Below, one piece after another: positions 1-64,000 of a DNA stretch of 64,000 bases; the first letter of the stretch is position 1, and each line of letters begins with the position of its first letter. The position numbers were made by a program, and so were the translations under genes. A model generated the notes under the pieces. The model made no database searches. It was given only the letters and a program-made list of their open reading frames with translations, and had not been told where the DNA came from. The DNA comes from Candidatus Aenigmatarchaeota archaeon. Its GTDB lineage: Archaea > Aenigmatarchaeota > Aenigmatarchaeia > PWEA01. The stretch lies in assembly GCA_003554845.1 (NCBI GenBank), contig PWHK01000020.1, positions 6,895 to 70,894 on the forward strand. The letters run 5' to 3'.

Positions 1-76
1 CAAGATACTTTTTACCACCATCCTTCTTCGGGGACATTATAGTATCGCATTCATCACAGTATTCCATTGTAATCAT
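1..76 (-). CDS. partial CDS (N-terminal fragment) of a zinc-ribbon protein, possibly RNA polymerase subunit M/TFS-like
   Basis: Reverse strand from ATG at 74-76 reads MITMEYCDECDTIMSPKKDGGKKYL, a CxxC zinc-ribbon start that runs off the window edge. Resembles the RpoM/TFS N-terminal ribbon. Identity is tentative. Confidence 0.3.
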   Translation of the reverse strand, partial: MITMEYCDECDTIMSPKKDGGKKYL

Positions 77-141
77 CTCAAAGATATAAGTGGCTTATAC
101 CTTTCTTTAAATCATATTTAAATGTTTTGGTTGCCGGAGTA

Positions 142-714
142 TCAGGCCGTCAAAAGTTCTGCAAATCTCAAACTACCGAGTTTTATCCATCCAAGGTAGG
201 GAATCCTCAGTATCTTTTTTCCATGTATATGTTGATCAAGAACTATTTCGCCTGTGCCTTGACATTGATCACAAACAGGGTTGTTGTCTCCCTTGGTGAT
301 ATACATGTTTTCAACATCTACATCTTCATGGTAACCTCTCATATCACTCTCTCTTATATCATCAAAATCTTCCCACGTCTGTATATCAAAGGTTTCCTCG
401 GTTCTCCTTGATTTTAAAACTATTCTGTGTATTATAGGTGTTGGTTTCCATCCATCAAAAACTATTATATCACCGGGACTGTAGTCCTGGGATCCACTGA
501 CAAAGACTATATCACCAGGGTAAAGAACAGGCTTCATCGAATCAGATTCAACAGTTACAACTGGATAGTCTGTTGAAAGGGCAGACGAAAGACCTGCATT
601 GAGCACTATAGCAAGCAGTACACCCAGGGCAAGGTATATTATCCATCCCAGTGGTCCCTCGGTAACATCATTCCACCATTCTTTTACGTCTTCAAGCTCC
701 GCCAATTGATTCAC
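142..714 (-). CDS. signal peptidase I (archaeal Sec11/SPC18 type)
   Basis: N-terminal TM segment then SDSMKPVLYPGDIVFV and GDIIVFDG motifs typical of type I signal peptidase. Confidence 0.75.
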   Translation of the reverse strand: MNQLAELEDVKEWWNDVTEGPLGWIIYLALGVLLAIVLNAGLSSALSTDYPVVTVESDSMKPVLYPGDIVFVSGSQDYSPGDIIVFDGWKPTPIIHRIVLKSRRTEETFDIQTWEDFDDIRESDMRGYHEDVDVENMYITKGDNNPVCDQCQGTGEIVLDQHIHGKKILRIPYLGWIKLGSLRFAELLTA

Positions 715-1282
715 CTTCCTTTATAGCAGATGCTATAAGATGTGAAATTCTTATAGGCTCCGGTGTAATGCTGTTTGAAACACACATTTTAAGGACCTCC
801 CTTGTTTTTTTCTCTGTTATGCCTACGTGCTGGAAGTATAAATTCCCTCGGTCCATAGACAGTTCCTTGAGATCACCAGCCTTCTCTATACATTCCCATC
901 TTCTATCGAAATCCTGTAGACCCTTCATGGCCTTCCTGAAACTTTCAAAGTTTGTATTTTTACGTGTAACAACAACCACAGGAAGCCCTGTTCTCCTGTG
1001 AACCTCCTTTATATCGATGGTATTAAAACCAGCAAAAGTTATTCCATCGAGCATTATAACACGCAGTTGATCTCTGTGTTTGGTTTCCTGTGATGCCCTT
1101 GATATTACCCCAGTGGCATCAAATCCATCTACTGTTATCTCCTCGACCAGTACCCCATCAAGGTACGGTTTTCCACCTCTAACTACACTACCCACAACGG
1201 GTATCTTCTTATCACAGTCATCAAAGGAAGAATCGTCCCAACCTAAAATCCTTATTTCCCCTTTAACCTCTCTTATAGTCAT
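692..1282 (-). CDS. UPF0215/DUF99 family protein
   Basis: 196 aa protein whose composition and length match the archaeal DUF99 family. Sits next to rpoL. Confidence 0.45.
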   Translation of the reverse strand: MTIREVKGEIRILGWDDSSFDDCDKKIPVVGSVVRGGKPYLDGVLVEEITVDGFDATGVISRASQETKHRDQLRVIMLDGITFAGFNTIDIKEVHRRTGLPVVVVTRKNTNFESFRKAMKGLQDFDRRWECIEKAGDLKELSMDRGNLYFQHVGITEKKTREVLKMCVSNSITPEPIRISHLIASAIKEGESIGGA

Positions 1283-1310
1283 CGAAAATCAAACCAACAG
1301 AAAAGAAGGA

Positions 1311-1583
1311 TTAAAATTCTCCTATCTGCTTCTTGATCTCTTCGGCCTCTGTTTTTATTTTTTCAGCAGCCTTCACGACCTCTTCTACAGGATTTCCTTC
1401 CTTTGTTTCAACAAGTAGGCTTATGTTGTCAAGGTATGTATGTCCCTTTCTGTATTCTGCCTTTCCAATCTCTGTGCCTGAATCCCAGATGTTTTGTCGG
1501 AGAAGGTTCACGAGAGAAAATCCTTCCTCTTCAAACTCAAGGTTAAGCTTGTTCTTTCCCTTTCCTCTAATCTTTATGCTCAT
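1311..1583 (-). CDS. rpoL: DNA-directed RNA polymerase subunit L (Rpb11 homolog)
   Basis: 90 aa. The LNLEFEEEGFSLVNLLRQ ... HTYLDNISLLVE pattern matches the RpoL/Rpb11 fold signature. Confidence 0.55.
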   Translation of the reverse strand: MSIKIRGKGKNKLNLEFEEEGFSLVNLLRQNIWDSGTEIGKAEYRKGHTYLDNISLLVETKEGNPVEEVVKAAEKIKTEAEEIKKQIGEF

Positions 1584-1622
1584 GTTATCACAGACTTATT
1601 TTAAGAACAATACTTTTAAAGG

Positions 1623-2576
1623 TTATTCAAAACCAAAGATATCTCCAACTTCGTCTTTATTGAGTACAGGCTGCCTGAATCCTGTTCTATGTTCGACTGC
1701 TATCCTTGGACAGGCTGTATTTACAAGACAGTCCACGTCTATACCTTCCAGTTTATCCTTTGTTATCTCGTCCATAACAAAGATGTATACATCCTTACCA
1801 CAGTCCAAAAGTTTTTTCCTTAGTTCAAAGGCCACGTCTGGCATCGACTGTCCTTTTTTTGTAGTAATAACAATTCCAAAGCTTTCTGCTTGTCTTGCAT
1901 TCTCCTTTGCAACTATCTGTTGCCTTTTGAACCGGTCGAAGTCCAACTTCAACAAATTTTTCTCTTCGAAGTCCAGTCTAAAAATAGGTTTATCCGTCTT
2001 GAGAGCAAGCCCCAGGGGATGGAACTTCCCAGAACCAATATATACATAGCAGTCCACTTTGTCCTCGACCGAAAGAGCTGAAGAAACATCACATCCCAGT
2101 ATCTGTCCCTTTTCTGTTCTTTTTCCTTCTCCCAGAAAAATCTCAAACCCCTTGGACTCGAGGAAACCTCTGGCCTTTTCCAGGGAATGTAAAAAGTTGG
2201 CCGTGGTTAAAAGACCTATTTTTCTGTAGTCCCCAAGAACACCAAGAGACGACTTTAAAACAGGTACTGGATCCATATCGTAGTACCATGGAAAGTACAT
2301 GGTCTTGACTTCCTCGTCTCTGCAGAACCTTGTATGTCCTATGTGGACAAGGAGATCACATCCCAAGTTCCTTGCTTCTATGTCCTTTATATCACAGGCA
2401 CCGTAGCATGGTTCAAGAGAAGCAACCACTTCGACTTCATCATCAAGCCTGTCTTCCAAAACCTTTATCTTCTTTTTGAGTCCATCAGGAACCTGGAGAA
2501 AAACCCTATCTGGATTTTCATCGAGAATTTTGGATATTATATTCCCGATCCGTTCTTGTTCATCCAAATAGATCAC
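1623..2576 (-). CDS. dph2: diphthamide biosynthesis enzyme Dph2 (2-(3-amino-3-carboxypropyl)histidine synthase)
   Basis: 317 aa. LQVPDGLKKK ... CYGACDIKDIEARNLGCDLLVHIGHT matches archaeal Dph2 conserved Cys/His blocks. Confidence 0.8.
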   Translation of the reverse strand: MIYLDEQERIGNIISKILDENPDRVFLQVPDGLKKKIKVLEDRLDDEVEVVASLEPCYGACDIKDIEARNLGCDLLVHIGHTRFCRDEEVKTMYFPWYYDMDPVPVLKSSLGVLGDYRKIGLLTTANFLHSLEKARGFLESKGFEIFLGEGKRTEKGQILGCDVSSALSVEDKVDCYVYIGSGKFHPLGLALKTDKPIFRLDFEEKNLLKLDFDRFKRQQIVAKENARQAESFGIVITTKKGQSMPDVAFELRKKLLDCGKDVYIFVMDEITKDKLEGIDVDCLVNTACPRIAVEHRTGFRQPVLNKDEVGDIFGFE

Positions 2577-3237
2577 CTATCAACGGAAGGTAAGACATTT
2601 CACTTAAAACAGGCCACATGTACGGCATAAGAAGAAGTACCATAAGTAAAATTACAACTACTATCAGTCCCTGTTTGCTTCCCCCCTCACGAAAACCGAA
2701 GGCTATACCTGCAACCATGCCTCCTATATGGGCTACATGTGCAACGTTTCCATGGCCTCCTGTCATGAAGTTTATCACTTCGGATATGGCGATAAATATA
2801 CCTATAAGGGCAAGTGGAAGAGGCAATGGAATAGGATAAGGTATAAAGTCAAAGGGTGCAAGTATTATTGCTGTTCCCATTATCGCAAAGACTGCTCCTG
2901 ATGCTCCTATAACTATCTGTGACATTGGATATGTGAATAGAACAAATAGATTTCCTACTATTCCACCGATAAAAAATATAATAAGAAAGGTTCTCGGTGA
3001 TAGCTGGTCTTCGAGGGCACGACCAAAGAAAAAAAGTGCGATGGAGTTCAATGCAAGGTGAACAGAATTCCCATGGAGAAAAATCGATGTTACAAGTGTC
3101 CATACTCTACCCTGGGTTAAATTTTCACCTGAAAATCCAAATTCATCAAAGACTGCATCTGTATCGAAGTAAAACCACACGGCAGTAGATATAACTAAAA
3201 TAACTATTATCATGAGATACGTAATTTTCGGTCTCAT
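2560..3237 (-). CDS. rhomboid family intramembrane serine protease
   Basis: Polytopic membrane protein with GASGAVFAIMG (GxSG) and a downstream His in a TM helix. Confidence 0.75.
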   Translation of the reverse strand: MRPKITYLMIIVILVISTAVWFYFDTDAVFDEFGFSGENLTQGRVWTLVTSIFLHGNSVHLALNSIALFFFGRALEDQLSPRTFLIIFFIGGIVGNLFVLFTYPMSQIVIGASGAVFAIMGTAIILAPFDFIPYPIPLPLPLALIGIFIAISEVINFMTGGHGNVAHVAHIGGMVAGIAFGFREGGSKQGLIVVVILLMVLLLMPYMWPVLSEMSYLPLIGDLFG

Positions 3238-3241
3238 GAGA

Positions 3242-5353
3242 CTACCTCATTCTTTCCAGCAGAAGCTTTTTCTCTATCCTTGCCACTGTATTCTTTACCT
3301 GACCTATTTTCTCGGGTCTTACTAAAACTGCATCGACGCCGTTTTCTATAAGTTTCCTGAGAAATCTTTTGTCGGATATATCCGAAACTGCTACCTTCCT
3401 ACCTGAATCTCTGCACGTATCGCAGAACTCTTCGATCGAACTCCAGAAAATATCGGAACCGAAAACAGTTGCTCTGTTTTCATGACCAAAGAAAAGGTTA
3501 ACCAGATCTTCGAAATCAAGAAGGAAAAAGTCTGCACTGGAATACTGGATCCCATCGACGGAAAGAAGGGACTCAGGTGTATCAACAACAAGACCTATCC
3601 CAACACCATCGGAAAGATTGAGCGAATCTATCTTCTTTTTGAGATCTTTGGAGTCCTGGGCAGAAATCAAAACATTTATGTTTCCAGGATTCCTGCCAAT
3701 AGATCCGAGAACCTCCGATAGTTTCTCCATCCCACCACTGGAACCATCGGGCTTAAGCCAAAGGTCCTTGTTCTGTGGATATCTTGAAAGTTTATCCGAA
3801 AAATCCCTTTCACGGGACATACCAAATCCCATACTGGATCTTCCTGTATCACGTAAAACAACTACACAGCCTTCTGCTTCTTCGGGTTCAGGCTTGAAGT
3901 CTTCGGAGTCCGTTAAAACCATCAACTCTGTGGCAGTTATCGAATCTATGTTCTGTGTCATAAGATTGTCTTCCTGTCTGTTTTCTTCCCAGTTCGAACC
4001 ATCCGATTCAAAGCCTCCTGTGACCTCGGAAAAAACAAGCCCCTGGAAAGCATCAATATATACATTTTCATCCTCTGAAAGCGATCCACCGTTTGAATCG
4101 TCAATAACAACGAAGGGTATATCCAGTTCCCTGGCGATCTTTGCCTGATGTGAAGAGTAACCACCCGAATTCGACAGAATAGCCTCAGGACTCCTTGTCA
4201 AAATCTCAAAAACCGAGGCCATATTCTTCAAGAGTACCTTACTATCTGAACTTCTCTCGGACCTTGTTATCTCACCTGAAACCTTACCCGGACTTACCCC
4301 AAGTCCCTCGCATATGATATCATCATGTGATCTACCATCGTCCCGGGGAGATCTATTCTTAAGGGTCGTAATATCAAGTACAAAAATATCTCCGTTTCTC
4401 GAACAGGCCTCTATCATTACAGACGAACCAAACCTTGAAGCTACCTTTCTTATCCTGGACATAAACTCATCGGCCTCCCTTCTATCAAGGACAGGTCTGT
4501 TCTTTTTACTGGAGGGAGAAGGCTGTCTTTCTATCTTTCCTGTAGATGGATTTTTCTCCTGCATCCATTCCCTGGTATTTGTCCTCTTATCCACAAGGGA
4601 TCCGTTTCTATCAAAGAAATACATGTCAGGACTGACTTCCCCTTCAAACATAAGATTACCAAAACCATAGACACCTTCAAGAACGGACCTCTCGGGGTTA
4701 CAAGGGTCCATTTCAAGGTACGAAAACGTCTTGTCTGGGACTATCATCTTCTGGACAAGAACACCTAGGGGTACATCATGTGGATAACCTCTCTTCTCTC
4801 TGTAGTATATTGCCTCTGGACTGTAAAAGCTCTTCCAGACCTCCTTAACCTCCTTTACCAGGTTGTCGATGCCCTTGATATTGAGTGTGGTTCTGTATAT
4901 GGAAGGCGATGAATTTCCATTTCTCTTGGGAGAAGATCTCACGACGACAGGTGGATTGTCCCTACCTGCCTTTATCAGTTCCATGGCTTTGCGTCCTGCC
5001 TTTTTGGCTTCAGAAGATATAACAAAATTCTTGTACGCCTCCTCAAGTTCTTTCTTCAAATTAACAGAAATGTTTACGTTTTCGAAGAGATCCATTATCT
5101 CTCTGCTAGAGTCCTTTAGATCGTTTTTATCCTCTATTCTTGTCCTAGCAAGAATAGAAAGTATCTTTTGGTGAAGACCGTTTCTTTCGAGAAAGTTTCT
5201 GAAAGCCTCGTTTGTTACAACAAAACCCTGTGGGACCCTGGAAGTATCAGAAACTGCGGCCAGAGAAGCTGCTTTACTCCCTGCTATGTCCTCATCCTGT
5301 GCATCATCAAGAGAAAGTATATTCTTCATACTATCAATACTTTGGGTTATCAA
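3242..5353 (-). CDS. PEP-utilizing enzyme family protein (PEP synthase / pyruvate phosphate dikinase-like)
   Basis: N-terminal PPDK-type nucleotide-binding start (GSKAASLAAV ... VPQGFVVT) and central phosphohistidine mobile domain GGYSSHQAKIARELDIPFVV. Confidence 0.6.
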   Translation of the reverse strand: MITQSIDSMKNILSLDDAQDEDIAGSKAASLAAVSDTSRVPQGFVVTNEAFRNFLERNGLHQKILSILARTRIEDKNDLKDSSREIMDLFENVNISVNLKKELEEAYKNFVISSEAKKAGRKAMELIKAGRDNPPVVVRSSPKRNGNSSPSIYRTTLNIKGIDNLVKEVKEVWKSFYSPEAIYYREKRGYPHDVPLGVLVQKMIVPDKTFSYLEMDPCNPERSVLEGVYGFGNLMFEGEVSPDMYFFDRNGSLVDKRTNTREWMQEKNPSTGKIERQPSPSSKKNRPVLDRREADEFMSRIRKVASRFGSSVMIEACSRNGDIFVLDITTLKNRSPRDDGRSHDDIICEGLGVSPGKVSGEITRSERSSDSKVLLKNMASVFEILTRSPEAILSNSGGYSSHQAKIARELDIPFVVIDDSNGGSLSEDENVYIDAFQGLVFSEVTGGFESDGSNWEENRQEDNLMTQNIDSITATELMVLTDSEDFKPEPEEAEGCVVVLRDTGRSSMGFGMSRERDFSDKLSRYPQNKDLWLKPDGSSGGMEKLSEVLGSIGRNPGNINVLISAQDSKDLKKKIDSLNLSDGVGIGLVVDTPESLLSVDGIQYSSADFFLLDFEDLVNLFFGHENRATVFGSDIFWSSIEEFCDTCRDSGRKVAVSDISDKRFLRKLIENGVDAVLVRPEKIGQVKNTVARIEKKLLLERMR

Positions 5354-5378
5354 TTAAATAACTTAGGAGGGTCCCAAA

Positions 5379-5915
5379 TCAAGAGTATTTATCAAGACCC
5401 TTGATCGTACATGAACATGGAAGTTTGTGCATTGCTCTTCTGAGCGTCTCTCTTGCAACGTCGAGATTGTTTTCAGGTACCCGTATAAGCATAAACTCCT
5501 GTCCTTTGTTCAACCTTGCTGCCCTTCCTATTGGGTTTCCAAAGGCCTTGGTCATACCTTCCTGAAATCTGTCTGCTCCTGCACCTGTAGCAAGAGGATT
5601 TTCACGAAGTACGTGGTGTGGATAAACAAGGAGCTTTAAAAAGTAGTTCTTCTCCCCGAGATTGTCCTTAAGGTACTTATTGGCATTCATTCTGGCAGCT
5701 TCTATAGCATTATGCCTTATCTGTATATCCCTATCAACAGCAAGCCTTAGTTCTATCCTGTAGTCGTCCTTGTTCTTCAGATCGCCGTTCTCGAAGTCCC
5801 TGGTCTTTATGGCAGGAACTCCCTTGATGTAACTCTTACGAGGTCTTCTCTGACTTACCCTTGTGTAGGGTTTGTTGTCCTTGTCACGGTAACATCTTCC
5901 TGGTCTTAGTCCCAT
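5379..5915 (-). CDS. rpl10e: 50S ribosomal protein L10e (uL16)
   Basis: MGLRPGRCYR ... start and full-length similarity to archaeal L10e. TATA-like tatttaaata about 30 nt upstream. Confidence 0.9.
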   Translation of the reverse strand: MGLRPGRCYRDKDNKPYTRVSQRRPRKSYIKGVPAIKTRDFENGDLKNKDDYRIELRLAVDRDIQIRHNAIEAARMNANKYLKDNLGEKNYFLKLLVYPHHVLRENPLATGAGADRFQEGMTKAFGNPIGRAARLNKGQEFMLIRVPENNLDVARETLRRAMHKLPCSCTIKGLDKYS

Positions 5916-5962
5916 AATTTCACCTTCAACTATTTTTAGGAGGTATATTTAAATATTTTGTC

Positions 5963-6445
5963 TCACTGGTTGTCATACTCTTCTACTTCATTGTCTATGA
6001 TCTCAAGGGCTATACCTGCCTTCTGGAATATCCTTTTCGTATCATCGGATGTATGGTAGTCCTTCCTACAGACAACTCTTTTTATACCGGCATTGATTAT
6101 CATCTTTGCACACGTATAACAGGGTGTCATCTTACAGTAGATTGTTGCTCCCTCGAGAGAAACACCTATTCTGGCCGCCTGAACTATGGCATTCTGTTCG
6201 GCATGTGTAGTTCTCACACAGTGCTTGCTACTTGTACCGTCCTTGTGTGTAACCTCCTTCATCTCGTGGCCTATTTCATCACAGTGTGGTAGTCCAGAAG
6301 GAGCACCTACGTAGCCTGTTGTCAGTATTCTCTTGTTGTTTGCTATAACACAGCCACTTCTTCCACGGTCACAAGTAGCCCTTTCAGCAACTACATCGGA
6401 TACCTTCAGAAAGTATTCGTCCCAGGACGGTCTTTTGTGTGTCAT
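5963..6445 (-). CDS. dCMP deaminase (cytidine/deoxycytidylate deaminase family)
   Basis: HAEQNAI ... PCYTCAKMIINAGIKRV zinc-binding deaminase motifs. Confidence 0.8.
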   Translation of the reverse strand: MTHKRPSWDEYFLKVSDVVAERATCDRGRSGCVIANNKRILTTGYVGAPSGLPHCDEIGHEMKEVTHKDGTSSKHCVRTTHAEQNAIVQAARIGVSLEGATIYCKMTPCYTCAKMIINAGIKRVVCRKDYHTSDDTKRIFQKAGIALEIIDNEVEEYDNQ

Positions 6446-6450
6446 TTATA

Positions 6451-7686
6451 TCAAAACGGTGTCAACCAGTCAGATATTTTCTCTCCGATGGTTTTACTTT
6501 CTCTCTCTTCCTTCTCCTTCTTTTTCATCTTCTTTACATTTTTCATTATTATCTTTTCTGCTTCGTCGACTGCATCGGCATCGTTTCCAACTCCAACGGA
6601 TATTCCAACACCGACTACAATTATACTACTTCCCTCGGGTGATCTCATTACAGACTTCTTTACCGCCTTCTTTACATCAGGGATTGCTTCGTATATCTCC
6701 TTCTTCATAGGTCTTACAACATCCTCCATGGGATCTTGATTTATCCCTATTGACTCGATTGTTATATCGTTCTCAACTGCTATATCCTCTATCCAATGTC
6801 TTTCTGCATTTCCCCTTGGTCCCATCGCAAAACCTATTCCCTCGACAACACTGCCCCTCTCTTCTCCCTTGAGCATTCCCTTTGCATCTATAGGTATTAT
6901 CTTATCTATGTCGTTTTCTTCAGTTATACTTTCGACTGCTTCATGAACTTCACCGAGGACTGCAGCGGGACCGTTTGGCTTTATTATAAACACCTTTCTT
7001 CTCTCTATATCCTTTTCTGCACAGACCTGATCCTCTGCGATCTCCTCTACATCGGCATCTCCTATAAGAGATGCAGCACAAAGTGGTCCTATCGAATCAC
7101 CGACGGGTTCTTCGTTTGCAAAGCACATAACACTTTCCTTTAGCATCTTTATCTGTTTCTCTATAAACGGCATCTGCATCTTCAGGATCATTCCTATCTG
7201 AAGGTTCTTCGTTTCCTTCACCAGTTCGAGCATATGTCTTACTATCTTGGATATCTGCTGGACCGCTGTAGCGTGTACAGTTGCTGCAGCAAGGCTCTTC
7301 TTTTTGTTTCCCTCTAGTTCAGATATATCACCTATAAACTGCCTGTATCTTTCGTCATGTATATCATACATCTGCTTTATCTTTTTCATAACTCCAGAGG
7401 GATCTGTCTGTTCCGGTGGAACTGTAAACATATCTACAATTCTATCGAAGTTTTCTCTGAGCTTCTTTGAAGAAAGTTCGCTCTTCTTTTCTAGATGATC
7501 GACAAGATCCTTTCTTGCTTCATCGGACATGGATTCAAACTTTACAACCTTCTCCTGGAGTTTCTGGACCAGCTGATAGATCATAAGCTTTGGGTAGAAC
7601 ATGAAGAATGTTATGATTAAAGCAAACCAGAGAATCCTCGTCCACCAGTCTCCGTTTCCAAAGAACTGGGCCAACATCTCTAACAT
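6451..7686 (-). CDS. hypothetical membrane-anchored protein (possibly DUF1512-like)
   Basis: 411 aa. N-terminal TM helix then a charged soluble domain. No confident family match from sequence alone. Confidence 0.4.
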   Translation of the reverse strand: MLEMLAQFFGNGDWWTRILWFALIITFFMFYPKLMIYQLVQKLQEKVVKFESMSDEARKDLVDHLEKKSELSSKKLRENFDRIVDMFTVPPEQTDPSGVMKKIKQMYDIHDERYRQFIGDISELEGNKKKSLAAATVHATAVQQISKIVRHMLELVKETKNLQIGMILKMQMPFIEKQIKMLKESVMCFANEEPVGDSIGPLCAASLIGDADVEEIAEDQVCAEKDIERRKVFIIKPNGPAAVLGEVHEAVESITEENDIDKIIPIDAKGMLKGEERGSVVEGIGFAMGPRGNAERHWIEDIAVENDITIESIGINQDPMEDVVRPMKKEIYEAIPDVKKAVKKSVMRSPEGSSIIVVGVGISVGVGNDADAVDEAEKIIMKNVKKMKKKEKEERESKTIGEKISDWLTPF

Positions 7687-7735
7687 AATACCCCGAGGTT
7701 AACTTTATCGCTTTTGTTTTTAAAGGTTTACATGC

Positions 7736-8428
7736 CTATCCGAGATTTTCCTTGATCTTCCGAAGAAAACCTATAACTGTATTGGCCTCTCTACTTGATA
7801 TCATAGCCCTTCCAAATATGTTTTTAAGAGAAAGGCCAAGGGGACCTCTTCTGTAATCCTCTATATCCACCCCTTCAACTATAGAGTCAAGGTTTTCCAT
7901 AAGAACCCTTTTCTGATCCTTTCCTGCAAGCTTGTATGTTTCGCTGCCATGGGAACCACTGAGTTCGTAGAGAAGTATTGCAACTGCATGGGAAAGATTG
8001 AAAACAGGGTATTCGCCGTTGGCCGGTATATGGCAAAGAAAATCAGCCTCGGCGATCTCATCGTTTCTCAGACCCTTCGACTCAGGACCAAAAACAAGCG
8101 CAACCTTCCCTTCGACGCCCTGGAGTTTATCTCTAAGAGCAACAGGGGTTATTGCATTCCGGAGTACATTGTACCCACCGCCTGTCTCCGATGAGGTCGA
8201 AACAACCAGATCGTATCTGTCCCAGTCTATCCTATCCACTGTTTTGGCTCCACCAAGAACATCCTTTGCATGTTTGGCCCTGTGTTCTGCCTCGTCTTCT
8301 ATCTCACAGGGATCAACAAGAACAAGATTTTTAAATCCGAAGTTCTTCATGGCCCTGGCCACGGCTCCTATATTTCCAGGCGTCTCCGGCCTTACCAACA
8401 CCACCGTTAGATCGTATTTTACATCCAT
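7736..8428 (-). CDS. SpoU/TrmH family RNA 2'-O-methyltransferase (TrmJ-like)
   Basis: LVRPETPGNIGAVARAMKNFGF start and C-terminal SPOUT knot region. Confidence 0.7.
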   Translation of the reverse strand: MDVKYDLTVVLVRPETPGNIGAVARAMKNFGFKNLVLVDPCEIEDEAEHRAKHAKDVLGGAKTVDRIDWDRYDLVVSTSSETGGGYNVLRNAITPVALRDKLQGVEGKVALVFGPESKGLRNDEIAEADFLCHIPANGEYPVFNLSHAVAILLYELSGSHGSETYKLAGKDQKRVLMENLDSIVEGVDIEDYRRGPLGLSLKNIFGRAMISSREANTVIGFLRKIKENLG

Positions 8429-8485
8429 ACAAAAACCAGGACATCAGAAAATTGTTTCTTTTACTTTTTAACTTTACAGTTCCGG

Positions 8486-9262
8486 TTGCGCAAAGGGGTA
8501 AAATATATCGTACAGAAATGGACGATGTACCCCATGGACAGAGTATTTAAACCACCGGTACCAAAAAACCAGTATATGGAAAGAGGCACTAATACCTCCA
8601 TACTTCTGGCAGTTATAGCTGCATCCCTGCTTTTGTTTGGAGGGATACTCAGAGACATAGGCGAAGATATCCCACTAGAAGAAGGAATGGGAATCCTGAG
8701 GAGAGTGAAGAATCTTCTGTCCGACTCCATAAGAAATGGAGTAACAGTTAGAAGGGATCTGAAGTTCAATGGGTCGGTAGAACACAACGAAGCCTTTGTT
8801 TTTGAAGAGGTGGGCCCTGAAGAGATAGGTTTGGAGTACTACCCAGAGGAAACCGATGTATCCGTAGACGGAAAGAGGATAGCCGTTGAAGGCCAGAGGA
8901 CAAACATCAGGATCAAAAAATTCCGAGGCTCACTTGAAATAAGCAACGAAACCGTTACTCTGGTGGGTGACACAGAATTATTTTCATCAGATACCACGGC
9001 CATGGAGAACGGTTTCATGGAAGTTTCCGTAAATGGAACGTACGAAACAGTGGATATTGTAAACATAAGGATAAACGAACTCGACTATGGTTCACCTGTT
9101 GGTGTGTTTGACATCGGTAGATCAATCACCACAACTCTCAATGGAAACCCGACAACTGTACATGCCTTTTATGGAAATATGAGTATACAGCCTGGTAAAT
9201 CTACTCTGTCGGGTGATGCAAGCAGAATAAGACTGGGTAACCATACCATCAGTGCAAGTTAA
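8486..9262 (+). CDS. hypothetical N-terminally anchored extracellular protein; start probably at ATG 8576 (MERGTNTSILLAVIAASLLLFGG)
   Basis: Open frame with an internal TATA-like box tatttaaacc about 25 nt before ATG 8576. Hydrophobic N-terminus and several N-x-S/T sites. Confidence 0.4.
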   Translation: MRKGVKYIVQKWTMYPMDRVFKPPVPKNQYMERGTNTSILLAVIAASLLLFGGILRDIGEDIPLEEGMGILRRVKNLLSDSIRNGVTVRRDLKFNGSVEHNEAFVFEEVGPEEIGLEYYPEETDVSVDGKRIAVEGQRTNIRIKKFRGSLEISNETVTLVGDTELFSSDTTAMENGFMEVSVNGTYETVDIVNIRINELDYGSPVGVFDIGRSITTTLNGNPTTVHAFYGNMSIQPGKSTLSGDASRIRLGNHTISAS

Positions 9263-9697
9263 TCATCTGTCTTCTTCCTTGATTCTTTCTTCAATCTCTG
9301 AATCAAGTTCATCCCTTGTAACAACATCCTTGCTCTTTGAAAACATCTTTCTGAGAGGCCATGTTATTACTTTGAGTACCTTTGTTATGGTACCCATGAA
9401 GATATATCCTATGTATAGTACGAGTGCAAAGAGACCGTAGGATATAAGTGATTCAATACCTATTGCCATGCTTGTACCAAAGAAGTTGTTTGCAAAGATC
9501 GGAAATACTGCTCCTGCAACAAAAACGAGCATCCCATGGAAGGCTATCTTTAGCGATTTGTATATAAGGTAGACAAATATAACAAAAACAACAACAGGCA
9601 TGAAGCTATATAGATCTACACCAAAACCCATGAACTGCTCCGGAAGAACCGAAGATATAAGAGATACAACAAAATCAATTAGGCCCGATAGTGGCAT
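9263..9697 (-). CDS. hypothetical polytopic membrane protein
   Basis: 144 aa with about 4 predicted TM helices. Confidence 0.4.
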   Translation of the reverse strand: MPLSGLIDFVVSLISSVLPEQFMGFGVDLYSFMPVVVFVIFVYLIYKSLKIAFHGMLVFVAGAVFPIFANNFFGTSMAIGIESLISYGLFALVLYIGYIFMGTITKVLKVITWPLRKMFSKSKDVVTRDELDSEIEERIKEEDR

Positions 9698-9742
9698 AAA
9701 GAAGACTACTCTTCTACAAATAAAAATGTTCAGTTGGTGGTT

Positions 9743-10327
9743 CTACGATATAAGTAACACGTAAAGTGTTTCCCATGGTATCTTTTTCTCTGCCTTAACT
9801 TCTACTTGGAACCCTCTATCGGAAAAAAGAGATCTTGTCTTTTCAATGTCTGTAAGAGAAGAAACAAGAAGGAGAATTCTTCCGTCTTTGGAAAGATAGT
9901 TTCCGACATCTTCAGAAAACCTCCTTATGACATCTAAACCATCCTCTCCCCCAAACCACTGCTCGCTTCCTTCAATCTGTTCTTCGTCCTCGTTGCCTGG
10001 AAGATACGGTGGGTTAAAAACCACGAGGTCGAACTCACCGTCCACATTCTCAAAGAGATCGCTACACACAAACTCCACGTTTCGGAGACCATTTTTCGAA
10101 GCATTTTCAGCGGCAAGGTTAATTGCTTCTTTGTTTATATCAACCCCAACAACTTCTTTACATCTCTTTGCAGCAACCATGGACAGAATTCCAGTTCCTG
10201 TACCCATGTCCAATACTCTGTCTTCCTTCCTGAGTTCATCCCCGAGGACTTTTACAAGGAGAAATGTATCCTCTCTTGGAACATAGACCTCAATGGAAAG
10301 ATCGAGATCAAGGCCAAAGAAATCCAT
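9743..10327 (-). CDS. HemK/Mtq2-like N5-glutamine (NPPY) methyltransferase
   Basis: VLDMGTGTGIL SAM-binding motif and NPPY catalytic motif. Confidence 0.7.
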   Translation of the reverse strand: MDFFGLDLDLSIEVYVPREDTFLLVKVLGDELRKEDRVLDMGTGTGILSMVAAKRCKEVVGVDINKEAINLAAENASKNGLRNVEFVCSDLFENVDGEFDLVVFNPPYLPGNEDEEQIEGSEQWFGGEDGLDVIRRFSEDVGNYLSKDGRILLLVSSLTDIEKTRSLFSDRGFQVEVKAEKKIPWETLYVLLIS

Positions 10328-10333
10328 AAAACA

Positions 10334-11137
10334 TTACACTCCCGTTGACTCTATAACTGCAGCAATCACAAGGACAACAAACCCTATAAAAAGAAACAGG
10401 AAGGAATCCGTCATTAATTTTGTAGCCGCGGACTTGTCTTCCCATTTTACGATGGACCTGACTTCATGTGAAAGAAAGAATCCCGAAAGCCCTGCAATTA
10501 TGTATGCTGCAATCTCAAGTATTCCATGTGGAAGATAGGAAAGGGCTACAATAGGAACGTCGGCTATGCCCTTCGAAACTTCAGACATGAATATTCCGAG
10601 TATAGATGCATTCCACACAAGTATAAACACCATACCTGCGGTGAGGAAAAAGGAGAGTAGGAAGGTTGCAAAAAAGACAGATATATTGTTTGTTATTATC
10701 TCAGTGAAAAAACCAGGTGAAAAAACCCTCCCTGTAACCACATCAGGCCTTATTGAGCCTATTACTTCATACTGAACACCAAAGGCCTCGGGTATAAACA
10801 CACTTGTAAAACCAAACGCAAGTGTTGCACCAAGGAAAAACATCAGATAAACCTTGAGTTCTGTATTGTGTCTTTCGAGCAGATCAAAATAGCTTTTGAG
10901 ATCCCCCTTCTCTTCGAAGAAGTCTTCCTCGTCTTCGAGATACTTTATGAGCGGGTACGATGCAACTAAAGAAGTCAGGACCACTGCTATAAGACCTGTA
11001 AGACCCACCCCTGCAATCTTGAAGGGTACAAAGTAGTATGCTATAACTATAGAGATAAGACAAAAGACAAAGGAAATTAAAAAACACGAACATAGATGGT
11101 TTTCTCTTTCCTGTTCAATCCAAAGTTTTTCAAGCAT
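10334..11137 (-). CDS. hypothetical integral membrane protein
   Basis: 267 aa with about 6-7 TM helices. Confidence 0.4.
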   Translation of the reverse strand: MLEKLWIEQERENHLCSCFLISFVFCLISIVIAYYFVPFKIAGVGLTGLIAVVLTSLVASYPLIKYLEDEEDFFEEKGDLKSYFDLLERHNTELKVYLMFFLGATLAFGFTSVFIPEAFGVQYEVIGSIRPDVVTGRVFSPGFFTEIITNNISVFFATFLLSFFLTAGMVFILVWNASILGIFMSEVSKGIADVPIVALSYLPHGILEIAAYIIAGLSGFFLSHEVRSIVKWEDKSAATKLMTDSFLFLFIGFVVLVIAAVIESTGV

Positions 11138-11140
11138 TTT

Positions 11141-11395
11141 TTACTCCTCCAGATCTATTTTTTCCTCGACGCCGAGTCTTTTTATTCTTCCGTTTTTTGA
11201 AAGAACCACGCTCAAGGTTGCCCTATCAACTGCGTTTTTCTTCATATTGAAAACTTTGCCACATTCATAACATTCGACATCCGATTCCATATCAATTCCA
11301 TACCATCCCGATTCGGCAACAGGTGTACCGCAACCTGGACAAACTGCCACGGCCATGTCAAAAAAGGTCACAGACTCGGATTCAGACGTAGACAT
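11141..11395 (-). CDS. small zinc-ribbon protein
   Basis: CPGCGTP ... CYECGK, two CxxC pairs. Confidence 0.45.
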   Translation of the reverse strand: MSTSESESVTFFDMAVAVCPGCGTPVAESGWYGIDMESDVECYECGKVFNMKKNAVDRATLSVVLSKNGRIKRLGVEEKIDLEE

Positions 11396-11397
11396 CT

Positions 11398-12006
11398 TTA
11401 TTCCTCCAATACCATGCGTATTTTTCTAACAACTTCTTTTCTCGTGCTCCCGAGAGAACCACTGTTGTCAACGAAGACGTTGTAATATTTTTCATCTGTA
11501 ATATCTATACCGTATTTCTCTCTGTAGGTTTTAATATCTTCGGCGTTTCTTTCAAGCAGTCTCTTCTTTGCGTATTCTGGTTCCGTGTTCTCCCTCTTTG
11601 CAAGTCTGTCGACTGCAACATCTTCAGAGCAACTGACCAAAATTCTGACATCTGATATGTCACATAGAAGGGCTCCTGTAAGTCTTCCCTCCAGAACAGT
11701 TTTTTCCTTTGTGTAGGCAAGGCCTAGAACCTTTCTATCCCACATCAGATCAGGATCTGGACCTACATCTGGATTTCTATGTTTTTCAAAAAACTCAGTA
11801 AGATCGAGATCCATTTCACTGGCCTTTCTTCGGAAAAAGGTACCCGATGAAACCATATCCATCTCAAACTCCTCGGAAACAATTTCGGCCACTGTGGTGC
11901 TTCCAACACCGACGAGACCCGAAACAGTGAATACACTACTAGCCGGCGAACCATGTTCTTCTCTTAATTTGTCTTCGTATTCTTTAAGCCTTCTAACACA
12001 GGTCAT
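11398..12006 (-). CDS. cmk: cytidylate kinase (archaeal type)
   Basis: VSGLVGVGSTTVAEIVSEEF ... VSSGTFFR matches the archaeal CMP kinase lysine-less P-loop and the following VSAGDIFR-like motif. Confidence 0.75.
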   Translation of the reverse strand: MTCVRRLKEYEDKLREEHGSPASSVFTVSGLVGVGSTTVAEIVSEEFEMDMVSSGTFFRRKASEMDLDLTEFFEKHRNPDVGPDPDLMWDRKVLGLAYTKEKTVLEGRLTGALLCDISDVRILVSCSEDVAVDRLAKRENTEPEYAKKRLLERNAEDIKTYREKYGIDITDEKYYNVFVDNSGSLGSTRKEVVRKIRMVLEE

Positions 12007-12112
12007 ATTCTATCTATTTACATTGTCCTTGTCAAGTATAAAAATCAGGCCTTCGGAAAAGTTTTAAATAACTACTCGATGAATATTTTGATACTTTAGG
12101 AGGTAGATTTCA

Positions 12113-12301
12113 TTGATAATTAAGCTCAGAGATCTTGCAAAGTGTAAAAGATGTGGCTCATCAAATACGATTGCTGAAATGGTCGTTCCTTCCAGAAGGT
12201 TTGATGACCTCAGAGGCAGTGACATGGAAGAAACTGTGGAAGTTATGTGCAAGGAATGTGGAAAGATAGATAGAAGAGATCAAAAAATAGAGATAGAGTA
12301 A
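12113..12301 (+). CDS. small zinc-ribbon protein (TTG start, SD-like aggagg upstream)
   Basis: CKRCGSS ... CKECGK. Confidence 0.4.
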   Translation: MIIKLRDLAKCKRCGSSNTIAEMVVPSRRFDDLRGSDMEETVEVMCKECGKIDRRDQKIEIE

Positions 12302-12314
12302 TCACTGTTTACGT

Positions 12315-13571
12315 TTGCTCTTGGGTGTGCAGATGAAAGAGATAGATATCAAAAATCCAAATACAGATATCAGCGAGATTCCTCGGCATCCTAAACACAG
12401 CAACTGGGGTCCCAAGGAATCGGTAATATACAACACCAGAATATCAGGGGATCCAAAGGGACGTTCAGCTTTGGATATATGGAAGGATAAGAAAGGCAGT
12501 GACGGTCTTGAAAAGGAGGAAAATGACTTCCTTATGTTTCTGGCGGAGAGAGGCCATATATCTGCATTTTACAGGGCGAACGTAGGAATTACATACGAGT
12601 TACCAAGACATTCGACCCTTTTCCTGTGCTCCTTTGACCACCCAAAGTACATGCAACAGTCACAAAGATACACAAAGGCAAAGAGTTTCATAAGCTATAC
12701 CGATTCTTCTGAAGTCAAGGATATTTTTTCAAAACAAAGCCAACTTTACAGGGAAATGATACAAAACAAGTCTGTTCCAAAGGAAGACGCAAGATACATT
12801 TTACCATTGGGCACGGCAGCAACACATATACACCAGAATACAAATTTAGCAGGCCTTATGAACATATACCGTGTCATTGGGTCTGAAAACGCACAAATAC
12901 CACAAATAACAGTGGATGCATTCAGAAGTGCGGTGAAAAAACTCGGCGATACAAGCCCTGCCCTCTTCAATGAAGAAATAATGGATGCACTTGTAAAGGC
13001 CGACAAGGGTTATCCTGTTGCCAATATGTTCTCCAAGAAAAATATTTGGGTAGACGAAGTTCTGGAGAATCACGACAAAGAAGATGCCGTATCATCATTT
13101 GAATACAGTGTAAGCGACGAACTAAAGGAGAAGGCAGATGAGTTCAACGACGAAGCACTCAGCTTTCTGAACCTCACTAACAACACAGAAAGGGTAGAAG
13201 GGTATATAACCTCCATGTCTATATCGGCATGGCATCAGTTTATGAGAAACGACACCGTAAAAAATTCCGTTGAATCAGTATACAGTGCCGCCGAAAGAGG
13301 AGAGATGATCTTGCCACCATCTATACGGGGATCCAGATTCGAAGAAGAGTACATCGACCTTTTCAATGAGTCACTTGATCTCTACAGAAAGATTAAAGGA
13401 CAAAACAAAAGAAAGGCTTTAGAAGTATTGCCACATGCACTGGGAATCGGTGTTGCCTTCAGTCTCGATGGTTTCAATACAACAAAGGGTTTCCTGCCCG
13501 ATAGAACACAGGATGCTGCACAGTGGGAAATAAGAAATATCGCCAGGAAAATAGCAGGTAGGAAGACCTAG
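12315..13571 (+). CDS. hypothetical protein with a possible ThyX-like (RH ... SQRY) motif
   Basis: 418 aa. ELPRHSTLFLCSFDHPKYMQQSQRY loosely recalls the flavin-dependent thymidylate synthase signature, but the spacing is atypical. Confidence 0.3.
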   Translation: MLLGVQMKEIDIKNPNTDISEIPRHPKHSNWGPKESVIYNTRISGDPKGRSALDIWKDKKGSDGLEKEENDFLMFLAERGHISAFYRANVGITYELPRHSTLFLCSFDHPKYMQQSQRYTKAKSFISYTDSSEVKDIFSKQSQLYREMIQNKSVPKEDARYILPLGTAATHIHQNTNLAGLMNIYRVIGSENAQIPQITVDAFRSAVKKLGDTSPALFNEEIMDALVKADKGYPVANMFSKKNIWVDEVLENHDKEDAVSSFEYSVSDELKEKADEFNDEALSFLNLTNNTERVEGYITSMSISAWHQFMRNDTVKNSVESVYSAAERGEMILPPSIRGSRFEEEYIDLFNESLDLYRKIKGQNKRKALEVLPHALGIGVAFSLDGFNTTKGFLPDRTQDAAQWEIRNIARKIAGRKT

Positions 13572-14029
13572 TCCAGTAGGAAACTTTCATCCTTGAACTG
13601 ATTGAACTCCTCATCAGGCTCCCTTTCGTTTATTGCACTGGACATATCATCACGAAGGCTACTCAAACTTCTGTAATATTTTCTTATGGCATGATCTTCT
13701 CTGTCTTCATCCTCTTCTATATCCAAAAACCCATCGGGAAGCTCCTCCATCGCTCTTCTGTAGTCAAGTAGATCCTGATCAATTTCTATCTTACCATGTC
13801 CTGTATCCCTTCTTCCCTTGAATGGTATACAACACCTCGAAACTTCAATTCTGTTGCCTCTATCCTTCCTGTACTCGATATTCCAGCCCTCACTTTTTCT
13901 CTGTATTATCAAACCATGCTTTTTTTCAGGATCGGTGACATAGACGCTCTCAAGAAAATTATTGTCGTCACAGGAACTATACTGCTTCTTTATACCTTCT
14001 GTGATGGCATCATCGACGTCCTTCCTCAT
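13568..14029 (-). CDS. hypothetical acidic protein
   Basis: 153 aa ORF. Convergent with the upstream gene. Confidence 0.4.
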   Translation of the reverse strand: MRKDVDDAITEGIKKQYSSCDDNNFLESVYVTDPEKKHGLIIQRKSEGWNIEYRKDRGNRIEVSRCCIPFKGRRDTGHGKIEIDQDLLDYRRAMEELPDGFLDIEEDEDREDHAIRKYYRSLSSLRDDMSSAINEREPDEEFNQFKDESFLLD

Positions 14030-14150
14030 TGATTGGAGATTATATTTAATTTAACCACCTTGTAGTAACAGTTACAAATAAATTATTTATATCTTTACTT
14101 TGTGATCTCTGAACTTTTAATAACTGAAATAAAACTATTAATGGGGTAGT

Positions 14151-15206
14151 ATGGTTGACGGTAGAAAAAGACTGCAGTGGGATTTCGACATAAATCTTGG
14201 TTTCGACCACGCTGCATCCGCCGAGTTTTCTCGAATAAGAAACACATACCATCCCGTAGAAAAAACTTTTCGGCATGCAACAAAAGATGAGAGCTACAGA
14301 GATATAATAAGACGCGCTACCGAGGTCGATCGGAACATAGAAAAAGAACTGGGAAAATCCTACGACCCTGGTAAAAGCTTTTTTGATAAACTGAGTTATA
14401 GAACACATAGATTTTTCAGTGGACTTTTCGATTCATACAGCGACGAAGTATTCTCAATGCTCATGGAAAAGGCACCATACAGAAAGGGTGCTGCGATGAA
14501 TACAGTCTGTGAAAATGCCGTAGAATGCTTCGAAGACAGCCCCGAAGTCTACATAGATATCATAGAAGAAGAATACACAGACTGCAGAAATGTATCCCAT
14601 ATAGCCCTTGGAATTAAAAACGAAGCAGACACAAGGTCTTTGGAGGTTCTACAAGAACCAGAAACCAAAAAGCTCATTGACCGGTACAGAGACCAGACAA
14701 CTCCCTCAGTTCTTGATGTAAGGCTTATTTCATTGGAACCGGAGAGATCGTTTGAAAACATCGGGAAAATCATAGACCTAAACAACGAGATAATAGATAG
14801 GAACTACCGCCCAGACCCAATGCTTGAATCTGTACCTAGGATGACAAACAAGGTATTTGAACTGGAGTTCGACAGTATCCACAAGTTCATTGAAAACACA
14901 AGTTCCATGCAAAAATTTACAGGAAGCCTGGATAGATTCCTTTCGGAAGAAGACGGAAAAAGGGCCGAGGATGCTGTTGAAAATGCAGCAAGACTCACAA
15001 AAGAGGACCTGGATCCCTACGAGAAGAGATCCATTGAGATGGCATCTGTTGCCCTGCCATATCACATGGACAAGGTAACGGAAATGATGCACAACAAATA
15101 CAAGGATTCCACAAGGTATTCAAAAAAGAACAAACTGTCGGAGATGGACTGGAGAGAAACTGTTGAAAAAATAGTCAATGAAAGCGACCACCCAAGGGCC
15201 TTTTAA
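14151..15206 (+). CDS. hypothetical protein
   Basis: 351 aa ORF with balanced composition and no recognizable motif. Confidence 0.45.
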   Translation: MVDGRKRLQWDFDINLGFDHAASAEFSRIRNTYHPVEKTFRHATKDESYRDIIRRATEVDRNIEKELGKSYDPGKSFFDKLSYRTHRFFSGLFDSYSDEVFSMLMEKAPYRKGAAMNTVCENAVECFEDSPEVYIDIIEEEYTDCRNVSHIALGIKNEADTRSLEVLQEPETKKLIDRYRDQTTPSVLDVRLISLEPERSFENIGKIIDLNNEIIDRNYRPDPMLESVPRMTNKVFELEFDSIHKFIENTSSMQKFTGSLDRFLSEEDGKRAEDAVENAARLTKEDLDPYEKRSIEMASVALPYHMDKVTEMMHNKYKDSTRYSKKNKLSEMDWRETVEKIVNESDHPRAF

Positions 15207-15465
15207 ATTGAAGGGTCCAAATGGATTCGAAGTATAAATTTTTTTCGTCCTAAAATCTCAGTATGATAAGAATATCCGACGAAAATAAACTTTTCTACAG
15301 CCGCATAGAAAAGAAATGCAAAGACATGGAAGAAGATCTCGAAAAAATGAAAAAAAAGATTGTATTCCGTGGGACACAAACTCGATAGTCTCGAAATCTA
15401 CTTCGAGGAGTTCGACGGAATTTCCAGAGAGATAAATGAAAAAATGGATTATATTTAGCAAAACT

Positions 15466-15882
15466 TTACATGCTGGATTCGTCGAGCTCTCTATTACATA
15501 GAAGATCTGCTCTGCTTATTATTTCATGGTCACGGTTTCTGTGAACAAAAACAACACCATCGAACTTTTTTGTCAATTCCTTTGTTCTTCTGTAAAGTGG
15601 TTTTATATTTTTGCTTTTAACCCTCCAGTTTCCCTGTAGCTGGTTAACCAAAAGATTGCTGTCTGAATTTACCTGGAGTCTGCCTGCAGTATAGTTTTCA
15701 GCCATTTCCAAAGCGTTTATAACTGCAATATACTCGGCCTGATTGTTGGTCTTATTTCCCAGAAACTCCGATTTTTCCTGGAGTGTGTTTCCTTCGTCGT
15801 TGGTTATAACATAGGCCGCAGAAGCAGGACCTGGATTACCACGTGAGGCTCCGTCTGTATATATCTTCAGATCAAACGACAT
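15466..15882 (-). CDS. rnhA: ribonuclease HI
   Basis: MSFDLKIYTDGASRGNPGPASAAYVI (DxE ... D RNase H fold start). Start taken at the internal Met of the listed ORF. Confidence 0.7.
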   Translation of the reverse strand: MSFDLKIYTDGASRGNPGPASAAYVITNDEGNTLQEKSEFLGNKTNNQAEYIAVINALEMAENYTAGRLQVNSDSNLLVNQLQGNWRVKSKNIKPLYRRTKELTKKFDGVVFVHRNRDHEIISRADLLCNRELDESSM

Positions 15883-16330
15883 GTTCCAAAACACCCCTTG
15901 CAAAATCCCTTGCATCCTTTAAATCATTTTTGTCTGGTCTTCCTCTGTGAACTCCTCCTATAAGTCTGAGGGGTCCATAGATATCATACCCCCGGCAGTT
16001 AAATGATCCCAAAAACTCGAAACCCGCTTCTTTAAGCCTTCTTTCCATATCTCGATTGAAACTATGTACCACAGGAAATGAAGGCATCCCGCTTGTAGAA
16101 ACTATAAAGGCCTTTTTACCATCTCCATTGATACAATCAACCATATCCTGGATTTCTCTATGAAAACCACCGTAGTATATTCCCGATGCAAAACCTATCA
16201 GGTCATACCTGTCTGTATCCTCTACTTCATGGAGTTCCATAGCCTGGCAGCCTATCACACTGCAGATTTCATCAACTATTTTTTTAGTATTGCCTCTGTG
16301 AACAGACTTGTATATAACAACAGAATCCAT
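15872..16330 (-). CDS. flavodoxin-like fold protein
   Basis: VVIYKSVHRGNTKKIV start typical of the flavodoxin/NAD(P)H-FMN reductase family. Confidence 0.55.
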   Translation of the reverse strand: MDSVVIYKSVHRGNTKKIVDEICSVIGCQAMELHEVEDTDRYDLIGFASGIYYGGFHREIQDMVDCINGDGKKAFIVSTSGMPSFPVVHSFNRDMERRLKEAGFEFLGSFNCRGYDIYGPLRLIGGVHRGRPDKNDLKDARDFARGVLEHVV

Positions 16331-16334
16331 ATTA

Positions 16335-17150
16335 TCACAAATTTGAAAGAGATCTTAAAATGGTTTTAGCAGCCAGATGCGCAGTTCTGTTGTTCAACTT
16401 CTTTGAAGTAATCTCACAGACATCCATACCAACGACTTCCCCTTTAAAAACTTCGTCTATAATTTCAAAGACCTCCACAGGAGAAAGGCCGTTTTCCTCG
16501 GGAAAGCCAACATGGGGAGCAAAGCTCGGATCAAAAACGTCCATATCCACCGAAAGATAAAACGGTCCGTCTGCCTTCTTTATCTGTTTTTTTATTCTGT
16601 CTAGGTCATTATAATCCTTTCCGACGTCCTGATCCTCTGTATAGCTTCTGCACCCGACCTGTATGAGTTCTATATCCATATCAAATAAACCAGAAGCCCA
16701 TGTGTTATGGGCAAATCTATTTCCCTGATAGTCTTCGGCCATATCCAGATGGGCATCCATCTGCACTACCGTTCGGGGCTTGAGTTCCTGGACCACGGGA
16801 AGTGTCACAGAATGCTCGCCTCCTATAAAAACAAAAAATAGATCTGAGTTTCTGTCCTGGACATCCTCCAAGGTATCCTTTACTCTTTCTGATGTTCTGT
16901 CGAAGGATCCTGGAACCCAGTCTATATCACCGATATCCGAGATCTTCAGATCCCCGAAGGGATTGCTTTTCTTCTCAGGAATATAGCTTATTCTTGTCTT
17001 GAGGGCTTCTCTAACTGTAACAGGTCCGAAACGCTGGTTGCCCTCTGCAAGGGCCGTGGAATCAAAGGGAATACCCAGAAAGCATACATCGGCCTCATCA
17101 AGAGAATATCCAGTGGTAAACGAACTACGCGTATAAAGCATATCATCCAT
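16335..17150 (-). CDS. speB: agmatinase / arginase-family ureohydrolase
   Basis: GGEHSVT, DAHLD, SVDMDVFDP manganese-binding motifs. Confidence 0.75.
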   Translation of the reverse strand: MDDMLYTRSSFTTGYSLDEADVCFLGIPFDSTALAEGNQRFGPVTVREALKTRISYIPEKKSNPFGDLKISDIGDIDWVPGSFDRTSERVKDTLEDVQDRNSDLFFVFIGGEHSVTLPVVQELKPRTVVQMDAHLDMAEDYQGNRFAHNTWASGLFDMDIELIQVGCRSYTEDQDVGKDYNDLDRIKKQIKKADGPFYLSVDMDVFDPSFAPHVGFPEENGLSPVEVFEIIDEVFKGEVVGMDVCEITSKKLNNRTAHLAAKTILRSLSNL

Positions 17151-17192
17151 TTTATCGTCCAGAAAACTGTTTTAAAGGAAAGTTAATAACCT

Positions 17193-17516
17193 TTACTCTT
17201 CTGCCTTGGATTGAAGATCCATGAGGAATTTTACATACTCCTTGGATTCCTCGATTAGATGTTTTCTATCTTCCTCCATCTCCTTCTGGGAAGAAAAACC
17301 ATCTCCCTGTAAGTTAACAGCAATATCATCGGTCTCTATACTTAATTCGTAGGACTTCTCCTCTTCGTCATGGAACTCTGAAAACTTATCTCCATAAACT
17401 ACACCTCTGACACAGTTACGTATATACTCGCTTCTATTCATATCCAGAGACTCTGCGCTCTGGTCTATATCCTTCTCAAACTTCTCATCGAGACGGAGGC
17501 TTATCTTGTTACCCAT
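17193..17516 (-). CDS. ribbon-helix-helix (CopG-like) putative transcription regulator
   Basis: N-terminal ISLRLDEKFEKDID ... NRSEYIRNCV fits a beta-alpha-alpha RHH pattern. Acidic tail. Confidence 0.45.
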   Translation of the reverse strand: MGNKISLRLDEKFEKDIDQSAESLDMNRSEYIRNCVRGVVYGDKFSEFHDEEEKSYELSIETDDIAVNLQGDGFSSQKEMEEDRKHLIEESKEYVKFLMDLQSKAEE

Positions 17517-17589
17517 ACCATATTAACTAAACACTAAAGCTTAAATGTATTTATGAAATGGTTAAAAATAAAAAGAAGAAGAAAAATTC

Positions 17590-17979
17590 CTACTTTTTCT
17601 CTTTGAGAAGCTTGTCGCCCATGACTTCCCAGTATTCTACTTCATCTCCCTCTTCGAGATCATCACTGTAGTCATCTGGAATAGCCATCTCAAAGGTTTC
17701 GTAGGATCCTAGATCCATAAGTTGCACAGAATTACTGGTAACCGAGATAACCTGGCCGACCTTTTTGTCTATTATCGGTACCTTGATCTTTGCATCCGAG
17801 GGCTTTACTATCTGTCTCTTCTTTCCGTCAACAATTCCCTTTGTTCTTAGCCTTACCTTTGTAGATCCGTGCTTCCCGGCGGAGGATGTTTTTCTCTTCG
17901 TTGCTACACACGGTTCTCCATCGATTACTATGTAGTCGCCTTCCTTTACGTTCTTTATCTGGTCTTGTTTTGTTGGCAT
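17590..17979 (-). CDS. eif5a: translation initiation factor 5A (aIF-5A)
   Basis: SAGKHGSTK hypusination loop. Full-length match to archaeal aIF-5A. Confidence 0.9.
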   Translation of the reverse strand: MPTKQDQIKNVKEGDYIVIDGEPCVATKRKTSSAGKHGSTKVRLRTKGIVDGKKRQIVKPSDAKIKVPIIDKKVGQVISVTSNSVQLMDLGSYETFEMAIPDDYSDDLEEGDEVEYWEVMGDKLLKEKK

Positions 17980-17984
17980 AGTAG

Positions 17985-18185
17985 CTACCTCGTTACAAGC
18001 TCAACATCCTCTTTCTTTACTGTTACCCTTCCTGTATGCTTTGTAGCAGTTACTGCATCCTTTGCAAGATCCTCGGCTATATTCTCAACAACATCCCTGA
18101 GCTCTCTAACAGCCTCGTCGGAAACTCTTTCGGCTCCAGAACTCTTTGCAATCCTTTTTAGCGGTGCTAATGGTAATTCGCTCAT
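17985..18185 (-). CDS. archaeal histone (HMf-like)
   Basis: 66 aa. ELPLAPLKRIAK ... AERVSDEA ... histone-fold consensus. Confidence 0.9.
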   Translation of the reverse strand: MSELPLAPLKRIAKSSGAERVSDEAVRELRDVVENIAEDLAKDAVTATKHTGRVTVKKEDVELVTR

Positions 18186-18252
18186 ATTTTCACCTCTTTG
18201 TATTGTTTTAACAGAAACCCTTAAAAAACTTAGCCTTTGGAGACCACAAAGC

Positions 18253-19419
18253 TCATATAAGCTTCCTTGCTGACTTTATCATCTTGGGTCTCTTCAACAA
18301 AAGCTTTCCCAGCTTAGAGAGATTTCTACCCTGTGAAAAGTCCATTAGATCTTCTCCTTTTAGTTTTTCTGCAAGATAATTGAGATCTCCGTCGTCCAAA
18401 TCCTCCAAGACCTCTCTTAACTTCTCGACTCTTCTGAGGCTCCTACCCCTCTCTTCCCACCATATCTGGTTGTATTTCTGTAGATTTTTATGGCTTGTAT
18501 CTTCCTCGTCTAGTGCCATGGATATAACCTTTGATGCAATTATCCCTCCTCTTATTCCTTCGCGTATACCACCACCGTGTATTGGATTAACCTGATTGGC
18601 TGCATCCCCGACTGCAAGGAAGTTATCGGCGACCATGTCATCAAGTAGACCGCCGACGGGGATCATACCCGAGTTGACCTCGGTGATAGAAGCCTTGTTG
18701 AACCTTCCATTGTTTTCTATAAACCTATCGAGATAGTATTTTGCAGTTTTGTCTATATCACCTGCTATCCCTATACCAACGTTTGCCTTGCTTTCACCCT
18801 TTGGAAATATCCAAACATATCCACGTGGAGCAACTTCGTCTCCAAAGTAAAGTTCGAGCTTTCTGTCGTCCTTTAGATCAAGATTAACCATTTCATACTG
18901 ATACCCTGAATCGACTATATGTAATTTCGAAGGCTTCTTGACTCCTGCCTTTTTCGCTATAGGGGATTCAACCCCCCCGGCGGCGACAACCATCCTGGAC
19001 TCCACCTCTTTTCTCTCACCTTCGATATCAACTACGACTCCCTTGTTTTCCGGTAGTAGATCAACTACTTCTGCCTTTGCACGGATCTCGGCACCGGCCT
19101 TCGCAGCCCTCTCTGCCATCCACTTGTCGAACATTTTTCTTTCAAGTGTCCAGCCTACTGTCTCGCCTGAATCTATCGTAACACCATCTCCATTTGGAGA
19201 GAAGACCAATGCACCATCTATAGGTTGCATCTTACAGTTGTCGGGTACATCAAGATTCAGATTATCCATGGCGTAGGAAGAAATTCCTTCTCCGCATCTC
19301 TTCGGAGCACCTATCTCTTGTCTCTTCTCGTATACAGCTACACTGTAACCCTTTTCTGCAAGCTCATTGGCAACGGAACATCCAGCGGGACCGGCTCCTA
19401 CAACGACAACGTCCTTCAT
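18253..19419 (-). CDS. geranylgeranyl reductase (digeranylgeranylglycerophospholipid reductase family)
   Basis: VVVVGAGPAGCS FAD motif and RCGEGIS motif. Overlaps the downstream ferredoxin start by 4 nt. Confidence 0.85.
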   Translation of the reverse strand: MKDVVVVGAGPAGCSVANELAEKGYSVAVYEKRQEIGAPKRCGEGISSYAMDNLNLDVPDNCKMQPIDGALVFSPNGDGVTIDSGETVGWTLERKMFDKWMAERAAKAGAEIRAKAEVVDLLPENKGVVVDIEGERKEVESRMVVAAGGVESPIAKKAGVKKPSKLHIVDSGYQYEMVNLDLKDDRKLELYFGDEVAPRGYVWIFPKGESKANVGIGIAGDIDKTAKYYLDRFIENNGRFNKASITEVNSGMIPVGGLLDDMVADNFLAVGDAANQVNPIHGGGIREGIRGGIIASKVISMALDEEDTSHKNLQKYNQIWWEERGRSLRRVEKLREVLEDLDDGDLNYLAEKLKGEDLMDFSQGRNLSKLGKLLLKRPKMIKSARKLI

Positions 19420-19598
19420 TCTTTATCACCCACAGTTATAGCACCAACGGGACATATCTTTTCACATTTTCCACAGTTTATACACTTCTCCTCGTCAATT
19501 TTTACACCGTTCTCTGTAAGTTTCAGAGCATCGACAGGACAAACTCCAACACATCCACCACACCTCAAACACTTCCTTCTTTCTATATCCCATGTCAT
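19416..19598 (-). CDS. 4Fe-4S ferredoxin
   Basis: Two CxxCxxCxxxCP clusters in 60 aa. Confidence 0.8.
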   Translation of the reverse strand: MTWDIERRKCLRCGGCVGVCPVDALKLTENGVKIDEEKCINCGKCEKICPVGAITVGDKE

Positions 19599-19630
19599 AA
19601 CAAACAGTACCTCATATGTGTTTTTATCTA

Positions 19631-20935
19631 TTACGGTTCCAATCTATCAGGAGTTCTCGGGAACAAAACAACCTCCTTTATGTTTTCTATACCGAGTATA
19701 CTGGCAACAAACCTATCGAGACCCATACCGAAACCCCCGTGCGGAGGCATACCGTATCTGAAAGCATCGAGGTAGAACTGCATATTGCTTGTATCCATAC
19801 CTTGGTCCTTTATCCTTTTCTCGAGAAGATCCAGGTCGTGTATCCTCTGTCCTCCTGAAGACAGCTCCCAAGATCTGTAGTTCAGATCAAATGTCTGTGA
19901 ATACTTTTTATCACCGGGATCAGGTCTGTAGTAAAACGACTTTGTGTTTGAGGGCCAGCGTTTTATAAAGTAAAAGTCGTGTCCTTGGTTTTCCATTCTC
20001 TCGGAAACCTTTCTCATGGCCTTTATTCCTATATCCTCTCCCCACTCCACTTTTTCTCCTTCCTCTTCAGCTATCTCCAGAGCTTCGTCATAGGTTATCC
20101 TCTTAAGTGGAAGTTCAGGAACTTCTATATCTATACCTAGTTTATCCAACTTGTCTCCTGCTGTCTTAACTACAAACTCAACCATATCACGTACAACCTC
20201 CTCATGTACCTTCATCACATCCTCCTGGTCATCAATAAAAGACATCTCCATGTCCACAGACCAAGACTCTGTGAGGTGTCTAGGAGTTCTACTCTTCTCT
20301 GCACGCCACTGGGGTGTTATCTCGTAAACCCTTTCTGCACCACCGGCCTGCATAAGTTGTTTGTAGAGCTGTGCAGACTGAACCAGGAACGCCTCCCTTT
20401 CGTAATATATTATAGGGAAAACCTCTGCACCACCCTCGGTACCAGAAACTGTTATTTTTGGTGTGTGGATCTCCATAAATCCTCTTTTTTCCAAACAGTT
20501 TCTTGCTCCACGGCATGCAGCATCTCTTATATCAAATATGGCCATCCTGTCCTTCTTCCTGAGATCCATGAACCTGTTATCGAACCTTGTATCGATATTT
20601 GCATCCTGTTTACCCCTCGGATCAAGGGGAAGTGGCTTCTTCGATTTGGATATAACTTCAAATGCATCGGGATGGATCTCTACTCCACCTGGAGCCTGAC
20701 TGTTTTCCACAACCAAACCCTCAACTGAAACAACGGATTCTCTAGGCGTGCTATCAACTACATCGAGAATGCTTTTATCTGTCTCATCATCCTTGACTGT
20801 TATCTGAATTTCACCCTTTCTATCGGAAACCACAAGAAACTTTATGCTACCGAGATCCCTCTTTTCACGTAGCCAGCCCTGAACCTTTACCTTGTCTGAT
20901 CCCCCTCCGACGTCCGAAGTATAAGTTCTATCCAT
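19631..20935 (-). CDS. aspS: aspartyl-tRNA synthetase (archaeal class II, possibly non-discriminating)
   Basis: Class II motifs FRAE-like QWRAEKSRTPRHLTE and GMGLDRF. Size 434 aa. Confidence 0.75.
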   Translation of the reverse strand: MDRTYTSDVGGGSDKVKVQGWLREKRDLGSIKFLVVSDRKGEIQITVKDDETDKSILDVVDSTPRESVVSVEGLVVENSQAPGGVEIHPDAFEVISKSKKPLPLDPRGKQDANIDTRFDNRFMDLRKKDRMAIFDIRDAACRGARNCLEKRGFMEIHTPKITVSGTEGGAEVFPIIYYEREAFLVQSAQLYKQLMQAGGAERVYEITPQWRAEKSRTPRHLTESWSVDMEMSFIDDQEDVMKVHEEVVRDMVEFVVKTAGDKLDKLGIDIEVPELPLKRITYDEALEIAEEEGEKVEWGEDIGIKAMRKVSERMENQGHDFYFIKRWPSNTKSFYYRPDPGDKKYSQTFDLNYRSWELSSGGQRIHDLDLLEKRIKDQGMDTSNMQFYLDAFRYGMPPHGGFGMGLDRFVASILGIENIKEVVLFPRTPDRLEP

Positions 20936-20945
20936 TTTGAAAACC

Positions 20946-21191
20946 TCATAGGTTGTAAAAAAATACAGAAAAAACTGCCCATATCAGTATGAAAGGAACT
21001 ATGCCGTTGGACATCCACCACTTGAGACCTCCGTGGTCTTCAACCGTATACTTTGAAATATTACCTGTGACAAGTAAAACCGCCAGGGCAACGCCCAGTG
21101 CATGCAGAGGTTGTCCGGTGAAGTTTGAAAGATATCCTGCAATTGCTCCTGCAATCGAATGAGCAGCGGTAATTATCTTTTCGTCGTCCAT
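20946..21191 (-). CDS. small membrane protein
   Basis: 81 aa with 2 TM helices. Confidence 0.35.
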   Translation of the reverse strand: MDDEKIITAAHSIAGAIAGYLSNFTGQPLHALGVALAVLLVTGNISKYTVEDHGGLKWWMSNGIVPFILIWAVFSVFFYNL

Positions 21192-21275
21192 GTTATCCCC
21201 ACAAATTAGGCTACACTGATTTTTATAGTTTGTACTTAAATAATTTATTTAAACCTCGATGGACAACTCGAAGAT

Positions 21276-21887
21276 ATGAAAAACGCTCTCCTGTTTTTCC
21301 TTTTTCTGTTCCTAGTCCTTCCGTATTTAGGAAGCGTTGCCTCTGCGGAATTCTTCAGCAACGATCTCACCATAACCGTAGAATCGACTTCACGTCCGCA
21401 GATAGTTACAACGGCCTGCACAGGCCACGGAGAAAAAAGAATAGAAAAAACTGTCGATGAATGGGGCCACTGCAGAATAGATGTATCCAACGCCGGGAAC
21501 ACCTATCTTGATATAAACATCACCTCAAACTTCGGAGGTGGAGAAGAGGACTGGTTTACTTGGAAGTTCGAATGTCCAAATCCCATAGGAGACTGCAAAG
21601 ATGAACAGGGAAAAAATCCCATGATAACGGACATAGAACTTGAACCTGGAGAAGACACCCACTTCTTTCTAAATACATCCCTAGGGCTTACCGGAAAATC
21701 TTCTGTAGTAGATCTTGGAATGGTCCATGAAGACGAAGAAGAGCATATAGACAGTGTCACCGTTATAACAGAAGACGATCCGGAAGGAAGGTACGGTCCC
21801 TTTTTAGCACCAGTCTATACAGATATATCCGTTGTATTTCTCATAGTTACATCCTCTCTTATCGCAGCATTAACAAAAATCAGATAG
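21276..21887 (+). CDS. secreted protein with Sec signal peptide and C-terminal TM anchor
   Basis: MKNALLFFLFLFLVLPYLGSVASA signal. C-terminal GPF ... ISVVFLIVTSSLIAALTKIR anchor reminiscent of archaeosortase-type C-terminal tails. Confidence 0.45.
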   Translation: MKNALLFFLFLFLVLPYLGSVASAEFFSNDLTITVESTSRPQIVTTACTGHGEKRIEKTVDEWGHCRIDVSNAGNTYLDINITSNFGGGEEDWFTWKFECPNPIGDCKDEQGKNPMITDIELEPGEDTHFFLNTSLGLTGKSSVVDLGMVHEDEEEHIDSVTVITEDDPEGRYGPFLAPVYTDISVVFLIVTSSLIAALTKIR

Positions 21888-22541
21888 ATCCCCCTGGTTT
21901 CTCTCCTCGATTATCCTCTGTGAGGTTACCCAGCTCCTTCTCACAGTTTCCGGAAAGGTTCCTTCTTGATCTATAACTCTACGGAGAAACTTCTTGGTTC
22001 TCTCGTCACTGGGATATCCGTTTCCTATGACCCACCCGGTTCTCTTTTCTATGCTGGAAACAGATCTATCCCTTGTAACCTTTGCAAGAACAGATGCTGC
22101 AGAAACGACTACATGGTTTTCGTCGGCGCGGTTCTCGGAAACTATTTCTACATCCTTGAGATCATCACAAAGAAGCCCACGTATAACCCTCTCCACCTTT
22201 TCTGTTCTGGCCTCCATTGCATCGATTATAACCTTATCCGGTCTCAGAGCATCTATAAGGCCTGCCATTCTCTCTGATTCTATCATGTTCAAACTTCTGT
22301 TTACCATCTCCTCGTCTATCTTCTTTGCACTTATCTTAACCACGGCAAAGTCCTCGGCAATTCCCTTTATCTTTTCTTCAAGGCTTTCCCTCTTCTTCCG
22401 TGTCAGTTTTTTGGAGTCCTTTACACCCATCCTCTTGAGTTCGTCTTCTCTTCCTTCTTCGATGACCACTGCACCTATACACAGAGGACCAACTACGGCC
22501 CCTCTACCGGCCTCGTCTACGCCAAGAACTAGCTTCACCAT
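21870..22541 (-). CDS. rnhB: ribonuclease HII
   Basis: MVKLVLGVDEAGRGAVVGPL start. The listed ORF extends further upstream into the tRNA gene, so it is trimmed to the internal Met at 22541. Confidence 0.85.
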   Translation of the reverse strand: MVKLVLGVDEAGRGAVVGPLCIGAVVIEEGREDELKRMGVKDSKKLTRKKRESLEEKIKGIAEDFAVVKISAKKIDEEMVNRSLNMIESERMAGLIDALRPDKVIIDAMEARTEKVERVIRGLLCDDLKDVEIVSENRADENHVVVSAASVLAKVTRDRSVSSIEKRTGWVIGNGYPSDERTKKFLRRVIDQEGTFPETVRRSWVTSQRIIEERNQGDLSDFC

Positions 22542-22611
22542 GAAGAGAAGTTCCAGTTCCAAGCTTATAAAATTGGAAGTTCCTGGATAGTTGTCCGACG
22601 CAACCGCAAGA

Positions 22612-22618
22612 TTTAAAT
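22612..22618 (+). promoter_or_regulatory. TATA-like box (TTTAAAT) about 24-30 nt upstream of the tRNA
   Basis: Sequence atttaaatta seen directly upstream of the tRNA 5' end at archaeal promoter spacing. Confidence 0.4.
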
Positions 22619-22641
22619 TAGCTTTCGTTAAAGATAGGTAC

Positions 22642-22719
22642 AGCGGGGTAGAGCAGCCTGGAGTGCTCGTCGGGCTCATAACCCGGAGGTCGGTGGTTCA
22701 AATCCACCCCCCGCTACCA
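22642..22719 (+). tRNA. initiator tRNA-Met (anticodon CAT at 22677-22679) with encoded CCA
   Basis: Manual fold gives a 7-bp acceptor stem (AGCGGGG/CCCCGCU), D-stem GAGC/GCUC, anticodon stem with three G-C pairs, loop CUCAUAA, and T-arm GGUGG-UUCAAAU-CCACC. The A1:U72 pair and GGG/CCC anticodon stem are archaeal initiator hallmarks. Confidence 0.85.
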
Positions 22720-22727
22720 TTTTTATT
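22720..22727 (+). terminator. T-tract (TTTTTATT) immediately after the tRNA 3' end
   Basis: Oligo-T run seen directly after the CCA. Archaeal terminators are typically T-rich tracts. Confidence 0.35.
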
Positions 22728-22748
22728 CTAAAAACAACAAATTTATAC

Positions 22749-23300
22749 ATGCTCACTGATGAACAAGGCGAAAAGCTGGTAGGGTACGCTCGTGAGGTCC
22801 TCGAAAGCTATATCAGAGATGAGGGGCTACCCGAAGCCCGGGAAGAAGACTTTATGGATGAGAAAAAAGGCGTGTTCGTAACCCTGAAGAAGAACGATGA
22901 GTTAAGAGGGTGTGTCGGTCTACCACTTCCCAGATTCCCATTGCGTGAAGCCGTTAAGAAAGCTGCACGGCTTTCTGCGGACGACAGGAGATTCCCACCT
23001 ATAGATGAAAAAGAGCTCCGTAACATAACCATAGAGGTTACAGTACTCACCGAACCAGAAACAGTAGATGCCGACAGCCCAGATGACTATATCAAAAAAG
23101 TAGAAGTTGGAAAGCACGGACTCATTATAAGCAAGGGTGGTAGAGAAGGGCTACTTCTGCCACAGGTTCCTATCGAACAGAACTGGTCCTGTACAGAATA
23201 CCTTGAAGGGCTCTGCAGAAAGGCAAGGCTGGATTCAGATGCATGGAAGAGAAAATCGACGGAGATAAAGAGATTTGAAGGCCAGATTTTCAGAGAATAG
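22749..23300 (+). CDS. AMMECR1 domain protein
   Basis: LRGCVG and the surrounding conserved AMMECR1 core. Confidence 0.75.
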   Translation: MLTDEQGEKLVGYAREVLESYIRDEGLPEAREEDFMDEKKGVFVTLKKNDELRGCVGLPLPRFPLREAVKKAARLSADDRRFPPIDEKELRNITIEVTVLTEPETVDADSPDDYIKKVEVGKHGLIISKGGREGLLLPQVPIEQNWSCTEYLEGLCRKARLDSDAWKRKSTEIKRFEGQIFRE

Positions 23301-23392
23301 ATTCCATAACCACACTATATGTGTTATTTATCGACAAGCATTGAGATAACCTTTATATATAACACATATCAATTGATATCATACGTGGTAAA

Positions 23393-23665
23393 ATGATCGA
23401 AATAGCATTCATTCTTGTCTGCCTCCTAACTCCTGTACTTGCAAAGTACGCAGGAATAATGGAGAAGGCAAAAAGAGGATTTTCGTTGATCGCTGGAGCA
23501 GGTGTACTTTACCTGCTCGCAAACTCATTTGCCAGAACACACCTAGTAGTCGACGAAGCAGCAGAGCTGGCAACCTGGGGCTCCTACCTATTTGGTCTGA
23601 TAGGATGGATCTTTGTACTTGTAGGAGTTTTGATGGTAGTTTACAAGATAGCGATCAAAGAATAG
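23393..23665 (+). CDS. small membrane protein
   Basis: 90 aa with 3 TM helices. Confidence 0.4.
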   Translation: MIEIAFILVCLLTPVLAKYAGIMEKAKRGFSLIAGAGVLYLLANSFARTHLVVDEAAELATWGSYLFGLIGWIFVLVGVLMVVYKIAIKE

Positions 23666-23693
23666 AGATGTAAAAAGTCTCTAAACCCTTTTC

Positions 23694-24530
23694 TTATTTT
23701 TTATCCTTAACTAGACAGTCTAGGCATATCTTCCACTTTCTTGGCGCAAAGGGAAGTACCTTTCTCTTATCCAAAAACTCCACCTCCTTTCCATATGCTT
23801 CAGCGGACTCCAGTATATTCTCTTCTGCCTCTGTGTAGAGATCCTCCTCGTTGCTCCATGTATAATAGTTTATTATACCCTCTTCCTTCAGACACCTAAC
23901 TGCAAGATCAAGAAACTCATTCGAATCCCTCGGGAGAGGCATCAGGACCCTGTCACAGGTTCCAAAGTAGTCAGGACATATATCTTTCACATCTCCCTCC
24001 AAGGGAACTACTTTACCATCAAGTTTGTTCAGATCCACATTTTCTTCGAGATACTGGTAGGCATCAGGATTGAGTTCAACTGCATAGATTTTTTCTACAT
24101 CCTTCTGCTTGGCTATAACCACAGGAAAGGGGCCTACTCCTGCAAACATAGCCATGATGACCTCACCGTTTTCTACCTGTTCTACTATCCTCTGCCTCTC
24201 CTTTGCTTCTCTCTCAGAAAAATACATCTCCGTGGGATCCAACCTGAACCTACAGCCATGCTCCTTGTGTAAAGTTTCTGTATCGCCATCGCCGGCTATA
24301 AGCTCGTAGTCCCTTGTACGGAACTCCCCCTTTCTTCCCGACAGTTCCCTGAGAACAGTTTTTATATGTTTGTTTATCTCCATAAGTTTTTCTCCTATGA
24401 GTCCCTTTCTGTGTTCCAGTTCGTCGGGAACCTCTATTATAGCAATATCTCCTATTACCTCAAACGACTTGACCAGGTGATCAAGCTCCTTCTCTTTCAG
24501 TTCATCTTCTAAAGCTTCCTTGAGATCCAA
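23694..24530 (-). CDS. tRNA (guanine37-N1)-methyltransferase Trm5/Taw2 class (Met-10+ domain)
   Basis: AMFAGVGPFPVVIAK ... ELNPDAYQYLEENVDLN Met-10+ motifs. Confidence 0.7.
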   Translation of the reverse strand: MDLKEALEDELKEKELDHLVKSFEVIGDIAIIEVPDELEHRKGLIGEKLMEINKHIKTVLRELSGRKGEFRTRDYELIAGDGDTETLHKEHGCRFRLDPTEMYFSEREAKERQRIVEQVENGEVIMAMFAGVGPFPVVIAKQKDVEKIYAVELNPDAYQYLEENVDLNKLDGKVVPLEGDVKDICPDYFGTCDRVLMPLPRDSNEFLDLAVRCLKEEGIINYYTWSNEEDLYTEAEENILESAEAYGKEVEFLDKRKVLPFAPRKWKICLDCLVKDKK

Positions 24531-25978
24531 AACGAAACACCTTCGAAAATATCCACTACTTTACGCACGAGGTCCTCGAAAAACATAACCAAACTACCGG
24601 AATCGCCTATGATTATATCTTCCCCTATCTCTATCTCAACCCTGTGGTCCCTTACAGTGTGGTTGAGATCAATCCCACTGAGATTGAATCTCTGGCTGTT
24701 TATATCCTTTAGGCAGTTTTCAAACTCTGTTCTGTTTTCGCTGTAGCATGGCCTTAAATCCACCAGGTTCTCCATTATCTTCGCCTTCTCGTCGGCACTT
24801 TCTATATTTCTATCGATCTCCCAAAGTTTTTCGTAGATGTCTCTCAGTGACCCGACGCCTTCCTTTTCAACCTGGTTTCTAACTATAAGTTCTGAAAAAG
24901 CGTATCCGAACTCCCTCATACCACGGAACTCGTCTCTCCGTGGAGACCAGTATTTTATCCAGGCGTCGTCCTCTGTATAGTAGTCCCACAGTTCATCAGA
25001 AGACGACCTCGGATTGATTCTGTACCTTTTACCGTTTTCCTCGTAGTAAACCACATCTCCAAAAACCTCGGATCTGGGTGAACCAATGGCCTCGGAGGTA
25101 AGAACCTCTACAAACTGCGCCTTTCCCTCGTCGTAGTATGCAGTCTCTGTATTATCCCACTTGAGTGTCCTGGAGTTGAAGGCATGGACAGTTTCGTGTA
25201 GGAGTGTCTTTAACTTATCTGTTTTTCCGAGGCTTTTGCGTATTGTAACAAGACCACACGTCTCATACGTACCGTCGCTCCATGGACTGAACTCCTGGTC
25301 GTATGTAGTATCATCAAGAAGAACAACAGGAATTCTCTCATGGGGATTCGAAACCCCTGTGATATACTCCACAAGAGCCACAAGATCATCGGCCCCATCG
25401 AAGCTGTAGTTCCCGAAGTACCGATAGTTTTCCGTGTCTTCTCCCAGGTCAGAAAAATGGCCACATAGCCACAGATGCCCGTGGCCTCTGAACTTAAGCG
25501 ACCCATCCGAATACTGTGACTGGAACCCAAGGGGCTCGTTCCAGGAGAGTATATTGGAATCTTGGACAACTGCAGTTGTCTCCTTTCCCTCGAAACCAAA
25601 AAGATCCACGTCGAACTTCATCGGACCGCCGAAACTTTCAGAAACTCCGTCCCGAGACCTCCACATCATCTGTACATCATGCTCCTTCCTCGGAAGTACA
25701 GAATCCACGCTAATAACAGCTCTACCGTCCTCGTAGTAGTAAGAAGCATCTCCAACTGTACTGTCGACACCAACAATATCTATATCTTCTTCCTGACCAA
25801 TGGTAATCCTCGTTCCACCGACAGGATCTTCTGACCCGACAACAAAGGAAGAATTAACTAAAACAGACTCTTCATCCAGATCGATCCTGTGTAGAACCGA
25901 AGCTTCCGATGAAGATGAAAATAAAAGGAAGACTGATAAAAACACAAGAAAAACGCAGACATACCCTATAGATTCCAT
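24509..25978 (-). CDS. secreted protein with HExxH motif (putative metallopeptidase-like)
   Basis: N-terminal signal/TM segment, LLHETVHAF motif, 489 aa. Confidence 0.4.
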   Translation of the reverse strand: MESIGYVCVFLVFLSVFLLFSSSSEASVLHRIDLDEESVLVNSSFVVGSEDPVGGTRITIGQEEDIDIVGVDSTVGDASYYYEDGRAVISVDSVLPRKEHDVQMMWRSRDGVSESFGGPMKFDVDLFGFEGKETTAVVQDSNILSWNEPLGFQSQYSDGSLKFRGHGHLWLCGHFSDLGEDTENYRYFGNYSFDGADDLVALVEYITGVSNPHERIPVVLLDDTTYDQEFSPWSDGTYETCGLVTIRKSLGKTDKLKTLLHETVHAFNSRTLKWDNTETAYYDEGKAQFVEVLTSEAIGSPRSEVFGDVVYYEENGKRYRINPRSSSDELWDYYTEDDAWIKYWSPRRDEFRGMREFGYAFSELIVRNQVEKEGVGSLRDIYEKLWEIDRNIESADEKAKIMENLVDLRPCYSENRTEFENCLKDINSQRFNLSGIDLNHTVRDHRVEIEIGEDIIIGDSGSLVMFFEDLVRKVVDIFEGVSFWISRKL

Positions 25979-26047
25979 ACAATCAATAGTTACAAACGGA
26001 GATAAAAAACTTCATGATATTTAAAGTTCCAGAGACCTACTTCCCCT

Positions 26048-26788
26048 ATGATAACTCTTGTAGGCCTTGGTCTCATAGACCAGAAAGACATAAGTCTCAG
26101 GGGAATCGAAGCCATAGAAGGAGCCGACAGAATCTTTATGGAAAACTATACCTCCAGGTGGAAAGGAGAGAAAGGGATCAAAGATCTTGTCAAGAAAGAG
26201 ATAGAAACTGTGGAAAGAAACGAACTGGAAGAAGGTTCCGACAAGATACTTAGTATGGCCAAAGAAGGAAATGTAGTTGTACTTATACCCGGAGATCCTC
26301 TTGTGGCGACAACCCACGTTGAGCTCCTCATACATGCAAAGAAGATGGGTATACAAACGGAGGTCGTACATTCATCTTCCATATACTCGGCCGTGGCCGA
26401 AACAGGTCTACAGATATACAAGTTCGGAAAGACTACCACCATACCCATACCACAAAAAAACTACAGACCTGTGTCACCATATGAAGTGATAGATGAAAAC
26501 AAAGAGAAGGGTCTCCACACACTTGCTCTCCTGGATATCAAGGAAAGGGCCATGGAAGTAGAAGAAGCACTGAGGTATCTCCTGGAGATAGAAGATGAAA
26601 AGGAAGAGGATGTAGTCACAAGAGAAGAAAAGGTCGTTGCGTTCAACATAGGTCCAGAGGGATCGACGACGGCCTACAAAAAAATAAGAAACCTTCTGGA
26701 GGAGGACTTTCCCACTCCTGCAGTGTTGATCTTCACAGGGAGTCTTCACGAAAAGGAGAAAGAGGCCCTGGAGATGTTTTCTATCTGA
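26048..26788 (+). CDS. dph5: diphthine synthase (Dph5)
   Basis: MITLVGLGL ... ENYTS start and PGDPLVATTH ... IYKFGKTTT blocks match the tetrapyrrole-methylase-fold Dph5. Confidence 0.85.
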   Translation: MITLVGLGLIDQKDISLRGIEAIEGADRIFMENYTSRWKGEKGIKDLVKKEIETVERNELEEGSDKILSMAKEGNVVVLIPGDPLVATTHVELLIHAKKMGIQTEVVHSSSIYSAVAETGLQIYKFGKTTTIPIPQKNYRPVSPYEVIDENKEKGLHTLALLDIKERAMEVEEALRYLLEIEDEKEEDVVTREEKVVAFNIGPEGSTTAYKKIRNLLEEDFPTPAVLIFTGSLHEKEKEALEMFSI

Positions 26789-26792
26789 AGGT

Positions 26793-27041
26793 GTGTGCAT
26801 GGAAACAGAAAAAATACTCAAGGAGGAAACAGACAAGTGGCTGTCCAGATTGAAGAGTAAAGAAGTGAACTCTTTGGGTAAAAAGGGCGACATGATCAAA
26901 GAAAATATAGAAGCATACACGGAGGATACAGAACACTTTCTAGAGAAGGAGGACCTTGTACGGGCGTTTGAAGCCGTTGTCTGGGCATGGAGCTGGCTGG
27001 AGATAGGCGAAGAACTGGGAAAAGTAGAGAGATCCGAATGA
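26793..27041 (+). CDS. hypothetical small protein
   Basis: 82 aa ORF immediately after dph5. Confidence 0.3.
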   Translation: MCMETEKILKEETDKWLSRLKSKEVNSLGKKGDMIKENIEAYTEDTEHFLEKEDLVRAFEAVVWAWSWLEIGEELGKVERSE

Positions 27042-27095
27042 TTTTCTCGAAGCATAAATATCTTTACCTAGAATTATTTCTTATCGAGTAAAACC

Positions 27096-27467
27096 TTGGA
27101 CTGTGAGGTGAATATCATCGAAAAAAAGAATTATATAAAAAATCACCCAGGAGAAGATGCTACCGAAGATGAATGGATAGAGATGTACAAGCAACATATC
27201 AATAGAGAAAAAAACGAGGGTATGGAAGGCTTTGTTACAGCCTACGAACTACTCGGAGAAGACAGACACAGATGGTTAAAAAGGATCTTAGGGACAAACA
27301 AGAAAATGGAGAAACCTCCCGAAGAACACAGAGAAGAGGAGGATATTTACAGGATACAAAATGAAACTGGAAAGTACGGAGAAATACTGTCTGAGAATGA
27401 AAGAAAGCATCCTGGAGAAGGGGTTTCTGACGATATCTGGTTAGAAAGATACGATGGATCTAGGTAG
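27096..27467 (+). CDS. hypothetical K/E-rich protein (HPGE ... EDEW motif)
   Basis: 123 aa. Shares the HPGEDATEDEWIEMYK motif with the small ORF at 27541. Confidence 0.4.
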   Translation: MDCEVNIIEKKNYIKNHPGEDATEDEWIEMYKQHINREKNEGMEGFVTAYELLGEDRHRWLKRILGTNKKMEKPPEEHREEEDIYRIQNETGKYGEILSENERKHPGEGVSDDIWLERYDGSR

Positions 27468-27543
27468 TTTTACTACTTTAGAGTTACAAATAACCACAAC
27501 CTTTAAATAGTAGGAAAGTTAATTACTACTTGGTGACAAAATG
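27468..27543 (+). repeat. copy A of a ~75-bp duplicated promoter/5' cassette (TATA ctttaaatag)
   Basis: Near-identical to 28589-28664 (tactttagagttac ... acctttaaatagtaggaa.gttaattactacttggtgacaaaatg). Ends at an ATG. Confidence 0.7.
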
Positions 27544-27684
27544 TACAAAAATTCAAACGGTGTGGTGGAACATCCCGGTGAAGGAGCCTCAGATGAAGAG
27601 TGGAGGGAGAAGTACAGGGAGTTCAAGGAAATCGAGAAAGAGGAACTAGAAAGGTCCTATGTAGGACTAAAAACAGAAAGGTGA
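27541..27684 (+). CDS. small ORF (47 aa) MYKNSNGVVEHPGEGASDEEWREKYREFKE ...
   Basis: Starts at the ATG of repeat copy A. Shares the HPGE ... EEW ... Y motif with the N-terminus of the 27096 ORF. Not in the supplied track because it is under 60 aa. Confidence 0.3.
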   Translation: MYKNSNGVVEHPGEGASDEEWREKYREFKEIEKEELERSYVGLKTER

Positions 27685-27689
27685 AAAAA

Positions 27690-28571
27690 ATGTCAAAGAA
27701 AAAGGTACTAGAGGCTTTGTCAAACGCCAACAAAGGAAATGCATACCTTGGACAAAGGCTTTCGGAAAACGTAGAAAGAATGGCAGTGGCCGAGATAAGC
27801 AAGGACGAGGCAGAGAAATTCAAAGAAAAAAGTCAGAAAGACGCAGCAGGGCTTGTAGATCAGATAGGCAGAGAACAGACCATTAGAGGAGACAAACTAG
27901 ATGGAGAAGGTTTTGCATCAGAAGGCGAAGAATATTTCAACAGGTTCAATCAATCAGACCTCGAAGGTCCAGCAGAGACTATTCTAGAAGAACTGGACAG
28001 GCTTATGGACAAGGCTGAAGAAGAAGACATAGAAATATTCGAAGAGTTGAAGGAGGATCTCAAAGAAAGATATACTACAAGCAGACTGATCTCAAACAAG
28101 TACGAAGATACACTGGAGAAGTACGACCAAGGACAGATAACCACAGGGGAGTTCTTTGATCAAATGGAAGAATACAAAGGAAGCACAGACAAAGAACTCG
28201 GAAAGGAAATTGGAAAGGCACTCATGAGATCGCTGGATGCAGGAGAGTACAAACGTCTTCTCGACAAGGCATTCATAGACGAAGAAAATGGCTACACAGA
28301 AGAACAGATGGAGGTCCTAGGAGGAATAAGAAACCTGTACAAGATAGGGGAAGAACTGGGAGTATACAATCTGGATAGTGACATAGAATCCTTTGAAGGC
28401 CAAAAGAACTGGATTTCATACGGCATTGGAAGTAGAAGTGGAAAAAGATGGACAGAAGGAGAGGAAGAATTTCTCAAAAAGAACTACGAAGACAAGTCGG
28501 TGGAAGACCTTGCGACTTTGATGGGAAGAACAGTAGGTGCCGTTGAAGCAAGATACGGATCCATGGAGTAA
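27690..28571 (+). CDS. hypothetical acidic K/E-rich protein
   Basis: In-frame ATG (MSKKKVLEAL) 6 nt after the small ORF stop. The listed ORF start at 27600 would overlap the small ORF. Confidence 0.45.
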   Translation: MSKKKVLEALSNANKGNAYLGQRLSENVERMAVAEISKDEAEKFKEKSQKDAAGLVDQIGREQTIRGDKLDGEGFASEGEEYFNRFNQSDLEGPAETILEELDRLMDKAEEEDIEIFEELKEDLKERYTTSRLISNKYEDTLEKYDQGQITTGEFFDQMEEYKGSTDKELGKEIGKALMRSLDAGEYKRLLDKAFIDEENGYTEEQMEVLGGIRNLYKIGEELGVYNLDSDIESFEGQKNWISYGIGSRSGKRWTEGEEEFLKKNYEDKSVEDLATLMGRTVGAVEARYGSME

Positions 28572-28588
28572 AGCAACCCTTCTTTTTC

Positions 28589-28664
28589 TTTTATTACTTT
28601 AGAGTTACGAACAACCCAAACCTTTAAATAGTAGGAATGTTAATTACTACTTGGTGACAAAATG
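28589..28664 (+). repeat. copy B of the duplicated promoter/5' cassette
   Basis: See copy A. Ends at the ATG of the 28662 ORF. Confidence 0.7.
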
Positions 28665-29114
28665 ACTAAAACAGAAGATGGCCTCATAAAAACATTGTAC
28701 AATAATACTAATTCTAAATATGGGGATTTCGATGACAACTACAACGTTTCTGACTTTCTCATGAATGTCGGAGCAGGACCAATAGGGTTTCTCCATGGTC
28801 TTTCCGGAGAAACCGAGAAGGTAGGGCTTGAGAAAATGTACGATGAAGGAAATGCTTCTCTTTACATGGACGAGAAAGCGGAGAAGGAATGGGGAGAAAT
28901 TGTAGATTCCATGACAGAAGAAATACTGGAGGAAGGTATGGATGAACTTACAAAACTATACAGAAACACAGAGGACAGTGGAATAAAGGAAAGGATATAT
29001 GATATAGTAGAAGAAGAGACAGGAGAGGCCAAGGATATTCTAGAGGAAGAGAAATCATATGATATTGACAACTACGAAGATACCAACGGACCCATCTGCG
29101 ATATAGACTACTGA
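28662..29114 (+). CDS. hypothetical acidic protein
   Basis: 150 aa ORF driven by promoter copy B. Confidence 0.45.
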   Translation: MTKTEDGLIKTLYNNTNSKYGDFDDNYNVSDFLMNVGAGPIGFLHGLSGETEKVGLEKMYDEGNASLYMDEKAEKEWGEIVDSMTEEILEEGMDELTKLYRNTEDSGIKERIYDIVEEETGEAKDILEEEKSYDIDNYEDTNGPICDIDY

Positions 29115-29126
29115 TCAGGTGATAAC

Positions 29127-30332
29127 ATGTCTAAAAAGAGTAAAACCTTTGGAGAAGATTTCAACTCTGTAGGGGAGGCTTTGGAGAGAGAAGGAAGGTT
29201 CTTGATGGCTCTTGATATGGCAAACTACGAAATGGAAGGCCTTGACTTTGACCTCCCCGGTGGATTCCTCAGGGAAGTTTACAGAGAAACCGAAGATACA
29301 CTCGATGAAATCAAAGACATCCAGTTCGAACGCGGAGACAGAGAATATCTGAAGTCTACAACAGCGGACAACGAAAGAGCATTTGACCTATACAACAAAG
29401 AAGTAATGGATAGAACAAGAAAGGTAGTTGAAGGAGAGGACCATCTCCTTCCCAAGAATGAAGTTTCAGATCTCTACAGTATTTTGGATAGGTCCATGAA
29501 CATTCAGAGAAAAAATCTGAGAAGCCACAGAAGGGCCAGGGATCTATATAGAAGAGGTCTTATGACGAGAAAGGAGTTTTTCAGGGAGATGGCAGGCAAG
29601 TCCACCCATAACGGAAAGGAAACCTTTGAAGAAGCAAAGAAGGGAATAGGTAAAAACATACTCCTCAAAACACATGCTCTATCAAAAAAACTCGACGAGA
29701 CCGACGAAAGAATCGAAGATGTTGAATCATATGTAGATGACCTAAAGAAGATAAGAGACAGACTTGGTATAGATAAAGACTACTCGGAAGTCATGTCGGG
29801 GATGTGGATGAACAAAGAAATAGAACGTAATGAAGATGGCCAAGTGGTTGGCTGGAAGTTGGATCTTCCAGAAGATGATGGAGAAAAAGAATACCATATA
29901 GAAAAATTTCTTTCCGAGGAGATGGAGCAGAAGTACGAGGAAGACCTCTCTGGAAAATTAAACTACAAAGACTTCGATAGTTTTTTATCAGAAGAACTGA
30001 ATACCGTTCCTGGAAAATACAGTTTCTCAACGATTCCAATGCACGGAGAAGCACTGGATATAATTTCGTATATGATAGACATAGATGAAGACGAGTGGAC
30101 AGAAAGCAGATCGGAAGAATATAAAAAGGGAATGCTGTACACAGAAAAGAATCTGGAAGATATAAAGAAGGGTCTCGAAGACAAAGAGGACGGGGAATAC
30201 AGAAACGAAAGGGTGGTCGGTGGACTGAAATGCTTGGAGGATGGTTCATACAAAAACTTCAAGGTAGAAGAACTGGAGGGTAGATACGGTCTATGGATGA
30301 ACTCCGAGGCATACGGAGAAGGCGAGGATTAG
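29127..30332 (+). CDS. hypothetical acidic protein
   Basis: 401 aa, E/K/D-rich. 12 nt after the previous stop. Confidence 0.45.
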   Translation: MSKKSKTFGEDFNSVGEALEREGRFLMALDMANYEMEGLDFDLPGGFLREVYRETEDTLDEIKDIQFERGDREYLKSTTADNERAFDLYNKEVMDRTRKVVEGEDHLLPKNEVSDLYSILDRSMNIQRKNLRSHRRARDLYRRGLMTRKEFFREMAGKSTHNGKETFEEAKKGIGKNILLKTHALSKKLDETDERIEDVESYVDDLKKIRDRLGIDKDYSEVMSGMWMNKEIERNEDGQVVGWKLDLPEDDGEKEYHIEKFLSEEMEQKYEEDLSGKLNYKDFDSFLSEELNTVPGKYSFSTIPMHGEALDIISYMIDIDEDEWTESRSEEYKKGMLYTEKNLEDIKKGLEDKEDGEYRNERVVGGLKCLEDGSYKNFKVEELEGRYGLWMNSEAYGEGED

Positions 30333-30383
30333 TACTTTTAATACTTTTATATTATCAGACCTTAAAGAGTATTTGAGATTGGC

Positions 30384-30944
30384 ATGCCAATAGAGATAAG
30401 CGAGGAACTTCTTTACGACCTGGTCTTCAGAGCAATACTAAAGGTTCCGGAATGTGGTCCAGATGGCGGATGGGGTTGCCTAACAGGAGAACCAACACAC
30501 GACCTCATATTTGCATTCTTTCTGCCCCATATAGTTCTATTTATATTTCTATTTGTCATAATGGGTGCCGCTACCCCCGGTTCGAATGGTAAGAAGGGTA
30601 TACAGGTACTGTTTTCCATAGGAGTATACATATTTCTAATATACACAGGGTACTATGGACTTCTGGCATCTTGGCTTGTGATATGGATGGCACTGACCGT
30701 TTTCATAGGACTGGCCTACTTTTTCATGGCCAAGATACTTCCAAGTCCTGATAAAACCGCCAAGATAGGAAAACACGTAGGTGGATATGTTAAAAAATCA
30801 TGGGACAGAGATAAGAAACTCAGGAAGATAGACAGAGACATCCAAGAAATAAATAACCTCATAAGAGAAAATCCGGGGAACACAAGACTTCCAAAGCTCC
30901 TGGCAGAGCTGAAGATGGAAAGAAACAAAATTCAATCCAGATGA
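30384..30944 (+). CDS. hypothetical membrane protein with basic coiled-coil tail
   Basis: 186 aa, 3-4 TM helices. Confidence 0.45.
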   Translation: MPIEISEELLYDLVFRAILKVPECGPDGGWGCLTGEPTHDLIFAFFLPHIVLFIFLFVIMGAATPGSNGKKGIQVLFSIGVYIFLIYTGYYGLLASWLVIWMALTVFIGLAYFFMAKILPSPDKTAKIGKHVGGYVKKSWDRDKKLRKIDRDIQEINNLIRENPGNTRLPKLLAELKMERNKIQSR

Positions 30945-30954
30945 GGTATAAAAA

Positions 30955-31422
30955 ATGACAACAGTTGCACATATAATGGACGGCTCATTCCTGTTGCCCT
31001 TCCTTTTCACACTTGCGGTTGTCTACGGACTTCTCTCTATGATGGGAGACGAAAAGGAAGGTCTCTTTGGTAAAAACTCTGTAAACATGATAATAGCACT
31101 GGTTTTTGCCGTTTTTGCAGCCGGTTACGAACCCTTTGTAGTGTTCTTCTTCTCTTACTTCGGAATCATACTGTGGGCCTTCGTAGGACTTTTCTTTCTT
31201 GCCTTTTTCAAAAAGGTGCTGTCTACAGGTAAGAAGGACAAGAAGGAGAAGGCTATATACGCCGGTGTCATCCTGCTGGTTTTTGCAAGTATAGCAGGTC
31301 TAGGAACGATATATGCCCCTGAGTTCGAAATACCTGTCCTGGGAACACAGAACTTTGTAGTGGTATTAGGTCTTTTCTTAGTACTGTACGTGATCTACAA
31401 CACACTCACCATCGACGAGTAG
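30955..31422 (+). CDS. small polytopic membrane protein, paralog family member 1 (LPFLFTLAVVYGLLS)
   Basis: Shares the N-terminal LPWLL-T-FA-VYG-LSQ block with the next three genes. Confidence 0.5.
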   Translation: MTTVAHIMDGSFLLPFLFTLAVVYGLLSMMGDEKEGLFGKNSVNMIIALVFAVFAAGYEPFVVFFFSYFGIILWAFVGLFFLAFFKKVLSTGKKDKKEKAIYAGVILLVFASIAGLGTIYAPEFEIPVLGTQNFVVVLGLFLVLYVIYNTLTIDE

Positions 31423-31465
31423 TTGAAACTTTAAATAAGTAACACATAAACAATAAAGTGGTAAC

Positions 31466-31963
31466 ATGTCAGAAAGTCTCATAGGACAGATGATACAGAA
31501 TCTCGAAGGTCTTGGTTTTTTTGCATATCTTCTACCATGGCTTCTTACTCTTGCAATAGTTTTCGGTATACTGGAGCATTATGACATGCCTGAATCAACC
31601 TCGGCCAGAGGCGTAATAGCAATAGTTGCTGCCTTTACTGTGCTTCCTGTAGGTGGTCTAATAGCCCCGTTTCTAAAGGACATGGTAACAGGACTCGTGG
31701 CCATAGGTGTTGGAATACTTGTTGCAGTAATATTTATTGAGCTCCTTGGGTACAAGGTAAGCGACACACAGAACATATTCCTTAAGCATCCTATGAGCTT
31801 CGGAGTTATAATGATAATACTCGCTGTTATGGTTTTCGTCGGTGCAGGTGGAATGGAACTCATAGGAGTTTCCATAAACGTTACAAGTGAGCTCGTAACC
31901 CTACTGGCATTCCTTGCTGTAATATCACTTGGAGTATGGTTTATAGCTGCAAAGGAAGGGTAG
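31466..31963 (+). CDS. small polytopic membrane protein, paralog 2
   Basis: FFAYLLPWLLTLAIVFGILEHYDMPESTSARGVIAIV. Confidence 0.5.
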   Translation: MSESLIGQMIQNLEGLGFFAYLLPWLLTLAIVFGILEHYDMPESTSARGVIAIVAAFTVLPVGGLIAPFLKDMVTGLVAIGVGILVAVIFIELLGYKVSDTQNIFLKHPMSFGVIMIILAVMVFVGAGGMELIGVSINVTSELVTLLAFLAVISLGVWFIAAKEG

Positions 31964-32013
31964 GATATAAAAAGACTTAAAAAGATTAGGATAGAACAAT
32001 AGGTTGTGAAAAG

Positions 32014-32556
32014 ATGGAAGGAGTTGCAGTCGACTTTTTTGGCACAGGTGTAGCAGACGAGTTCTTCGTATATGCCCTTCCATGGCTTCTTGTCTTTGCT
32101 CTTGTCTACGGAATACTTTCACAGTTGGGCAAGGACGGTATGCCTAATAGCAACTCTACAAGGGCTGTTATATCCGTTGTACTTGCATTCTTCTCGCTTC
32201 TATTTGCACAGCCACTTATGATGTTCCTACAGGCTATAGGAGGAAGTGCAATAGTCATACTCACAGGATTTCTCTTCTTCTTCATACTTCTGGAGCTCAC
32301 AGGAACAGAAGGTGGTGCAATGGATTTTATAGGGGAACATCCAGGTAAGTTCGGATTGGTTCTTCTTGTAATAATAGTAACACTGTTTATTGGTTCGGGG
32401 GGTATAGAGATGATGGGACTTGATGGTATAACCCCGCCGCTGAACCCTGCCACGACATTTTTCCTTGTGGTAGTTGCAGTATCGATCTGGTGGATGGTCC
32501 ATGGAGGAAATGGAGAGGATAATAAAAACGAAACACCCGGAGAAGGACCACGATGA
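32014..32556 (+). CDS. small polytopic membrane protein, paralog 3
   Basis: FFVYALPWLLVFALVYGILSQLGKDGMPNSNSTRAVISVV. Confidence 0.5.
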   Translation: MEGVAVDFFGTGVADEFFVYALPWLLVFALVYGILSQLGKDGMPNSNSTRAVISVVLAFFSLLFAQPLMMFLQAIGGSAIVILTGFLFFFILLELTGTEGGAMDFIGEHPGKFGLVLLVIIVTLFIGSGGIEMMGLDGITPPLNPATTFFLVVVAVSIWWMVHGGNGEDNKNETPGEGPR

Positions 32557-33107
32557 TGACTGAAACCATTACAGGAATAGCCTTGATGGCACAAACAGGC
32601 CCCGTCGAAGAAATATCACAGTTTATAGGAATAGATTTCTTCTCGCTTGTACTTCCATGGCTCCTTACATTTGCAATAGTATACGGTGTATTGAGCCAGT
32701 TGGGTGGCAAAGGAAAGAGTGGAATGCCTGAAAACGACGCCGCAAGGGCTATAATAGGAATTGTAATGGCATTTATAATAGCCCCTGTTCTTTCACCGTA
32801 TGTTATACAACTTGCTGCACTATCTGCTGGTTTCATAGCACTGATAGCAGGCGTGCTTATACTTGTAATATTTGTCGAAGTAGCAGGATTCGACAAAGAG
32901 AAAGGAACGCACGGAGGAAAGTTCTTCGGAAAGTACTCGAGCATGACAGGACTTATAATTGCAATACTTGCTGTACTGGTATTCATTGGATCCGGGGCAC
33001 CCGAAGCACTCGGACTGAACCTTCCACCCTACATATCACAGAACTACCCGCTTCTGTTTTTCCTTGGATTCATGGTTATCATAGTATGGTGGATGGTCGA
33101 CGAATAG
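32553..33107 (+). CDS. small polytopic membrane protein, paralog 4
   Basis: FFSLVLPWLLTFAIVYGVLSQLGGKGKSGMPENDAARAIIGIV. Overlaps the previous gene by 4 nt. Confidence 0.5.
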   Translation: MMTETITGIALMAQTGPVEEISQFIGIDFFSLVLPWLLTFAIVYGVLSQLGGKGKSGMPENDAARAIIGIVMAFIIAPVLSPYVIQLAALSAGFIALIAGVLILVIFVEVAGFDKEKGTHGGKFFGKYSSMTGLIIAILAVLVFIGSGAPEALGLNLPPYISQNYPLLFFLGFMVIIVWWMVDE

Positions 33108-33116
33108 CCTAAGAAA

Positions 33117-33887
33117 TTATTCTACAGATTCACGATGGCCGTCGCTGTATTCTTCATCATCGGATGATTCATTGTCCCTGCGTTTGTTCTTTGTTATCTT
33201 CGGGAGAAACTCCTTGAAGGCCTTTTCCAGTGAACTCACCCTCGATCCAATACCTTCAAGACGGGAAGAAACATCGTCTATATCATATTCTATTTCTTCT
33301 AAATTATCATCCTGCCTTTCCTTTATACTATCTATCTCATCTCTGAGATCCTCTATCTCAGCAACTATCTCTTCTCTCCCCTCCATAAACTTCTCAAGAT
33401 CCTTCTCCACATTAGACCACTTTTCATCTATTATCTCCTCTACAAGTATCTCGAGCTCTATCTCCTCCTCTTCGGTCATGAAAGCCTCGGTTTGTGGAGA
33501 CGGGGGAGTCCTGCTACCACGCTGTCCACCTCCCTGGTTTGAAAAAGACGAAGACGGCTGGGGAGCAACAAATGTATTTTCAGAAAAATCGTTGGCTGGC
33601 TCAGACCTATCAGCAGGAGCCTCTTCGTCAAGTTTCGGTGATCTGCGGGCAACCTGTGATTCACCAGTAGAACTTGAAACCTTGTTTTTGAGTACCTTGT
33701 TCATGCTCCTCTCTATCCTGTCGTTCGGATACCCCATACTCTTGAGTTCATTTATTATCTCCATCTCCGAATAGCCCTGGGAAGCAAGCCTCCTGACCTC
33801 TCCACTAGGCGATCCTAAACCAGAAGAATCAAAACTATCGTCCTTGTCACTTTCTCCGTCCTTACTCTTACCAAAACCAAGAACCAT
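33117..33887 (-). CDS. hypothetical acidic coiled-coil protein
   Basis: 256 aa. Ser-rich N-terminus and strongly acidic coiled-coil C-terminus. Confidence 0.4.
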   Translation of the reverse strand: MVLGFGKSKDGESDKDDSFDSSGLGSPSGEVRRLASQGYSEMEIINELKSMGYPNDRIERSMNKVLKNKVSSSTGESQVARRSPKLDEEAPADRSEPANDFSENTFVAPQPSSSFSNQGGGQRGSRTPPSPQTEAFMTEEEEIELEILVEEIIDEKWSNVEKDLEKFMEGREEIVAEIEDLRDEIDSIKERQDDNLEEIEYDIDDVSSRLEGIGSRVSSLEKAFKEFLPKITKNKRRDNESSDDEEYSDGHRESVE

Positions 33888-33892
33888 GTTAC

Positions 33893-34294
33893 CTACTTCC
33901 TCTTTTGAAGCTCTTCTTTAATAAGTCTTTTCACTTCGTCCTCGGTAACAAACTCCGTTTCCATAGGTGAAAGAAGGTTTATGAAATTCTTTACCTCTTC
34001 GAACTCGGCCCTCCTGGGAACATCCTCAAGTCTATCCTTTATCTTTGGTATCTTGTTCTCTATCTTGAGTATTCTCATGAGAAGTTCATCCAGACCGTCC
34101 TTTACCTTTTCTATATCGTCTCTTTCCCTGTCCTCGAGATCCATTATTCTGTCCTCGAGGGATCTCAATGCAGTTTCCACAGACTTGTTTTCCCTTTCAA
34201 CGTCTCTCAGCCGCCTTGAATTGCCCTTGACCCTTTCGAGAAGCTCCCGTACAATTTCCCTGAGACCTTGATCATCCGCCTCACCAAAAGCCAT
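33893..34294 (-). CDS. hypothetical coiled-coil protein
   Basis: 133 aa. Heptad-like charged pattern. Confidence 0.4.
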   Translation of the reverse strand: MAFGEADDQGLREIVRELLERVKGNSRRLRDVERENKSVETALRSLEDRIMDLEDRERDDIEKVKDGLDELLMRILKIENKIPKIKDRLEDVPRRAEFEEVKNFINLLSPMETEFVTEDEVKRLIKEELQKRK

Positions 34295-34305
34295 AGTATC
34301 AGTTT

Positions 34306-34333
34306 ACTTTATTAGAACTTTACTTAATAAAGT
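34306..34333. promoter_or_regulatory. inverted repeat ACTTTATTA-N10-TAATAAAGT in the divergent intergenic region
   Basis: Perfect 9-bp arms seen directly, between the divergently transcribed 33893-34294 (-) and 34393 (+) genes. Confidence 0.35.
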
Positions 34334-34392
34334 TAGAGGGAAACGAAACTTTTAGAAACTACCCCTACAAAAGATAAACATAGGACCATGCT

Positions 34393-36675
34393 GTGGTTAA
34401 AATGCCATGTGATTATGAATACAACGAAAAGGAAAACAAGATAGAAGTAAACTGTTCGGGCTGTATATACGGCAGTAGCGTTGCCGACTACGAAGAATGC
34501 ATGGCAAATACAATCGACAAGATTCTCAAAGTCAAGGGAGTAGAGTCGGTGGTATTCAAGAACAGCCGTGAGTACGAGTACCCCTACGAACAGACAAGAA
34601 TTCTAGTGGAAATAGCAGAGGTTCTGGAAGACATAATGAAAGACAAGGGACTGAGGAAGCTTGAACGTATGGATGCACCGGGCTGTAGCCAGTACTTCAG
34701 GGAAAAATACTCTGAGCTCCAGAACATTGTACTTGAGGAGTTCACTAAGGATCCCATAGGAACTTACATAAGGCTGAAGAGGAAGTTGAGGCACATCCGT
34801 ATTCAGATGAAAGAAAACAAGGGTGGTCCCCAGAACAACTGCAGAAAGAAATACCTCGAAGAGATACTCATACCGATAAAAGAAGAGATAGAAAACACAA
34901 GGATGATACAGGGTGTAAAGGACCAGCTCTCCGGATACCGGCCCGGGAGAAGGGATGCATACAGAGAACTTTTCTATCCTTCCGTAAGGCCAAACTTCAT
35001 GCGAACAAAGTATATGAGACAGGCCCCTGAAAGTGGAAAGAAGTTGGAGCACTACAACATAGGAAGTTCCGATGTGGACATATACGATCTCCCGGATGAA
35101 ACAAGACCCATGTACCACTTTTCTCCACCGGAGTTCAAACTCGAAGAGGAGGAGTACAAGATACTAGACGAGGCTCAGAGATACCTCAGTGAACACAGAC
35201 CACAGACAACAGAATTTGCCGACTCAAAGAGAACAAGAGAAGTATTTTCTTCTATAGGAAGAGATCTTGTAAAGGATATAGCAAGAAGGAAGAGTGTCGA
35301 TCTTGAAAACGAACAGGTAGAAAGACTAACATCTATACTCGGTAGATACACAGGAGGACTGGGCATACTCGAGGCCATACTCGAAGACGAAAGAATACAG
35401 GACATATACGTGAACTCTCCCATAGGCAGCAAGCCTATATTTGTAAACCATGGAGATTACGGCGAGTGCAAGACAAACATAATTCCAACACAGGACGATG
35501 CAGAAAGCTGGGCAACAAAGTTAAGGCTTTCAAGTGGAAGGCCACTGGACGAGGCCAATCCTGTCCTTGATTCATCTGTAGAAGTACCCGGTGGAAGTGC
35601 AAGAATTACAATAATAGCTCCGACGCTCTCTCCACAAGGAATGGGCTTTGCAATAAGAAGACACAGAGAGGACCCGTGGACATATCCCCTCTACCTGAAG
35701 CCCGATGTAGGCTACTTCAGTCCACTCTTCACCGGTCTGATGAGTTTTGTAATAGACGGTGGAAGAAGTTTTCTTATAGGAGGTGGCAGAGGATCGGGTA
35801 AGACTTCACTCCTTGGAGCTTCCCTCATGGAAATGAAAAAGGACTGGAGAATAATAACAAGCGAAGACACTCTAGAACTTCCTGTAAACAGACTCAGGGA
35901 GCTGGACTACGACGTACAGAACCTAAAATCAAGGTCTGTTATAACACAGGTCGAAACCGAACTTCCTGCATCCGAGGCAATAAGAACAGCCCTCCGTCTT
36001 GGTGACTCTGCTCTCATAATGGGTGAAGTCAGGTCAAAGGAAGCAAAGGCACTCTACGAAGCCATGCGTATAGGAGCCATGGCAAAGACTGTAGCAGGAA
36101 CCATACATGGTGAATCGGCATACGGTCTCTTCGACCGTGTTGTAAACGATCTCAACGTACCGAAGACATCGTTCAAGGCCACCGATCTAATTGTAATATG
36201 TAATAGGATAAAGAGCGCCTCAGGACTCCATGAAATGAGGAGGGTAACAAATGTGACAGAGGTCAGAAAACACTGGTCCGATGATCCAAGGGCAGAAGGA
36301 GGATTTGTTCCCCTAATGGAATATTCGGCAGAAGACGACGAACTAAAGCCTACAAATACACTCCTAAACGGCGAGTCTGAAATTCTCAATAGAATATCTT
36401 CCCAGGTAAAGGACTGGGCAGGAAGGTGGGACAGAGTCTGGGACAATATAGAACTCAGGGCTAAGGTCAAGGAGGCCGTAACGGACTATGCCCTAAAGAC
36501 AGGGAACGAAGAGATTATGGAAGCTCCCTTTGTTGTAAAGAGTAACAGTAAGTTCCGACTTACCATGGACGAAGTAAAGAATGAGATCGGGTATATAGAT
36601 CCTGACGAAACATTCGATAGATGGGAAAAATGGCTCAAGGAGCAGATAAAGACAGGTGAGTTCAAGAATGCCTAA
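34393..36675 (+). CDS. type II/IV secretion-system ATPase (FlaI/ArlI / GspE / TadA family) with long N-terminal extension
   Basis: Walker A GGGRGSGKTS, the following TSEDTLEL box, and Walker B ALIMGEVR, all in the C-terminal half of a 760 aa protein. GTG start. An ATG at 34402 is also possible. Confidence 0.8.
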   Translation: MVKMPCDYEYNEKENKIEVNCSGCIYGSSVADYEECMANTIDKILKVKGVESVVFKNSREYEYPYEQTRILVEIAEVLEDIMKDKGLRKLERMDAPGCSQYFREKYSELQNIVLEEFTKDPIGTYIRLKRKLRHIRIQMKENKGGPQNNCRKKYLEEILIPIKEEIENTRMIQGVKDQLSGYRPGRRDAYRELFYPSVRPNFMRTKYMRQAPESGKKLEHYNIGSSDVDIYDLPDETRPMYHFSPPEFKLEEEEYKILDEAQRYLSEHRPQTTEFADSKRTREVFSSIGRDLVKDIARRKSVDLENEQVERLTSILGRYTGGLGILEAILEDERIQDIYVNSPIGSKPIFVNHGDYGECKTNIIPTQDDAESWATKLRLSSGRPLDEANPVLDSSVEVPGGSARITIIAPTLSPQGMGFAIRRHREDPWTYPLYLKPDVGYFSPLFTGLMSFVIDGGRSFLIGGGRGSGKTSLLGASLMEMKKDWRIITSEDTLELPVNRLRELDYDVQNLKSRSVITQVETELPASEAIRTALRLGDSALIMGEVRSKEAKALYEAMRIGAMAKTVAGTIHGESAYGLFDRVVNDLNVPKTSFKATDLIVICNRIKSASGLHEMRRVTNVTEVRKHWSDDPRAEGGFVPLMEYSAEDDELKPTNTLLNGESEILNRISSQVKDWAGRWDRVWDNIELRAKVKEAVTDYALKTGNEEIMEAPFVVKSNSKFRLTMDEVKNEIGYIDPDETFDRWEKWLKEQIKTGEFKNA

Positions 36676-38731
36676 GGACCCGAAAAAGGGGGATGGTTAT
36701 CCCAAGGAAGAAGGTCTGAGGATGCCTGAAAACAAGGAGAGGAGTTTCAAATCGAGGGAATATGAGACATTTCTAGAAGAGGAAAGAGAGCAGAAAAAAC
36801 TTTCGATATATGAAAAAATGTGCAATATTTCTGAGAATATAATCGTTGTGGAACCAGACGAGGAAAAGAAGAAGGAGATAGAACGATCAATAAACATGAC
36901 GTATATGAACATCACTCCGGCGGGCGCCTATTCCTTTGCTATCTTATTCGGAACCGCCATCTTTGTTATTTCGATAATGCTGATGATACTCGGTATTGCT
37001 TCGATGGTATTCGGCATTCTCATGTTCGTACTGGGTGCCGTTTCTATATATCTTCTTTCAGAATATCCCAACTCACAGGCCAGGTTATTCCGTGTAAAGG
37101 CAGCCGATCAGATAATGCTTGCTATAATCTATATGGTTATCTACATGAGAACTTCCCCTAATCTCGAAGGAGCCATAAAGTTTACTGCTAAGCATCTTGG
37201 TGAACCACTATCCATGGACTTCAAAAAACTACTATGGGATGTAGAAACAGGTAACTATATATCGATGAGAGAAGCCCTTGGAGACTATCTCGAAAAGTGG
37301 GAAGACAACAAGGCATTTGTAGAATCAGTCCAGATAATTCAGGACTCCATGCAACAGACAGGAGAAAAAAGGAAGAGAATGCTCGACGAAGCAATAAACA
37401 CTATGATGACAGGATCCAGGGAGATGATGAAAAACTACTCGAATAAACTCGAGCTTCCTGTGCTCGTAATACATGCCCTTGGTATAATGCTTCCTATCAT
37501 GGTCCTAATAATGTTTCCTATAATAATGCTGATGTTAGAAGAAACCATAAGACCTGCGTTCCTTATAATAGGATACAACATTGTCCTGCCTCTCATAATA
37601 TACCTAACAGGAAAAAGAACTCTGGAGTACAGGCCCATGGGATTTTCGGAGCCGGATATATCAAAACATCCTGATCACATTCCCTCTGGAATGATAAACA
37701 TCGGAGGTAAGGAGATAAAGATATGGCCTATATCTGTTCTTCTGTCGGTTCCTGTAATACTTATAGGAATATACCTGGTCAATTTCTATGGAGGTGGGGA
37801 CATATCAACCCAACTCTACACATCTCTATTCATAACCCTTGGAATAGCCCTGGGCCCTTCGACCTACTTCTATCTGGACTCAAGTGCCAAGCTGAAGCTA
37901 AGAAAGGAGGTGAAGGACATAGAAGATGAGTTTTCAGAATCTCTTTTCTCTCTGGGCAACATACTCAATCTCGGCAAGCCCATGGAAAGAGCTTTGGAAG
38001 AAACTGCAGTAAAAAATAAAGACATGGACATATCAAATATGTTCGAAATAGTTGTAAACAATATCAAAAAAGGTGGCATGAACATAAGAAGAGCCTTTTT
38101 TGACAATAAGTATGGGGCTGTGTGGCATTATCCATCGAATCTCATAATATCCGTCATGAAAATAGTTATGGATGCAGCAGAGAAGGGCTCGGATGTAGTT
38201 TCCAGATCAACTATATCCATATCAAAGTATCTACAGCAGCTCGATGAGATAGAAGAAGATCTTAAGAACATGCTCTCGTCTGAAACCACTTCCATGCAGT
38301 TTCTGGGAACATTTTTGGGGCCCTTCGTAGCAGGAGTTTCTGTGGCCATGGCTGCTATAATGATATCAATATTCCACGGCGTGGGTGGTTCATTGGATGC
38401 ACTGGCAGGACCAAGGACTTCACCAGGAGTAGGTGGAATCGGCGGGATGGGGCTCAATGAAGGTCTGGTAGGTGGATGGGGCTCGGCGGAAAATATGATA
38501 CCTATACCATGGATACAGGTAGTCGTAGGTCTCTACGCTATTCAGACATCCTACCTTCTATCGATGCTGACATCCGGTATAGAAAACGGACCGGGTGATG
38601 AGATCAAAAAAAGACGTAATGCAGCCATAATGATTTTGATAGGTGTAGTAGTTTACGGTCTTTCGATAGCCGTTGTTTGGGAGATCTTCGGAGGACAGAT
38701 TTCAGGACTTCTGTCTGCTACTATAAACTAA
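36656..38731 (+). CDS. polytopic membrane platform protein (FlaJ/TadC-like, T2SS-F-like) - tentative
   Basis: 691 aa with about 9-10 TM helices and cytoplasmic loops. Overlaps the ATPase gene by 20 nt. Assignment rests on genomic context and topology. Confidence 0.5.
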   Translation: MSSRMPKDPKKGDGYPKEEGLRMPENKERSFKSREYETFLEEEREQKKLSIYEKMCNISENIIVVEPDEEKKKEIERSINMTYMNITPAGAYSFAILFGTAIFVISIMLMILGIASMVFGILMFVLGAVSIYLLSEYPNSQARLFRVKAADQIMLAIIYMVIYMRTSPNLEGAIKFTAKHLGEPLSMDFKKLLWDVETGNYISMREALGDYLEKWEDNKAFVESVQIIQDSMQQTGEKRKRMLDEAINTMMTGSREMMKNYSNKLELPVLVIHALGIMLPIMVLIMFPIIMLMLEETIRPAFLIIGYNIVLPLIIYLTGKRTLEYRPMGFSEPDISKHPDHIPSGMINIGGKEIKIWPISVLLSVPVILIGIYLVNFYGGGDISTQLYTSLFITLGIALGPSTYFYLDSSAKLKLRKEVKDIEDEFSESLFSLGNILNLGKPMERALEETAVKNKDMDISNMFEIVVNNIKKGGMNIRRAFFDNKYGAVWHYPSNLIISVMKIVMDAAEKGSDVVSRSTISISKYLQQLDEIEEDLKNMLSSETTSMQFLGTFLGPFVAGVSVAMAAIMISIFHGVGGSLDALAGPRTSPGVGGIGGMGLNEGLVGGWGSAENMIPIPWIQVVVGLYAIQTSYLLSMLTSGIENGPGDEIKKRRNAAIMILIGVVVYGLSIAVVWEIFGGQISGLLSATIN

Positions 38732-38779
38732 AGGAGCAAAACAATAAAAACAAGGTAAAATAAGGTTTATCTGGACCCT

Positions 38780-40009
38780 ATGAAACCTCTAAACGACCAG
38801 AAAGGATCTTCTGTCCTTATTATAATAGTAGTCGGGGTAATAATTATACTCATAGCAGGCAGCCTTGCGACTGTGATGATGAGTCGTATTGCCCAGGACG
38901 TGCTTGGACAAAGTGTCATGTGTGATACTTTTTGTGAGATGCAGTCCACTGTAGAAGAAGTGACAACACTGGATTTTATGCCAAGTCATGGTCCAACCGG
39001 TACATTCATTTTTACACTGGGGTTGGGACCGGCGGGATTAGCTGGATCCAAAGTATGGAACTGGATAGTAGGAGAAGTAGGAAGAGATAGAGAAGATGTT
39101 GCAAGGGATCTGGCAATAGATTACCTAATCCGACCCGAAGGCATGGGTTGTTACTGTGGCGTGTCCGATGCCAGAGGAAAGTATATACACTTTCTGACAC
39201 CCGGTCCTAGCTCAACCAGGCCACATGTGGCCGAGTTCCACCTAACAGAACAGACTCCGGAAAAACATCTCCAAGAAGAGATAATAGATACAGATGGAAA
39301 CACTATATTCAAACACGGTGGTTATGGCCAAAAAAGTAACTGTGAAGATGAACTTAGTAAGATAGATGAACTTGACAACGGTGAGTACTTGGCCGAACTC
39401 GATATATATCCCGGATGTATAATACTTTCAACCACCGATGACAACTGTGCAATATGGGCATTCGATGAAACCTTCGCAATAACCAACGAAGAAGGAAAGT
39501 CCATAAGGGAACAGGCCGAAGAACAGGATAAAATCATATTCGCTAGCACGATAAGGTCCGATGACCCCGTAAACAGCCTGGGTATTGCAGAAGAGATAGA
39601 GGCAAGTGGCAGACACGACTCCCAGAGGATGCTCCTCGAGCATTACGAAGAGGGTATACACCCCTTCCAGGTTTACTTACCTGTGGTCTGTAAATCAGAG
39701 GAAAGAACTGAAAGACGTGTCCAGGATCCACTTGACAGGGCATGTAGAGAACAGTGCCATGACGGAAACACACTTCTATGGGCTTCCAGGTGTTTCGAAG
39801 GACCAGAAGATGCCGGAGAAATCTACCGTCCTCTGGAGGAAGATTTTCTTCCGGAAGACTATGATGAAACCAGGGACCTGTGCCCTGTGGAAGACGATGA
39901 AAATGAAGAGGAAGAAAGTAACGACGAAGATCGTGGTTATCCCTTCTGCCTCTGTAACACTCCCCGAAGTTATTCATGGGAACTAGATGAAGAATACACA
40001 GAGATATGA
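38780..40009 (+). CDS. class III (prepilin-like) signal peptide protein, large cysteine-rich paralog 1
   Basis: MKPLNDQKG|SSVLIIIVVGVIIIL. Shares GCYCGV, HDSQRMLL, PVVCKS, RACREQC and PFCLC ... YSWE motifs with 40033 and 41282. Confidence 0.55.
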   Translation: MKPLNDQKGSSVLIIIVVGVIIILIAGSLATVMMSRIAQDVLGQSVMCDTFCEMQSTVEEVTTLDFMPSHGPTGTFIFTLGLGPAGLAGSKVWNWIVGEVGRDREDVARDLAIDYLIRPEGMGCYCGVSDARGKYIHFLTPGPSSTRPHVAEFHLTEQTPEKHLQEEIIDTDGNTIFKHGGYGQKSNCEDELSKIDELDNGEYLAELDIYPGCIILSTTDDNCAIWAFDETFAITNEEGKSIREQAEEQDKIIFASTIRSDDPVNSLGIAEEIEASGRHDSQRMLLEHYEEGIHPFQVYLPVVCKSEERTERRVQDPLDRACREQCHDGNTLLWASRCFEGPEDAGEIYRPLEEDFLPEDYDETRDLCPVEDDENEEEESNDEDRGYPFCLCNTPRSYSWELDEEYTEI

Positions 40010-40032
40010 TATCTTGAATTTTTGTGATGTAA

Positions 40033-41136
40033 ATGATTGACGAAAAAGGCAGTTCATTTCTATTCATAATAGTTGTAGCTATAATCTTATCTCTGATCGT
40101 TGGTTCTTTAATTACAGGTGCATTTGCTATGACAGTAAGGACTGTGGTCGGAACCGATCTTTCCTGTCCGACCTTCTGTGCAGTTCAAGCAGACATAGAG
40201 GAATACAGCATGGCAGATATAATGCTACCATCCGTACTACCATTCATAGAGGAAAGCTCGGATGGAATTGCCCATAAAGTAGCAGACTGGATAATACAGC
40301 CAGAAGGACTCGGTTGTTACTGTGGTGTCAAAGAAAGAAGTGGAAGATACATTCATTTTCACACAGGTCCTCCTGGAGAAAGGTCAATAAGAGAACTTCA
40401 CTTGACGGATCAGGACCCACACATACATCTCGACTATCATGTCGGGGATTCCGATGGAAACACATTATTCGACCACAGCTTCGACAAGAGCAACTGCGAG
40501 GAAGACATAAACAGTTTAAAAGAGGTACAGTACTACCAAGACGTCGGCTGTGTAATCGTGGTTAACTCCGACGGAGGATACTGCTCTATACATGTAATAG
40601 GAGAAGGTTCGGTTATAGAAAACAACATAGGTGAAAGTATACAGGATCAGGTTGAAATCAGGGAAACATTAACGACAAACTACGACGAAAACGATCCTAT
40701 TTCGTTTTTTGAAATCGGCGACAGATACAACGTACCTCGATTTGTACATGAAGAAGGAGATATTCTAACATACACGATAGGAGGCCAGCCCTACCAGCAC
40801 GACTCCCAGAGGATGCTCCTCCGGGACTACGACGAATACCTAGGAGCTAAGTTCGCTCTCTATGCTCCTGTTGTCTGCAGAACCTCGGTAGCAGAAGGAC
40901 AGGAAGTTCAGACAAAACTTGATGAAAAATGCAGAGAACAGTGCAAAGAAGACAGGAAGATTTTTCTGTCTTCTGCATGCCATGATATTCCCAGGGAAGG
41001 ATACAAACCGCTACGTGATGAACACCACGAAGAAGACACTTTCTGTGAAAAGGAGGGTAAAGGTCCGTACTGCAGATGTATGCACGAGAAACGGTACTAC
41101 TGGGAGGTAGACGAGGATTATTCGAGAGAAAACTAA
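40033..41136 (+). CDS. class III signal peptide protein, large cysteine-rich paralog 2
   Basis: MIDEKG|SSFLFIIVVAIIL. Same conserved Cys framework. Confidence 0.55.
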   Translation: MIDEKGSSFLFIIVVAIILSLIVGSLITGAFAMTVRTVVGTDLSCPTFCAVQADIEEYSMADIMLPSVLPFIEESSDGIAHKVADWIIQPEGLGCYCGVKERSGRYIHFHTGPPGERSIRELHLTDQDPHIHLDYHVGDSDGNTLFDHSFDKSNCEEDINSLKEVQYYQDVGCVIVVNSDGGYCSIHVIGEGSVIENNIGESIQDQVEIRETLTTNYDENDPISFFEIGDRYNVPRFVHEEGDILTYTIGGQPYQHDSQRMLLRDYDEYLGAKFALYAPVVCRTSVAEGQEVQTKLDEKCREQCKEDRKIFLSSACHDIPREGYKPLRDEHHEEDTFCEKEGKGPYCRCMHEKRYYWEVDEDYSREN

Positions 41137-41168
41137 AAAATAAAAAACAAAATATATTGAATGATACC

Positions 41169-41282
41169 ATGGAAGCAAATATTTCGGTCCTGCTCTGGGT
41201 GATGGTAGCTTTTGTCCTATTTGCACTTTTGGTTGTATTTACTGCCATGTTCTTTGCCGATACATTTGGGATTTTGATATAA
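41169..41282 (+). CDS. small hydrophobic ORF (37 aa, MEANISVLLWVMVAFVLFALLVVF ...)
   Basis: Single TM helix. Its TAA stop overlaps the ATG of the next gene (TAATG). Confidence 0.3.
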   Translation: MEANISVLLWVMVAFVLFALLVVFTAMFFADTFGILI

Positions 41283-42571
41283 TGAAAAACAACATGATCA
41301 ATCAAAAGGGAGCATCGGTAGTTGCCCTGTTTGTAATAATAATTATAATGGTGAGTGCATGGGTTTTAATACAAAGTATAGGCCCCATAACCAGAGCTTC
41401 TATGGAAACCGAGGTATCATGTCCCCTCTTCTGTGATATACATTCAGGCGTGGAGGAATACTCTAGATGGGCATGGTGGCCTGGGTGGCTAGGAGGAAGT
41501 GTAAGCTGGTCCGATATATTTACGAACGAACTCAGAAAAAACATGGTGGAGCCTAAATCAATGGGCTGTTACTGTGGTGTCCAGGAAGAAAGGGGGAAGT
41601 TTATTCACTTCCAGGGAACTACCAGCAGTCTATATGAATTCCACATGACCGATCAGGATCCACTAATGCATCTTCGTATGAAAGCCGATCCGTTTGATCA
41701 CAGACCATCTGATGAATCAACGGTTGAATCATGCCGGTTAGTTGTAGAAAACTACGGAGAACAGTTCAGCCCACCTGTATATGATCCAACCGATCTTCAC
41801 AAGGTTCAGGGATGTATAATTGTTTCTGAATCACCAGGCTGTGCAGTATGGGTATTTGGAGAAGGTTTTTCGATAAGAAGAGATTCAGAGAATTCTATCT
41901 GGGAACAGGCACAGGAACAGGAAAGAGACATAGAAGCCTTTTCCATAGATAGAGGAGAAGACCCTGTTTCAGATCTAAATATAGGCGAAACTATACATGT
42001 CTCGAGTTCAAAGGACCCCTCTCAGAGAATGCTCCTCCGGGAATATGAAAGCGGCGACCGAGATTTCAATCTCTCTACATCCGTGGTATGTAAAAGCATT
42101 GAAACAGCTAAAACAATGCCCACAGATCAACTGGACAGGGCTTGCAACGAATACTGTTCGGACAAGGGTCTCTTCTTTCTAAACTCTGCTTGTCTACAAG
42201 AAAAAAGAAGGGGTTACAATACTCTCCCTGAAGAGTACATAGAACAAGAGAGGAGTGATCTCTGCCCTGAAACAGGAGAACTCCCCTTCTGCCTCTGTGC
42301 TGGTGAAAAGGAATACTACTGGGAAACATACTGGGAAGATTTTTATACAATAACGGTAGAAACCCAGGGTAGTGGAACCGTTGATATCAACCCCGATCTA
42401 GACGAATACTACAGAGGTCAGGGAGTATTACTGGAAGCAGAGGCGGACAACGAATGGGAGTTCAGCCACTGGGAAGGCAACTATCCCACTGGACAAAAAG
42501 AAGATTCGGAGATAACGATAACAGTAGATGGTAACATGGTGCTTAGTGCTGTATTTGAATCAGAGCATTGA
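41282..42571 (+). CDS. class III signal peptide protein, large cysteine-rich paralog 3 (extra C-terminal domain)
   Basis: MKNNMINQKG|ASVVALFVIIII. Carries GCYCGV, PSQRMLL, VVCKS, RACNEYC and PFCLC ... YYWE motifs. Confidence 0.55.
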   Translation: MKNNMINQKGASVVALFVIIIIMVSAWVLIQSIGPITRASMETEVSCPLFCDIHSGVEEYSRWAWWPGWLGGSVSWSDIFTNELRKNMVEPKSMGCYCGVQEERGKFIHFQGTTSSLYEFHMTDQDPLMHLRMKADPFDHRPSDESTVESCRLVVENYGEQFSPPVYDPTDLHKVQGCIIVSESPGCAVWVFGEGFSIRRDSENSIWEQAQEQERDIEAFSIDRGEDPVSDLNIGETIHVSSSKDPSQRMLLREYESGDRDFNLSTSVVCKSIETAKTMPTDQLDRACNEYCSDKGLFFLNSACLQEKRRGYNTLPEEYIEQERSDLCPETGELPFCLCAGEKEYYWETYWEDFYTITVETQGSGTVDINPDLDEYYRGQGVLLEAEADNEWEFSHWEGNYPTGQKEDSEITITVDGNMVLSAVFESEH

Positions 42572-42633
42572 GATCCCTCATTAGATTAAAACTTATAACA
42601 CATAGCCAACATGTATAATATGAGGATGTTTGC

Positions 42634-42816
42634 ATGGAAAGAAATTCTAAATATATCTTTTCCAGTGGTGAGATAAGCATACAGGTCGTAATCATAATAA
42701 TACTCATGTTGATAGGACTCACTGTTGTCCTTATAATATCATCCGGTGTCGGTGGTTTTGGAACAAATGTATCATCGAATATAATGGGATATCTAGCAGA
42801 TGCTATAGGTGCATGA
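42634..42816 (+). CDS. small pilin-like protein (60 aa)
   Basis: Short polar N-terminus then a long hydrophobic helix. Confidence 0.35.
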   Translation: MERNSKYIFSSGEISIQVVIIIILMLIGLTVVLIISSGVGGFGTNVSSNIMGYLADAIGA

Positions 42817-42818
42817 AA

Positions 42819-42971
42819 ATGGAATACGATAAAAAAGGTTTTATAAGTATAATTATGCTTCTGATCATAGCACTTGTGGCACTATCGGTGGGTCTTATGC
42901 TTATACATGCCTTTTGGGGAGGCGGAGGAGGCTTGTTGAATCTACTCATTCAGAGACTCCAAATGGTATAG
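42819..42971 (+). CDS. small pilin-like ORF (about 50 aa, MEYDKKG|FISIIMLLIIALV)
   Basis: Translated by hand. KKG-hydrophobic class III-like start. Not in the supplied track (under 60 aa). Confidence 0.3.
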   Translation: MEYDKKGFISIIMLLIIALVALSVGLMLIHAFWGGGGGLLNLLIQRLQMV

Positions 42972-42979
42972 GTGAAAAA

Positions 42980-43126
42980 ATGTCTATATTCAACGATACG
43001 CTTATAATTTTTCAAAAAAACACAAAGATAATATTCGCCTTAATAGTTTTTGCCCTTCTTATAGGTATACTTTACTACACAATAAATCCTCTGATAGACA
43101 CGTTAATGGGGGCTATAGGTTATTGA
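42980..43126 (+). CDS. small membrane ORF (48 aa)
   Basis: MSIFNDTLIIFQKNTKIIFALIVFALLIGILYY ... Confidence 0.3.
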   Translation: MSIFNDTLIIFQKNTKIIFALIVFALLIGILYYTINPLIDTLMGAIGY

Positions 43127-43127
43127 T

Positions 43128-43844
43128 ATGAACATAATCAACAAGAAGGGTTCAAGATCGCAGAGCGAGTTCATATTTCTTGCAATAAAGGCAGTAATAG
43201 GTATCTTGGCTATAGGTGTTATTGCATTGAGTGTCAGGGGCATGGAGACAGGCTGTAGTACACATGACGAAAATCCATCGGCATGTATAAGCAATACAGA
43301 ATGCAGACCTGCGGTCAGAAGAGAAAAAAGCACATTTTCTATACCTGTTGATATTATGCGGTCTGTAGATATAGTCTATCATACAGAAATAACCGGCGAT
43401 ATAGAATGTCGGGATTCCATAAGGACTCCCAACAACAGATACCACGCCGCAGAGGATGCTCAGTGTGTCTGTCCTGTTGGGTGGGAAGTAATTTTAGACA
43501 GAGAAGATCAGTACTATGGAGTCTGTAGGCTACCAGGAACCAACAACTATCACCCATGTGAGTATCCACCCGACGGCGAACGACAGGAAACAGAATTCAA
43601 AGACATGTGTGAAGATGGAGATAGATACCACGGAGAAGTCTGGATCGACGGAACAGATGAAGAAGCTCCAAATATGTGCTGCGATGATGGAGATACAAAA
43701 GAGTGTGACTCCGATAACATAGATGAAAAATGTGGTGATCTGGTCTGTATTGAAATAGAGGTTGAAGTCGAAGACGGAGAAGAGGAAGAAATCACTTTCT
43801 GGATAGATGAAGAGAGTGTACCTGATATAGAATACATAATTTAA
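43128..43844 (+). CDS. class III signal peptide protein, cysteine-rich mid-size paralog A
   Basis: MNIINKKG|S ... GCSTHDENPSACISNTECRPAV and YHGEVW ... CCDDGDTKEC shared with 43872. Confidence 0.5.
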   Translation: MNIINKKGSRSQSEFIFLAIKAVIGILAIGVIALSVRGMETGCSTHDENPSACISNTECRPAVRREKSTFSIPVDIMRSVDIVYHTEITGDIECRDSIRTPNNRYHAAEDAQCVCPVGWEVILDREDQYYGVCRLPGTNNYHPCEYPPDGERQETEFKDMCEDGDRYHGEVWIDGTDEEAPNMCCDDGDTKECDSDNIDEKCGDLVCIEIEVEVEDGEEEEITFWIDEESVPDIEYII

Positions 43845-43871
43845 AATACACAAAATAAAAAATGAAGCAGA

Positions 43872-44528
43872 ATGTTTTCAAAAAAAGGTACTGCTAAATC
43901 ACAGGAAGAAACACTTTGGTTTATAATCAAGATAGCTATAGTAATCATAGGATTTGTAATTCTAATTGTTGCTTTTCTTAGGATGGAGGCAGGCTGTAGC
44001 AGGCATGATGAAAATCCATCGGCATGTATAAGCGACGAGAGCTGTAGACCTGCAGTTAAAGAGGTGGACTCAGGATGGGACATATATGCATCACTGTATG
44101 GATCATACCGAACGGAAGTGGTGGGTAAGATAGAGTGCAAAGAATCCGTAAGAAAACCTGATACAAGACACCACGCAGCCCATGATGGAAAATGTATATG
44201 CCCGGGTTTCTGGGAAGAAATTATAGACAGAAATCATGACTACTTCGGTGTATGCTATACTGATTACAATGGAGAAGAAATGTACTATCCTTGTCAGTAT
44301 GGCCTAAATGTTCAGGTCGAGGAAATAAAGGACAGTTGCGAAAGCGTTGAAAAATACCACGGAGAAGTATGGGGCTCCGGTTGGAATACCCCCGATAGAT
44401 GTTGCGATGACGGCGAAGTAAAGAAATGTAATATACTCAACAGTGGTGAAACTTGCGCAGACTATACATGCAGATCTGGCCCAGCCAAGCATCAGGTTGT
44501 CGATATCCAGTACTACTGGCAGCCATAA
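43872..44528 (+). CDS. class III signal peptide protein, cysteine-rich mid-size paralog B
   Basis: MFSKKG|T ... GCSRHDENPSACISDESCRPAV and YHGEVW ... CCDDGEVKKC. Confidence 0.5.
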   Translation: MFSKKGTAKSQEETLWFIIKIAIVIIGFVILIVAFLRMEAGCSRHDENPSACISDESCRPAVKEVDSGWDIYASLYGSYRTEVVGKIECKESVRKPDTRHHAAHDGKCICPGFWEEIIDRNHDYFGVCYTDYNGEEMYYPCQYGLNVQVEEIKDSCESVEKYHGEVWGSGWNTPDRCCDDGEVKKCNILNSGETCADYTCRSGPAKHQVVDIQYYWQP

Positions 44529-44572
44529 ACTGCAGTGCACCTTTCAAAAAGATTTAAACAAACACAACAAAG

Positions 44573-44995
44573 TTGTATACGATGAACACCCCAGCAAAGG
44601 GCATAGGCGTAGGAAAATCCCTTACGTTAATACTGATACTGGTTATTCTCTTGTTTACAACCGTCTTAATAGGTGATATATTTACATCCGTGCTTGGTAT
44701 GGGCGTAGGAGATGAGTTCCACATTACAATGGGAGAATTATCTGTATCCTACACTACATCTAGCTCTTTTCAGGAAAAAACTGTTATAGAAGAAAATCTT
44801 CCGATGGCCTGCGAAAAAGTTGTATTTAGAAACAGCACACTAAAGGCCTACCTGGAACATGATGAATTTTACTTTATACCATATACCACACAAGAAATGG
44901 ATAAAGACTTTGAGGTGGAATGTGATTCCTTTGGTAGGGTAAAGTTTATTGACGGAAGGATAGAATCATCTAGCCCTGTCGCTGGAACATTTTAA
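44573..44995 (+). CDS. pilin-like protein (140 aa)
   Basis: MYTMNTPAKG|IGVGKSLTLILILVILLF. Confidence 0.45.
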   Translation: MYTMNTPAKGIGVGKSLTLILILVILLFTTVLIGDIFTSVLGMGVGDEFHITMGELSVSYTTSSSFQEKTVIEENLPMACEKVVFRNSTLKAYLEHDEFYFIPYTTQEMDKDFEVECDSFGRVKFIDGRIESSSPVAGTF

Positions 44996-44997
44996 TT

Positions 44998-45888
44998 ATG
45001 GTGCATAAAATGAAAAACAAAGGAACAACCGGAGGAGACTACATATGGCAGATACTGTTTGTTATAGTAACGATAACCTATCTTGGTGCCTTTTATGTTA
45101 TATTTATAGCCGGTTCAACAGTAGATGTCGAAGGTTTTGAAAGAACCCAGGGAAGACTACAGAGTTCCGCTGCCCACACCAGACTTTTGTCACATCCCGA
45201 TTTTATTTCTACAGGAGAGATCGGCGTATTCGATGAATCACTTCTCAATTCCAAGAACGGCACAGAGAAGCTAGAAGAACTCTACAACCCATCGCTCTGG
45301 ATTTATGTAGAGATAGAAAACATGGAAAACGACGATAAATACATATTTGGTACACCCGGGCCCCTGAAAGCAACGGAAGGATGGTTGACTGAGGATGGGA
45401 ATATGGATACATGGGAAGATGAAGAAATGAGTTCCTGGGATCACGTGGTCGGTAGATACAGTACATTAGTAAACATAGACACCGGCGACGGATTCGATCT
45501 AGCTAAACTATATCTTTACTTCCGGCAGATACCCGACCCTATGATAAAGTTAAAGGAGGGTATTCATATAGCCAGGGAAGAAGGAAGCCATACAGTTACA
45601 CTTTTGCACCCAATCGCGATATGCTGGGAGTACGACTACACGCTATCGGGAAGATACTGCTCAGAAGACGAAGATTCCTTTTCAATAGACGTAAGCCACT
45701 CAGATAAAATAAAGGGTAGTTTTGGTGGATACATGCACCTGAAAGACGTAGAGTTGAAGGCATTCAACGAGGAAGAGGAAAAGTTCGAGATAGACCCGCC
45801 CGGTAGGTTCACGGATGGAAAAATAGACATAGAACTTGCTCATACCGGCGGTAAAACGGTAGAATATGAAATAGTTGACAGATGGTAA
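44998..45888 (+). CDS. pilin-like protein (296 aa)
   Basis: MVHKMKNKG|TTGGDYIWQILFVIVTITYLGAF. Confidence 0.45.
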   Translation: MVHKMKNKGTTGGDYIWQILFVIVTITYLGAFYVIFIAGSTVDVEGFERTQGRLQSSAAHTRLLSHPDFISTGEIGVFDESLLNSKNGTEKLEELYNPSLWIYVEIENMENDDKYIFGTPGPLKATEGWLTEDGNMDTWEDEEMSSWDHVVGRYSTLVNIDTGDGFDLAKLYLYFRQIPDPMIKLKEGIHIAREEGSHTVTLLHPIAICWEYDYTLSGRYCSEDEDSFSIDVSHSDKIKGSFGGYMHLKDVELKAFNEEEEKFEIDPPGRFTDGKIDIELAHTGGKTVEYEIVDRW

Positions 45889-46420
45889 AATGAAAAAATT
45901 AATCGGTAGAAAGGGTGGCTTTATGGTCTTGTTAGCCACGCTTATATTCACCGCCGTGTTCTTAATTACTCTGTTTATAGTCGGTCCCTTTATAGGAGGG
46001 GCGCAGATGGAAATAGAAGTAATGTCAGAAAATCCCGCCGGATTCAGCATAGAGAAAAACACACTTCTCAGAACCAATGAAACAAAAAGAAAACTTATGG
46101 CTTTTGGTGAGGGAGATGAATCAGTAGACGAATCCATCGCCAGGACAAGCGACAAATTCGGTGGGACCTATTCGGATTCCCATATACTACTTTTTAGGTT
46201 CGAAAAGGATGATGATGTAGAGATAGTCGGTTTTTCGTGTTCGGATGGATGTGGATACATAGAAGGATATGAAGAAGAGATGGATATTATCTTAAAAAAT
46301 TCAGAAGTAGTAGCACCGAGACCCATAATGTTACCAAAAGGCAAGATGGGATCCTCATATTCTGTCTACTTCAACCCCGAGGAAATGGCCGCACGGGTTA
46401 TGCAAGGCACACAATATTAA
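45875..46420 (+). CDS. pilin-like protein (181 aa)
   Basis: GRKG|GFMVLLATLIFTAVFLITLFIV. Overlaps the previous gene by 14 nt. Confidence 0.45.
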   Translation: MTDGKMKKLIGRKGGFMVLLATLIFTAVFLITLFIVGPFIGGAQMEIEVMSENPAGFSIEKNTLLRTNETKRKLMAFGEGDESVDESIARTSDKFGGTYSDSHILLFRFEKDDDVEIVGFSCSDGCGYIEGYEEEMDIILKNSEVVAPRPIMLPKGKMGSSYSVYFNPEEMAARVMQGTQY

Positions 46421-46427
46421 TGATAAA

Positions 46428-46985
46428 ATGTTAGGAAACAAGGGATTGAAAATTACGATATTAGTTTTCTCGGCAGTATTGATAGGCGTTACCTTAGCAA
46501 CAGCGGTAGTTGTGGGTGTAATGACGTACCACGGAGAGGAACAGTCCTGGTTCGGACAGGGTGAAAGAGTTACAGCAAAGGTCCAGTACGATCATGCACT
46601 GGGTGCAGTAGAAGATTCGTTTTTACTGGGTATATACTGGGGTATACAGGAATCAGGCAATGACTGGGAAAATGCAGAAGAATCCATCGAGGAAGAAATA
46701 GAAGAAAAAATAAAGCATTATTTGGATAGGATAGAAGGTTTTTACGAAGGTAGTTATGATACGCAACCCATCTATCTTGAAACAAGAATACGGATCGATG
46801 ATGTTGAAATTGAATTATACTTAGACGAAGAAACCATAGACAGTGTAAAGATGTCAGGTAATATGACTTCCTACAGGAACCAGCCCTCGATAGCAATATC
46901 CGATGATTTTTACATCGAAGAAAACTTCCAGGAAAACTACTCAACGCTCTATGATATGTCAAATAATCCATTAGAAAATATGTAA
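46428..46985 (+). CDS. pilin-like protein (185 aa)
   Basis: MLGNKG|LKITILVFSAVLIGVTLA. Confidence 0.45.
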   Translation: MLGNKGLKITILVFSAVLIGVTLATAVVVGVMTYHGEEQSWFGQGERVTAKVQYDHALGAVEDSFLLGIYWGIQESGNDWENAEESIEEEIEEKIKHYLDRIEGFYEGSYDTQPIYLETRIRIDDVEIELYLDEETIDSVKMSGNMTSYRNQPSIAISDDFYIEENFQENYSTLYDMSNNPLENM

Positions 46986-47020
46986 ATTTTATAAGAAAGG
47001 GAGGGTCATTTAACATTAAG

Positions 47021-48001
47021 ATGAAGGAAAAGGGGTTCATGTTTGGAATAACACCGGTCGTTCTTTTAATCCTAGGTGGTTTGGTCGTGCTTGTATTTTC
47101 CGTGGGATCGGGAACCTTTTTGGAAATTTCTGAAGGTCTTATAGATGTAGGAGAGGAGGAGGCAAGAAGGGTCCACAGGAGATTTAAATATCCTATCTTG
47201 AGACATGAACTTCCAGAGGAAGGATTTCCCGATGAAGGATCGGGACAGGTTGTGACCTCCTGTAGATCCATAGGATCAGAGGGTTCTTATCAACTACAGG
47301 ACTCTATAGAATGCCCTGATCACGAACCAATCGAAGAGTTCAGGGGAACGCTGGATGGCCGTGGACATGAAATATCCGATCTAAATGTACCTCTATTTGA
47401 AATGATATCATCGGAGGGCACTGTGAAAAACATTAGAGTTTCAGGGGTGGATATACATCAAGAAGACTCCGCAGGCGGTCTTTCGGTGACAAACCAAGGA
47501 ACAGTTGAAAGGGTACATGTTTCCGGAACAGTTCAGGGCGGAAGCTATGTTGGTGGCCTTACTGGAATAAACAGTGGAAATATAAGGAAATCTTCCTCCA
47601 CGGCAGACGTAGGTGGAACAATCAATGTAGGAGTACTGGTAGGACAACATACCTCCGGCTCCGTAATAAATTCATATACGATCGGTTCTGTAAAAGGCAT
47701 ATCAAATGTAGGCGGATTAATAGGTTCTGGAAGTGGAGAAGTAGATAAAACATATGCAGCCAGTTATGTAGATGGTTCTACCAATGTACAAGGGTTGGTA
47801 GGATCTGGTTCTGCCAATTCAGTTAAAAACTCCTTCTGGAGCACTGACACATCTGGAATTCTCCCTGAAGAAATTTCTGGGAGTATTATAGGAACGCCGA
47901 AAGTCGACGAAGCCATGGAAGACAAGGAAATCTATGTTTCCACGAGAACGGATGGTCTAGAAGAGCCATGGGACTTCGATGAAATATGGACCATGGGGTA
48001 A
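47021..48001 (+). CDS. pilin-like protein with GLUG-type glycine-rich repeats
   Basis: MKEKG|FMFGITPVVLLILGG. Then about four ~27-aa repeats containing GGLTG / GGLIG / QGLVG, ending FWSTDTSG, as in GLUG-motif surface proteins. Confidence 0.55.
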   Translation: MKEKGFMFGITPVVLLILGGLVVLVFSVGSGTFLEISEGLIDVGEEEARRVHRRFKYPILRHELPEEGFPDEGSGQVVTSCRSIGSEGSYQLQDSIECPDHEPIEEFRGTLDGRGHEISDLNVPLFEMISSEGTVKNIRVSGVDIHQEDSAGGLSVTNQGTVERVHVSGTVQGGSYVGGLTGINSGNIRKSSSTADVGGTINVGVLVGQHTSGSVINSYTIGSVKGISNVGGLIGSGSGEVDKTYAASYVDGSTNVQGLVGSGSANSVKNSFWSTDTSGILPEEISGSIIGTPKVDEAMEDKEIYVSTRTDGLEEPWDFDEIWTMG

Positions 48002-48002
48002 A

Positions 48003-48164
48003 ATGAACTACATTCTTTCAAAAAAAGGGCTACAGTTCCATATTCTACTTTACATAATACTGGGACTTATCGTACTAACTATCATCGCTACCCAAGCACT
48101 AACCACAGAAGGATTCTTCGATGGGTTTTCCGATCTACTTAGGGAGATTATATTTTCAAGCTAA
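48003..48164 (+). CDS. small pilin-like protein (53 aa)
   Basis: MNYILSKKG|LQFHILLYIILGLIVL. Internal Met of the listed ORF chosen as start. Confidence 0.35.
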   Translation: MNYILSKKGLQFHILLYIILGLIVLTIIATQALTTEGFFDGFSDLLREIIFSS

Positions 48165-48208
48165 GTTAAACCATAAGTTTTAAATCAGACAGTCGATAAG
48201 GTTTAACC

Positions 48209-48466
48209 ATGAAAATCAAGTCCGGGAAGAGATTAAAGCCTCTGTACCTCGGAGCTCTGGTTTTAAGTTTGATAGTGATCCTTTCCATAATAGTTTTAAG
48301 CCTGGATATAACAGAGGGGCCCACCAAAGAAGATGAACTAAGCCGTTCTTGTGTAGGCTACCTCCAGAGAAACTGTTGCAGTAATCCAGAAATAGGTCGG
48401 TGCCAAGAGTTTGAAAACGAATTATGGACACACCAAGAAGATCCGTTTGATATATGTTGTGAATAA
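48209..48466 (+). CDS. small cysteine-rich membrane-anchored protein (85 aa)
   Basis: N-terminal TM helix and 7 Cys in the C-terminal 40 aa. Confidence 0.4.
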   Translation: MKIKSGKRLKPLYLGALVLSLIVILSIIVLSLDITEGPTKEDELSRSCVGYLQRNCCSNPEIGRCQEFENELWTHQEDPFDICCE

Positions 48467-48469
48467 ATA

Positions 48470-48781
48470 ATGTCAACTAAAAAAGGCTTAGGAGGCTCAA
48501 TTAGAATCGTCGTAGTATCAATAATCGTACTTGTTATTTTGTTCCTTGTTGCCACTTTTTTTGTCACAGGAAGTGAAGAACTGACGGAAATGGGGTTCCG
48601 CGGAAAGACCGAACTGGCCTGCCATAGATTCGAAACCAGGGGATGCTGCATAAACTACGATGAAGAGGATCCCGGACAGTGTGCTGTAGACAAGATATGG
48701 GAAGGCTACAACGAAGAAGAAATGGACGAAGAAGAATTAGAAAAACTGGAGGAAGTCGACTGGGAAGAAAAATGCTGCTGA
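48470..48781 (+). CDS. small cysteine-rich pilin-like protein (103 aa)
   Basis: MSTKKG|LGGSIRIVVVSIIVLVILF. Acidic Cys-rich tail ending CC. Confidence 0.45.
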   Translation: MSTKKGLGGSIRIVVVSIIVLVILFLVATFFVTGSEELTEMGFRGKTELACHRFETRGCCINYDEEDPGQCAVDKIWEGYNEEEMDEEELEKLEEVDWEEKCC

Positions 48782-48790
48782 GGGGATAAA

Positions 48791-49060
48791 ATGATTTCAA
48801 AAAAAGGTCTTGCGCTTCCGGTTACGATAATAATAGTCTTAGTTATATCCATTATAGTTCTGCTTATACTGATTACATTCATGGGATGGGGATGGGAAAC
48901 GGGGCCTATAAACCAGACACAGGAAGGAATAGACGAACAGTACGAAGAACAAGACCCTCTAGGAGATATATTCAACTCGACGCAAAATCACCACAGGACA
49001 TCAAAACACACACACAGGCCTGGTATACATACGGTGGAGGAATGGTTGGATGCTCGATAA
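48791..49060 (+). CDS. pilin-like protein (89 aa)
   Basis: MISKKG|LALPVTIIIVLVISIIVLL. Confidence 0.45.
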   Translation: MISKKGLALPVTIIIVLVISIIVLLILITFMGWGWETGPINQTQEGIDEQYEEQDPLGDIFNSTQNHHRTSKHTHRPGIHTVEEWLDAR

Positions 49061-49358
49061 AAGGGGTATAGAGCTTTCAATAAGGTTAATAGTTATTCTG
49101 CTTATCTCCACAATAGTACTTCTAGCAGTTCTCGTATTTTTCGGCAATGTGTGGGATACAAGTCCATTTGAACATGCCATGGGAAACTTAACGGAACAGC
49201 AGTCAGATCTAGGCAGTAAAAATCTCGGTGGTTTTGGAAGGATGGTGCGCCTGCCGGGATTTTCAGAGACATTGGAAAGATCAATGCTTCCTTTGAACCC
49301 GGGCTTCGAGCATGGGAGGCTCGAGTCCTACCAGACTAGACCACAGGCGCATATTTAG
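49050..49358 (+). CDS. pilin-like protein (102 aa)
   Basis: MLDKRG|IELSIRLIVILLISTIVLL. Overlaps the previous gene by 11 nt. Confidence 0.45.
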   Translation: MLDKRGIELSIRLIVILLISTIVLLAVLVFFGNVWDTSPFEHAMGNLTEQQSDLGSKNLGGFGRMVRLPGFSETLERSMLPLNPGFEHGRLESYQTRPQAHI

Positions 49359-49377
49359 AGCATCTTCTTGATCCTAT

Positions 49378-50229
49378 TTACTCCAGATCCGTACATGTCC
49401 TTCCGTAATGAAAAAGATATTCCTGGGCATAACCTGCATAATCTCCAAAGTAGTTCCTCATATTTTCCGATAGGATCTCGTAGTTCTTGGAATACTTTTC
49501 GCGGTACTCCTGTTTGACTATTCTCCTTACCCAAGTATCCACAGGGAAAGACTCGAGGAAGCCCAGAGAAAAAAGAAGTACACAGTCGGCTACCTTGTCT
49601 CCAACACCAGGAAGAACCTTAAGTTTTTCCTTTGCTTCGGTGTAGTCCATGGAACGGAGATTCTCCGGATCCACGGCACCGTCTCTTACCATCTCAGATG
49701 TTTTTTTGACGTACCCTGCTCTGTACCCTATGTTAAGATTTCTCAACTCATCTTCCGGTACATCTGCAAGAACCCCCGGTCCTGGAAACTGATTATACTC
49801 TCGGCCAAGTTCCAAAGGCTGTCCGTACTTCGCCCTGATATCCATTTGGATCCTCAATATCCTCGGTATCTGCATTTGGGACGATGTTATATATGATATG
49901 AGACACGGAAAGAACTCATCTCTTACAATACGGAGACCGTGGTTTACAGCAACAGCCCTTTCCATGAACCCGTCCTTGTTTATACATCTGTAAATTTCAT
50001 CCAAAGGATCGTCGAGCCTTAGTACATCTACAGGATCTACCCTGTTTCCAAGGCAGTCGTACATAAGCCTATCACCTTCCTGCCATACCTTCAAAATACC
50101 GCCGTTTCTCACTGTAAAGTACTTTTGCACACCTTCCTCCTCTGTTTTGCTCCATGAAAATGTCTGTCCGCATTCAAGCGTCTGTCTCAGGCTAAAGGGA
50201 ATATCTGTGAGATCCAGTATTTCAGTCAT
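49378..50229 (-). CDS. 8-oxoguanine DNA glycosylase (Ogg-type, HhH-GPD)
   Basis: N-terminal LECGQTFSW block and HhH-GPD motif LKVLPGVGDKVADCVLLF. Start trimmed to the internal Met MTEILDL. Confidence 0.65.
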   Translation of the reverse strand: MTEILDLTDIPFSLRQTLECGQTFSWSKTEEEGVQKYFTVRNGGILKVWQEGDRLMYDCLGNRVDPVDVLRLDDPLDEIYRCINKDGFMERAVAVNHGLRIVRDEFFPCLISYITSSQMQIPRILRIQMDIRAKYGQPLELGREYNQFPGPGVLADVPEDELRNLNIGYRAGYVKKTSEMVRDGAVDPENLRSMDYTEAKEKLKVLPGVGDKVADCVLLFSLGFLESFPVDTWVRRIVKQEYREKYSKNYEILSENMRNYFGDYAGYAQEYLFHYGRTCTDLE

Positions 50230-50449
50230 CCATATCACCTGCCTTTCTAAATACCCCGTCGGAATCCTTTGGTATAGGCCGCGAGCATCGGTTTGTCTTC
50301 TCCTTGTAGGTCCTGCCGCAGTTGTGACATCTGACCCTTTTCTCCGCCTTGGACTTCTGTTTGAACCCACAAACAGGACAGCTATGGTAAAAGACTCTTT
50401 TCTTCATCGAACATAGTTTGGACTTCATGTCTAAAAAGTTATGTGGCAA
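50222..50449 (-). CDS. small zinc-ribbon protein
   Basis: CPVCGF ... CHNCGR. A start at the internal Met MKKRVFY is also possible. Confidence 0.4.
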   Translation of the reverse strand: MPHNFLDMKSKLCSMKKRVFYHSCPVCGFKQKSKAEKRVRCHNCGRTYKEKTNRCSRPIPKDSDGVFRKAGDMDD

Positions 50450-50981
50450 AACAACAGCATATTTAAATTGCTATACGAAAGAATTGATCATGTCGAAGCT
50501 GTACCTTGATATAGAAACCACAGGCCTCAGCAGGGAAAGAAATGAAGTTACAGTCGTCGGGGCCTACGACGGAGATAAAGTATACCAACTTGTAAAGGGA
50601 AGGAACCTCAGCCATAAGAGCATAGAAGATCTACTCTGTCTTGCCGAGGAAATAGTTACGTACAACGGAAAACGCTTCGATATACCCTTTCTGGAACACA
50701 ACTACGATCTAAATATAGACATCGACCACAGGGATCTGATGTATCTTGGATGGAAGTGTGATCTCAAGGGAGGTCTTAAGGCAATAGAGAAGAAGTTAGG
50801 CATAGGAAGAGATTCCGGGGTATGTGGTGGATCAGAAGCAGTCAGACTCTGGAAAAGGTACAAAAACAAGGACTGTCGAGAATCACTTAGAAAACTTCTT
50901 ATGTACAACAGAGAGGACGTAGTGAATCTGGTAGAGGTGGAGAAGGTTATATTAAAGAGACTGGAAAAACAAAATTCCTGA
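50418..50981 (+). CDS. RNase H-like fold 3'-5' exonuclease family protein (DEDD-type); start probably ATG 50490
   Basis: LYLDIETTGL Exo I-like motif. TATA-like atttaaatt about 25 nt before ATG 50490. Confidence 0.45.
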   Translation: MDFMSKKLCGKTTAYLNCYTKELIMSKLYLDIETTGLSRERNEVTVVGAYDGDKVYQLVKGRNLSHKSIEDLLCLAEEIVTYNGKRFDIPFLEHNYDLNIDIDHRDLMYLGWKCDLKGGLKAIEKKLGIGRDSGVCGGSEAVRLWKRYKNKDCRESLRKLLMYNREDVVNLVEVEKVILKRLEKQNS

Positions 50982-50987
50982 GAAGAG

Positions 50988-51371
50988 ATGGGTCAAAAAA
51001 ACAGAGGCATTTACTTTCTTTTGATTCAGCTAAATCAAAAAAAGAATATAAAAGTAGGTAGCCTTGGACGCTTCGAGTTTCAGCCCGGAAAATACTGTTA
51101 CGTCGGATCCGGAATGAACAACCTTGATAAAAGAGTAGAAAGACATCTGTCCGACGACAAGAAAAAACACTGGCACATAGACTATTTTCTCGACAAAGCA
51201 GAGGTCGTGGCAACAGTAAAGATACGAACGGACAAGGAAAGTGAATGTTTACTAAACAGGGCCATATCTATTCTGAGCGAAGAGACTCCGGTTGAAAATT
51301 TTGGGTCTTCGGACTGTGGATGTAAGTCACATCTCCATCTAATGGAAGGGTTGCATGATATCAAGGCTTAA
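50988..51371 (+). CDS. DUF123 (GIY-YIG-like nuclease superfamily) protein
   Basis: GIYFLLIQL ... GKYCYVGSG ... RVERHL pattern typical of archaeal DUF123. Confidence 0.55.
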   Translation: MGQKNRGIYFLLIQLNQKKNIKVGSLGRFEFQPGKYCYVGSGMNNLDKRVERHLSDDKKKHWHIDYFLDKAEVVATVKIRTDKESECLLNRAISILSEETPVENFGSSDCGCKSHLHLMEGLHDIKA

Positions 51372-51395
51372 ATACTTTACTGACTTTATAATGGA

Positions 51396-51713
51396 ATGTT
51401 GTACACAAAGAAGAAAGGAGGTGAAAAAATGGACCAAGAAGATGTAAAAAATTCCAATATATACTCTCTACAGGAATTCAAGGATGCTGTACAGGATCCC
51501 TTTTCCACCGACGTCGGTGCCGTTGCCATGAACTTCACTCCCAAAAACTGCAAGGAAAGGTTCTACAAGGCAATTGTTCTCGAGGGTGAATATCTTTTAG
51601 ACGAAGCAGAAAAGGAATACAGGTCTGTACTCGACGAGGTCAAAGGATGCGACGAAGACATAGAGTTCATGGCCAGCTACAGATTGAACAAACTATCCGG
51701 AATAAAGGATTGA
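51396..51713 (+). CDS. hypothetical protein
   Basis: 105 aa ORF. Confidence 0.35.
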   Translation: MLYTKKKGGEKMDQEDVKNSNIYSLQEFKDAVQDPFSTDVGAVAMNFTPKNCKERFYKAIVLEGEYLLDEAEKEYRSVLDEVKGCDEDIEFMASYRLNKLSGIKD

Positions 51714-51773
51714 AAAGACCAAATACCTGTAAATATTTAAAAAGGTAGTTGTCTAAGATAAGAAGGGGATAGT

Positions 51774-52319
51774 GTGTTAAGGAAATTAAAAGAAAGTTTT
51801 TTCTCGGCTTCTCGAAAAAGCGGAAGCTCGACAGATAGTCCTTACCCTAGGATAGACGACAGTGCATGGGTTGCTCCTGATGCTGTACTCATAGGTGATG
51901 TAGAGATAGGAGAAAACAGCTCTGTCTGGCCGGGTACTGTAATACGAGCAGACATAGGAAAGGTCGTCATAGGAAAAAATACAAACATACAGGACAATGT
52001 CGTTATTCATCCGAACTCTAAGAACGGTGTTAGGATAGGCGACAACGTCACTGTAGCCCACGGAACAGTACTCGACGGGTGTGATGTAGACGACAACGCA
52101 TTGATAGGAATAAACGTCACGGCTCTGCACCACAGCAAGATAAGAAGAAACAACATAATCGGAGCCGGTAGTTTGCTTCCACCTGGAACAGAGACAGAAC
52201 CCAACTCGGTATACAGCGGAAGTCCTGTCGAAAAGGTAAGAGAGCTTCAGGATCAAGACAGAGAAGTTACAGAAAAGATGGCAAGAAGCTATATAAGCCT
52301 CAAGGGAGAATACCAGTAA
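51774..52319 (+). CDS. gamma-carbonic anhydrase-like hexapeptide-repeat protein
   Basis: WVAPDAVLIGDVEIGENSSVWPGTVIRAD left-handed beta-helix repeats with His ligands. Confidence 0.75.
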   Translation: MLRKLKESFFSASRKSGSSTDSPYPRIDDSAWVAPDAVLIGDVEIGENSSVWPGTVIRADIGKVVIGKNTNIQDNVVIHPNSKNGVRIGDNVTVAHGTVLDGCDVDDNALIGINVTALHHSKIRRNNIIGAGSLLPPGTETEPNSVYSGSPVEKVRELQDQDREVTEKMARSYISLKGEYQ

Positions 52320-52343
52320 CGCTGTATCCCTCGCTGATGGCCT

Positions 52344-53366
52344 ATGGGTGTGGATATCGCGGATCTCATTGAACCTGAAGAATCTTCTTTAGATGCATTC
52401 AAAGGCAGGACCTTTGCAGTCGATTCACTTAATATGATGTACCAGTTTCTTTCGATAATAAGACAACCAGACGGAGAACCGCTTAAAGACTCAAAGGGGA
52501 GGGTAACGTCCCACCTTTCAGGTCTATTCTACAGAACTGCAAAGCTTGTGGAATATGAAATAAAACCATTCTACGTCTTCGACGGAAAACCCCCTGAATT
52601 CAAAAAAACTGTAAACAGGGAAAGAAGGAAGAGAAGAGAAAAAGCAAAGGAGAAACACAAGGAAGCCCTTAGAGAAGGAAAAAAGAAAAAGGCAAAGAAG
52701 TATGCCATGCAGTCGGTAACTGTCCAGGAAGAAATGGTACAGCAGTCAAAGGATTTGCTTGACGCCATGGGAATACCCTGGATACAGGCCCCGGGTGAAG
52801 GAGAAGCACAGGCTGCATTTATGGCAAAGGGAGGTGATGCCTGGGCAGTAGGAAGCCAGGACTTTGATTCGCTTCTATTCGGCGCTCCTGTTCTCGTAAG
52901 AAACCTAACAATCACCGGAAAAAGAAAGCTCCCAAATAAAAAAGAGTATGTGGAGATAAGGCCAGAGAAGATTGAACTCGGAAAAATACTAGATGGTTTG
53001 GGGATTAGTAGGGAGCAACTAGTTATAATGGGAATACTGGTAGGGACTGACTATGCTCCAGGTGGAGTAAAGGGTATAGGACCTAAGAATGCTTTAAAGA
53101 TAGTAAAGAAACATGGAGATCTCCGCTCTGTGATAAAAGAAGTCGACTGGTCATTTGAAAAGGATCCAGAAGACATAATGAATCTCTTCATGAATCCATC
53201 CGTTACAGAAAACTACAGTTTGGAATGGCATGAACCCAGAGAGGATGACATTAAGAAGTTTCTATGTGACGAACATGACTTCTCCGAAAACAGAATCAAA
53301 AAACCCATAGAGAAACTGAAGAAAAATAGAAATTCAGGGACACAGTCAAGGCTTGATTCCTTCTAG
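52344..53366 (+). CDS. fen: flap endonuclease 1 (FEN-1)
   Basis: XPG-N/XPG-I domains (MGVDIADLI ... AVDSLNMMYQFL ... GEGEAQAA ... ). Confidence 0.9.
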   Translation: MGVDIADLIEPEESSLDAFKGRTFAVDSLNMMYQFLSIIRQPDGEPLKDSKGRVTSHLSGLFYRTAKLVEYEIKPFYVFDGKPPEFKKTVNRERRKRREKAKEKHKEALREGKKKKAKKYAMQSVTVQEEMVQQSKDLLDAMGIPWIQAPGEGEAQAAFMAKGGDAWAVGSQDFDSLLFGAPVLVRNLTITGKRKLPNKKEYVEIRPEKIELGKILDGLGISREQLVIMGILVGTDYAPGGVKGIGPKNALKIVKKHGDLRSVIKEVDWSFEKDPEDIMNLFMNPSVTENYSLEWHEPREDDIKKFLCDEHDFSENRIKKPIEKLKKNRNSGTQSRLDSF

Positions 53367-54605
53367 ATCGAGTTTAACGCCAAGTAAGTCGTACACAATT
53401 TTTTCGATATCATCTCCCATACTTCCGAGGTCTCTGTTGATTTTTCTTATCTCCTCTTCTTTCTTTTTCAGTCTTTGTCTGAGTTCTTCGATTTCTTCGT
53501 TCTTTCTTTTTACTTTGTTATTGATAGAACTGACTTTGTCTTCTATGGAGAGACTTTCAATGGACTTCTCTGCATCTTCTATCTCTTGTTTGAGTTTGGT
53601 TATGGACTCTATGCAGTCCTTTATATCGGAAAGATCTGTTTTATTAAGCTCAGATTCCAGCCTTTGGGTCTCGTCTTCAGAAAAATCAAGTTCGTTTCCA
53701 TCAAGACTACTTTCGAGTCTTCCAACTGTATCTCTTAGGAATAAAAGATCATTGTCCCTTGTTGCAGTCTCCACAGGTGATTTAATATAACCTTCAAGCA
53801 TCTCTTCTCTTCCACCGTCGATTCCAAAATACTTCATCTTCTTGAAGCCTCTCTTCAGGGGAGCAATAGAGGTTCGGATTCTGTTCTCCTGTTTCTTTAT
53901 CCTTTTTTCTAGATCAGTAATTTTTTCTTTCTTGGACTCTATGGCTTCTGTATCCTCGGATATTCTGATATTCTTCAGTCTATTTTTCAGATTTTCCCTC
54001 TCTCTCAGGCTATCCTCCAGCTTCCGTTCTATATTTTTCTTTTCTTCAAACAGATCCGGAAGCCTTCTTCTTTTCTCAGACATCTCTCTGTACTTTCTGA
54101 CTACAGAAACCGTCCTTTCTAGGTCTTCGTCCACGTCTAACCTGTTTTCCAGGTCTTTCATACTGTCCACTATGTTCTTTGTAGCATCGGGCTGGGCCTT
54201 GCTAAGTACAACAAGACTCTTCTTGACCTTGTCTGATATCTTATCGAGCTCGGATGATTTCTCCGAAAGAAAACGTTTCATTTTGGAATATCCTTCCTCA
54301 TCCGGAACTTCGAAGTGGTCTATAAAACTCCGGAGTCTTCCGATTAAAACCTTTCTGTTCGAAACAGCCATCTTTCTCAGCCTTGGAGAAATATCATCCG
54401 GAACTTCTGTATCCTCGAATCTATCCAGAGAATTCCCAAGACTTTCCACAAAACCGTCTATCCGAGAATATATATAATCCACGTCACTCCACTCTAAGTC
54501 CTCGAGACCCTCCAGCTCGTTGTAGAACCAGTCTTCAAACTCCTGGAAAACAACGGATTCCTCTCTTTCCTGGTCGTCGGACAGGAAACCAAACAATGGA
54601 GACAT
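53346..54605 (-). CDS. hypothetical long coiled-coil protein
   Basis: 419 aa, highly charged heptad-rich. Chosen over the antisense 211-aa low-complexity ORF. Confidence 0.45.
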   Translation of the reverse strand: MSPLFGFLSDDQEREESVVFQEFEDWFYNELEGLEDLEWSDVDYIYSRIDGFVESLGNSLDRFEDTEVPDDISPRLRKMAVSNRKVLIGRLRSFIDHFEVPDEEGYSKMKRFLSEKSSELDKISDKVKKSLVVLSKAQPDATKNIVDSMKDLENRLDVDEDLERTVSVVRKYREMSEKRRRLPDLFEEKKNIERKLEDSLRERENLKNRLKNIRISEDTEAIESKKEKITDLEKRIKKQENRIRTSIAPLKRGFKKMKYFGIDGGREEMLEGYIKSPVETATRDNDLLFLRDTVGRLESSLDGNELDFSEDETQRLESELNKTDLSDIKDCIESITKLKQEIEDAEKSIESLSIEDKVSSINNKVKRKNEEIEELRQRLKKKEEEIRKINRDLGSMGDDIEKIVYDLLGVKLDLEGIKP

Positions 54606-54627
54606 ATCTAAAACTTCTTTTCTGAAC

Positions 54628-55278
54628 TCAAAAACCTTTCTCTCCCTTCAGCTCAACGAAACGGTAACCCCTTTCCTTTCTTATAGTCTCGACACTGTTC
54701 TCATCTGTCTTCTCTACGACAACCAGATTGTGTAGAACTGCACCCGAAACAGGACATACTATCCTACCACCAACCTTCAGCTGATCGATCCATTCGTCCT
54801 GTATCCTCGGTGAAACTGCAGTACATATTATACCATCGTATGGAGCATACTCACCTAAACCCCAGGAACCATCCCCAACAAAAACATGTACATTTTCCTT
54901 ACCTACATCCCTCAGTTTCTTCCGTGCCTTTTCTGCCAGATCATCCACCAGCTCGACCGTGTACACCTTACCCGACTCTCCAACTACATCAGACAGTACA
55001 GCAGACTGCCATCCTGATCCCGTTCCTATCTCAAGCACCCTATCTCCTTCCTTCACTTCCAAATATTCTGTCATCTTAGCCACGACCGAGGGCTGCGACA
55101 CTGTCTGACCATGGCCTATAGAAAGAGGTAAATCCAGATATGCCCGTTCAACCTCATCATCCGGAACAAAGAGGTGTCTTGGAGCTCTTCTTATGGCCTT
55201 CTCAACATGGTCTGATGTAAGATTACCTTTGGCCTTCATACGTTCAATTAAAGAATCGATGTCCTCTTGTTTGTTCAT
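54628..55278 (-). CDS. pcm: protein-L-isoaspartate O-methyltransferase
   Basis: GQTVSQPSVVA and VLEIGTGSGWQSAVL motifs. Confidence 0.85.
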   Translation of the reverse strand: MNKQEDIDSLIERMKAKGNLTSDHVEKAIRRAPRHLFVPDDEVERAYLDLPLSIGHGQTVSQPSVVAKMTEYLEVKEGDRVLEIGTGSGWQSAVLSDVVGESGKVYTVELVDDLAEKARKKLRDVGKENVHVFVGDGSWGLGEYAPYDGIICTAVSPRIQDEWIDQLKVGGRIVCPVSGAVLHNLVVVEKTDENSVETIRKERGYRFVELKGEKGF

Positions 55279-55316
55279 AGAAAACCTTTTAATTATCGCT
55301 CCACATAAAGTTTTCT

Positions 55317-56171
55317 ATGTCGATGCCCGATGTCGATGAGACCGTAAGGAAGATAAAGGATCTTGAAATACAGGGTGCACAGACAATAGCCAGGGAGAGT
55401 TTAACGGTTCTTTCTAAGATAGTCGAAGAGGAAGGCTTCAGTGATAGATTCAACAAAGCAGCAGAAAAGCTAAAAAATGCACGGCCGACTGGTGTCTCCG
55501 CCCATAACTGTATAGACTTTGTAAAGAGAAGAGGTGAAATCGAAGCCATAGATGCAACCATAGACTATCTCAACACAGCAAAGGACGATGCAGGCAGGAT
55601 AGCTGCAGACATGGTGGAGGATGAATCCATAATACTTACACACTGCCACTCCTCTGCTGTAATATCAGCCTTCGAGAAGATGATGGATCTCGATAGAAAC
55701 TTCAGGGTCATAGTCACAGAAACAGAACCAAAGTTACAGGGAGTTAAAACCGCAAAGGAACTCCACGACATGGGCGTTCCCGTTAACTATATAGTAGATG
55801 CAGCAGCCGGTCTCTACATGTGGGCTGCAGACTACGTCTTTGTAGGCGTGGACTCGATCAAACCGTCGGGTGTGTTGAACAAGATAGGAACATATCTGCT
55901 ATCATTGGCTGCCGCCGAAGACGACGAAACAGAGTTCTGGTTTTTGGCCACGAAGGACAAGTTCGACTACGACAACTTTTCAACTCTGGAAGAAAGATCA
56001 CCCGACGAAATACAGGAACACGAGCATCTAGAAAAGAAGCATGAGCTTGTACTTGAAAACCCTGCCTTTGACATAACACCCTGGTCGAAGATAGACAAAC
56101 TAATAACAGAGGACGGTGCAATGAAAAAACATGAAATAATGGAAGAGTTAAAAGGAAGGTTTACAATATAA
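55317..56171 (+). CDS. ribose-1,5-bisphosphate isomerase (e2b2/eIF-2B alpha-beta-delta family)
   Basis: ILTHCHSSAVISAF ... VTETEPKLQGVKTAKEL ... GVDSI ... NKIGTYLL matches the archaeal R15P isomerase of the AMP pathway. Confidence 0.8.
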   Translation: MSMPDVDETVRKIKDLEIQGAQTIARESLTVLSKIVEEEGFSDRFNKAAEKLKNARPTGVSAHNCIDFVKRRGEIEAIDATIDYLNTAKDDAGRIAADMVEDESIILTHCHSSAVISAFEKMMDLDRNFRVIVTETEPKLQGVKTAKELHDMGVPVNYIVDAAAGLYMWAADYVFVGVDSIKPSGVLNKIGTYLLSLAAAEDDETEFWFLATKDKFDYDNFSTLEERSPDEIQEHEHLEKKHELVLENPAFDITPWSKIDKLITEDGAMKKHEIMEELKGRFTI

Positions 56172-56177
56172 CAAGAG

Positions 56178-57449
56178 ATGAAGCATATGAACTTTATAGA
56201 CACAGAATACGAACCAAAGAAAAACGATCTTATCTGCCTTTTCAAAATAGAACCATCAGAAGGCTTTAGTTTCGAAGAAGCCGCATCCAACATAGCCAAG
56301 GAGTCAAGCGTAGGAACATGGACACATATAGGAACAGTAAACGAAAGGGCCAAGAGAATAAAGGCAAGAGTATATGATATAGATAAACCATACGCAAAGA
56401 TAGCATATCCCAAGGAACTCTTCGAACTCGATAGCGTACCACAACTGCTCTCTTCTGTAGGCGGAAATATATTCGGAATGAAGCTTCTCAAAAGTCTAAG
56501 GCTCGAGGACATAAAATTTCCGCCTGGGATGGTGGACCAGTTCGATGGACCCCAGGTAGGTCTAAGCGGAATAAGGGACCTCTTTTCTGTAAAGGAAAGG
56601 CCTATGCTTGGAACAATTGTTAAACCAAAGCTAGGTCTGGACTCAAAGGGACACGCAGAGGTCGCCTACAAAGCATGGAAGGGTGGTCTTGATATTGTCA
56701 AAGACGATGAAAACCTTACATCGATGACTTTCAACACGTTCCGCAGAAGGATAGATGAAACAATGAAACTCAAGGAAAGGGCCGAAGAAGAAACAGGTGA
56801 AAGAAAGGAGTATATGGGAAATATAACAGCTCCTGTATCGGAGATGAAGGAAAGGGCCGATTACTTGATAGAAAAGGGAAGCAACTACGTTATGATAGAT
56901 ATAATAACAACAGGATGGAGTGCTCTACAAGAGATGCGTGACTACCTCGAAGGAAAGGATACTGTAATACACTGCCACCGCGCAGGACACGCCGCCTTTA
57001 CAAGGAGCAAGAAACACGGCATAAGTATGCTCACAGTAGCCAAACTCACAAGACTCATAGGAGGAGATCAACTACACATAGGCACAGCCGGTGTAGGGAA
57101 GATGGAAGGCGATGAAAAAAAAGTTCTCAGGATAGAGGAGTCTATAGAATCAAAGAAAATCAATGAAGAAAGAGGAAGGCTTGGTCAGGACTGGAAAAAT
57201 ATAAAGAAGGTCTTTGCTGTTGCATCCGGTGGTCTTCAACCAGGTAACATGCCTGGACTTGTTGGGAGAATGGGTAAGGACATTGTTGCACAGTTCGGCG
57301 GAGGCTGCCATGGACATCCCGATGGAACAGAGGCAGGTGCAAGGGCAATAAGACAAGCATGCCGAGCCGTTATAAACGAAGAAAATCTAGACGAAGCTGC
57401 AAAGGAAAACAGCGAACTGAGGAGGGCTCTCGAAAAATGGGGTCAATAA
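56178..57449 (+). CDS. rbcL: ribulose-1,5-bisphosphate carboxylase/oxygenase large subunit, type III
   Basis: VKPKLGL, KDDENLTS, GNITAP, HCHRAGHAAFTR, GGGCHGHPDG active-site blocks. Confidence 0.9.
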   Translation: MKHMNFIDTEYEPKKNDLICLFKIEPSEGFSFEEAASNIAKESSVGTWTHIGTVNERAKRIKARVYDIDKPYAKIAYPKELFELDSVPQLLSSVGGNIFGMKLLKSLRLEDIKFPPGMVDQFDGPQVGLSGIRDLFSVKERPMLGTIVKPKLGLDSKGHAEVAYKAWKGGLDIVKDDENLTSMTFNTFRRRIDETMKLKERAEEETGERKEYMGNITAPVSEMKERADYLIEKGSNYVMIDIITTGWSALQEMRDYLEGKDTVIHCHRAGHAAFTRSKKHGISMLTVAKLTRLIGGDQLHIGTAGVGKMEGDEKKVLRIEESIESKKINEERGRLGQDWKNIKKVFAVASGGLQPGNMPGLVGRMGKDIVAQFGGGCHGHPDGTEAGARAIRQACRAVINEENLDEAAKENSELRRALEKWGQ

Positions 57450-57694
57450 TAAACATAGGATGGATAGGAGCTCTGCTGCTTTTGGCTGCATGGATGCCCG
57501 AAACGATAACGACAATGAAAAGCGAGAGTCTTGAAGCACTGAACCCCAAGTTTATATTCTTCAGCTTTCTCGGATCGGTTTCACTTGCGCTCCATTCCTA
57601 CAGAATAGGCGACATGGCCTTTCTCTTTATGAACACAACTCTGTCTATAGTTGTTGCCATAGAACTCGCAGTTTATTTTTATAAATCAAACTAA
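57437..57694 (+). CDS. small membrane protein (85 aa) between rbcL and the AMP phosphorylase gene
   Basis: MGSIINIGWIGALLLLAAW ... with 3 TM helices. Overlaps the rbcL stop by 13 nt. Confidence 0.35.
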   Translation: MGSIINIGWIGALLLLAAWMPETITTMKSESLEALNPKFIFFSFLGSVSLALHSYRIGDMAFLFMNTTLSIVVAIELAVYFYKSN

Positions 57695-57704
57695 CTCTTT
57701 AGTT

Positions 57705-59189
57705 GTGTTAGCCATGGAAGCAAAGGTAAAGACCTTGGACATAAGAGCAGGCAAGCCCGTTGTAATTCTCAACCACAGGGATGCTGCAGAAAACTCCATA
57801 TTTCTCGGTGATAGGATATGCATAAACCACAGAGGAACAAAGGGGATGGCAATAGTCGATACATCAAAGGAGGTTCCAAGAAACCATGTTGTTCTCTTCG
57901 ACGAAACAAAGGAAAACCTATGTGTGAAAGAAGGGGAAACTGTAGTTGTAGAAAGTACAATAAAACCCGACTCCATTGAACACATAAAGAAAAAGATTGA
58001 TGGGGATTCTCTGAACTACGATGAAACCCTTTCCATAGTAAAGGATGCTGTAGATTTTCGTCTGACAGATTCAGAACTCATGGCCTACACAGTTGCAATA
58101 GAGATGTCAGAATTCTCTCTGGAAGAGGCAAAGGATCTGACAAAGGCAATGGTAGAAACAGGGGAACAGATTGATGTAGAAAATGCAGTCGATAAGCACT
58201 GCATAGGTGGAGTTCCCGGAAATAGAACAACGCCGCTTATAGTTTCAATTATTGCAGCAGCCGGATACAAAATGCCGAAGACCTCATCAAGAGCCATAAC
58301 CTCACCGGCAGGAACTGCAGATACCATGGAGGTCATCACGGATGTAGAGCATGATCTCGAAGATATAAAGAAAATAGTTGAAAAAACAAACGGCTGTTTT
58401 TCATGGGGAGGATCACTGAACCTCGCCCCTGCAGACGATGAGTTCATAAGGGTAAGAGACTCTCTGAACCTGGATCCACTTGAGCAGCTTCTCTCTTCTG
58501 TTCTTGCAAAGAAAAAGGCCGTGGGTGCAGAGACAGTTCTCATAGATATACCAATGGGAGATGGAACAAAGGTGGATGGTGACAAAGAGGCGACAGAACT
58601 ATCAAAGTACTTTGAACAACTCGGCCAGGAGCTTGATATGGATGTATTCACACTTATATCAGACGGCTCAAGTCCCATAGGAAAGGGTGTAGGTCCTGCC
58701 CCTGAAGCAAGGGATGTCCTGAAGATACTTAAATCAAATGGAAAGGAAGGTCCAGAGGATCTAAAAGATAAGTCCATCAAAATGGCAGATCTTATACTTG
58801 AAAGGGTTAATTCGAAGATGTCAGCAGAGAATATACTCACAAGTGGCGATGCATATGAAAAGTTCAAGGAGATAGTCAAGGAACAAGGAGGTGGAATAGT
58901 GGACCCAGAGGACGTAGAACTTGCAAAAAACAGAGAAACCATCGTGGCCGAGGAAGGAGGACGTGTAGATGACATATGCAACAAGTATGTAAATAAGATT
59001 GCAAAGGTTGCCGGGTGCTCAAAGGAAAAGAAGTCAGGCCTGTATCTACATAAAAAGAAGGATGATCCAGTGGAGAAAGGAGACAATCTCATAACCATAT
59101 ATTCAGAAAGTCCCAAGAGGCTTGAAAGGGCAGTTTCCATTGCAAAACAGGACAAAGTCTATACCTTCAAGTCGTTACTGTCAAAATAA
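57705..59189 (+). CDS. deoA: AMP phosphorylase (thymidine phosphorylase family, DeoA-like)
   Basis: 494 aa. N-terminal extension plus the pyrimidine-nucleoside phosphorylase core (DKHCIGGVPGNRTT ... TSSRAITSPAGTADTMEV). Confidence 0.8.
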   Translation: MLAMEAKVKTLDIRAGKPVVILNHRDAAENSIFLGDRICINHRGTKGMAIVDTSKEVPRNHVVLFDETKENLCVKEGETVVVESTIKPDSIEHIKKKIDGDSLNYDETLSIVKDAVDFRLTDSELMAYTVAIEMSEFSLEEAKDLTKAMVETGEQIDVENAVDKHCIGGVPGNRTTPLIVSIIAAAGYKMPKTSSRAITSPAGTADTMEVITDVEHDLEDIKKIVEKTNGCFSWGGSLNLAPADDEFIRVRDSLNLDPLEQLLSSVLAKKKAVGAETVLIDIPMGDGTKVDGDKEATELSKYFEQLGQELDMDVFTLISDGSSPIGKGVGPAPEARDVLKILKSNGKEGPEDLKDKSIKMADLILERVNSKMSAENILTSGDAYEKFKEIVKEQGGGIVDPEDVELAKNRETIVAEEGGRVDDICNKYVNKIAKVAGCSKEKKSGLYLHKKKDDPVEKGDNLITIYSESPKRLERAVSIAKQDKVYTFKSLLSK

Positions 59190-59226
59190 AAAGAAAGGGA
59201 AGAATGGGCTTGGTTTGGCTCAATGA

Positions 59227-59517
59227 CTACTTCTTCATCAGAATGTCTATCGAGCTAACGTTGATCTCATCGCCTTCGTCTGTTTCGATTTCTTCTGTTC
59301 CGGTTTCGATGCTTTCAATTACAGCATCTTCCTCGAACCTGTTCCTGGTTATCTCTGCAACGTCGACGGCCCTTGAGATTGCCTTGCCCCTTGCCTTGAT
59401 GTGAATCTCGTCCATACCATCGTTGAACTGTGTAACACATGCAAGAACATAACTCATGGGCGGTTTATTTCCTACAAAAATCACGTTGTCGTCTGCTTCT
59501 TCTGCCATCAAATTCAC
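59227..59517 (-). CDS. albA: chromatin protein Alba
   Basis: [46 protein letters not shown] matches the Alba core. Confidence 0.85.
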
Positions 59518-59640
59518 CTCCGTTTTTGTTCTGTTGTTTCAGATCTTTGAATTCTAGTATTTTTGAACACTATCTTCGCTTCCAGTTTAGTTGTTTAATC
59601 CACGAAAGTATTTAAAAGTTTTAGGAACAGCCACAGAGAC

Positions 59641-59976
59641 CTAATTGAGGCATGCAGGACAGTTTTCGGGTCCACCTGGAACAATATCGGAACAGTCATG
59701 CCATTCGCCACCGACCTGTACACATACATCGGCATTGGAAACAGGAGAATCTTCGGGTGCATCGCAGCTAAGGCCTGTTAGTTCACTTGACCAACTGCCT
59801 TCGTTGCAGTACTGAAAAGTAGAGACTGGACCACAACACATATTTATCTTGTTTCTGTCTTCTATGGCTCCTGTCTCAAAACCTCCCATAAAGAAGGCAA
59901 CCAGTGCTAGAAGAACTATGACGGCTACTGCAAGTATTACAAGCATGTTTACAGGAAGTGATATACCCTTTTTCAT
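59641..59976 (-). CDS. class III signal peptide (pilin-like) cysteine-rich protein, distal paralog 1
   Basis: MKKG|ISLPVNMLVILAVAVIVLL. Eight Cys in the C-terminal domain. Confidence 0.5.
   Translation of the reverse strand: MKKGISLPVNMLVILAVAVIVLLALVAFFMGGFETGAIEDRNKINMCCGPVSTFQYCNEGSWSSELTGLSCDAPEDSPVSNADVCVQVGGEWHDCSDIVPGGPENCPACLN
59700..59810. repeat. 111-nt segment identical to 60098-60208 (inside the paralogous pilin-like genes)
   Basis: Seen directly: identical string gccattcgccaccgacctgtacacatacatcggcattggaaacagg ... ccttcgttgcagt in both genes. Confidence 0.8.
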
Positions 59977-60038
59977 ACTGTCACCGAAGTAAAACTTAGA
60001 CTGATCTACTTAAAATATTATCCCATGCTCTGGAAAAA

Positions 60039-60380
60039 CTAGTTCATACAGGCAGGACAATTACCTGGCCCTCCGGGTATAACAGACGAACAGTCGTGCC
60101 ATTCGCCACCGACCTGTACACATACATCGGCATTGGAAACAGGAGAATCTTCGGGTGCATCGCAGCTAAGGCCTGTTAGTTCACTTGACCAACTGCCTTC
60201 GTTGCAGTGGTTAAAGGTTACTACAGAACTACAGCATCTACTTACAACAGTCTGCTCGTCCACAGCTCCTGTCTCGAAGCCTCCCATAAAGAAGGCAACT
60301 AGTGCTAGAAGAACTATAACGGCTACTGCAAGTATTACAAGCATGTTTATAGGAAGGGTAACACCTTTTTTTGAATTCAT
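60039..60380 (-). CDS. class III signal peptide (pilin-like) cysteine-rich protein, distal paralog 2
   Basis: MNSKKG|VTLPINMLVILAVAVIVLL. Shares identical DNA blocks with 59641-59976. Confidence 0.5.
   Translation of the reverse strand: MNSKKGVTLPINMLVILAVAVIVLLALVAFFMGGFETGAVDEQTVVSRCCSSVVTFNHCNEGSWSSELTGLSCDAPEDSPVSNADVCVQVGGEWHDCSSVIPGGPGNCPACMN
60098..60208. repeat. second copy of the 111-nt identical segment
   Basis: See 59700-59810. Confidence 0.8.
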
Positions 60381-60486
60381 TCAACCACTAGACTAAATCT
60401 ATCGACATGTTTATTTAAAAGTTTCCTTTGTAGGTGCTCAATGAGAAGTATTCAATAGTTAAATACCTTGAAAATAATAATGTACT

Positions 60487-60693
60487 GTGGATGGGGGGTC
60501 AGGGGTCTAGCCTGTCTCTTTAAGGCGTGGAGCGTGCGTTCCATAAGGTCCTTGAGGCCGGAGGAGCGTATGTGAGACGGACGGTAAAACACACGGGAGA
60601 AATCCGCGAATCGCGCCGTTTGGACAAGGCAACGGTGAGGAAGGTAGCCATGACCCTAATAACTTCCCTCCACACTTTTCCCAACCGAAAAAC
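60487..60693 (+). ncRNA. GC-rich structured RNA candidate, possibly signal recognition particle RNA
   Basis: A ~200-nt island of high GC in an AT-rich genome. TATA-like aaaataataa about 20 nt upstream. Contains AGGCCGGAGGAGCG and GGAAGGUAGCC segments resembling SRP RNA helix-8 strands. The 5' GCGUGGAGCG can pair with 3' CCCUCCACAC. Confidence 0.35.
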
Positions 60694-60719
60694 TTTTATA
60701 TATCACACCAAGAGAGTGA

Positions 60720-61280
60720 ATGGCGATGATAAACGAACAGATAGATGAACCACTTATAAGAGAAGTTATGTGCAAGAATCTGAACTATGCAGGACCCGAG
60801 GATTCTGTCTGTGATATAGCCAAGACCCTGAGGGAAGGAAACAGAGGATCGGTTGTAATAAAGAAAGACGATGAAGTTCTCGGAATAATAACAAACTCGG
60901 ACATAGTAAACAAGTTTGTTGTAGGCGGAAAGGGAAACAAGGCCAAGGAAATAATGACAACCAACATGGTAACCATATCACCCGATATGGACATACAGGA
61001 CGCTGCAATGGTCATGGTAAAAAAGGGAATAGAAAGACTTGTTGTAATGGAAGGAGACGAAGTTTTAGGTGTAATTTCCCAGAACGATATCATGGAGGTA
61101 AGACCAAGCCTCTACCTGGATATATCACAGGGAATAAAGTTCGGTGCTGAAACAACAGATATGGACTTTGAAAGTATGGATGTTGGGCAGTGTGAATCCT
61201 GTGAAAACTACTCCGAAAATCTAAAGGAGGTCAATGGGAACCTTGTATGCCCTGAGTGCCAGGAAGAAGAGGGCATTTAG
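60720..61280 (+). CDS. CBS-domain pair protein with C-terminal zinc ribbon
   Basis: Two CBS repeats (VVIKKDDEVLGIITNSDIV; VVMEGDEVLGVISQNDIM) and C-terminal CESC ... CPEC. TATA-like ttttatatat just upstream. Exact start uncertain. Confidence 0.7.
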   Translation: MAMINEQIDEPLIREVMCKNLNYAGPEDSVCDIAKTLREGNRGSVVIKKDDEVLGIITNSDIVNKFVVGGKGNKAKEIMTTNMVTISPDMDIQDAAMVMVKKGIERLVVMEGDEVLGVISQNDIMEVRPSLYLDISQGIKFGAETTDMDFESMDVGQCESCENYSENLKEVNGNLVCPECQEEEGI

Positions 61281-61660
61281 TTTAATTTCTTCGATTCTCC
61301 GTGTAAGAGAGCAAGTCCTATAAACGCGGAAAGGACTCCTATAAAGAAGTTAACTCCAATGGGCATGAAAATCAGCAGAGATATTCCCATAAAGAGAAAG
61401 GCAATTCCGAAGGCTATTTTACCCTTGTTGAAACCCATTTCCTGATCCATGATACTATCTCTGAAATCTTCTATGTCCCTGTCTTCTAGAAACTCTCTGG
61501 CCTCATCCAGTCTGTCCTGATCTATGTCAAGGAAAAGCCTTCCTCTGTATTCACAGTCCGGGCAGACGTATCCACGCTCCATTCCTATCAGCGCAAGAAA
61601 GTTGGTTCTATCGGTTTCTATTTTCTCAGAACCACAGACAGGACATATTCTCATAACCAT
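61277..61660 (-). CDS. zinc-ribbon protein with C-terminal transmembrane helices
   Basis: CPVCGS ... CPDCEY and two C-terminal TM helices. Confidence 0.45.
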   Translation of the reverse strand: MVMRICPVCGSEKIETDRTNFLALIGMERGYVCPDCEYRGRLFLDIDQDRLDEAREFLEDRDIEDFRDSIMDQEMGFNKGKIAFGIAFLFMGISLLIFMPIGVNFFIGVLSAFIGLALLHGESKKLN

Positions 61661-61726
61661 AACTTATCTCTAGATGAATATAACCCTTCCCTTAAATGTT
61701 TTAAACCAAATCGACAAATATCAGAT

Positions 61727-62386
61727 ATGCTAAAGGAAAAAATAAATAATTTTTACAGAAAAAAGGAGAAGAGCAGGCAGAGAAGCTACTTCTATGCCTC
61801 TGAAGTATCGGACTGCAAAAGAAAGATATACTTCAAGGTAAAGGGGGCTGAAAAGAAGGATCTGGACCCGGAGACCAACAGAAAGTTTGAAAGGGGAAAC
61901 CTCATACATCAGGAGCTTACATCGGCGCTTTATTCTACAGGTGTGGTTACAGCCTCGGAAATAGATATGCCAAAGGGATCTATATTTCGAGGAAGGGCCG
62001 ACGCCATTGTATCCATAGGCGACGAAAACTATGTCGTGGAGATAAAATCGGCCAGTCCGTATACATTCAAGACATTGAACGGTCCCAGAGAATCATGGAA
62101 AAAACAGATCCAGATATACCTACATCACTTCGATATAGACAGTGGAATAATACTTGTAGAATGTAAAGGAACACAGAGGCTAAAGGAGTTCATTGTAGAG
62201 CGTGACGACGCTGCTATCGAGAAACTGGAGGAAGAGTTCGAGGAACTCATGGAGATGATAAAAAACGATAAGGTTCCCAAAAAACCCAATAAGAAGAAAT
62301 GGAAGTTCGACAAGTGCAAATACTGCCTCTACGAAAAAGCCTGCCGGGAAGCAGAAAACAGTCTCAAAAACTTCACAGGTGCATGA
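61727..62386 (+). CDS. Cas4-like PD-(D/E)XK nuclease (DUF83/RecB family) with 4-Cys cluster
   Basis: GRADAI (motif II Asp) and VEIK (ExK) motifs. N-terminal Cys plus C-terminal C-x2-C-x5-C (CKYCLYEKAC), as in Cas4. Confidence 0.6.
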   Translation: MLKEKINNFYRKKEKSRQRSYFYASEVSDCKRKIYFKVKGAEKKDLDPETNRKFERGNLIHQELTSALYSTGVVTASEIDMPKGSIFRGRADAIVSIGDENYVVEIKSASPYTFKTLNGPRESWKKQIQIYLHHFDIDSGIILVECKGTQRLKEFIVERDDAAIEKLEEEFEELMEMIKNDKVPKKPNKKKWKFDKCKYCLYEKACREAENSLKNFTGA

Positions 62387-62804
62387 TATCTCCCCGAGGG
62401 TACTAGCAAGCGGCAGGTTCGATCTACTCCACCCGGGACATATATTCTATCTCAAAGAGGCAAGGGATCTATCCCAGGAAGGAGAGCTTTGGGTCATAAT
62501 ATCCAACGACAGTAACACAGAGTCCTGTGTGCTCTCGGATGCGAAGAGAAAGAACAAGGTTGAATCGCTGGGAATAGCAGACAGGGTAATCATAGGCAGG
62601 GAAAATATCGATATGCTTGCTACACTGAGAGAGATTAAGCCCGATATATTAGCACTGGGATACGACCAAAGGCCGGAGGATCTCGGAAAGACTCTGGGTA
62701 GATACAAAGGAAACGTATCTGTACGGAGAACTGAACCACTGGACCCGGAGAAATATTCATCGAGAAAAATTAAAGAGCTTTTGGACTTGATCCAAGACCC
62801 TTGA
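62379..62804 (+). CDS. ribL: FAD synthase RibL-type cytidylyl/adenylyltransferase
   Basis: GRFDLLHPGHIFYLKEA (HxGH nucleotidyltransferase motif). About 140 aa, like archaeal RibL. Confidence 0.75.
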   Translation: MHDISPRVLASGRFDLLHPGHIFYLKEARDLSQEGELWVIISNDSNTESCVLSDAKRKNKVESLGIADRVIIGRENIDMLATLREIKPDILALGYDQRPEDLGKTLGRYKGNVSVRRTEPLDPEKYSSRKIKELLDLIQDP

Positions 62805-63624
62805 TGAACTGGTGGATACTTTTTCCCATATTTCCTGGACTGTAGCCTCCTTCGAGAACACAGAATGTAGGTATTTCCAACTCACCGAGCCTTTTCCCTA
62901 CAGTTCTATAGAATTCAGTAGAAAGATCTATTTGAGACCCCAAGGGATCTTCTTCGTGCGTATCAAAGCCTGCAGAAACCGCTAAAATGTCAAAGTCTTC
63001 TTTCCCCTTGAGCATAGTATCCAACACTTCAAGATATTCCTCCTCTGATGTTCTGTTCCTAAAGACATGATTATGGCAGTTGTCATATGACTCCGTTCCT
63101 GTTCCAGGATAACCCGGACCATGGAGTGAAATATATTCAACGTGGTCGCTGCCTCTGAATATATCCTCGGTTCCATTTCCATGGTGTCTGTCTATATCAA
63201 CAATAAGCACCCTTCCAACAACACTGGAAACAGCAACGGATATGCTGTTAAAATAGCAAAACCCTCCTACATTATCGGTGGTTGCATGGTGACCTGGTGG
63301 TCTCATAAGAGAAAATCCATTGATATCAGCGGCCTTTATAGCACCACCTGCAGATAGGCGCGCATAGTAGTATATATTTTCGTAGTCCGGACAGTCCACG
63401 CTTGAAAAACTTCCACGTTTAACCCTTTTCACAAGACTTTTGTCGTGAACCCTCAGAAGATCCTCTTCTCTGCACATATCTGGCACGACAAAATCATATC
63501 CTTTATTTCGGAGAAATTCTGCAGCTTTCCTAACTCTTTGGGGTGACTCGGGATGCCCCTTTTTGTAGAAATTAAGACACTCCTGTGTATACACTATCTT
63601 CATATCAGATCCCTCTGCATCCAA
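62770..63624 (-). CDS. histone deacetylase / acetoin utilization (HDAC family) protein
   Basis: DIDRHHGNGTEDIF and surrounding arginase/deacetylase-fold motifs. Confidence 0.75.
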   Translation of the reverse strand: MDAEGSDMKIVYTQECLNFYKKGHPESPQRVRKAAEFLRNKGYDFVVPDMCREEDLLRVHDKSLVKRVKRGSFSSVDCPDYENIYYYARLSAGGAIKAADINGFSLMRPPGHHATTDNVGGFCYFNSISVAVSSVVGRVLIVDIDRHHGNGTEDIFRGSDHVEYISLHGPGYPGTGTESYDNCHNHVFRNRTSEEEYLEVLDTMLKGKEDFDILAVSAGFDTHEEDPLGSQIDLSTEFYRTVGKRLGELEIPTFCVLEGGYSPGNMGKSIHQFIKGLGSSPKAL

Positions 63625-64000
63625 GCACCACGGAGTACGTAGCCAAGTTTTCTGTAGTAGTTTCTTGCACCTATACCCGAAATCACAGCCATCTTTTCTG
63701 TTCCCTGGTCCATGGCAATCCTCTCGGCTTCTCTGAGAAGCCTTTTACCATAACCACTGTGCTGCACCTGTCCATCGTCTTTCTCAATAGGCACTTCGTC
63801 GCCGTAAACATGGAGCTCTCTGATTAAACCTGTATCCTTATCGAGATCCTCCATGAAGGGTTCGTCCGGAATTCGAAGACGGACAAGCGAAGATATAATA
63901 TCTTTATCTGTATCCTCAAAGGAAAGAAAATACTCCTTGCCACCGGAAGCATCGTAGCTTCTACGGACAAGTTCAAAGGAAAGTTCGTCTTTGTCGTAGC
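63600..64000 (-). CDS. partial CDS: C-terminal GNAT domain of Elp3-like radical SAM/acetyltransferase (continues beyond window)
   Basis: QHSGYGKRLLREAERIA ... VISGIGARNYYRKLGY matches the Elp3 C-terminus. The frame stays open to position 64000. Confidence 0.6.
   Translation of the reverse strand, partial: YDKDELSFELVRRSYDASGGKEYFLSFEDTDKDIISSLVRLRIPDEPFMEDLDKDTGLIRELHVYGDEVPIEKDDGQVQHSGYGKRLLREAERIAMDQGTEKMAVISGIGARNYYRKLGYVLRGAWMQRDLI

Follow-up and report, generated by a model that had tools for sequence, protein, structure and literature searches.

The window analysed here, a stretch of 64,000 nucleotides, harbors a compact set of 20 genes between positions 34393 and 49358, all encoded on the + strand and separated by gaps of -61 to +62 nt. 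The first of them (34393..36675, +) encodes an ATPase of 760 aa belonging to the FlaI/TadA/VirB11 superfamily (Pfam T2SSE, 7.7e-14), which was matched by the NCBIfam models for FlaI (3.5e-40) and TadA (1.3e-33), neither of which reached its family cut-off. The second gene product (36656..38731, +) is a polytopic, TadC/FlaJ-like membrane platform protein of 691 aa, matched by Pfam T2SSF slightly under the cut-off (3.5e-5). The platform gene adjoins the ATPase gene also in the related lineages L004, L005, L010 and L013, and both genes are kept in order and on the same strand in L004 to L006, L010 and L013. Downstream of this gene pair, 18 ORFs form an array on the same strand (38780..49358, +), of which 15 encode proteins with [KR]G at residues 4 to 9 followed by a hydrophobic segment. 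Nearly all of these pilin-like genes were without a matching model in Pfam and NCBIfam, and no prepilin peptidase of the Peptidase_A24 type was found among the scanned ORFs of the window. An ATPase of the FlaI/TadA type, a platform protein and a variety of pilin-like genes are the features of known type IV pilin-like loci; judged by its gene content, this region is a type IV filament locus in which pilin-like genes are unusually numerous. This agrees with the sequence-only reading, a previous annotation by a model that had seen the letters and the ORF translations, in which the two genes studied here were assigned to a pilin cluster.

These two genes, termed A and B in the following, are neighbors within the array. 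Gene A (43128..43844, +; 238 aa) starts 1 nt past the stop codon of a preceding small ORF, and gene B (43872..44528, +; 218 aa) is located 27 nt downstream of A. Small proteins encoded just upstream of A (42634..43126) are candidates for the major subunits of the filament. Both ORFs have the lengths and positions previously reported for them, and both gene products consist of a pilin-like N-terminus and an ectodomain with 14 cysteines. The sequence blocks that had been described as common to the pair, GCS[T/R]HDENPSACIS, CRPAV, YHGEVW and CCDDG.x.K.[EK]C, were all found in A and B. In BLASTP, the alignment covers residues 3-207 of A and 1-200 of B, with 92 identities in 208 positions (44%), 61% positives and an E-value of 4e-56. 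Since it spans nearly the full length of both proteins, the similarity reaches far beyond the short blocks; a limitation to these blocks, which would have refuted the previous proposal, is not observed. On this alignment, A and B are true paralogs. The number of cysteines, previously given as about 16 in each protein, had to be corrected to 14, and all 14 are located in common alignment columns. The ectodomains have a cysteine content of 7.0-7.8% compared to 1.07% in 39 other ORFs of the window, an approximately sevenfold enrichment over the window background (binomial p about 1e-8).

The other cysteine-rich proteins of the locus were compared with the pair as well. The 14-cysteine paralogs encoded upstream (38780..42571) were considered as homologs of the A/B family and rejected, as only 12 columns at the junction of helix and first cysteine could be aligned by hhalign (probability 57%); the duplication which gave rise to A and B is thus separate from that of the upstream genes, as had been proposed. 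In addition, p85 and p103 were considered as a third pair rich in cysteines. The two proteins match each other in BLASTP with an E-value of just 0.15, and paralogy was not established for them.

Both proteins begin with xKKG and a hydrophobic segment, in accordance with the K-K-G start and hydrophobic helix described before. In A, residues 1-8 (MNIINKKG; 43128..43151, +) form a short basic leader that closes with the invariant K-G, a candidate processing site for a class III (prepilin-type) peptidase. The K-G is located at residues 7-8 in A and 5-6 in B and was found in all family members that were aligned or listed. A polar spacer of six residues ending at the conserved Glu14 separates the leader of A from the helix core, which was assigned to residues 15-36 by hydropathy scan and AlphaFold2 (AF2; 43170..43235, +) and contains a conserved lysine, K21. 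In all members, the Gly is followed by an acidic residue (E/D) at +6/+7, an aromatic residue at a distance of another two to three residues and a hydrophobic helix with K, E or H at about +13/+14. In the AF2 models a helix of 28-30 residues extends over residues 11-38 of A (pLDDT 79-92) and 9-38 of B. The hydrophobic core of approximately 22 residues with its internal conserved lysine begins 4-6 residues past the Gly in A and B, unlike in most of the remaining pilin-like ORFs in this locus, where it begins immediately after the K-G. Cleavage is therefore less certain for A and B than for the neighboring ORFs. From the N-terminal helix alone, we infer a topology with the N-terminus inside and the ectodomain outside.

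The ectodomain is composed of two cysteine-rich modules. The N-module of A comprises residues 40-153 (43245..43586, +) with eight cysteines (C43, 53, 59, 94, 113, 115, 133 and 144; assigned from the family alignments), and that of B residues 39-150 (43986..44321, +; C42, 52, 58, 89, 108, 110, 128 and 141). The C-module with six cysteines comprises residues 158-208 in A (43599..43751, +; C161, 184, 185, 193, 202 and 207), in which the YHGEVW and CCDDG motifs are located, and residues 153-201 in B (44328..44474, +; C156, 177, 178, 186, 195 and 200). A ends with a very acidic tail (residues 208-238, IEIEVEVEDGEEEE...; 43749..43841, +), for which AF2 predicted two beta strands (205-213 and 219-227) and which is absent from B. 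The cysteine pattern common to the family members reads GC-x9-C-x5-C-R-P ... C-x-x-[AS]-[VIM]-R-x-P-[ND] ... C-x-C-P ... Y-Y-G-x-C ... C-x-Y.

Family members are found in two sizes, short forms with the N-module only and long forms with an additional segment of six cysteines (YHGEVW ... CCDDG ... C ... C ... C). The N-module is thus the part that all members have in common, and complete short forms of 123-134 aa (L012, L013 and L015), in which the C-module is absent, stop few residues past the eighth cysteine. The family member of L013 belongs to the short forms, and the C-module is instead found in this lineage on the ortholog of p296, a pilin-like carrier encoded further downstream in the locus. 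The N-terminal 160 residues of this ortholog match p296 of the window (E=1e-31), while its approximately 75 C-terminal residues match B from residue 134 onward, with the C-module included (E=2e-8, BLASTP). The C-module is therefore separable and located on different pilin-like carriers across lineages; it is a module grafted onto a pilin-like protein, which is the defining trait of modular type IV pilins. The previous description of A and B as surface-exposed modules is thereby borne out with respect to modularity, seen in both the eight-cysteine short forms and the L013 carrier. The exposure at the surface, in turn, is probable.

All 15 members have an even number of cysteines (8, 12, 14 or 16). 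The only one with 12 (P0004, the first-copy gene product of L005) lacks exactly the 12th and the 14th cysteine. The even counts and the joint loss of two cysteines in P0004 make disulfides likely. The paired loss suggests a bond between C193 and C207 (A numbering), and we infer seven disulfides from the 14 cysteines in A as well as in B. Dense conserved cysteines with CC and CxC doublets might also bind metal or iron-sulfur clusters, in which case the pair would represent extracellular redox or electron-transfer proteins. The source sediments were probably anoxic, which makes the formation of extracellular disulfides less self-evident and would fit such a role. The family alignment, in turn, is devoid of CxxC or CxxCxxC spacing and of any invariant histidine, the cysteines are even in number and are lost as a pair, and no metalloprotein family or structure was found to be similar. 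We therefore regard metal binding as very improbable.

The AF2 models of A and B are of moderate confidence (mean pLDDT 78.7 and 68.1, respectively) and contain, in both cases, a domain following the N-terminal helix that is mostly beta or irregular; the secondary structure elements of B are laid out as in A. Foldseek searches with both models against the PDB and with the A model against BFVD gave nothing at E<=0.001, and no pilin was among the listed matches. A pilin-type alpha/beta or beta-sandwich fold is thus not recognizable in the modelled ectodomains, and the fold predicted for them is apparently new. In addition, no Pfam model matched A or B at E<=0.1, no meaningful NCBIfam match was obtained, and the best hit in a sequence-profile search of the PDB had an E-value of 0.71. 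The N-module has a local pattern, C-x-C-P-x-G-W ... Y-Y-G-x-C, that resembles EGF-like modules. In the EGF signature, C-x-C-x2-[GP]-[FYW]-x(4,8)-C, the last cysteine follows after 4-8 residues, whereas the spacing in A and B is 13 residues. No Pfam EGF model matched at E<=0.1, and the sole EGF match obtained with Foldseek had an E-value of 3.0 and a probability of 0.01.

With the short basic leader ending in [KR]G and the N-terminal hydrophobic helix, A and B are similar to type IV pilin-like proteins; they differ in the spacer of 4-6 residues, the missing match to Pfam or NCBIfam pilin models and the cysteine-knotted ectodomain without structural neighbor. These differences have to be considered with respect to a second possibility, according to which A and B are not filament subunits at all but uncleaved, signal-anchored membrane proteins whose ectodomains assemble into an accessory complex at the base of the machine, with a role like that of FlaF/FlaG in the archaellum or of bacterial PilN/PilO. 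FlaF and FlaG are N-terminally anchored partners encoded by adjacent genes. Like A and B, FlaF/FlaG (ArlF/ArlG) are encoded next to each other in a TFF-type operon and combine an N-terminal membrane helix with a beta-rich outer domain; however, they are not cysteine-rich, have no sequence or structural similarity to A and B and differ from them in that A and B retain the K-G processing-type motif. The polar spacer, which most pilin-like ORFs of the locus do not have, the conserved charged residue inside the helix, the retention of two related genes side by side and the ectodomain predicted without a pilin-like fold are all compatible with an uncleaved anchor. Nevertheless, all members retain the K-G at the same position as in other proteins of the locus, a conservation that is difficult to account for unless the site is processed or recognized. 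Furthermore, p296, which has a similar spacer, contains a G-x4-[DE]-[YFW] motif like that of Flp/Tad pilins, the C-module was exchanged with another pilin-like carrier, and several lineages have one copy only. An accessory complex of this kind is the less likely explanation, roughly a one-in-four prospect in our estimation.

The family to which A and B belong is small. A profile of both proteins detected 12 proteins at E<=0.001 among 1.84 billion representative proteins (exhaustive HMMER search), and one additional member was retrieved by a word-indexed profile search. The latter type of search returned only A when A was used as query, four proteins with the family alignment and nothing with the C-module alignment, by which the query proteins themselves were missed as well. 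Since the word index is patchy for the A/B family, the exhaustive search of representative proteins was relied on. A protein identical to A (P0001) is encoded on six metagenome or genome contigs. The orthologs in L004 share 86% (A) and 75% (B) identical residues with the proteins of the window. A scan of genomes with an alignment of six sequences revealed relatives only in three MAGs designated 'Candidatus Aenigmatarchaeota archaeon T1Sed10' at NCBI; in one of these (PWEA01000005), the DNA is approximately 80% identical to the window between 33.6 and 52.7 kb. A scan of JGI metagenomes detected the same three soda-lake lineages again and no others, and a scan of viral contigs gave no matches to the family. 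Archaeal pilins are frequently glycosylated; no N-glycosylation sequon is found in 14 of the 15 family members, which counts against pilin subunits. To the extent covered by these searches, the pilin-like proteins A and B form a small family that had not been described before; it is a new family within an otherwise familiar kind of system.

The organism belongs to PWEA01 (GTDB), a halophilic lineage of Aenigmatarchaeota from sediments of Kulunda soda lakes, which has recently been named Haloaenigmatarchaeaceae and has been described as genome-reduced and probably symbiotic (10.1101/2024.03.10.584303; PMC13195033; PMC9765267). High pilin diversity in DPANN loci is reported in the consulted passages of a recent survey of archaeal TFF systems, in which the A/B family is not described (10.64898/2026.04.22.720090).

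Outside of this genome, the same tandem pair was found in the four lineages L004, L005, L006 and L012, so that including the window five lineages harbor it. Four others (L010, L011, L013/14 and L015/16) encode a single copy; the pair is therefore not obligatory for the locus. The gene order is common to the window and L004, L005 and L006: the ATPase and platform genes are followed by those for three large 14-cysteine paralogs, three tiny ORFs, the first copy, the second copy, p137, p296 and onward. The arrangement of the short-form pair in L012 matches. According to the sequence-only reading, the duplication indicates an ongoing diversification of the surface modules. Synonymous sites are saturated between A and B (pS 0.82), so that a dN/dS ratio of the paralogs is not computable; instead, the orthologs were compared to those of L004 by the method of Nei and Gojobori. 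The resulting ratios of 0.137 for A and 0.180 for B point to purifying selection and are in the span obtained for other pilin-like genes of the locus (0.10-0.21). The platform protein has a lower ratio (0.055), and for the ATPase, dS was saturated and no ratio could be computed. Given the presence of the pair in four further lineages, the saturation and the purifying selection, an ongoing diversification is not supported.

A recent gene conversion between A and B was also considered. At residues conserved between both, the fraction of identical codons (0.52) is close to that expected from codon usage (0.46), which rules against it, and the longest run of identical codons comprises eight codons (ENPSACIS) and is not significant (a rough estimate gives about 0.16). 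Saturated synonymous sites and a codon identity near expectation thus indicate that the duplication is old and that no signal of recent conversion is present.

Neighbor-joining trees of about 17 sequences gave a more complex picture. Over the 39-41 columns of the N-terminus, the copies are alike by position: first copies share 42-53% identity among themselves, second copies likewise resemble one another, and first and second copies are just 21-37% identical to each other; the groups formed by position have 50-83% bootstrap support. In the tree of the N-module, however, the A and B copies of the window and L004 form one clade (98% bootstrap). Both paralogs of a lineage also agree in how long the Cys3-Cys4 loop is and in whether they have a C-module. 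The mosaic suggests either one old duplication combined with gene conversion of the ectodomains or a recurrent duplication with retained or convergent N-termini. On their own, the grouping of A and B from the window and L004 as closest relatives in the tree of the N-module, the lineage-specific long Cys3-Cys4 loop in both copies and the faster evolution of B and of the pilin-like genes compared to ATPase and platform would be in line with a surface module that was duplicated recently and is still diversifying, with its copies under relaxed or positive selection. Against this stand the saturation and codon identity mentioned above, the low dN/dS ratios, the occurrence of both copies before the split of window and L004, and the position-specific N-termini common to other lineages. 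A recent duplication is therefore largely refuted, and we consider it improbable.

Taken over all the evidence, the interpretation we favor, with a confidence slightly above even, is that A and B are disulfide-stabilized, modular minor-pilin-like subunits of the adjacent type IV filament which act as non-redundant partners. The N-terminus would be inserted via Sec with the ectodomain outside, and the cut after the Gly would probably be made by a class III signal peptidase whose gene lies in another part of the genome. The helix would then dock the protein into the filament, or at its end, as this filament is assembled by the products of the neighboring ATPase and platform genes. Seven disulfides formed by the 14 cysteines would be what holds a compact head of no known fold, which may serve as the functional surface, most likely in adhesion or recognition, possibly of a host cell. 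Recognition of a host cell by the head is speculative and is suggested by the context of the locus and by analogy with bacterial systems. Since two distinct copies are kept side by side under purifying selection in five lineages, non-redundant partners are probable; A and B might work jointly, for example as adjacent or heteromeric minor subunits. Following an old duplication, the ectodomains would have been kept or made similar in each lineage, and the N-termini would have kept their position-specific signature. An extended version, in which the disulfide-knotted heads have a new fold and are exchangeable between pilin-like carriers of halophilic DPANN archaea and A and B constitute a heteromeric complex at the tip or side of the filament for combinatorial host recognition, is rather unlikely in our view. 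According to this version, gene conversion would homogenize the ectodomains, and the docking N-termini would stay distinct.

Modular subunits of the kind favored here are known from bacterial type IV pili. PilB of Streptococcus sanguinis, in which an adhesion module is grafted onto a pilin module (PMC8179133), is similar to A and B in that an additional C-terminal functional module is attached to a pilin-like N-terminal module. The modular pilins of bacteria carry known domains, for instance vWA or lectin, whereas the modules of A and B are unrelated to these in sequence, without known relatives and archaeal. The PilA-PilC complex of S. sanguinis, which binds glycans at the pilus tip (PMC9934059), is comparable in that several low-abundance pilin-like proteins are encoded together and may act as a complex; the analogy concerns the role only. 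The same limitation applies to ultrasmall Saccharibacteria, in which type IV pili drive episymbiosis (PMC9894109, PMC11623550) and with which the organism studied here shares a small genome and a probable dependence on a host.

DPANN archaea depend on other cells, and the way in which hosts are found and held is poorly understood. The locus provides candidates for surface proteins, encoded as a compact and conserved set, from a halophilic DPANN lineage that was recognized only recently, and the pair is real, rare and unannotated in a lineage in which surface structures matter. If A and B are filament subunits, they exemplify modular pilins in an archaeon; otherwise, they add one pair to the hypothetical membrane proteins that are specific to single lineages. 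Lineage-specific pilin-like genes are common in TFF loci, and in this respect the mechanism proposed for A and B is so far unsurprising.

Outside of the filament locus, the window encodes ordinary archaeal housekeeping functions, among them diphthamide synthesis, L10e, aspartyl-tRNA synthetase and a FEN1-type XPG nuclease. A form III RuBisCO and an AMP phosphorylase are encoded in the window as well, and the window proteins are acidic.

Three tandem paralogs of 409, 367 and 429 aa (38780..42571) have pilin-like N-termini with a K-G motif and contain exactly 14 cysteines each. In an hhalign comparison, these proteins showed no relation to the A/B family, the cysteine-rich pilin-like paralogs encoded in the same filament locus. 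All three are kept in several related loci from other lineages (L004 to L006, L011 and L013), and a single, shorter copy is present in the distant locus L010. The C-terminal end of the third paralog is formed by a Flg_new_2 (InlB B-repeat-like) domain. A predicted ORF of 68 aa (41076..41282) with one hydrophobic helix shares 61 nt with the 3' end of the second paralog, and it is annotated among the genes of the public assembly (locus L001, 7949..8155). Three tiny ORFs of 60, 52 and 48 aa (42634..43126) encode scarcely more than a hydrophobic helix. Their order immediately upstream of the A/B family gene is kept in all related loci including L010, and the products might serve as the major filament subunit(s) or as assembly factors.

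The p296 family, named after a pilin-like protein encoded after gene B (44998..45888) and also found in L010 (12126..13763) and L013 (6875..7852), has an N-terminal K-G followed by x4-[DE]-[YFW], which resembles the G/xxxxEY site of Flp/Tad pilins. The ortholog in L013 carries the cysteine-rich C-terminal module of the A/B family, and the homolog in L010 a Pfam Amidase_3 (N-acetylmuramoyl-L-alanine amidase) domain. A murein amidase domain on a pilin-like protein is an odd pairing in a DPANN-type genome. A 326-aa protein (47021..48001), in which a pilin-like N-terminus (MKEKG and a hydrophobic segment) is combined with GLUG and Peptidase_M26_N-type repeats, is a candidate adhesin-like subunit; its homologs in L013 and L015 are larger (480-734 aa) and show faint or weak GLUG-type matches. 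Two adjoining small ORFs of 85 and 103 aa (48209..48466 and 48470..48781) have hydrophobic N-termini and six cysteines each, including CC doublets. Since their similarity is weak (BLASTP, E=0.15), paralogy is not established.

Synonymous divergence (dS) between the window and L004 is highly uneven across 34393..48781. Synonymous sites are saturated in the ATPase gene, and dS is 1.29 in the platform gene. Lower values were obtained for three genes downstream of these, namely 0.38 for the first 14-Cys paralog, 0.50 for gene A and 0.56 for the gene of p137, a protein encoded between gene B and p296. The unevenness could come from lineages exchanging the pilin-gene cassette or from differing codon constraints.

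Divergently oriented to the ATPase gene, two acidic coiled-coil proteins of 256 and 133 aa are encoded on the minus strand (33117..34294), neither of which has a Pfam match. The smaller one may belong to the filament system, because its position is kept in L005 and L010. Five consecutive small membrane proteins of 155-186 aa (30384..33107) share the motif LPWLLT...YG[IL]LS at an identity of just 15-21% and look like another tandem paralog array. The adjoining genes for a ribose-1,5-bisphosphate isomerase-like protein (IF-2B family), a form III RuBisCO and an AMP phosphorylase-like protein (55317..59189) constitute the archaeal AMP salvage pathway.

What the first reader, a model, noticed from the sequence alone, without database searches (positions are those of the whole stretch)
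47021..48001. Pilin-like protein carrying GLUG-type glycine-rich repeats
After a prepilin-like N-terminus (MKEKG then hydrophobic residues) the protein has about four tandem ~27-residue repeats. They are rich in G/S/V with recurring GGL-T/I-G and V-x-G-S, and end in FWSTDTSG. GLUG repeats are known from bacterial IgA1-protease-like and other surface or adhesin proteins. Fusion to a class III signal is unusual and fits an adhesive tip or minor pilin role.
Basis: partly seen in the sequence, partly recalled or inferred. Interest (0 to 1): 0.6.

Follow-up and report, generated by a model that had tools for sequence, protein, structure and literature searches.

The report
Archaeal pilin-like protein with GLUG beta-helix
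This is a real gene in the pilus operon of a tiny DPANN-type archaeon; it joins a pilin-style membrane leader to a GLUG beta-helix domain, a plausible but untested adhesive pilus subunit of a kind already catalogued in bacteria.

Summary
The ORF at 47021..48001 (+, 326 aa) is real and under purifying selection. Syntenic orthologs share 76% and 47% identity, and dN/dS is about 0.19.

Residues 73-326 form a complete GLUG-type right-handed beta-helix. It has six coils of 26-27 residues plus conserved caps.
- Repeat periodicity exceeds all 500 shuffles.
- Pfam Peptidase_M26_N scores above its cut-off; Glug scores just below.
- More than 230 homologs were found, nearly all listed ones carrying Glug.
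- The AlphaFold model (pLDDT 90) matches the IgA1-protease beta-helix and PDB 3N6Z.
- There is no HExxH motif and no protease domain.

The N-terminus, MKEKG followed by a 22-residue hydrophobic helix, fits the archaeal class III signal rule. The gene is the 16th of 21 tightly packed same-strand genes. A FlaI/TadA-like ATPase and a T2SSF platform protein come first. Of the 19 genes that follow, 16 carry the same [KR]-G + helix start. The whole operon is conserved in an Aenigmatarchaeota MAG from a soda lake.

The best reading is a modular minor pilin-like subunit that displays a binding module. Cleavage, incorporation into a filament and adhesion are all inferred.

The fusion is not unusual. 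Other archaeal genes pair class III leaders with GLUG, and bacterial pilin-IPR011493 architectures were catalogued in 2021. I file it as a new member of a known kind, of modest interest.

The parts
47021..48001 (+). Whole ORF, 326 aa plus stop: pilin-like leader + GLUG beta-helix protein
   Evidence: An exact copy is in public data (P0121, unnamed). Orthologs P0002 (76%) and P0003 (47%) lie in syntenic loci. pN 0.138 / pS 0.493 against the 76% ortholog.
47021..47035 (+). Leader MKEKG (res 1-5): Lys at -2 and Gly at -1 of the putative prepilin-peptidase site
   Evidence: Read from the sequence. The rule is G/A/S at -1 and a charged residue at -2, ahead of the H-domain (PMC4371748). Of the 19 genes after the platform gene, 16 show the same motif under the strict rule.
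47036..47104 (+). Hydrophobic helix (res 6-28), the H-domain or alpha1-N equivalent
   Evidence: Mean Kyte-Doolittle hydropathy of 2.91 over the best 17 residues. The AF2 model has a helix at 11-28.
47105..47236 (+). Charged juxtamembrane helix and linker (res 29-72), conserved among the three orthologs only
   Evidence: The AF2 model has a helix at 33-50 but pLDDT there is about 50. Orthologs conserve FLEISEGL.D.GEEEARRVHR.FKYPIL. Other GLUG homologs cover only 31-85% of the query, essentially the GLUG module.
47237..47386 (+). N-terminal cap of the GLUG module (res 73-122), including Cys81, Cys98 and the F.G.LDGRGH.I motif
   Evidence: Alignment A1 has near-invariant F107, G109 and G113. The Peptidase_M26_N match covers residues 105-169.
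47387..47863 (+). Six beta-helix coils of 26-27 residues (res 123-281); the last ends in FWSTDTSG
   Evidence: Periodicity statistics, units in register, a regular three-strand-per-coil DSSP pattern with pLDDT 97-99, and two Glug stretches in Pfam.
47864..47998 (+). C-terminal cap (res 282-326): ...GTPKVDEAMEDK...PWDFDEIWTMG
   Evidence: Matches the family consensus SFWD..TSG...GGTGKTT.EM....TF....WDF...W.I in alignment A1; W323 is near-invariant.
34393..36675 (+). Operon context: type IV filament assembly ATPase (760 aa)
   Evidence: Pfam T2SSE, 51.5 bits. The best NCBIfam matches are FlaI (138 bits) and TadA, both below their equivalog cut-offs.
36656..38731 (+). Operon context: platform membrane protein (691 aa, about 7 TM segments)
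   Evidence: Pfam T2SSF at 24.2 bits, just below the 25.2 cut-off. It overlaps the ATPase gene by 20 nt.
38780..49358 (+). Nineteen consecutive genes with gaps of 62 nt or less. Sixteen begin M-x(1-12)-[KR]-G + TM helix under the strict rule; the GLUG gene is the 14th of the 19.
   Evidence: The same pattern and gene order are found in L001 and L004-L006.
59641..60380 (-). Two 80%-identical, Cys-rich, 111/113-aa pilin-like genes, candidate stand-alone major pilins for the same machinery
   Evidence: Their N-termini resemble those of the genes at 48791 and 49050 (BLASTP E 1e-10 to 1e-6).

Best explanation
The gene encodes a modular, pilin-like surface protein of a DPANN archaeon related to Aenigmatarchaeota. 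It has four parts: a five-residue basic leader ending in Lys-Gly, a hydrophobic helix of about 22 residues, a charged segment of about 45 residues conserved among orthologs, and a complete GLUG-type right-handed beta-helix (res 73-326).

Proposed mechanism, with each step marked:
1. The Sec system inserts the protein and the hydrophobic helix anchors it in the membrane (inferred).
2. A PibD/FlaK-type prepilin peptidase removes MKEKG (inferred from the motif; the peptidase is not in the window).
3. The co-encoded FlaI/TadA-like ATPase and T2SSF platform assemble it, through its N-terminal helix, with the other class III-type products of the operon into a type IV filament (inferred from conserved gene linkage).
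4. Its head of about 250 residues is far bulkier than those of its small neighbours, so it is a low-abundance subunit, most likely at the filament tip (inferred by analogy with bacterial modular pilins).
5. The non-enzymatic beta-helix is the ligand-binding surface. It would attach the cell to a substrate, or in a DPANN symbiont possibly to a host cell (speculative).

Shown here: the gene is real and conserved, the domain is a GLUG beta-helix, and the leader type and operon context are conserved across three lineages.
For: Domain identity:
- Pfam Peptidase_M26_N scores 34.4 bits (cut-off 27.7) and Glug 18.9 (cut-off 20.5).
- There are 235 homologs, nearly all of the 120 listed with PF07581.
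- phmmer against PDB finds the S. pneumoniae IgA1 protease at E 8e-5 over query residues 109-288.
- The AF2 model has pLDDT 90.2 and pTM 0.81.
- Foldseek finds 6XJA/6XJB/7JGJ/7UVK and 3N6Z at E 3e-5 to 5e-4 with probability 1.00. In the solved protease this region is a non-catalytic beta-helix (PMC7695701).
- Repeat periodicity is significant.

Pilin-like leader:
- K(-2) and G(-1) precede a 22-residue H-domain, which fits the published archaeal rule.
- Sixteen of the 19 genes after the platform gene carry the same motif under the strict rule. Only four questionable matches occur elsewhere in 64 kb, apart from three further pilin-like genes at 59.6-61.5 kb.

Machinery and conservation:
- The ATPase and platform genes open the same tightly packed 21-gene array.
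- Gene order and leaders are conserved in an Aenigmatarchaeota MAG and a more distant lineage.

Precedent:
- Other archaeal GLUG proteins carry canonical pilin leaders: MNKKGVSAVVATV in L008 (x3), AQGTIEYLVIIA in L009 (x3), and PF07790+PF07581 in P0045 and P0085.
- Bacterial modular pilins are established adhesins and are probably tip-located (PMC8179133). Six IPR012902-IPR011493 architectures are listed there.
- Weaker fold matches include beta-helix adhesins: L. reuteri SRRP and PfbA.
Against: - No prepilin peptidase was found in the window. The multi-TM ORFs tested are Rhomboid, SpoIIM or have no match.
- The protein and its neighbours hit no archaeal pilin N-terminal HMM in Pfam or NCBIfam, even at E up to 1.
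- The 47% ortholog has K-I-G rather than K-G, so the charged -2 residue is not conserved.
- No recognisable globular pilin head lies between the helix and the beta-helix, and the model is unreliable for residues 29-60 (pLDDT about 50).
- A long Sec signal peptide or an uncleaved signal anchor cannot be excluded from sequence alone.
- No ligand or function is known for any GLUG domain, so 'adhesin' rests on analogy.
- Other archaeal class III-GLUG genes (L008, L009, L010) are not next to a recognisable ATPase or platform gene within 10 kb.
Confidence: 0.6

Rival explanations
1. It is an uncleaved, membrane-anchored (type II signal-anchor) surface protein. It sits in the envelope and displays the beta-helix at the cell surface, or it serves as an accessory or scaffold for the filament machinery. 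It is not itself polymerised.
For: There is a single N-terminal TM helix. It hits no pilin HMM. The charged -2 residue is lost in the 47% ortholog. No pilin head domain is evident. Published surveys say archaeal TFF loci often encode adhesin-like or S-layer-like accessory proteins whose place in the structure is unknown.
Against: The basic-Gly motif directly before the helix is shared with 15 other operon genes under the strict rule, including one of 52 aa that is little more than a helix. That pattern is hard to explain without a common processing or assembly route. Independent archaeal lineages fuse GLUG to canonical pilin leaders.
Confidence: 0.22
2. It is a Sec-secreted protein whose N-terminus is an ordinary, if long, signal peptide cut near VGSG|T. 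The beta-helix is then released or bound to the envelope and acts as an enzyme, such as a glycan-degrading or proteolytic factor, as in pectate-lyase-like beta-helices or M26 proteases.
For: Small residues at -3/-1 (G-S-G) follow the hydrophobic stretch. Peptidase_M26_N is the top Pfam hit. Pectate lyases and pectin esterases appear among distant fold matches, at E 0.1-2. Raynaud et al. read the IPR011493 module as a predicted M26 peptidase.
Against: There is no HExxH motif and no M26 middle or C-terminal catalytic domain; the protein ends 45 residues after the helix. The M26_N match covers only the last 70 profile positions, which lie in the region corresponding to the non-catalytic beta-helix of the solved enzyme. 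The hydrophobic stretch is about 22 residues, which is TM length. The lyase matches are not significant.
Confidence: 0.12
3. It is not a genuine feature: a chance ORF, or low-complexity Gly/Ser/Val sequence that only looks repetitive.
For: The Pfam Glug score is just under the gathering cut-off.
Against: Orthologs are conserved with pN/pS of about 0.28 and synteny is fully conserved. Periodicity exceeds all 500 shuffles. The beta-helix model is very confident. Sequence and fold matches to solved structures are significant.
Confidence: 0.01

Closest known systems
Beta-helix of the N-terminal domain of Gram-positive M26 IgA1 metalloproteases (S. pneumoniae 6XJA/6XJB/7JGJ; G. haemolysans 7UVK)
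   Same: It has the same repeat family and fold. phmmer gives E 8e-5 over query residues 109-288. Foldseek gives E 3e-5 to 5e-4, with rmsd 3.1-3.8 A over 230-254 columns for 6XJB, 7UVK, 7UVL and 7JGJ. It is a short beta-helix without protruding subdomains (PMC7695701).
   Different: In those proteases the helix is one domain of a ~2000-residue, cell-wall-attached enzyme and gates the active site. Here it is the whole ectodomain of a 326-aa archaeal protein with a pilin-type leader. It has no HExxH motif and no catalytic domains.
BACOVA_03286 of Bacteroides ovatus (PDB 3N6Z), a stand-alone 339-residue GLUG beta-helix protein deposited as 'putative IgA1 protease'
   Same: It is the most similar in size and overall shape: TM-score 0.52 / 0.51, E 4e-5, 18% identity. 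It is a single-module GLUG protein with no protease domain.
   Different: It is bacterial and its function is unknown. Nothing seen here links it to a pilin leader or a pilus operon.
Bacterial modular type IV pilins (S. sanguinis PilB with a vWA module, PilC with a lectin module; the catalogued architecture IPR012902-IPR011493)
   Same: The design is the same: a class III leader and hydrophobic helix carry a functional module that is not specific to pili and is presented by the filament, probably at the tip (PMC8179133). Six bacterial proteins with IPR012902 plus IPR011493 are listed there. From memory, IPR011493 is the InterPro GLUG entry; the authors call it M26-associated.
   Different: Those proteins have the bacterial prepilin leader (G|F...E5, N-methylation) and a complete small pilin module before the added module. 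This one has an archaeal-type K-G leader and no evident pilin head. No GLUG-bearing pilin has been studied experimentally.
Archaeal class III-signal proteins with functional ectodomains (Sulfolobus bindosome sugar-binding proteins; adhesin-like proteins in archaeal TFF loci)
   Same: A class III leader and hydrophobic helix are fused directly to a non-pilin functional domain and depend on a dedicated ATPase/platform pair. Adhesin-like and beta-helical proteins are noted as common in archaeal TFF loci.
   Different: The functional domain differs: substrate-binding protein, PilY-like or Ig-fold rather than GLUG. GLUG is not mentioned in either survey.
Unannotated archaeal GLUG proteins with canonical pilin leaders (P0060 and paralogs in L008; P0106 and paralogs in L009; P0045 and P0085 with PF07790+PF07581)
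   Same: They have the same two-part architecture and are homologous in the GLUG module (E 1e-10 to 1e-16). Their leaders are MNKKGVSAVVATV... or ...AQGTIEYLVIIA....
   Different: They are 364-662 aa (the L008 and L009 paralogs 525-662 aa), and those in L008 and L009 sit in tandem triplets. In the loci read (L008, L009), no recognisable ATPase or platform gene lies nearby. Their leaders match known pilin families, whereas the window protein's leader matches none.

Membership tests
GLUG motif / GLUG beta-helix proteins (Pfam PF07581) | Score at or above the Pfam gathering cut-off for PF07581 | tested here: not met
   18.9 bits against a cut-off of 20.5, with two stretches. The overlapping model Peptidase_M26_N does pass, at 34.4 against 27.7. 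The 76% ortholog P0002 carries a precomputed PF07581 hit, marked faint in the contig table.
GLUG motif / GLUG beta-helix proteins (Pfam PF07581) | Tandem Gly-rich repeats of about 26-28 residues with a VGGL.G core | tested here: met
   Six units of 26-27 residues. Periodicity z is 5.19 against a maximum of 4.2 in 500 shuffles.
GLUG motif / GLUG beta-helix proteins (Pfam PF07581) | Significant sequence homology to proteins that carry the domain, including the conserved caps | tested here: met
   235 hits at E <= 1e-3, and nearly all of the 120 listed carry PF07581. The consensus F.G.FDG.GH.I ... SFWD..TSG ... WDF...W is shared.
GLUG motif / GLUG beta-helix proteins (Pfam PF07581) | Right-handed beta-helix fold matching solved GLUG-containing structures | tested here: met
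   AF2 pLDDT 90.2. Foldseek probability 1.00 to 6XJA, 3N6Z, 6XJB, 7UVK and 7JGJ.
M26 IgA1-specific metalloendopeptidase | HExxH zinc-binding motif and the large middle and C-terminal catalytic domains | tested here: not met
   No HE..H in the sequence. The protein is 326 aa. The Pfam match covers only profile positions 181-250 of the N-terminal-region model, and the NCBIfam ZmpA/ZmpB matches are local at 17-21 bits against a cut-off of 3000.
Archaeal type IV pilin / class III signal peptide protein | Processing motif before the H-domain: G/A/S at -1 and a charged residue at -2 | tested here: met
   MKEK-G|FMFG..., judged by the rule in PMC4371748. The motif is kept in the 76% ortholog (QKG|S) but is K-I-G|S in the 47% ortholog.
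Archaeal type IV pilin / class III signal peptide protein | Hydrophobic helix of about 20 residues immediately after the processing site | tested here: met
   Residues 6-28; hydropathy 2.91; model helix at 11-28.
Archaeal type IV pilin / class III signal peptide protein | Match to a curated pilin/archaellin N-terminal model (for example PF07790, PF04021 or the NCBIfam archaeal N-terminal models) | tested here: not met
   No such hit for this protein or nine neighbours at E <= 1 in Pfam or NCBIfam.
Archaeal type IV pilin / class III signal peptide protein | Genetic linkage to a type IV filament ATPase and platform protein | tested here: met
   It lies in the same 21-gene array with gaps of 62 nt or less, conserved in L001 and L004-L006.
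Archaeal type IV pilin / class III signal peptide protein | A cognate prepilin peptidase (PibD/FlaK/EppA) in the genome | tested here: inconclusive
   None was found among the multi-TM ORFs of the 64-kb window that were tested or in the 20-kb orthologous loci. The rest of the genome was not available.
Archaeal type IV pilin / class III signal peptide protein | Cleavage of the leader and incorporation into a filament | not testable with these tools
   This needs protein chemistry or imaging.
Modular type IV pilin (sensu Raynaud et al. 2021) | A complete pilin module (alpha1 helix plus small beta-sheet head) followed by a linker and a functional module | tested here: inconclusive
   The functional module is clear. 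Between the helix and that module lie only about 45 residues, modelled as a helix at 33-50 with pLDDT about 50. No beta-sheet head is evident.

The most novel reading that the evidence does not exclude
In this Aenigmatarchaeota-like DPANN lineage, the conserved 21-gene type IV filament operon is the apparatus the symbiont uses to find and hold its host cell. The GLUG beta-helix subunit would be the tip-located host-recognition module. That would also give the widespread but functionally blank GLUG domain its first defined role, as a filament-presented ligand-binding module. The evidence here does not exclude this.
Probability: 0.2. Interest if true: 0.6.

Novelty: new member of a known kind. 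Interest (0 to 1): 0.3.

Why it matters
GLUG domains occur in hundreds of surface proteins of bacteria and archaea, but none has an assigned ligand or role beyond the gating helix of IgA1 proteases. A small GLUG protein wired into a conserved pilus operon is a clean candidate for testing whether the domain is an adhesion module. DPANN archaea depend on contact with hosts, and the molecules that mediate that contact are mostly unknown. A conserved operon with a single bulky pilin-like subunit with a recognised fold gives a concrete target. Conceptually it adds little, because attaching a functional module to a pilin is an established design.

Tried and rejected
- The first class III scan had a regex error and returned nothing; it was corrected.
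- The genome-contig scan returned a single locus, the Aenigmatarchaeota MAG. It gives taxonomy but not distribution.
- The search for a prepilin peptidase in the window found none: the multi-TM ORFs tested are Rhomboid, SpoIIM or unmatched.
- A regex count of class III leaders among the 120 homologs mixed in ordinary Sec and lipoprotein signals. I relied on manual reading instead. About 6-7 of the 120 are convincing: P0002, P0003, P0045, P0060, P0085, P0106 and perhaps P0115.
- The literature search found GLUG in only four papers, none about pilins. Neither archaeal TFF survey mentions it.
- Cluster look-up gave no public names for the protein or its orthologs.
- The M26 protease reading was considered and rejected: no HExxH and no catalytic domains.
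- The ARAGORN tRNA-Gly at 49263-49346 was checked with Rfam and stays doubtful.

Full report
**Observation**

The ORF at 47021..48001 on the + strand is present and encodes 326 residues beginning MKEKGFMFGITPVVLLILGGLVVLVFSVGSG. The repeats are real. Within residues 105-285 the BLOSUM62 self-comparison peaks at offsets 53, 26, 27 and 79, with z of 5.19, 4.1, 3.7 and 3.1. The largest z in 500 composition-preserving shuffles was 4.2.

In register there are six units of 26-27 residues: 123-149, 150-175, 176-201, 202-228, 229-254 and 255-281. They are anchored on PLF / GGL / GGL / GVL / GGL / QGL, and the last contains FWSTDTSG at residues 272-279.

The gene is real.
- An exact copy exists in public data, unnamed (P0121).
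- Full-length orthologs of 76% and 47% identity lie in fully syntenic loci.
- Against the 76% ortholog pN is 0.138 and pS is 0.493, giving dN/dS of about 0.19.

The ATG at 47021 is the better start. One public gene call begins at Met7. The 76% ortholog has no Met at that position but keeps a basic-Gly leader.

**What the C-terminal three quarters is**

- Pfam gives Peptidase_M26_N at 34.4 bits, above the 27.7 cut-off. It matches only profile positions 181-250 to residues 105-169. Glug scores 18.9 bits, just under the 20.5 cut-off.
- The large-database search gives 235 homologs, and nearly all of the 120 listed carry PF07581.
- A 72-sequence alignment shows that the whole module from about residue 73 to the C-terminus is the standard GLUG cassette. 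It has an N-cap with F.G.(F/L)DG.GH.I, VGGL.G coils, and a C-cap SFWD..TSG ... GTGKTT.EM ... WDF...W.
- The AlphaFold2 model is confident, with mean pLDDT 90.2, pTM 0.81, and 97-99 across residues 90-300. It has three short strands per coil.
- Foldseek against the PDB returns the IgA1-protease structures 6XJA, 6XJB, 7JGJ, 7UVK and 7UVL, plus the stand-alone Bacteroides protein 3N6Z. E-values run from 3e-5 to 5e-4 with probability 1.00, and nothing else is significant.
- Sequence search of the PDB agrees (E 8e-5, query residues 109-288).
- In the solved pneumococcal enzyme this region is a compact, non-catalytic beta-helix that moves to gate the active site (PMC7695701).
- The archaeal protein has no HExxH and stops 45 residues after the helix.

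It is therefore a GLUG beta-helix and not a protease.

**What the N-terminus and the surroundings say**

The leader has Lys at -2 and Gly at -1 directly before a 22-residue hydrophobic helix. That is the published criterion for substrates of archaeal prepilin peptidases (PMC4371748).

Context is the stronger argument. The gene is the 16th of 21 consecutive + strand genes (34393..49358) separated by -20 to +62 nt.
- The first is a T2SSE-family ATPase. Its best NCBIfam matches are archaellum FlaI and TadA, both well below their equivalog cut-offs.
- The second is a 7-TM protein with a T2SSF domain.
- Of the next 19 genes, 16 begin M-x(1-12)-[KR]-G followed by a TM helix under the strict rule. 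One of these is a 52-aa product that is little more than a helix.
- Outside this array the same scan finds only three further pilin-like genes (59.6-61.5 kb, - strand) and four doubtful matches in 64 kb.
- The leaders and the gene order are conserved in both orthologous lineages.

The nearest genome is a Candidatus Aenigmatarchaeota MAG (T1Sed10_94). One orthologous locus comes from a sample labelled as soda-lake sediment. The window also carries archaeal markers: FEN1/XPG and the RuBisCO/AMP-pathway trio.

**Mechanism**

The best-supported reading is a modular, pilin-like minor subunit.
1. It is inserted through Sec.
2. A PibD-type peptidase trims it after Gly5.
3. The operon's ATPase and platform assemble it through its hydrophobic helix.
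4. Because of its bulky head it sits at low copy number, probably at the filament tip, and presents the beta-helix as a binding surface.

Only the domain identity, the leader type and the conserved linkage are shown. Cleavage, incorporation, position and binding are inferred.

The analogy is with bacterial modular pilins, where PilB and PilC of S. sanguinis were shown to be adhesins and are modelled at the tip (PMC8179133). It also draws on archaeal class III-signal proteins with non-pilin ectodomains, such as the bindosome sugar-binding proteins.

**Weaknesses**

- No prepilin peptidase was found in the window.
- No curated pilin N-terminal model matches this protein or its neighbours.
- The 47% ortholog reads K-I-G instead of K-G.
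- No pilin head domain is evident, and residues 29-60 are poorly modelled.
- No GLUG domain has a known ligand.

The main rivals are an uncleaved membrane-anchored surface or accessory protein (about 0.22) and a Sec-cleaved secreted protein or enzyme (about 0.12).

**Is the fusion unusual?**

It is not. Among the 120 listed homologs several are archaeal proteins with textbook pilin leaders.
- Three tandem genes in L008 begin MNKKGVSAVVATVLIVMITVAAAG.
- Three in L009 have ...AQGTIEYLVIIAIVVV.
- P0045 and P0085 carry PF07790 plus PF07581; a source labels P0085 'flagellin-like protein'.

The 2021 survey of bacterial modular pilins lists six proteins with the architecture IPR012902-IPR011493. The authors describe the second module as M26-associated. 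From memory, IPR011493 is the InterPro GLUG entry.

Recent surveys of archaeal type IV filament loci report adhesin-like and beta-helical class III proteins as common accessories, though neither mentions GLUG. GLUG itself appears in only four papers of the searchable library, none about pili.

What is specific here is that the GLUG gene is embedded in a conserved filament operon of a DPANN lineage, and that its leader belongs to no curated family.

**Verdict**

I file it as a new member of a known kind (a modular pilin-like protein with a GLUG beta-helix module), with interest about 0.3.

The most novel reading still open is that this operon is a DPANN host-attachment apparatus with the GLUG subunit as its recognition tip. 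I put that at about 0.2 probability.

Noticed in passing
window 38780-42571 (+): Three paralogous class III-type proteins of 409, 367 and 429 aa share 32-34% identity and have 14 Cys each. The third ends in a Flg_new_2 (divergent InlB B-repeat) domain. That domain is fused to GLUG in the same polypeptide in 10 of the 120 listed GLUG homologs, whereas here the two domains sit on separate proteins of one operon.
   Followed up: partly
window 41172-41282, 42634-42816, 42813-42971, 42980-43126 and 48003-48164 (+): Five very small ORFs of 36-60 aa are conserved in the orthologous operons and consist of little more than one hydrophobic helix. Two of them (the 52-aa and 53-aa products) have K-G leaders; the mature 52-aa product would be about 43 residues. 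They could be unusually short pilins or membrane parts of the machinery.
   Followed up: partly
window 43128-43844 and 43872-44528 (+): These are tandem paralogs at 44% identity. Each has a K-G leader and 14 cysteines, and neither has a family match.
   Followed up: partly
window 59641-59976 and 60039-60380 (-): Two Cys-rich pilin-like genes of 111 and 113 aa are 80% identical and share an identical hydrophobic helix (NMLVILAVAVIVLLALVAFFM). Their N-termini resemble the last two operon genes (48791, 49050). They are candidate stand-alone major pilins. A third small K-G + helix ORF lies at 61277-61450 (-).
   Followed up: partly
window 49263-49346 (-): ARAGORN calls an 84-nt tRNA-Gly(CCC) that overlaps the 3' end of ORF 49050-49358. 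Rfam gives only 24.2 bits (gathering 29), and the T-arm region (18 model positions) is matched by only two bases in the alignment. It may be an atypical or intron-bearing archaeal tRNA, a remnant, or a false call. The ORF is 102 aa here but 83 aa in the ortholog.
   Followed up: partly
window 49358-49378, compared with L001 12022-13420: The orthologous loci have a PALP (pyridoxal-phosphate enzyme) gene between the last pilin-like gene and the OGG glycosylase gene. The window lacks it, and its OGG ORF (49378-50370, -) is about 45-50 codons longer at the N-terminus than in the orthologs.
   Followed up: no
window 55317-59189 (+): An archaeal AMP-salvage trio lies here: an IF-2B-family protein (ribose-1,5-bisphosphate isomerase-like), the RuBisCO large subunit, and a nucleoside/AMP phosphorylase-like protein. 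This is typical of DPANN genomes.
   Followed up: partly
window 30955-33107 (+): Four consecutive ORFs of 155-184 aa each have five predicted TM segments. The two that were tested have no Pfam match. They look like a tandem family of small membrane proteins just upstream of the filament operon.
   Followed up: no
window 34393-36675 (+): The filament ATPase is 760 aa, and its first ~290 residues lie outside the ATPase-family matches. The start of the protein is Cys-rich (MVKMPCDYEYNEKENKIEVNCSGCIYG). Variable N-terminal domains are reported to distinguish archaeal TFF subsystems.
   Followed up: no
window 47021-47998 (+): The GLUG protein contains no N-x-S/T sequon, which is notable for an archaeal surface protein. 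It has exactly two cysteines (81 and 98), both in the N-cap of the beta-helix.
   Followed up: no

Follow-up and report, generated by a model that had tools for sequence, protein, structure and literature searches.

How can two neighbouring genes be identical base for base over one part of their length and saturated with silent changes over another? The question is raised by a tandem gene pair on the minus strand of the window, the 64-kb stretch of DNA analysed here, which belongs to a Candidatus Aenigmatarchaeota (DPANN) archaeon of a soda lake. In a preliminary description, the window was said to carry, at about 10 kb from a main cluster of related genes, two minus-strand genes for proteins of 111 and 113 residues with a KKG start, a hydrophobic helix and eight cysteines. 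In the list of open reading frames (ORFs) and in a base-by-base comparison, the genes are present as claimed (Table 1), all eight cysteines lie C-terminal to the hydrophobic helix in both translated ORFs, and the last ORF of the main cluster with a class III signal peptide ends near 49.36 kb. The two genes, B (upstream) and A (downstream), are tandem copies offset by 398 nt. The explanation favoured here as a whole, with a probability of about 0.75, is that they are old tandem paralogues encoding pilin-like subunits, and that A received a tract of B by copying once the species had separated.

Table 1. Gene pair, shared blocks, putative promoter elements and candidate filament genes, with positions in the window (a slash marks the predicted processing site)
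Feature	Positions	Strand	Description
Gene B, upstream copy	60039-60380	minus	113 aa; MNSKKG/VTLP signal peptide, hydrophobic helix, 8-Cys head
Gene A, downstream copy	59641-59976	minus	111 aa; MKKGISLP start
Identical tract in gene A	59699-59810	minus	112 nt, encodes CNEGSWSSELTGLSCDAPEDSPVSNADVCVQVGGEWH; equals 60097-60208
Identical tract in gene B, putative donor copy	60097-60208	minus	112 nt, exact match to 59699-59810
Helix-coding block, gene A	59867-59958	minus	About 95% identical to 60265-60356 in gene B
Helix-coding block, gene B	60265-60356	minus	Counterpart of 59867-59958
BRE/TATA-like element GAAACTTTTAAATAA upstream of gene B	60411-60425	minus	Nearly invariant in five species
TATA-like element ATATTTTAAGTA upstream of gene A	60007-60018	minus	In the 62-nt spacer; conserved
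Candidate assembly machinery	34393-38731	plus	T2SSE-type ATPase and T2SSF-type platform protein
T2SSE-type ATPase ORF	34393-36675	plus	Pfam PF00437, E = 7.7e-14
T2SSF-type platform ORF	36656-38731	plus	PF00482, E = 3.5e-5, 24.2 bits, just under the 25.2-bit cutoff
Main cluster, ORFs with class III-like N-termini	38780-49358	plus	Motif scan, BLASTP

The identity between the two genes had been given as a run of 111 nt (59700-59810 against 60098-60208). The bases are indeed identical, but the run starts at 59699 and 60097 and is 112 nt long; it reaches 121 nt if one mismatch is allowed. The second shared block, announced as some 80 nt with three mismatches, was nearly right: in the helix-coding region, A and B differ at 4 of 80 nt (59879-59958) or at 2 of 70 nt (59882-59951). 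Clear divergence between the blocks had also been noted, and it is borne out by a codon alignment of the pairs cut into four segments, in which A and B differ at 10% of nucleotides in the helix (S1), 46% in the linker (S2), 1% in the block (S3) and 35% in the tail (S4). The corresponding dS values are 0.28, 2.9 and 0.04 for S1 to S3, with S4 saturated; by pS (0.73-0.90), the silent sites of linker and tail are saturated as well. Such clustering is not expected by chance. When the 58 differences found in 333 aligned coding nucleotides were permuted 200,000 times, an identical run of at least 112 nt never arose (P < 5e-6). At third codon positions alone, the longest identical run is 37, a length that was likewise reached in 0 of 200,000 permutations. 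Moreover, among codons that specify the same amino acid in both genes, silent changes affect 1 of 38 in the block versus 13 of 19 in linker and tail (Fisher P = 1.4e-7).

An assembly artefact (collapsed or duplicated reads, or mis-joining in the assembly graph), which the preliminary description had itself named as a possible refutation, is hardly credible: looped chimeric contigs found at this locus in two MEGAHIT assemblies do show that assemblers struggle here, but the linear sequence is recovered from other samples with 0-1 mismatch, a JGI contig of a different project runs from inside the block perfectly into the A tail and the Alba gene, and k = 141 is longer than the 112-121-nt repeat. 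Over window positions 59400-60700, the MEGAHIT contigs L006 and L007, from two other samples, show 1 and 0 mismatches, respectively, in 1301 nt. The JGI contig (L022), which also comes from a different assembler, begins at 59799 and equals the window at 2073 of 2073 nt. Because these three independently assembled contigs of other samples, from at least two assemblers, reproduce the sequence and the same mosaic with it, the identical block is real. The exact gene A protein is present on four contigs of other assemblies.

The age of the duplication can be judged from related loci. The proteins closest to A and B are "hypothetical proteins" of Candidatus Aenigmatarchaeota (DPANN) metagenome-assembled genomes (MAGs) from soda-lake sediments. 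Eight species-level loci share one order: a CBS-domain gene, a GC-rich intergenic RNA, the pilin-like gene or genes, Alba, AMP phosphorylase, an 85-aa ORF, RuBisCO and an e2B2-like gene. The pilin-like genes form a pair in four of these loci (the window, L001, L008 and L013) and a single gene occupies the site in three (L011, L015 and L024); in the eighth, L023, the contig is cut. Searches of Rfam with the whole window at gathering thresholds, and with positions 60381-60719 at E <= 1, gave no identification of the GC-rich RNA beside gene B. Between these species, flanking proteins are 63-81% identical, and the dS of neighbouring genes between the window and L001 amounts to 2.5 for the CBS gene, 2.8 for AMP phosphorylase, 4.1 for a Cas4-like gene and 0.81 for Alba. 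L001 and L008 each have an orthologue of A and one of B, so that, with the window, at least three species carry both types; the B orthologue of L001 (P0002) is 83% identical to gene B and sits at the equivalent syntenic position. In the block, A types and B types of these two species are about 45% apart, and the two copies of L001 differ by 45%. Furthermore, the block copies of L001 and L008 group by type (10 orthologous versus 3 concerted informative sites), which means that the A and B types predate these species. Judged from these sequences, the duplication behind the pair is old. The preliminary description had assumed a recent duplication, which would have to be followed by rapid divergence outside the blocks. 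The overall protein identity of A and B, 80%, would agree with such a history, but the silent sites of linker and tail are saturated and selection cannot speed up silent change. A recent origin is, moreover, already contradicted by the A and B types, which three or more species share as orthologues although silent sites in their neighbouring genes are saturated, and it must be regarded as very improbable.

This raises the question of the origin of the block now found in gene A. The block of the window differs by 18% from that of the L001 B gene, and by 43-48% from those of both A-type orthologues and of the L008 B gene; the distance to the L001 A gene is 44%. In its 3' part, only 7 of 72 nt differ from the L001 B gene (65 of 72 shared, about 90% identity). 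The block also carries a six-codon insertion (APEDSP-VSNA) that is found only in B-types and is common to the L001 B orthologue. Gene A keeps the A-type codons ATA TCA (IS), the EDR motif and the A position in the pair. Its N-terminus and linker bear A-type signatures (KG/ISLP, EDR..IN) and its head core is B-type, and the tract and the flanks of A give conflicting phylogenies with respect to the orthologues. With a block almost free of silent change, saturated flanks and segment phylogenies that conflict, the gene conversion put forward in the preliminary description is strongly supported. The core event is an ordinary ectopic gene conversion between tandem paralogues, a well-known process, here cleanly documented.

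The sequence comparison, read in the simplest way, shows that non-reciprocal homologous recombination overwrote 112-121 bp in the head of gene A after the species split. The donor is taken to be the upstream gene B, 398 bp away, and the recipient the downstream gene A, now a chimera in which N-terminus and linker of A type are joined to a B-type core of the head and to a tail that has diverged. It should, however, be noted that tract and flanks were about 40% diverged before the conversion, to which a simple heteroduplex model is no obvious fit. Other candidate causes of the identical block were considered and rejected. Purifying selection at the nucleotide level is ruled out, since the B orthologue differs at 18% of bases. 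Insertion of a mobile element is ruled out as well, since the block keeps the reading frame and has its orthologue in the head of the L001 B gene, and so is an overlapping antisense gene, the plus strand having only short, spurious-looking ORFs there.

The remaining segments of gene A are harder to place. The tail is B-like as a protein (PGGP.NCPAC.N) yet different at silent sites; two or more events, or a donor from elsewhere, may have played a part. In the helix segment, the site patterns lean towards within-genome likeness in both the window and L001 (5:3, 6:1 and 6:4, all of them small counts), and dS there is intermediate. These patterns weakly suggest an older homogenisation, on top of a strong amino-acid constraint, in the window and its sister genome.

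A different history has also to be weighed, in which a long conversion or a re-duplication first made the whole of gene A like B, and its linker and tail were later replaced; diverged alleles of other strains or species would recombine, with the conserved helix and head blocks as anchors. The linker of gene A speaks for it, since all known linkers, whether A-type or B-type, are equally distant from it (40-52%). So does the B orthologue pair of the window and L001, where dS alternates in the same way against a genome background above 2: it is 0.36 in the helix, 1.41 in the linker, 0.27 in the block and 1.42 in the tail, values that rest on only 11-25 silent sites per segment. The low silent divergence of the B block is significant both against linker and tail (Fisher P = 0.002) and against AMP phosphorylase (P = 1.4e-6), and its dN/dS of 0.67 between the window and L001 corresponds to ordinary amino-acid change. 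The 90% identity of the 3' part of the block between the window species and L001 points the same way. In addition, a single sediment sample (3300000557) yields contigs of four of these related species, one of them identical to the window. Finally, conversion would not have to be primed inside 40%-diverged DNA. Based on these comparisons, it can be hypothesised that pilin segments are exchanged between species, or that variable cassettes are swapped between anchor blocks. Nevertheless, gene A retains the A-type signature codons (ATA TCA; EDR) and the A position, a search of 5.8 billion proteins revealed no allele that could have donated its linker or tail, and the numbers of silent sites are small. 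Replacement of linker and tail in a fully homogenised gene A is therefore quite unlikely.

If a tract of B was copied into A, the identical block would now be a substrate for unequal crossing-over, yielding a chimera with an A head and a B tail. A protein of this kind is on record. The 90% protein cluster comprises A, B and one chimera, nothing else; the chimera, P0001, is the representative of the cluster and joins A residues 1-97 (head and block) to the B tail. It sits on two contigs of 539 nt each, which stem from two further samples, ERZ27266004 and ERZ27265986. In each of them, the first 141 nt equal the last 141 nt, as in a 398-nt cycle extended by k = 141, and the path of the loop runs through B tail, spacer, A head, block and B tail. 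Both looped contigs carry one spacer SNP (window position 60004) that is absent from the linear contigs, whose samples include ERZ27265998 and ERZ27266011. The odds are roughly even that the looped chimera is a real structural variant rather than a graph artefact. The looped 398-nt unit may correspond to the internal copy of an unequal-crossover triplication.

Conversion had, in addition, been called ongoing. The mosaic recurs with 0-1 mismatch in the independent assemblies of other samples, and the sole hint of recombination in the population is the chimera, confined to the looped contigs of two samples; the word is not supported as it stands. In the region 34-64 kb, no further copies of the block were found. 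A scan of genome contigs returned three loci and no new alleles. Among JGI metagenome contigs, a back-translated pattern for VCVQVGGEWHDC matched an L001-type contig only, in a collection that evidently lacks short contigs, L022 having been missed.

Sequence elements ahead of both genes bear on their expression. Upstream of gene B, the GAAACTTTTAAATAA element stands about 30 nt before an SD-like GTGRT and the ATG. In the spacers of the window, L001 and L008, an (A/G)TTTTTAAGTA element is found ahead of gene A. The GAAACTTTTAAATAA and ATATTTTAAGTA elements are putative promoters. Each ATG has an SD-like motif ahead of it, GTGRT or GGTGA, and a T5 run directly follows the stop codon of gene B on its 3' side. 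A scan for sigma-70 promoters and intrinsic terminators was uninformative, the host being an archaeon. Because each gene has its own TATA-like element and SD-like motif, with a T5 run between them, both look independently expressible, and the arrangement does not look like a silent-cassette design.

These features bear directly on the likeness to antigenically variable pilins that the preliminary description had drawn. In the Neisseria pilE/pilS system, one expressed locus is accompanied by silent donor cassettes that are promoterless and truncated. Transfer of head DNA is non-reciprocal, and conserved segments, which contain the Cys codons, alternate with hypervariable ones. The present pair shares with this system the non-reciprocal transfer of pilin head DNA between paralogues and the alternation of conserved and variable segments. 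Unlike pilE/pilS, however, both genes are full-length, with start codons and promoter-like elements of their own, no silent partial cassettes occur at the locus, there is a single donor, and no high-frequency variation is seen across samples. Above all, the event homogenised the two copies, making them more alike instead of more varied. The link to Neisseria thus looks weak, a matter of mechanistic flavour only, and the analogy loses most of its force. A review of gene conversion in antigenic variation is available (PMC5422504).

What kind of proteins do the two genes encode? Both N-termini contain the motif [KR]G[IV][ST] followed by an uncharged hydrophobic stretch, MKKG/ISLPVNMLVILAVAVIVLLALVAFF in A and MNSKKG/VTLPINML... 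in B. Archaeal class III processing sites have a charged residue at -2, G, A or S at -1, and an uncharged hydrophobic H-domain of about 20 residues (PMC4371748), and the N-termini of A and B agree with these rules. Across homologues, LPINMLVILAVAVIVLLA.VAFF is almost invariant and heads vary, most of them having a CC motif and C-terminal Cys pairs; the N-terminal 30 residues are nearly invariant across species whose proteins are only about 70% identical overall. An AlphaFold2 model built with 27 sequences (pLDDT 82.6) predicts two helices, at residues 11-34 and 38-55, and a small head containing a single hairpin. When 1.84 billion representatives were searched with a profile, 730 relatives were retrieved at E <= 0.001, of which 99 reach E <= 1e-10 and 5 reach E <= 1e-30; among the best 150 of the 730, most are about 100-130 residues long and many match mainly the N-terminal part of the profile. 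The genomic context also points to a filament system. After the ATPase and platform genes come eight or more other ORFs whose N-termini are class III-like, and the closest relatives of the pair in the window are two of them (48791-49060 and 49050-49358), similar at the N-terminus only (BLASTP E = 2.5e-10 and 5.6e-6; residues 1-42).

Family libraries are less supportive. In Pfam, Pilin_N (PF07790) stays below threshold, with E = 0.27-0.51 and 11.7-12.5 bits against a cutoff of 25.2; NCBIfam gives no match for A or B at E <= 1. Profile searches of the PDB by sequence returned chance matches only, and a Foldseek search of the AlphaFold2 model against the PDB returned foldon fragments only, with E above 6. 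The term "pilin-like", used in the preliminary description, is thus backed by the motif, the predicted helix and the genomic context, though not by a curated family model. On balance, the A and B proteins are probably type-IV-pilin-like.

An alternative is that A and B are not pilus subunits at all, but small membrane-anchored or secreted Cys-rich proteins whose N-terminus merely resembles a class III signal. The lack of any significant match to pilin families or solved pilin structures favours it, as does the position of the ATPase and platform genes 21 kb away, in a window whose TM-rich ORFs include a rhomboid, SpoIIM and unknowns where a prepilin peptidase was sought and not found. On the other hand, the extreme conservation of the helix is expected of a filament core but would be surprising in a simple anchor, the motif agrees with the rules for archaeal processing sites, and the N-terminus is common to the pair and to the small ORFs that close the pilus cluster. 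As for the distance, major pilin genes unlinked to pilB and pilC are known in Haloferax (PMC4371748). A role outside pili is, all told, doubtful.

Were A and B pilins, their class III signal peptide would be cut after KKG by a prepilin peptidase. The nearly invariant hydrophobic helix would then pack into the core of the filament, leaving the disulfide-rich head of about 65 residues exposed, and assembly would use the T2SSE/T2SSF machine encoded 21-26 kb away. A further step would be to see in A or B the major pilus subunit, as suggested by the small size, the conserved core, the strong and conserved TATA-like element, the fixed synteny and the location of the machinery genes elsewhere.

Several known systems offer points of comparison. 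[quoted passage not shown] The Aenigmatarchaeota genes resemble them in being several small pilin paralogues that share a conserved hydrophobic domain and lie apart from the machinery. They differ in matching no family, in their tiny 8-Cys head, in their tandem arrangement with a conversion tract and in their DPANN host, and they are known here from sequence. In the lpl tandem cluster of Staphylococcus aureus, a conserved central region serves as a recombination site through which variable 5' and 3' regions are reassorted (Tsuru and Kobayashi 2008, PMC2568036). The pair likewise consists of tandem paralogues for surface proteins, and the 398-nt loop (B tail, spacer, A head) has the form of an lpl-type recombination unit; in contrast to lpl, there are only two copies, rearranged arrays are just hinted at by the looped contigs, and the proteins are archaeal and pilin-like. 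Conversion between ancient archaeal duplicates, as proposed here, has been documented for the duplicated mtrA genes of methanogens (PMC4632066), which differ in encoding a cytoplasmic or membrane enzyme subunit and in a long-lasting conversion, whereas the present tract is short and recent and concerns a surface protein. [quoted passage not shown] As in these systems, the window has an ATPase gene, a platform gene and pilin-like ORFs; unlike them, the pair belongs to a pilin family named in no library searched.

The locus defines an unannotated DPANN family of small Cys-rich pilin-like proteins at a fixed syntenic position in Aenigmatarchaeota, and it shows the exposed head evolving as a recombination mosaic. 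It is believed that DPANN archaea rely on attaching physically to host cells, and pili are prime candidates for the contact. In this respect, a more far-reaching reading may be put forward, though only tentatively and as an unlikely one: in a DPANN archaeon that depends on a host, recombination would shuffle the head of the main pilus subunit, with conserved anchors (the helix block and the Cys-rich core block) flanking hypervariable linker and tail cassettes. Of equally low likelihood is its second part, in which the anchors would mediate conversion between tandem copies, unequal crossing-over, with growth and shrinkage of the array, and exchange of segments between Aenigmatarchaeota species found together in one sediment sample. 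Under such shuffling, the looped A-head/B-tail chimera would be the internal copy of the array, and exchange between species would fit the dS of about 0.3 of the B blocks amid otherwise saturated genomes. If the looped chimeras and the low silent divergence across species do reflect real recombination, the locus would provide a tractable example of surface diversification in uncultured archaea. If head shuffling is true, it could tune attachment or host specificity.

The chimeric protein P0001, which combines the head of gene A with the tail of gene B (the tandem pilin-like genes), is encoded by two short metagenome contigs, L004 and L005. Both contigs are looped with a period of 398 nt, and both carry in the spacer, at window position 60004, a SNP that the linear contigs lack. 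They either come from a tandem array that has expanded, as its internal unit, or reflect a loop of the assembly graph.

Between species, gene B diverges unevenly. When window positions 60094-60356 were compared with the orthologue at positions 6001-6336 of L001, a syntenic locus from another species, silent divergence was about 0.3 in the helix and head blocks as against about 1.4 in the linker and tail, and silent sites of the neighbouring genes were saturated (> 2). This pattern hints that pilin segments may have been exchanged between species, or that variable cassettes may have been swapped. Tandem paralogues are also found in the main pilus cluster. The two Cys-rich ones have in common a 51-nt stretch at 90% identity, and stretches of 38-64 nt at 66-87% identity occur among the three larger class III signal-peptide paralogues; no long identical tract of the kind found in genes A and B was seen among these main-cluster paralogues.

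Features in and around the pilin-like pair and the main pilus cluster (window positions unless a contig is named)
Feature	Location	Strand	Remarks
Three larger class III signal-peptide paralogues	38780-40009, 40033-41136, 41282-42571	+	
Cys-rich tandem paralogues	43128-43844, 43872-44528	+	238 and 218 aa
tRNA-Gly (CCC)	49263-49346	-	ARAGORN
AMP phosphorylase, form III RuBisCO, e2B2-like (ribose-1,5-bisphosphate isomerase family)	53346-59189		
13-mer AAACTTTTAAATA	59609-59621, 60412-60424	-	same sequence twice
TATA-like box AGTTAAATACC of GC-rich element	60458-60468		divergent to gene B promoter
GC-rich element	60490-60680	+	~185 nt; between gene B and CBS gene
L004, L005 (539-nt contigs)	k141_833810, k141_694747		samples ERZ27266004, ERZ27265986

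The ARAGORN tRNA-Gly call overlaps the 3' part of an ORF (49050-49358) and was not reported by the Rfam tRNA model at its gathering threshold; either the call or the end of the ORF is doubtful. In every related locus, the pilin-like pair is adjoined by the AMP phosphorylase, form III RuBisCO and e2B2-like genes (Pfam assignments taken from the related loci), a set that makes up the archaeal AMP salvage pathway.

One copy of the repeated 13-mer lies upstream of gene B and the other upstream of the Alba gene. It looks like a strong BRE/TATA element common to the two genes. Beyond gene B, the GC-rich element, closed by a T-run, keeps its position in all eight species-level loci (the window, L001, L008, L011, L013, L015, L023 and L024), across which it is far more conserved than the neighbouring genes. 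Gene callers have put spurious ORFs of 54-82 aa on it (L015, L023). It matched no Rfam family, whether at gathering thresholds over the whole window or at E <= 1 within 60381-60719. From the eight sequences RNAalifold predicts a fold of 48 pairs, and compensatory changes occur in 15. The GC-rich element is probably a structured RNA with no assigned family.

Follow-up and report, generated by a model that had tools for sequence, protein, structure and literature searches.

A G+C-rich island in an Aenigmatarchaeota contig as the probable gene of a structured RNA conserved between two DPANN phyla

A 340-nt gap separates two divergent genes, for a pilin-like and a CBS-domain protein, in the 64-kb stretch of DNA analysed here (the window), and an island of high G+C content lies within this gap. 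What does the island encode? An initial annotation, made from the sequence alone, proposed a structured RNA gene and possibly a reduced SRP RNA. Our best reading is that the island probably is the gene of a previously unclassified structured non-coding RNA of ~190 nt, most likely one that acts in trans as the core of an RNA-protein particle (coordinates and strand in Table 1). We show that the predicted RNA is conserved between two DPANN phyla of soda and salt lakes. We also show that the predicted family is absent from Rfam 15 and matches no described RNA family. The identification as SRP RNA is not supported.

Base composition, promoter elements and reading frame

The island of high G+C that the initial annotation described is real. 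G+C content is 57.0% at 60487-60672 (57% at 60487-60675), compared with 42.6% for the whole 64-kb window, and only 0.009% of 186-nt frames slid across the 64 kb reach 57.0%. At the same frame length, 60482-60678 is the sole region of the 64 kb with at least 56% G+C. The spacers beside the island contain 28% (60381-60486) and 36% (60673-60719) G+C.

Promoter elements are found on both sides of the island, as had been proposed: the TATA-like box TTAAATAC upstream and a second AT-rich promoter, CTTTTATATATC, downstream. TTAAATAC precedes the first paired base of the RNA by 21-28 nt and is kept in all Aenigmatarchaeota homologues, in which the remaining spacer has diverged. The spacing from the TATA box to the first base is that of the two tRNA genes of the window (-30 to -23), so transcription of the RNA gene is predicted to start at ~60489. 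A T-run directly 3' of helix P1 is a likely archaeal terminator; in most homologues, P1 is likewise followed by a run rich in T or in pyrimidines. The predicted RNA ends at ~60675-60679 and not at 60693, where its end had initially been placed. A scan for sigma-70 promoters and intrinsic terminators is uninformative for an archaeon. In sum, the RNA looks like a separately transcribed gene with a promoter box and a T-run, both read from the sequence.

The downstream promoter lies outside the RNA. The string CCGAAAAACTTTTAAGTAT is kept in relatives ~20-25 nt before the CBS ATG, and this conserved BRE/TATA suggests that the CBS gene is transcribed from a promoter of its own into a leaderless mRNA. 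These elements bear on whether the RNA could instead be a cis-acting leader, either a riboswitch or an attenuator, of the downstream CBS gene. The RNA does lie directly upstream of this gene and on the same strand in all RNA-carrying Aenigmatarchaeota loci. However, the T-run and the conserved BRE/TATA intervene before the ATG, the RNA is missing from the loci of three CBS orthologues (L014, L015 and L016), and in the other phylum the downstream gene is of the TraB family and tRNA genes are neighbours. We consider a leader function highly improbable.

A 73-aa ORF (60527-60748) overlaps the RNA gene, which could be read as a sign that the island is a small protein-coding gene or else a chance GC-rich spacer. 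As the initial annotation suspected, this ORF is spurious, and the RNA gene is non-coding. The start codon is lost in 10 of 15 homologous sequences (GCA, GCG, GTA or GTC instead), most of the 15 contain in-frame stops, and indels are 1-2 nt long. With the ORF destroyed in relatives, covariation far above controls (see below) and a G+C content that is the extreme of the window, a chance spacer or small coding gene is barely credible.

Conservation across genomes and covarying secondary structure

A CBS protein identical to that of the window is encoded on contigs of Kulunda soda-lake sediment metagenomes. CBS orthologues are 49-75% identical, and those that are named belong to Candidatus Aenigmatarchaeota. 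The window comes from a DPANN archaeon. We compared the contigs of nine CBS orthologues around the island locus. The gene order AMP-phosphorylase-like gene, Alba, pilin-like gene(s), gap, CBS gene is kept in six of the nine, with gap lengths of 320-360 nt. TATA boxes excepted, the outer spacer is unalignable among these gaps. The island is ~82% identical among seven Aenigmatarchaeota, while the adjoining CBS protein is only 57-75% identical. The three orthologues that lack the RNA are more distant, and the gap at their loci is short.

Two blocks that are invariant among the seven sequences provided a pattern for a wider homologue search (GTAAAACNCACG, 30-60 nt, GGAAGNTAGCC). A scan of one genome per GTDB species (185,579 genomes) returned 13 matches, 12 of them archaeal and one a chance match inside a gene of an Anaerolineaceae bacterium. 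All 12 archaeal matches come from DPANN archaea or unnamed archaeal MAGs: five named Aenigmatarchaeota, one ‘Nanobdellati archaeon’, Candidatus Nanohalarchaeota QJJ-7, two Candidatus Asbonarchaeaceae and three genomes labelled ‘uncultured archaeon’. In JGI metagenomes the pattern found soda-lake sequences of the known set only, plus one chance match (L037), and no viral contig matched in IMG/VR. In total, we collected 15 distinct homologous sequences from soda-lake Aenigmatarchaeota and Nanohaloarchaeota-like MAGs. An exact pattern was used for the collection. The RNA is therefore probably more widespread than these sequences indicate, and the pattern itself accounts in part for the invariance of the two blocks and for the apparent restriction to halophilic DPANN archaea.

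The genomic neighbourhood of the RNA gene differs among these lineages. In Aenigmatarchaeota loci, the gene lies between the pilin-like gene and the CBS gene. In Nanohaloarchaeota-like loci, it lies amid tRNA genes (tRNA clusters in three loci) and directly upstream of a TraB/PrgY-family gene. At locus L018, the 16S rRNA gene has its 5' end ~5 kb away. These different neighbourhoods show that the RNA is encoded by an autonomous gene and is no appendage of the CBS gene. The RNA is absent at the TraB-family neighbour in more distant Nanohaloarchaeota (Nanosalina VS9-1, L039; L040), and no SRP or RNase P RNA was found in 42 kb of these two loci. We derived a covariance model (R1) from the alignment. 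In 202 kb, its only matches were a single copy per locus (157-195 bits); in the window, this copy lies at 60485-60675 (194.9 bits).

We predicted the secondary structure with RNAalifold on 14 sequences, which gave 40 pairs in eight helices (Table 1), and then counted pairs independently. Standard pairs occupy 95% of the sequence-by-pair cells, compared with 30-46% when the 3' partners are slid by 1-3 columns. Changes on both sides are found at 21 pairs, compared with 6-9 in the slid controls, and none of 500 column shuffles reached any observed pairing measure. The overall fold is a long rod (P1-P4) that leads to a three-way junction with hairpin A and P5; hairpin C is a side hairpin. Many pairs of the conserved helices are G-U, and the opposite strand would have A-C mismatches in their place. 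The fold z-score is -1.2 on the plus strand compared with +0.1 on the minus strand; only the plus strand thus folds better than shuffled sequences, although the window copy's own fold energy is unremarkable. We therefore read the plus strand as the RNA. Together, conservation, covariation, the putative promoter and terminator and the broken ORF strongly support the structured RNA gene of the initial annotation.

Table 1. Predicted features of the RNA gene and its surroundings (window coordinates).
Feature	Position	Strand	Sequence	Remarks
Small pilin-like gene	60039-60380	minus		
TATA box of RNA gene	60459-60466	plus	TTAAATAC	archaeal type; preceded by an A-rich BRE-like stretch
RNA gene	60487-60679	plus		predicted transcript ~190 nt including terminal T-run; R1 match; G+C maximum
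P1, 5' strand	60487-60498	plus	GUGGAUGGGGGG	pairs with 60663-60673
P2	60504-60507 with 60652-60655	plus	GGUC/GACC	100% of cells paired
P3	60510-60517 with 60622-60630	plus	5' strand GCCUGUCU, with GGAC-A-AGGC	bulged A; 97% of cells paired
P4	60524-60531 with 60611-60617	plus	5' strand GGCGUGGA, with UCGCGCC	6 pairs, 100% paired
Hairpin A	60534-60571	plus		base stem kept by covariation; tip variable in sequence and length; holds 60546-60568
P5 hairpin	60578-60606 (60578-60581 with 60603-60606)	plus	stem CGGA/UCCG	4-bp stem closing a 21-nt loop
P5 loop	60582-60602	plus	CGGUAAAACACACGGGAGAAA	21 nt; near-invariant, purine/A-C-rich
Hairpin C	60633-60650	plus	loop GAGGAAGGUA (60637-60646)	3-4-bp stem and 10-nt loop; contains GGAAGGUAGCC
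P1, 3' strand	60663-60673	plus	CUUCCCUCCAC	
T-run	60676-60679	plus		likely archaeal terminator; directly 3' of P1
BRE/TATA of CBS gene	60693-60704	plus	CTTTTATATATC	separate; outside the RNA
CBS-domain gene	60720-61280	plus		ATG at 60720

The four helices of the rod are kept while their sequences change. P1 is found in nearly all homologues with differing sequences (for example, GACAGGGGAG/UUCCCCUGUC in L011), and its native 5'/3' duplexes average -15.8 kcal/mol compared with -11.8 kcal/mol for non-native combinations. P2 is GGCC/GGCC in L027, a U-A to C-G change. P3 has eight pairs, three of which are changed on both sides (C-G to U-A in six sequences, G-C to A-U in two). Changes in P4 are C-G to U-A in six sequences and A-U to G-C or C-G in two; in an alternative register, a U-G of the window has C-A as its counterpart in L013, L017 and L028. 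The initial annotation had instead closed the RNA by pairing GCGUGGAGCG (60525-60534) with CCCUCCACAC (60666-60675). Covariation contradicts this pairing, because each strand has a different covarying partner: GCGUGGAGCG covaries with UCGCGCC (60611-60617) and CCCUCCACAC with the true 5' end of the RNA, GUGGAUGGGGGG (60487-60498).

The three hairpins vary to different degrees. Six of the seven pairs in the base stem of hairpin A are changed on both sides, none of the 43 columns of this hairpin is invariant, and in L011, L025 and L028, as well as in every Nanohaloarchaeota-like member, the tip consists of unrelated sequence of a different length. The P5 stem is 100% paired, with double changes at three of its four pairs (A-U to C-G in four sequences). 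The loop that it closes (consensus CNGUAAAACRCACGKGWGAAN; GUAAAACACACGGGAGAA) has 15 of 21 columns invariant across the two phyla and no internal Watson-Crick potential. In the loop of hairpin C (RAGGAAGNUA), 8 of 10 columns are invariant; the stem of hairpin C shows mostly one-sided variation, with a double change at one pair only, and thus little covariation. Overall, the helices vary by compensation, and the loops and junction strands are near-invariant, a pattern opposite to the one expected of coding or random sequence. Inspection of the alignments revealed no conserved complementarity by which the conserved loops could form pseudoknots with other conserved strands. At the internal loops and junctions, the consensus does not fit a K-turn, an H/ACA pocket or a hammerhead core.

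Comparison with known RNA families

We scanned the whole 64-kb window with Rfam 15 at gathering scores and three slices of 271-451 nt at E<=10 (60350-60800 of the window, 5080-5350 of L018 and 1510-1780 of L030), for which chance matches of 9-20 bits were listed. Neither type of scan matched the RNA; only tRNAs and chance matches were returned. Models of SRP and RNase P RNA found no match in 39.6 kb of seven homologue loci either, and a search with ARAGORN detected neither a tRNA nor a tmRNA at the island. Such a covariance scan for SRP and RNase P RNA is what the initial annotation had proposed as a check; it gave no match for the window or the tested homologues, and a conserved secondary structure was found. 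We also searched with a profile of the family, which scored at most 6.6 bits on 1,600 shuffled control sequences. This profile found no matches in E. coli M1, B. subtilis P RNA, E. coli 4.5S, human 7SL or four Nanohalococcus ncRNAs. A search of the text of 8 million published papers did not find the core sequences, and the literature on the SRP RNA and RNase P of these phyla yielded no description of the RNA.

Guide RNAs were likewise considered and rejected. The 14-15-sequence alignments contain no conserved RUGAUGA/CUGA boxes of a C/D-box guide RNA (CUGA is present in some members only). They also contain no conserved ACA box of an H/ACA guide RNA, and the 3' ends read CACAC, GUCAUC, GUGGG and UUAAC. 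No Rfam snoRNA match covers the RNA.

If the RNA were a reduced SRP RNA, its rod and three-way junction would correspond to helices 5, 6 and 8, and its SRP54 site would be an unconventional one. The order rod-hairpin-hairpin is indeed that of helices 5, 6 and 8. The RNA gene of L018 lies near tRNA and rRNA genes, as does the 7S RNA gene in some methanogens, where it adjoins them. In addition, AGGUCCUUGAGGCC...GGAGCG of the window copy is a little like helix 8 of the Nanohalococcus SRP RNA (GUCAGGCCUUGACGGGAGCAGCC; printed sequence reverse-complemented, compared by eye; PMC10266531). However, no SRP model (Archaea_SRP, Bacteria_small_SRP, Bacteria_large_SRP and others) matches any tested member, and the family profile matches none of the E. 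coli 4.5S, human 7SL and Nanohalococcus SRP RNAs. The conserved loops have neither a GNAR tetraloop nor paired symmetric and asymmetric loops. The RNA has no Alu domain (helices 2-4), its two ends pair directly with each other in a single rod, and its length is ~190 nt compared with ~300 nt for archaeal SRP RNA.

Helix 8, which is the SRP54 site, is the most conserved part of SRP RNAs. The initial annotation had assigned two strings to the strands of this helix, and both are present, AGGTCCTTGAGGCCGGAGGAGCG at 60546-60568 and GGAAGGTAGCC at 60639-60649. AGGTCCTTGAGGCCGGAGGAGCG sits in the variable tip of hairpin A, the one non-conserved part of the molecule, in which 0 of 28 columns are invariant, and this does not fit a helix 8 strand; the helix-8-like string AGGUCCUUGAGGCCGGAGGAGCG is limited to sequences closely related to the window. 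A conserved element, with 10 of 11 columns invariant, is indeed present at the second string (GGAAGGUAGCC), but it is no helix 8 strand; it comprises the loop of a small hairpin and the 3' side of its stem. A cultivated nanohaloarchaeon has a canonical 301-nt SRP RNA, which Rfam detects at E=2e-32 (PMC10266531), and relatives of half the family are therefore not short of an SRP RNA. We regard a reduced SRP RNA as very unlikely.

A second universal RNA to weigh is RNase P RNA, or a relic of it, so reduced or rearranged that the Rfam models miss it. The predicted RNA is similar in size to minimal type-T RNase P RNA, and its gene lies in tRNA gene clusters at three loci. The start of loop C, RAGGAA, resembles the start of CR-I (GAGGAAAGUCC). 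By eye, the 21-nt loop (GGUAAAAC...GGGAGAA) is like positions 227-251 of E. coli M1 (ACGGUAAACUCCACCCGGAGCAAGG) and like GGUAAACCCCUCGAGCGAGAAACCC of B. subtilis; the sequences used for M1 (377 nt) and the B. subtilis P RNA (401 nt) were checked by length and motif positions. Reduced RNase P RNAs have also been reported from a parasitic nanoarchaeon (PMC4919917).

Set against these resemblances, no RNase P model (RNaseP_arch, RNaseP-T, bacterial A/B, nuclear) matches in the window, L018 or L030, where matches of 9-10 bits are listed that are due to chance, and the family profile finds nothing in these E. coli and B. subtilis RNase P RNAs even at E<=1000. The RNA contains no ACAGAA...GGCUUA string (CR-V, ACAGAAnnnGGCUUA) and no distant complement for the long-range P4 helix of RNase P; instead, the bases after RAGGAAG pair locally with bases just upstream. 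The resembling stretches are short and rich in purines, and their order is not colinear with RNase P. Mappings drawn by eye onto RNase P RNA, whether colinear or circularly permuted, were rejected, being mutually inconsistent and contradicted by the covarying helices.

The tRNA genes of these archaea also bear on this reading. Both tRNA genes of the window carry an A/T-rich box at about -30 to -23 relative to the mature 5' end, as do most tRNA genes in L018, L021 and L027. This position fits a start at the mature 5' end and suggests that tRNA transcription begins at the first tRNA base and yields leaderless transcripts. If so, RNase P may be unneeded in these lineages. To our knowledge, Nanoarchaeum equitans is without RNase P and starts tRNA transcription at the first tRNA base. 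Overall, we think it quite unlikely that the RNA is an RNase P RNA or its relic.

Possible function and relation to known RNAs

Across two phyla, the helices are free to vary but the loops and the junction stay fixed, which suggests a division between a scaffold and contact surfaces. The covarying helices would form the scaffold, and the near-invariant loops and junction strands would be surfaces for recognition or tertiary contacts. With such frozen contact surfaces, the RNA most likely works in trans and forms the stable core of an RNA-protein particle whose binding partner is highly conserved. The most plausible guess is that this partner belongs to tRNA or translation biology, because of the position in tRNA clusters of Nanohaloarchaeota-like genomes and the A-rich, T-loop-like main loop (GUAAAAC...GAGAA). 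This A-rich string of the P5 loop is of a kind used for T-loop or A-minor contacts.

In a more specific form of this idea, the RNA would represent a new class of tRNA-binding RNA. Its 21-nt loop (GUAAAAC...GGGAGAA) would be a T-loop-type platform that docks the tRNA elbow, either of independent origin or as a remnant of RNase P RNA in lineages with leaderless tRNA transcripts, for which 5' cleavage would have become dispensable. In RNase P, T-boxes and the ribosomal L1 stalk, interdigitated T-loops dock the tRNA elbow, and the authors of that analysis expected further examples (PMC4810234). We give this specific proposal a low probability.

A trans-acting regulatory RNA is another way to read the exposed loops. 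The RNA could be a base-pairing sRNA, or a decoy whose purine-rich, SD-like loops (GGGAG, GAGGAAGG) titrate either an RNA-binding protein or an RNA rich in pyrimidines. The two conserved loops are indeed exposed and rich in purines, and the gene appears to have its own promoter and terminator. However, base-pairing sRNAs evolve fast, and loops that are identical across two phyla on a covarying scaffold of ~190 nt are atypical of them. The variable base in loop C (G, C or A) also breaks a GGAGGU-type match. A regulatory role is unlikely in our view, and we continue to favour the core of an RNA-protein particle.

New structured RNAs of such size, with a covarying scaffold and frozen loops, are rare finds in Archaea. 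Archaeal rRNA, tRNA, RNase P, SRP and guide RNAs all do core jobs. DPANN genomes are tiny and hold little beyond essentials, and conservation of the RNA in two phyla with such genomes suggests that it matters for DPANN biology. A remodelled RNase P or SRP RNA would show the limits to which universal RNAs can be reduced; an RNA that is neither would define a new RNA-protein particle. The predicted RNA represents a family that Rfam-type annotation currently misses.

Four groups of known RNAs offer comparisons. Archaeal SRP (7S) RNA (Rfam RF01857) is, as predicted for the RNA described here, a stable, GC-rich RNA from an independent gene, with a rod and a junction with two hairpins ordered as helices 6 and 8, and in some genomes it has tRNA and rRNA genes nearby. 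The present RNA differs in having no model match, no helix-8 motif and no Alu domain and in being ~110 nt shorter. RNase P RNA (types A, M and minimal T; RF00373, RF02357) resembles it in the size of type T and in its near-invariant, purine-rich single strands on a covarying scaffold. RAGGAA is like the start of CR-I, and GGUAAAAC is like GGUAAAC of the T-loop region that contacts the tRNA elbow (PMC4810234). In contrast to RNase P RNA, the present RNA has no model match, CR-V, long-range P4 helix or colinear conserved regions.

Orphan high-GC archaeal RNAs were reportedly found by Klein, Misulovin and Eddy in 2002 through G+C-content screens of AT-rich genomes. HgcC (Rfam RF00062) and other RNAs of this kind share with the present RNA a G+C island in an AT-richer genome, an independent structured gene and a function that is unassigned. 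The present RNA differs in its greater length, its three-way junction and its lineage (DPANN archaea rather than Thermococcales or Methanococcales), and it resembles them neither in sequence nor by model (no Rfam match). Finally, highly expressed orphan ncRNAs (SVXNc_nc0001 and nc0003-nc0005) have been described in Ca. Nanohalococcus occultus (PMC10266531). They are small, unclassified RNAs of a related DPANN lineage and show that abundant RNAs beyond the reach of Rfam occur in such genomes. The RNA family has no profile similarity to nc0001, nc0004 or nc0005 and none by eye to nc0003.

Conserved features and neighbourhood of the RNA gene

In one register of P4, a covarying helix of the RNA gene, a U-G wobble found in most sequences of the homologue alignment (A4) is replaced by C-A in three loci (L013, L017 and L028). 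U-G and C-A are isosteric provided that the A is protonated. The swap thus hints, from the alignment, that this position may require a particular wobble geometry, as a metal or tertiary-contact site would.

Contigs from three independent Logan assemblies (L003, L004 and L005, from SRR490134, SRR9330139 and SRR9330141) all begin at the same base within the RNA gene, window position 60639, 81 nt upstream of the CBS gene start. The window and L008, a co-occurring species, share the 31-mer that follows the break, AGGAAGGTAGCCATGACCCTAATAACTTCCC, and differ at the preceding base. The break therefore probably marks a branch in the de Bruijn graph that arose because this RNA is conserved across species.

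In two Nanohaloarchaeota-like loci (L018 and L027), the gene directly downstream of the RNA gene on the same strand encodes a TraB/PrgY/GumN-family membrane protein (58% identity between the two). L018 also carries a TrmY-like RNA methyltransferase gene (PF04013) upstream of the RNA gene. In two more distant Nanohaloarchaeota (Nanosalina VS9-1, L039, and L040), the TraB gene is present and the RNA gene was not found.

The window also contains two tandem paralogous pilin-like genes, present in one or two copies in relatives. At its N-terminus each product carries a signal sequence of class III (type IV pilin-like) along with a hydrophobic helix, and the Cys-rich C-terminal halves of the two are almost identical. 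Neither has a Pfam match.

Coordinates of features in the window and in comparison loci
Feature	Location	Strand	Detail
P4 U-G/C-A pair	window, about 60528 and 60613		A4 columns 45/136
Pilin-like gene	window 59641-59976	-	111 aa
Pilin-like gene	window 60039-60380	-	113 aa
TraB/PrgY/GumN-family gene	L018, 3937-5118	-	
TraB/PrgY/GumN-family gene	L027, 2985-4133	+	
tRNA-Gly(CCC) gene	window 49350-49240	-	apparent T-loop insertion and apparent encoded CCA
tRNA TATA-like boxes	window 22612-22619 and 49380-49373		-30 to -23 from mature 5' end

Unrecognised RNAs in relatives

Four small RNAs of 115-322 nt that are abundantly expressed in Ca. Nanohalococcus occultus lack an Rfam match, and no RNase P RNA is reported for this organism's genome (PMC10266531, Supplementary Table S3 for the small RNAs). 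Unrecognised RNAs thus seem common in this group.

tRNA genes and their promoters

The window's tRNA-Gly(CCC) gene apparently encodes its CCA and has ~30 nt apparently inserted within the T-loop (UUCAAA|GGAAGCAUUGAUCUUUCCAAUGUCUCUGAA|AAUCCCGG), probably a non-canonical tRNA intron. ARAGORN calls the gene at odd coordinates (49263-49346), and the Rfam tRNA model does not match it at the gathering score.

Both window tRNA genes are preceded by TATA-like boxes, and about 10 of the 14 tRNA genes in the Nanohaloarchaeota-like loci L018, L021 and L027 have the box at the same distance. This spacing suggests that tRNA transcription is leaderless in the window and in these loci, and that RNase P is possibly unneeded in both lineages. 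The arrangement would then be that of Nanoarchaeum equitans, which produces leaderless tRNA transcripts and has no known RNase P.
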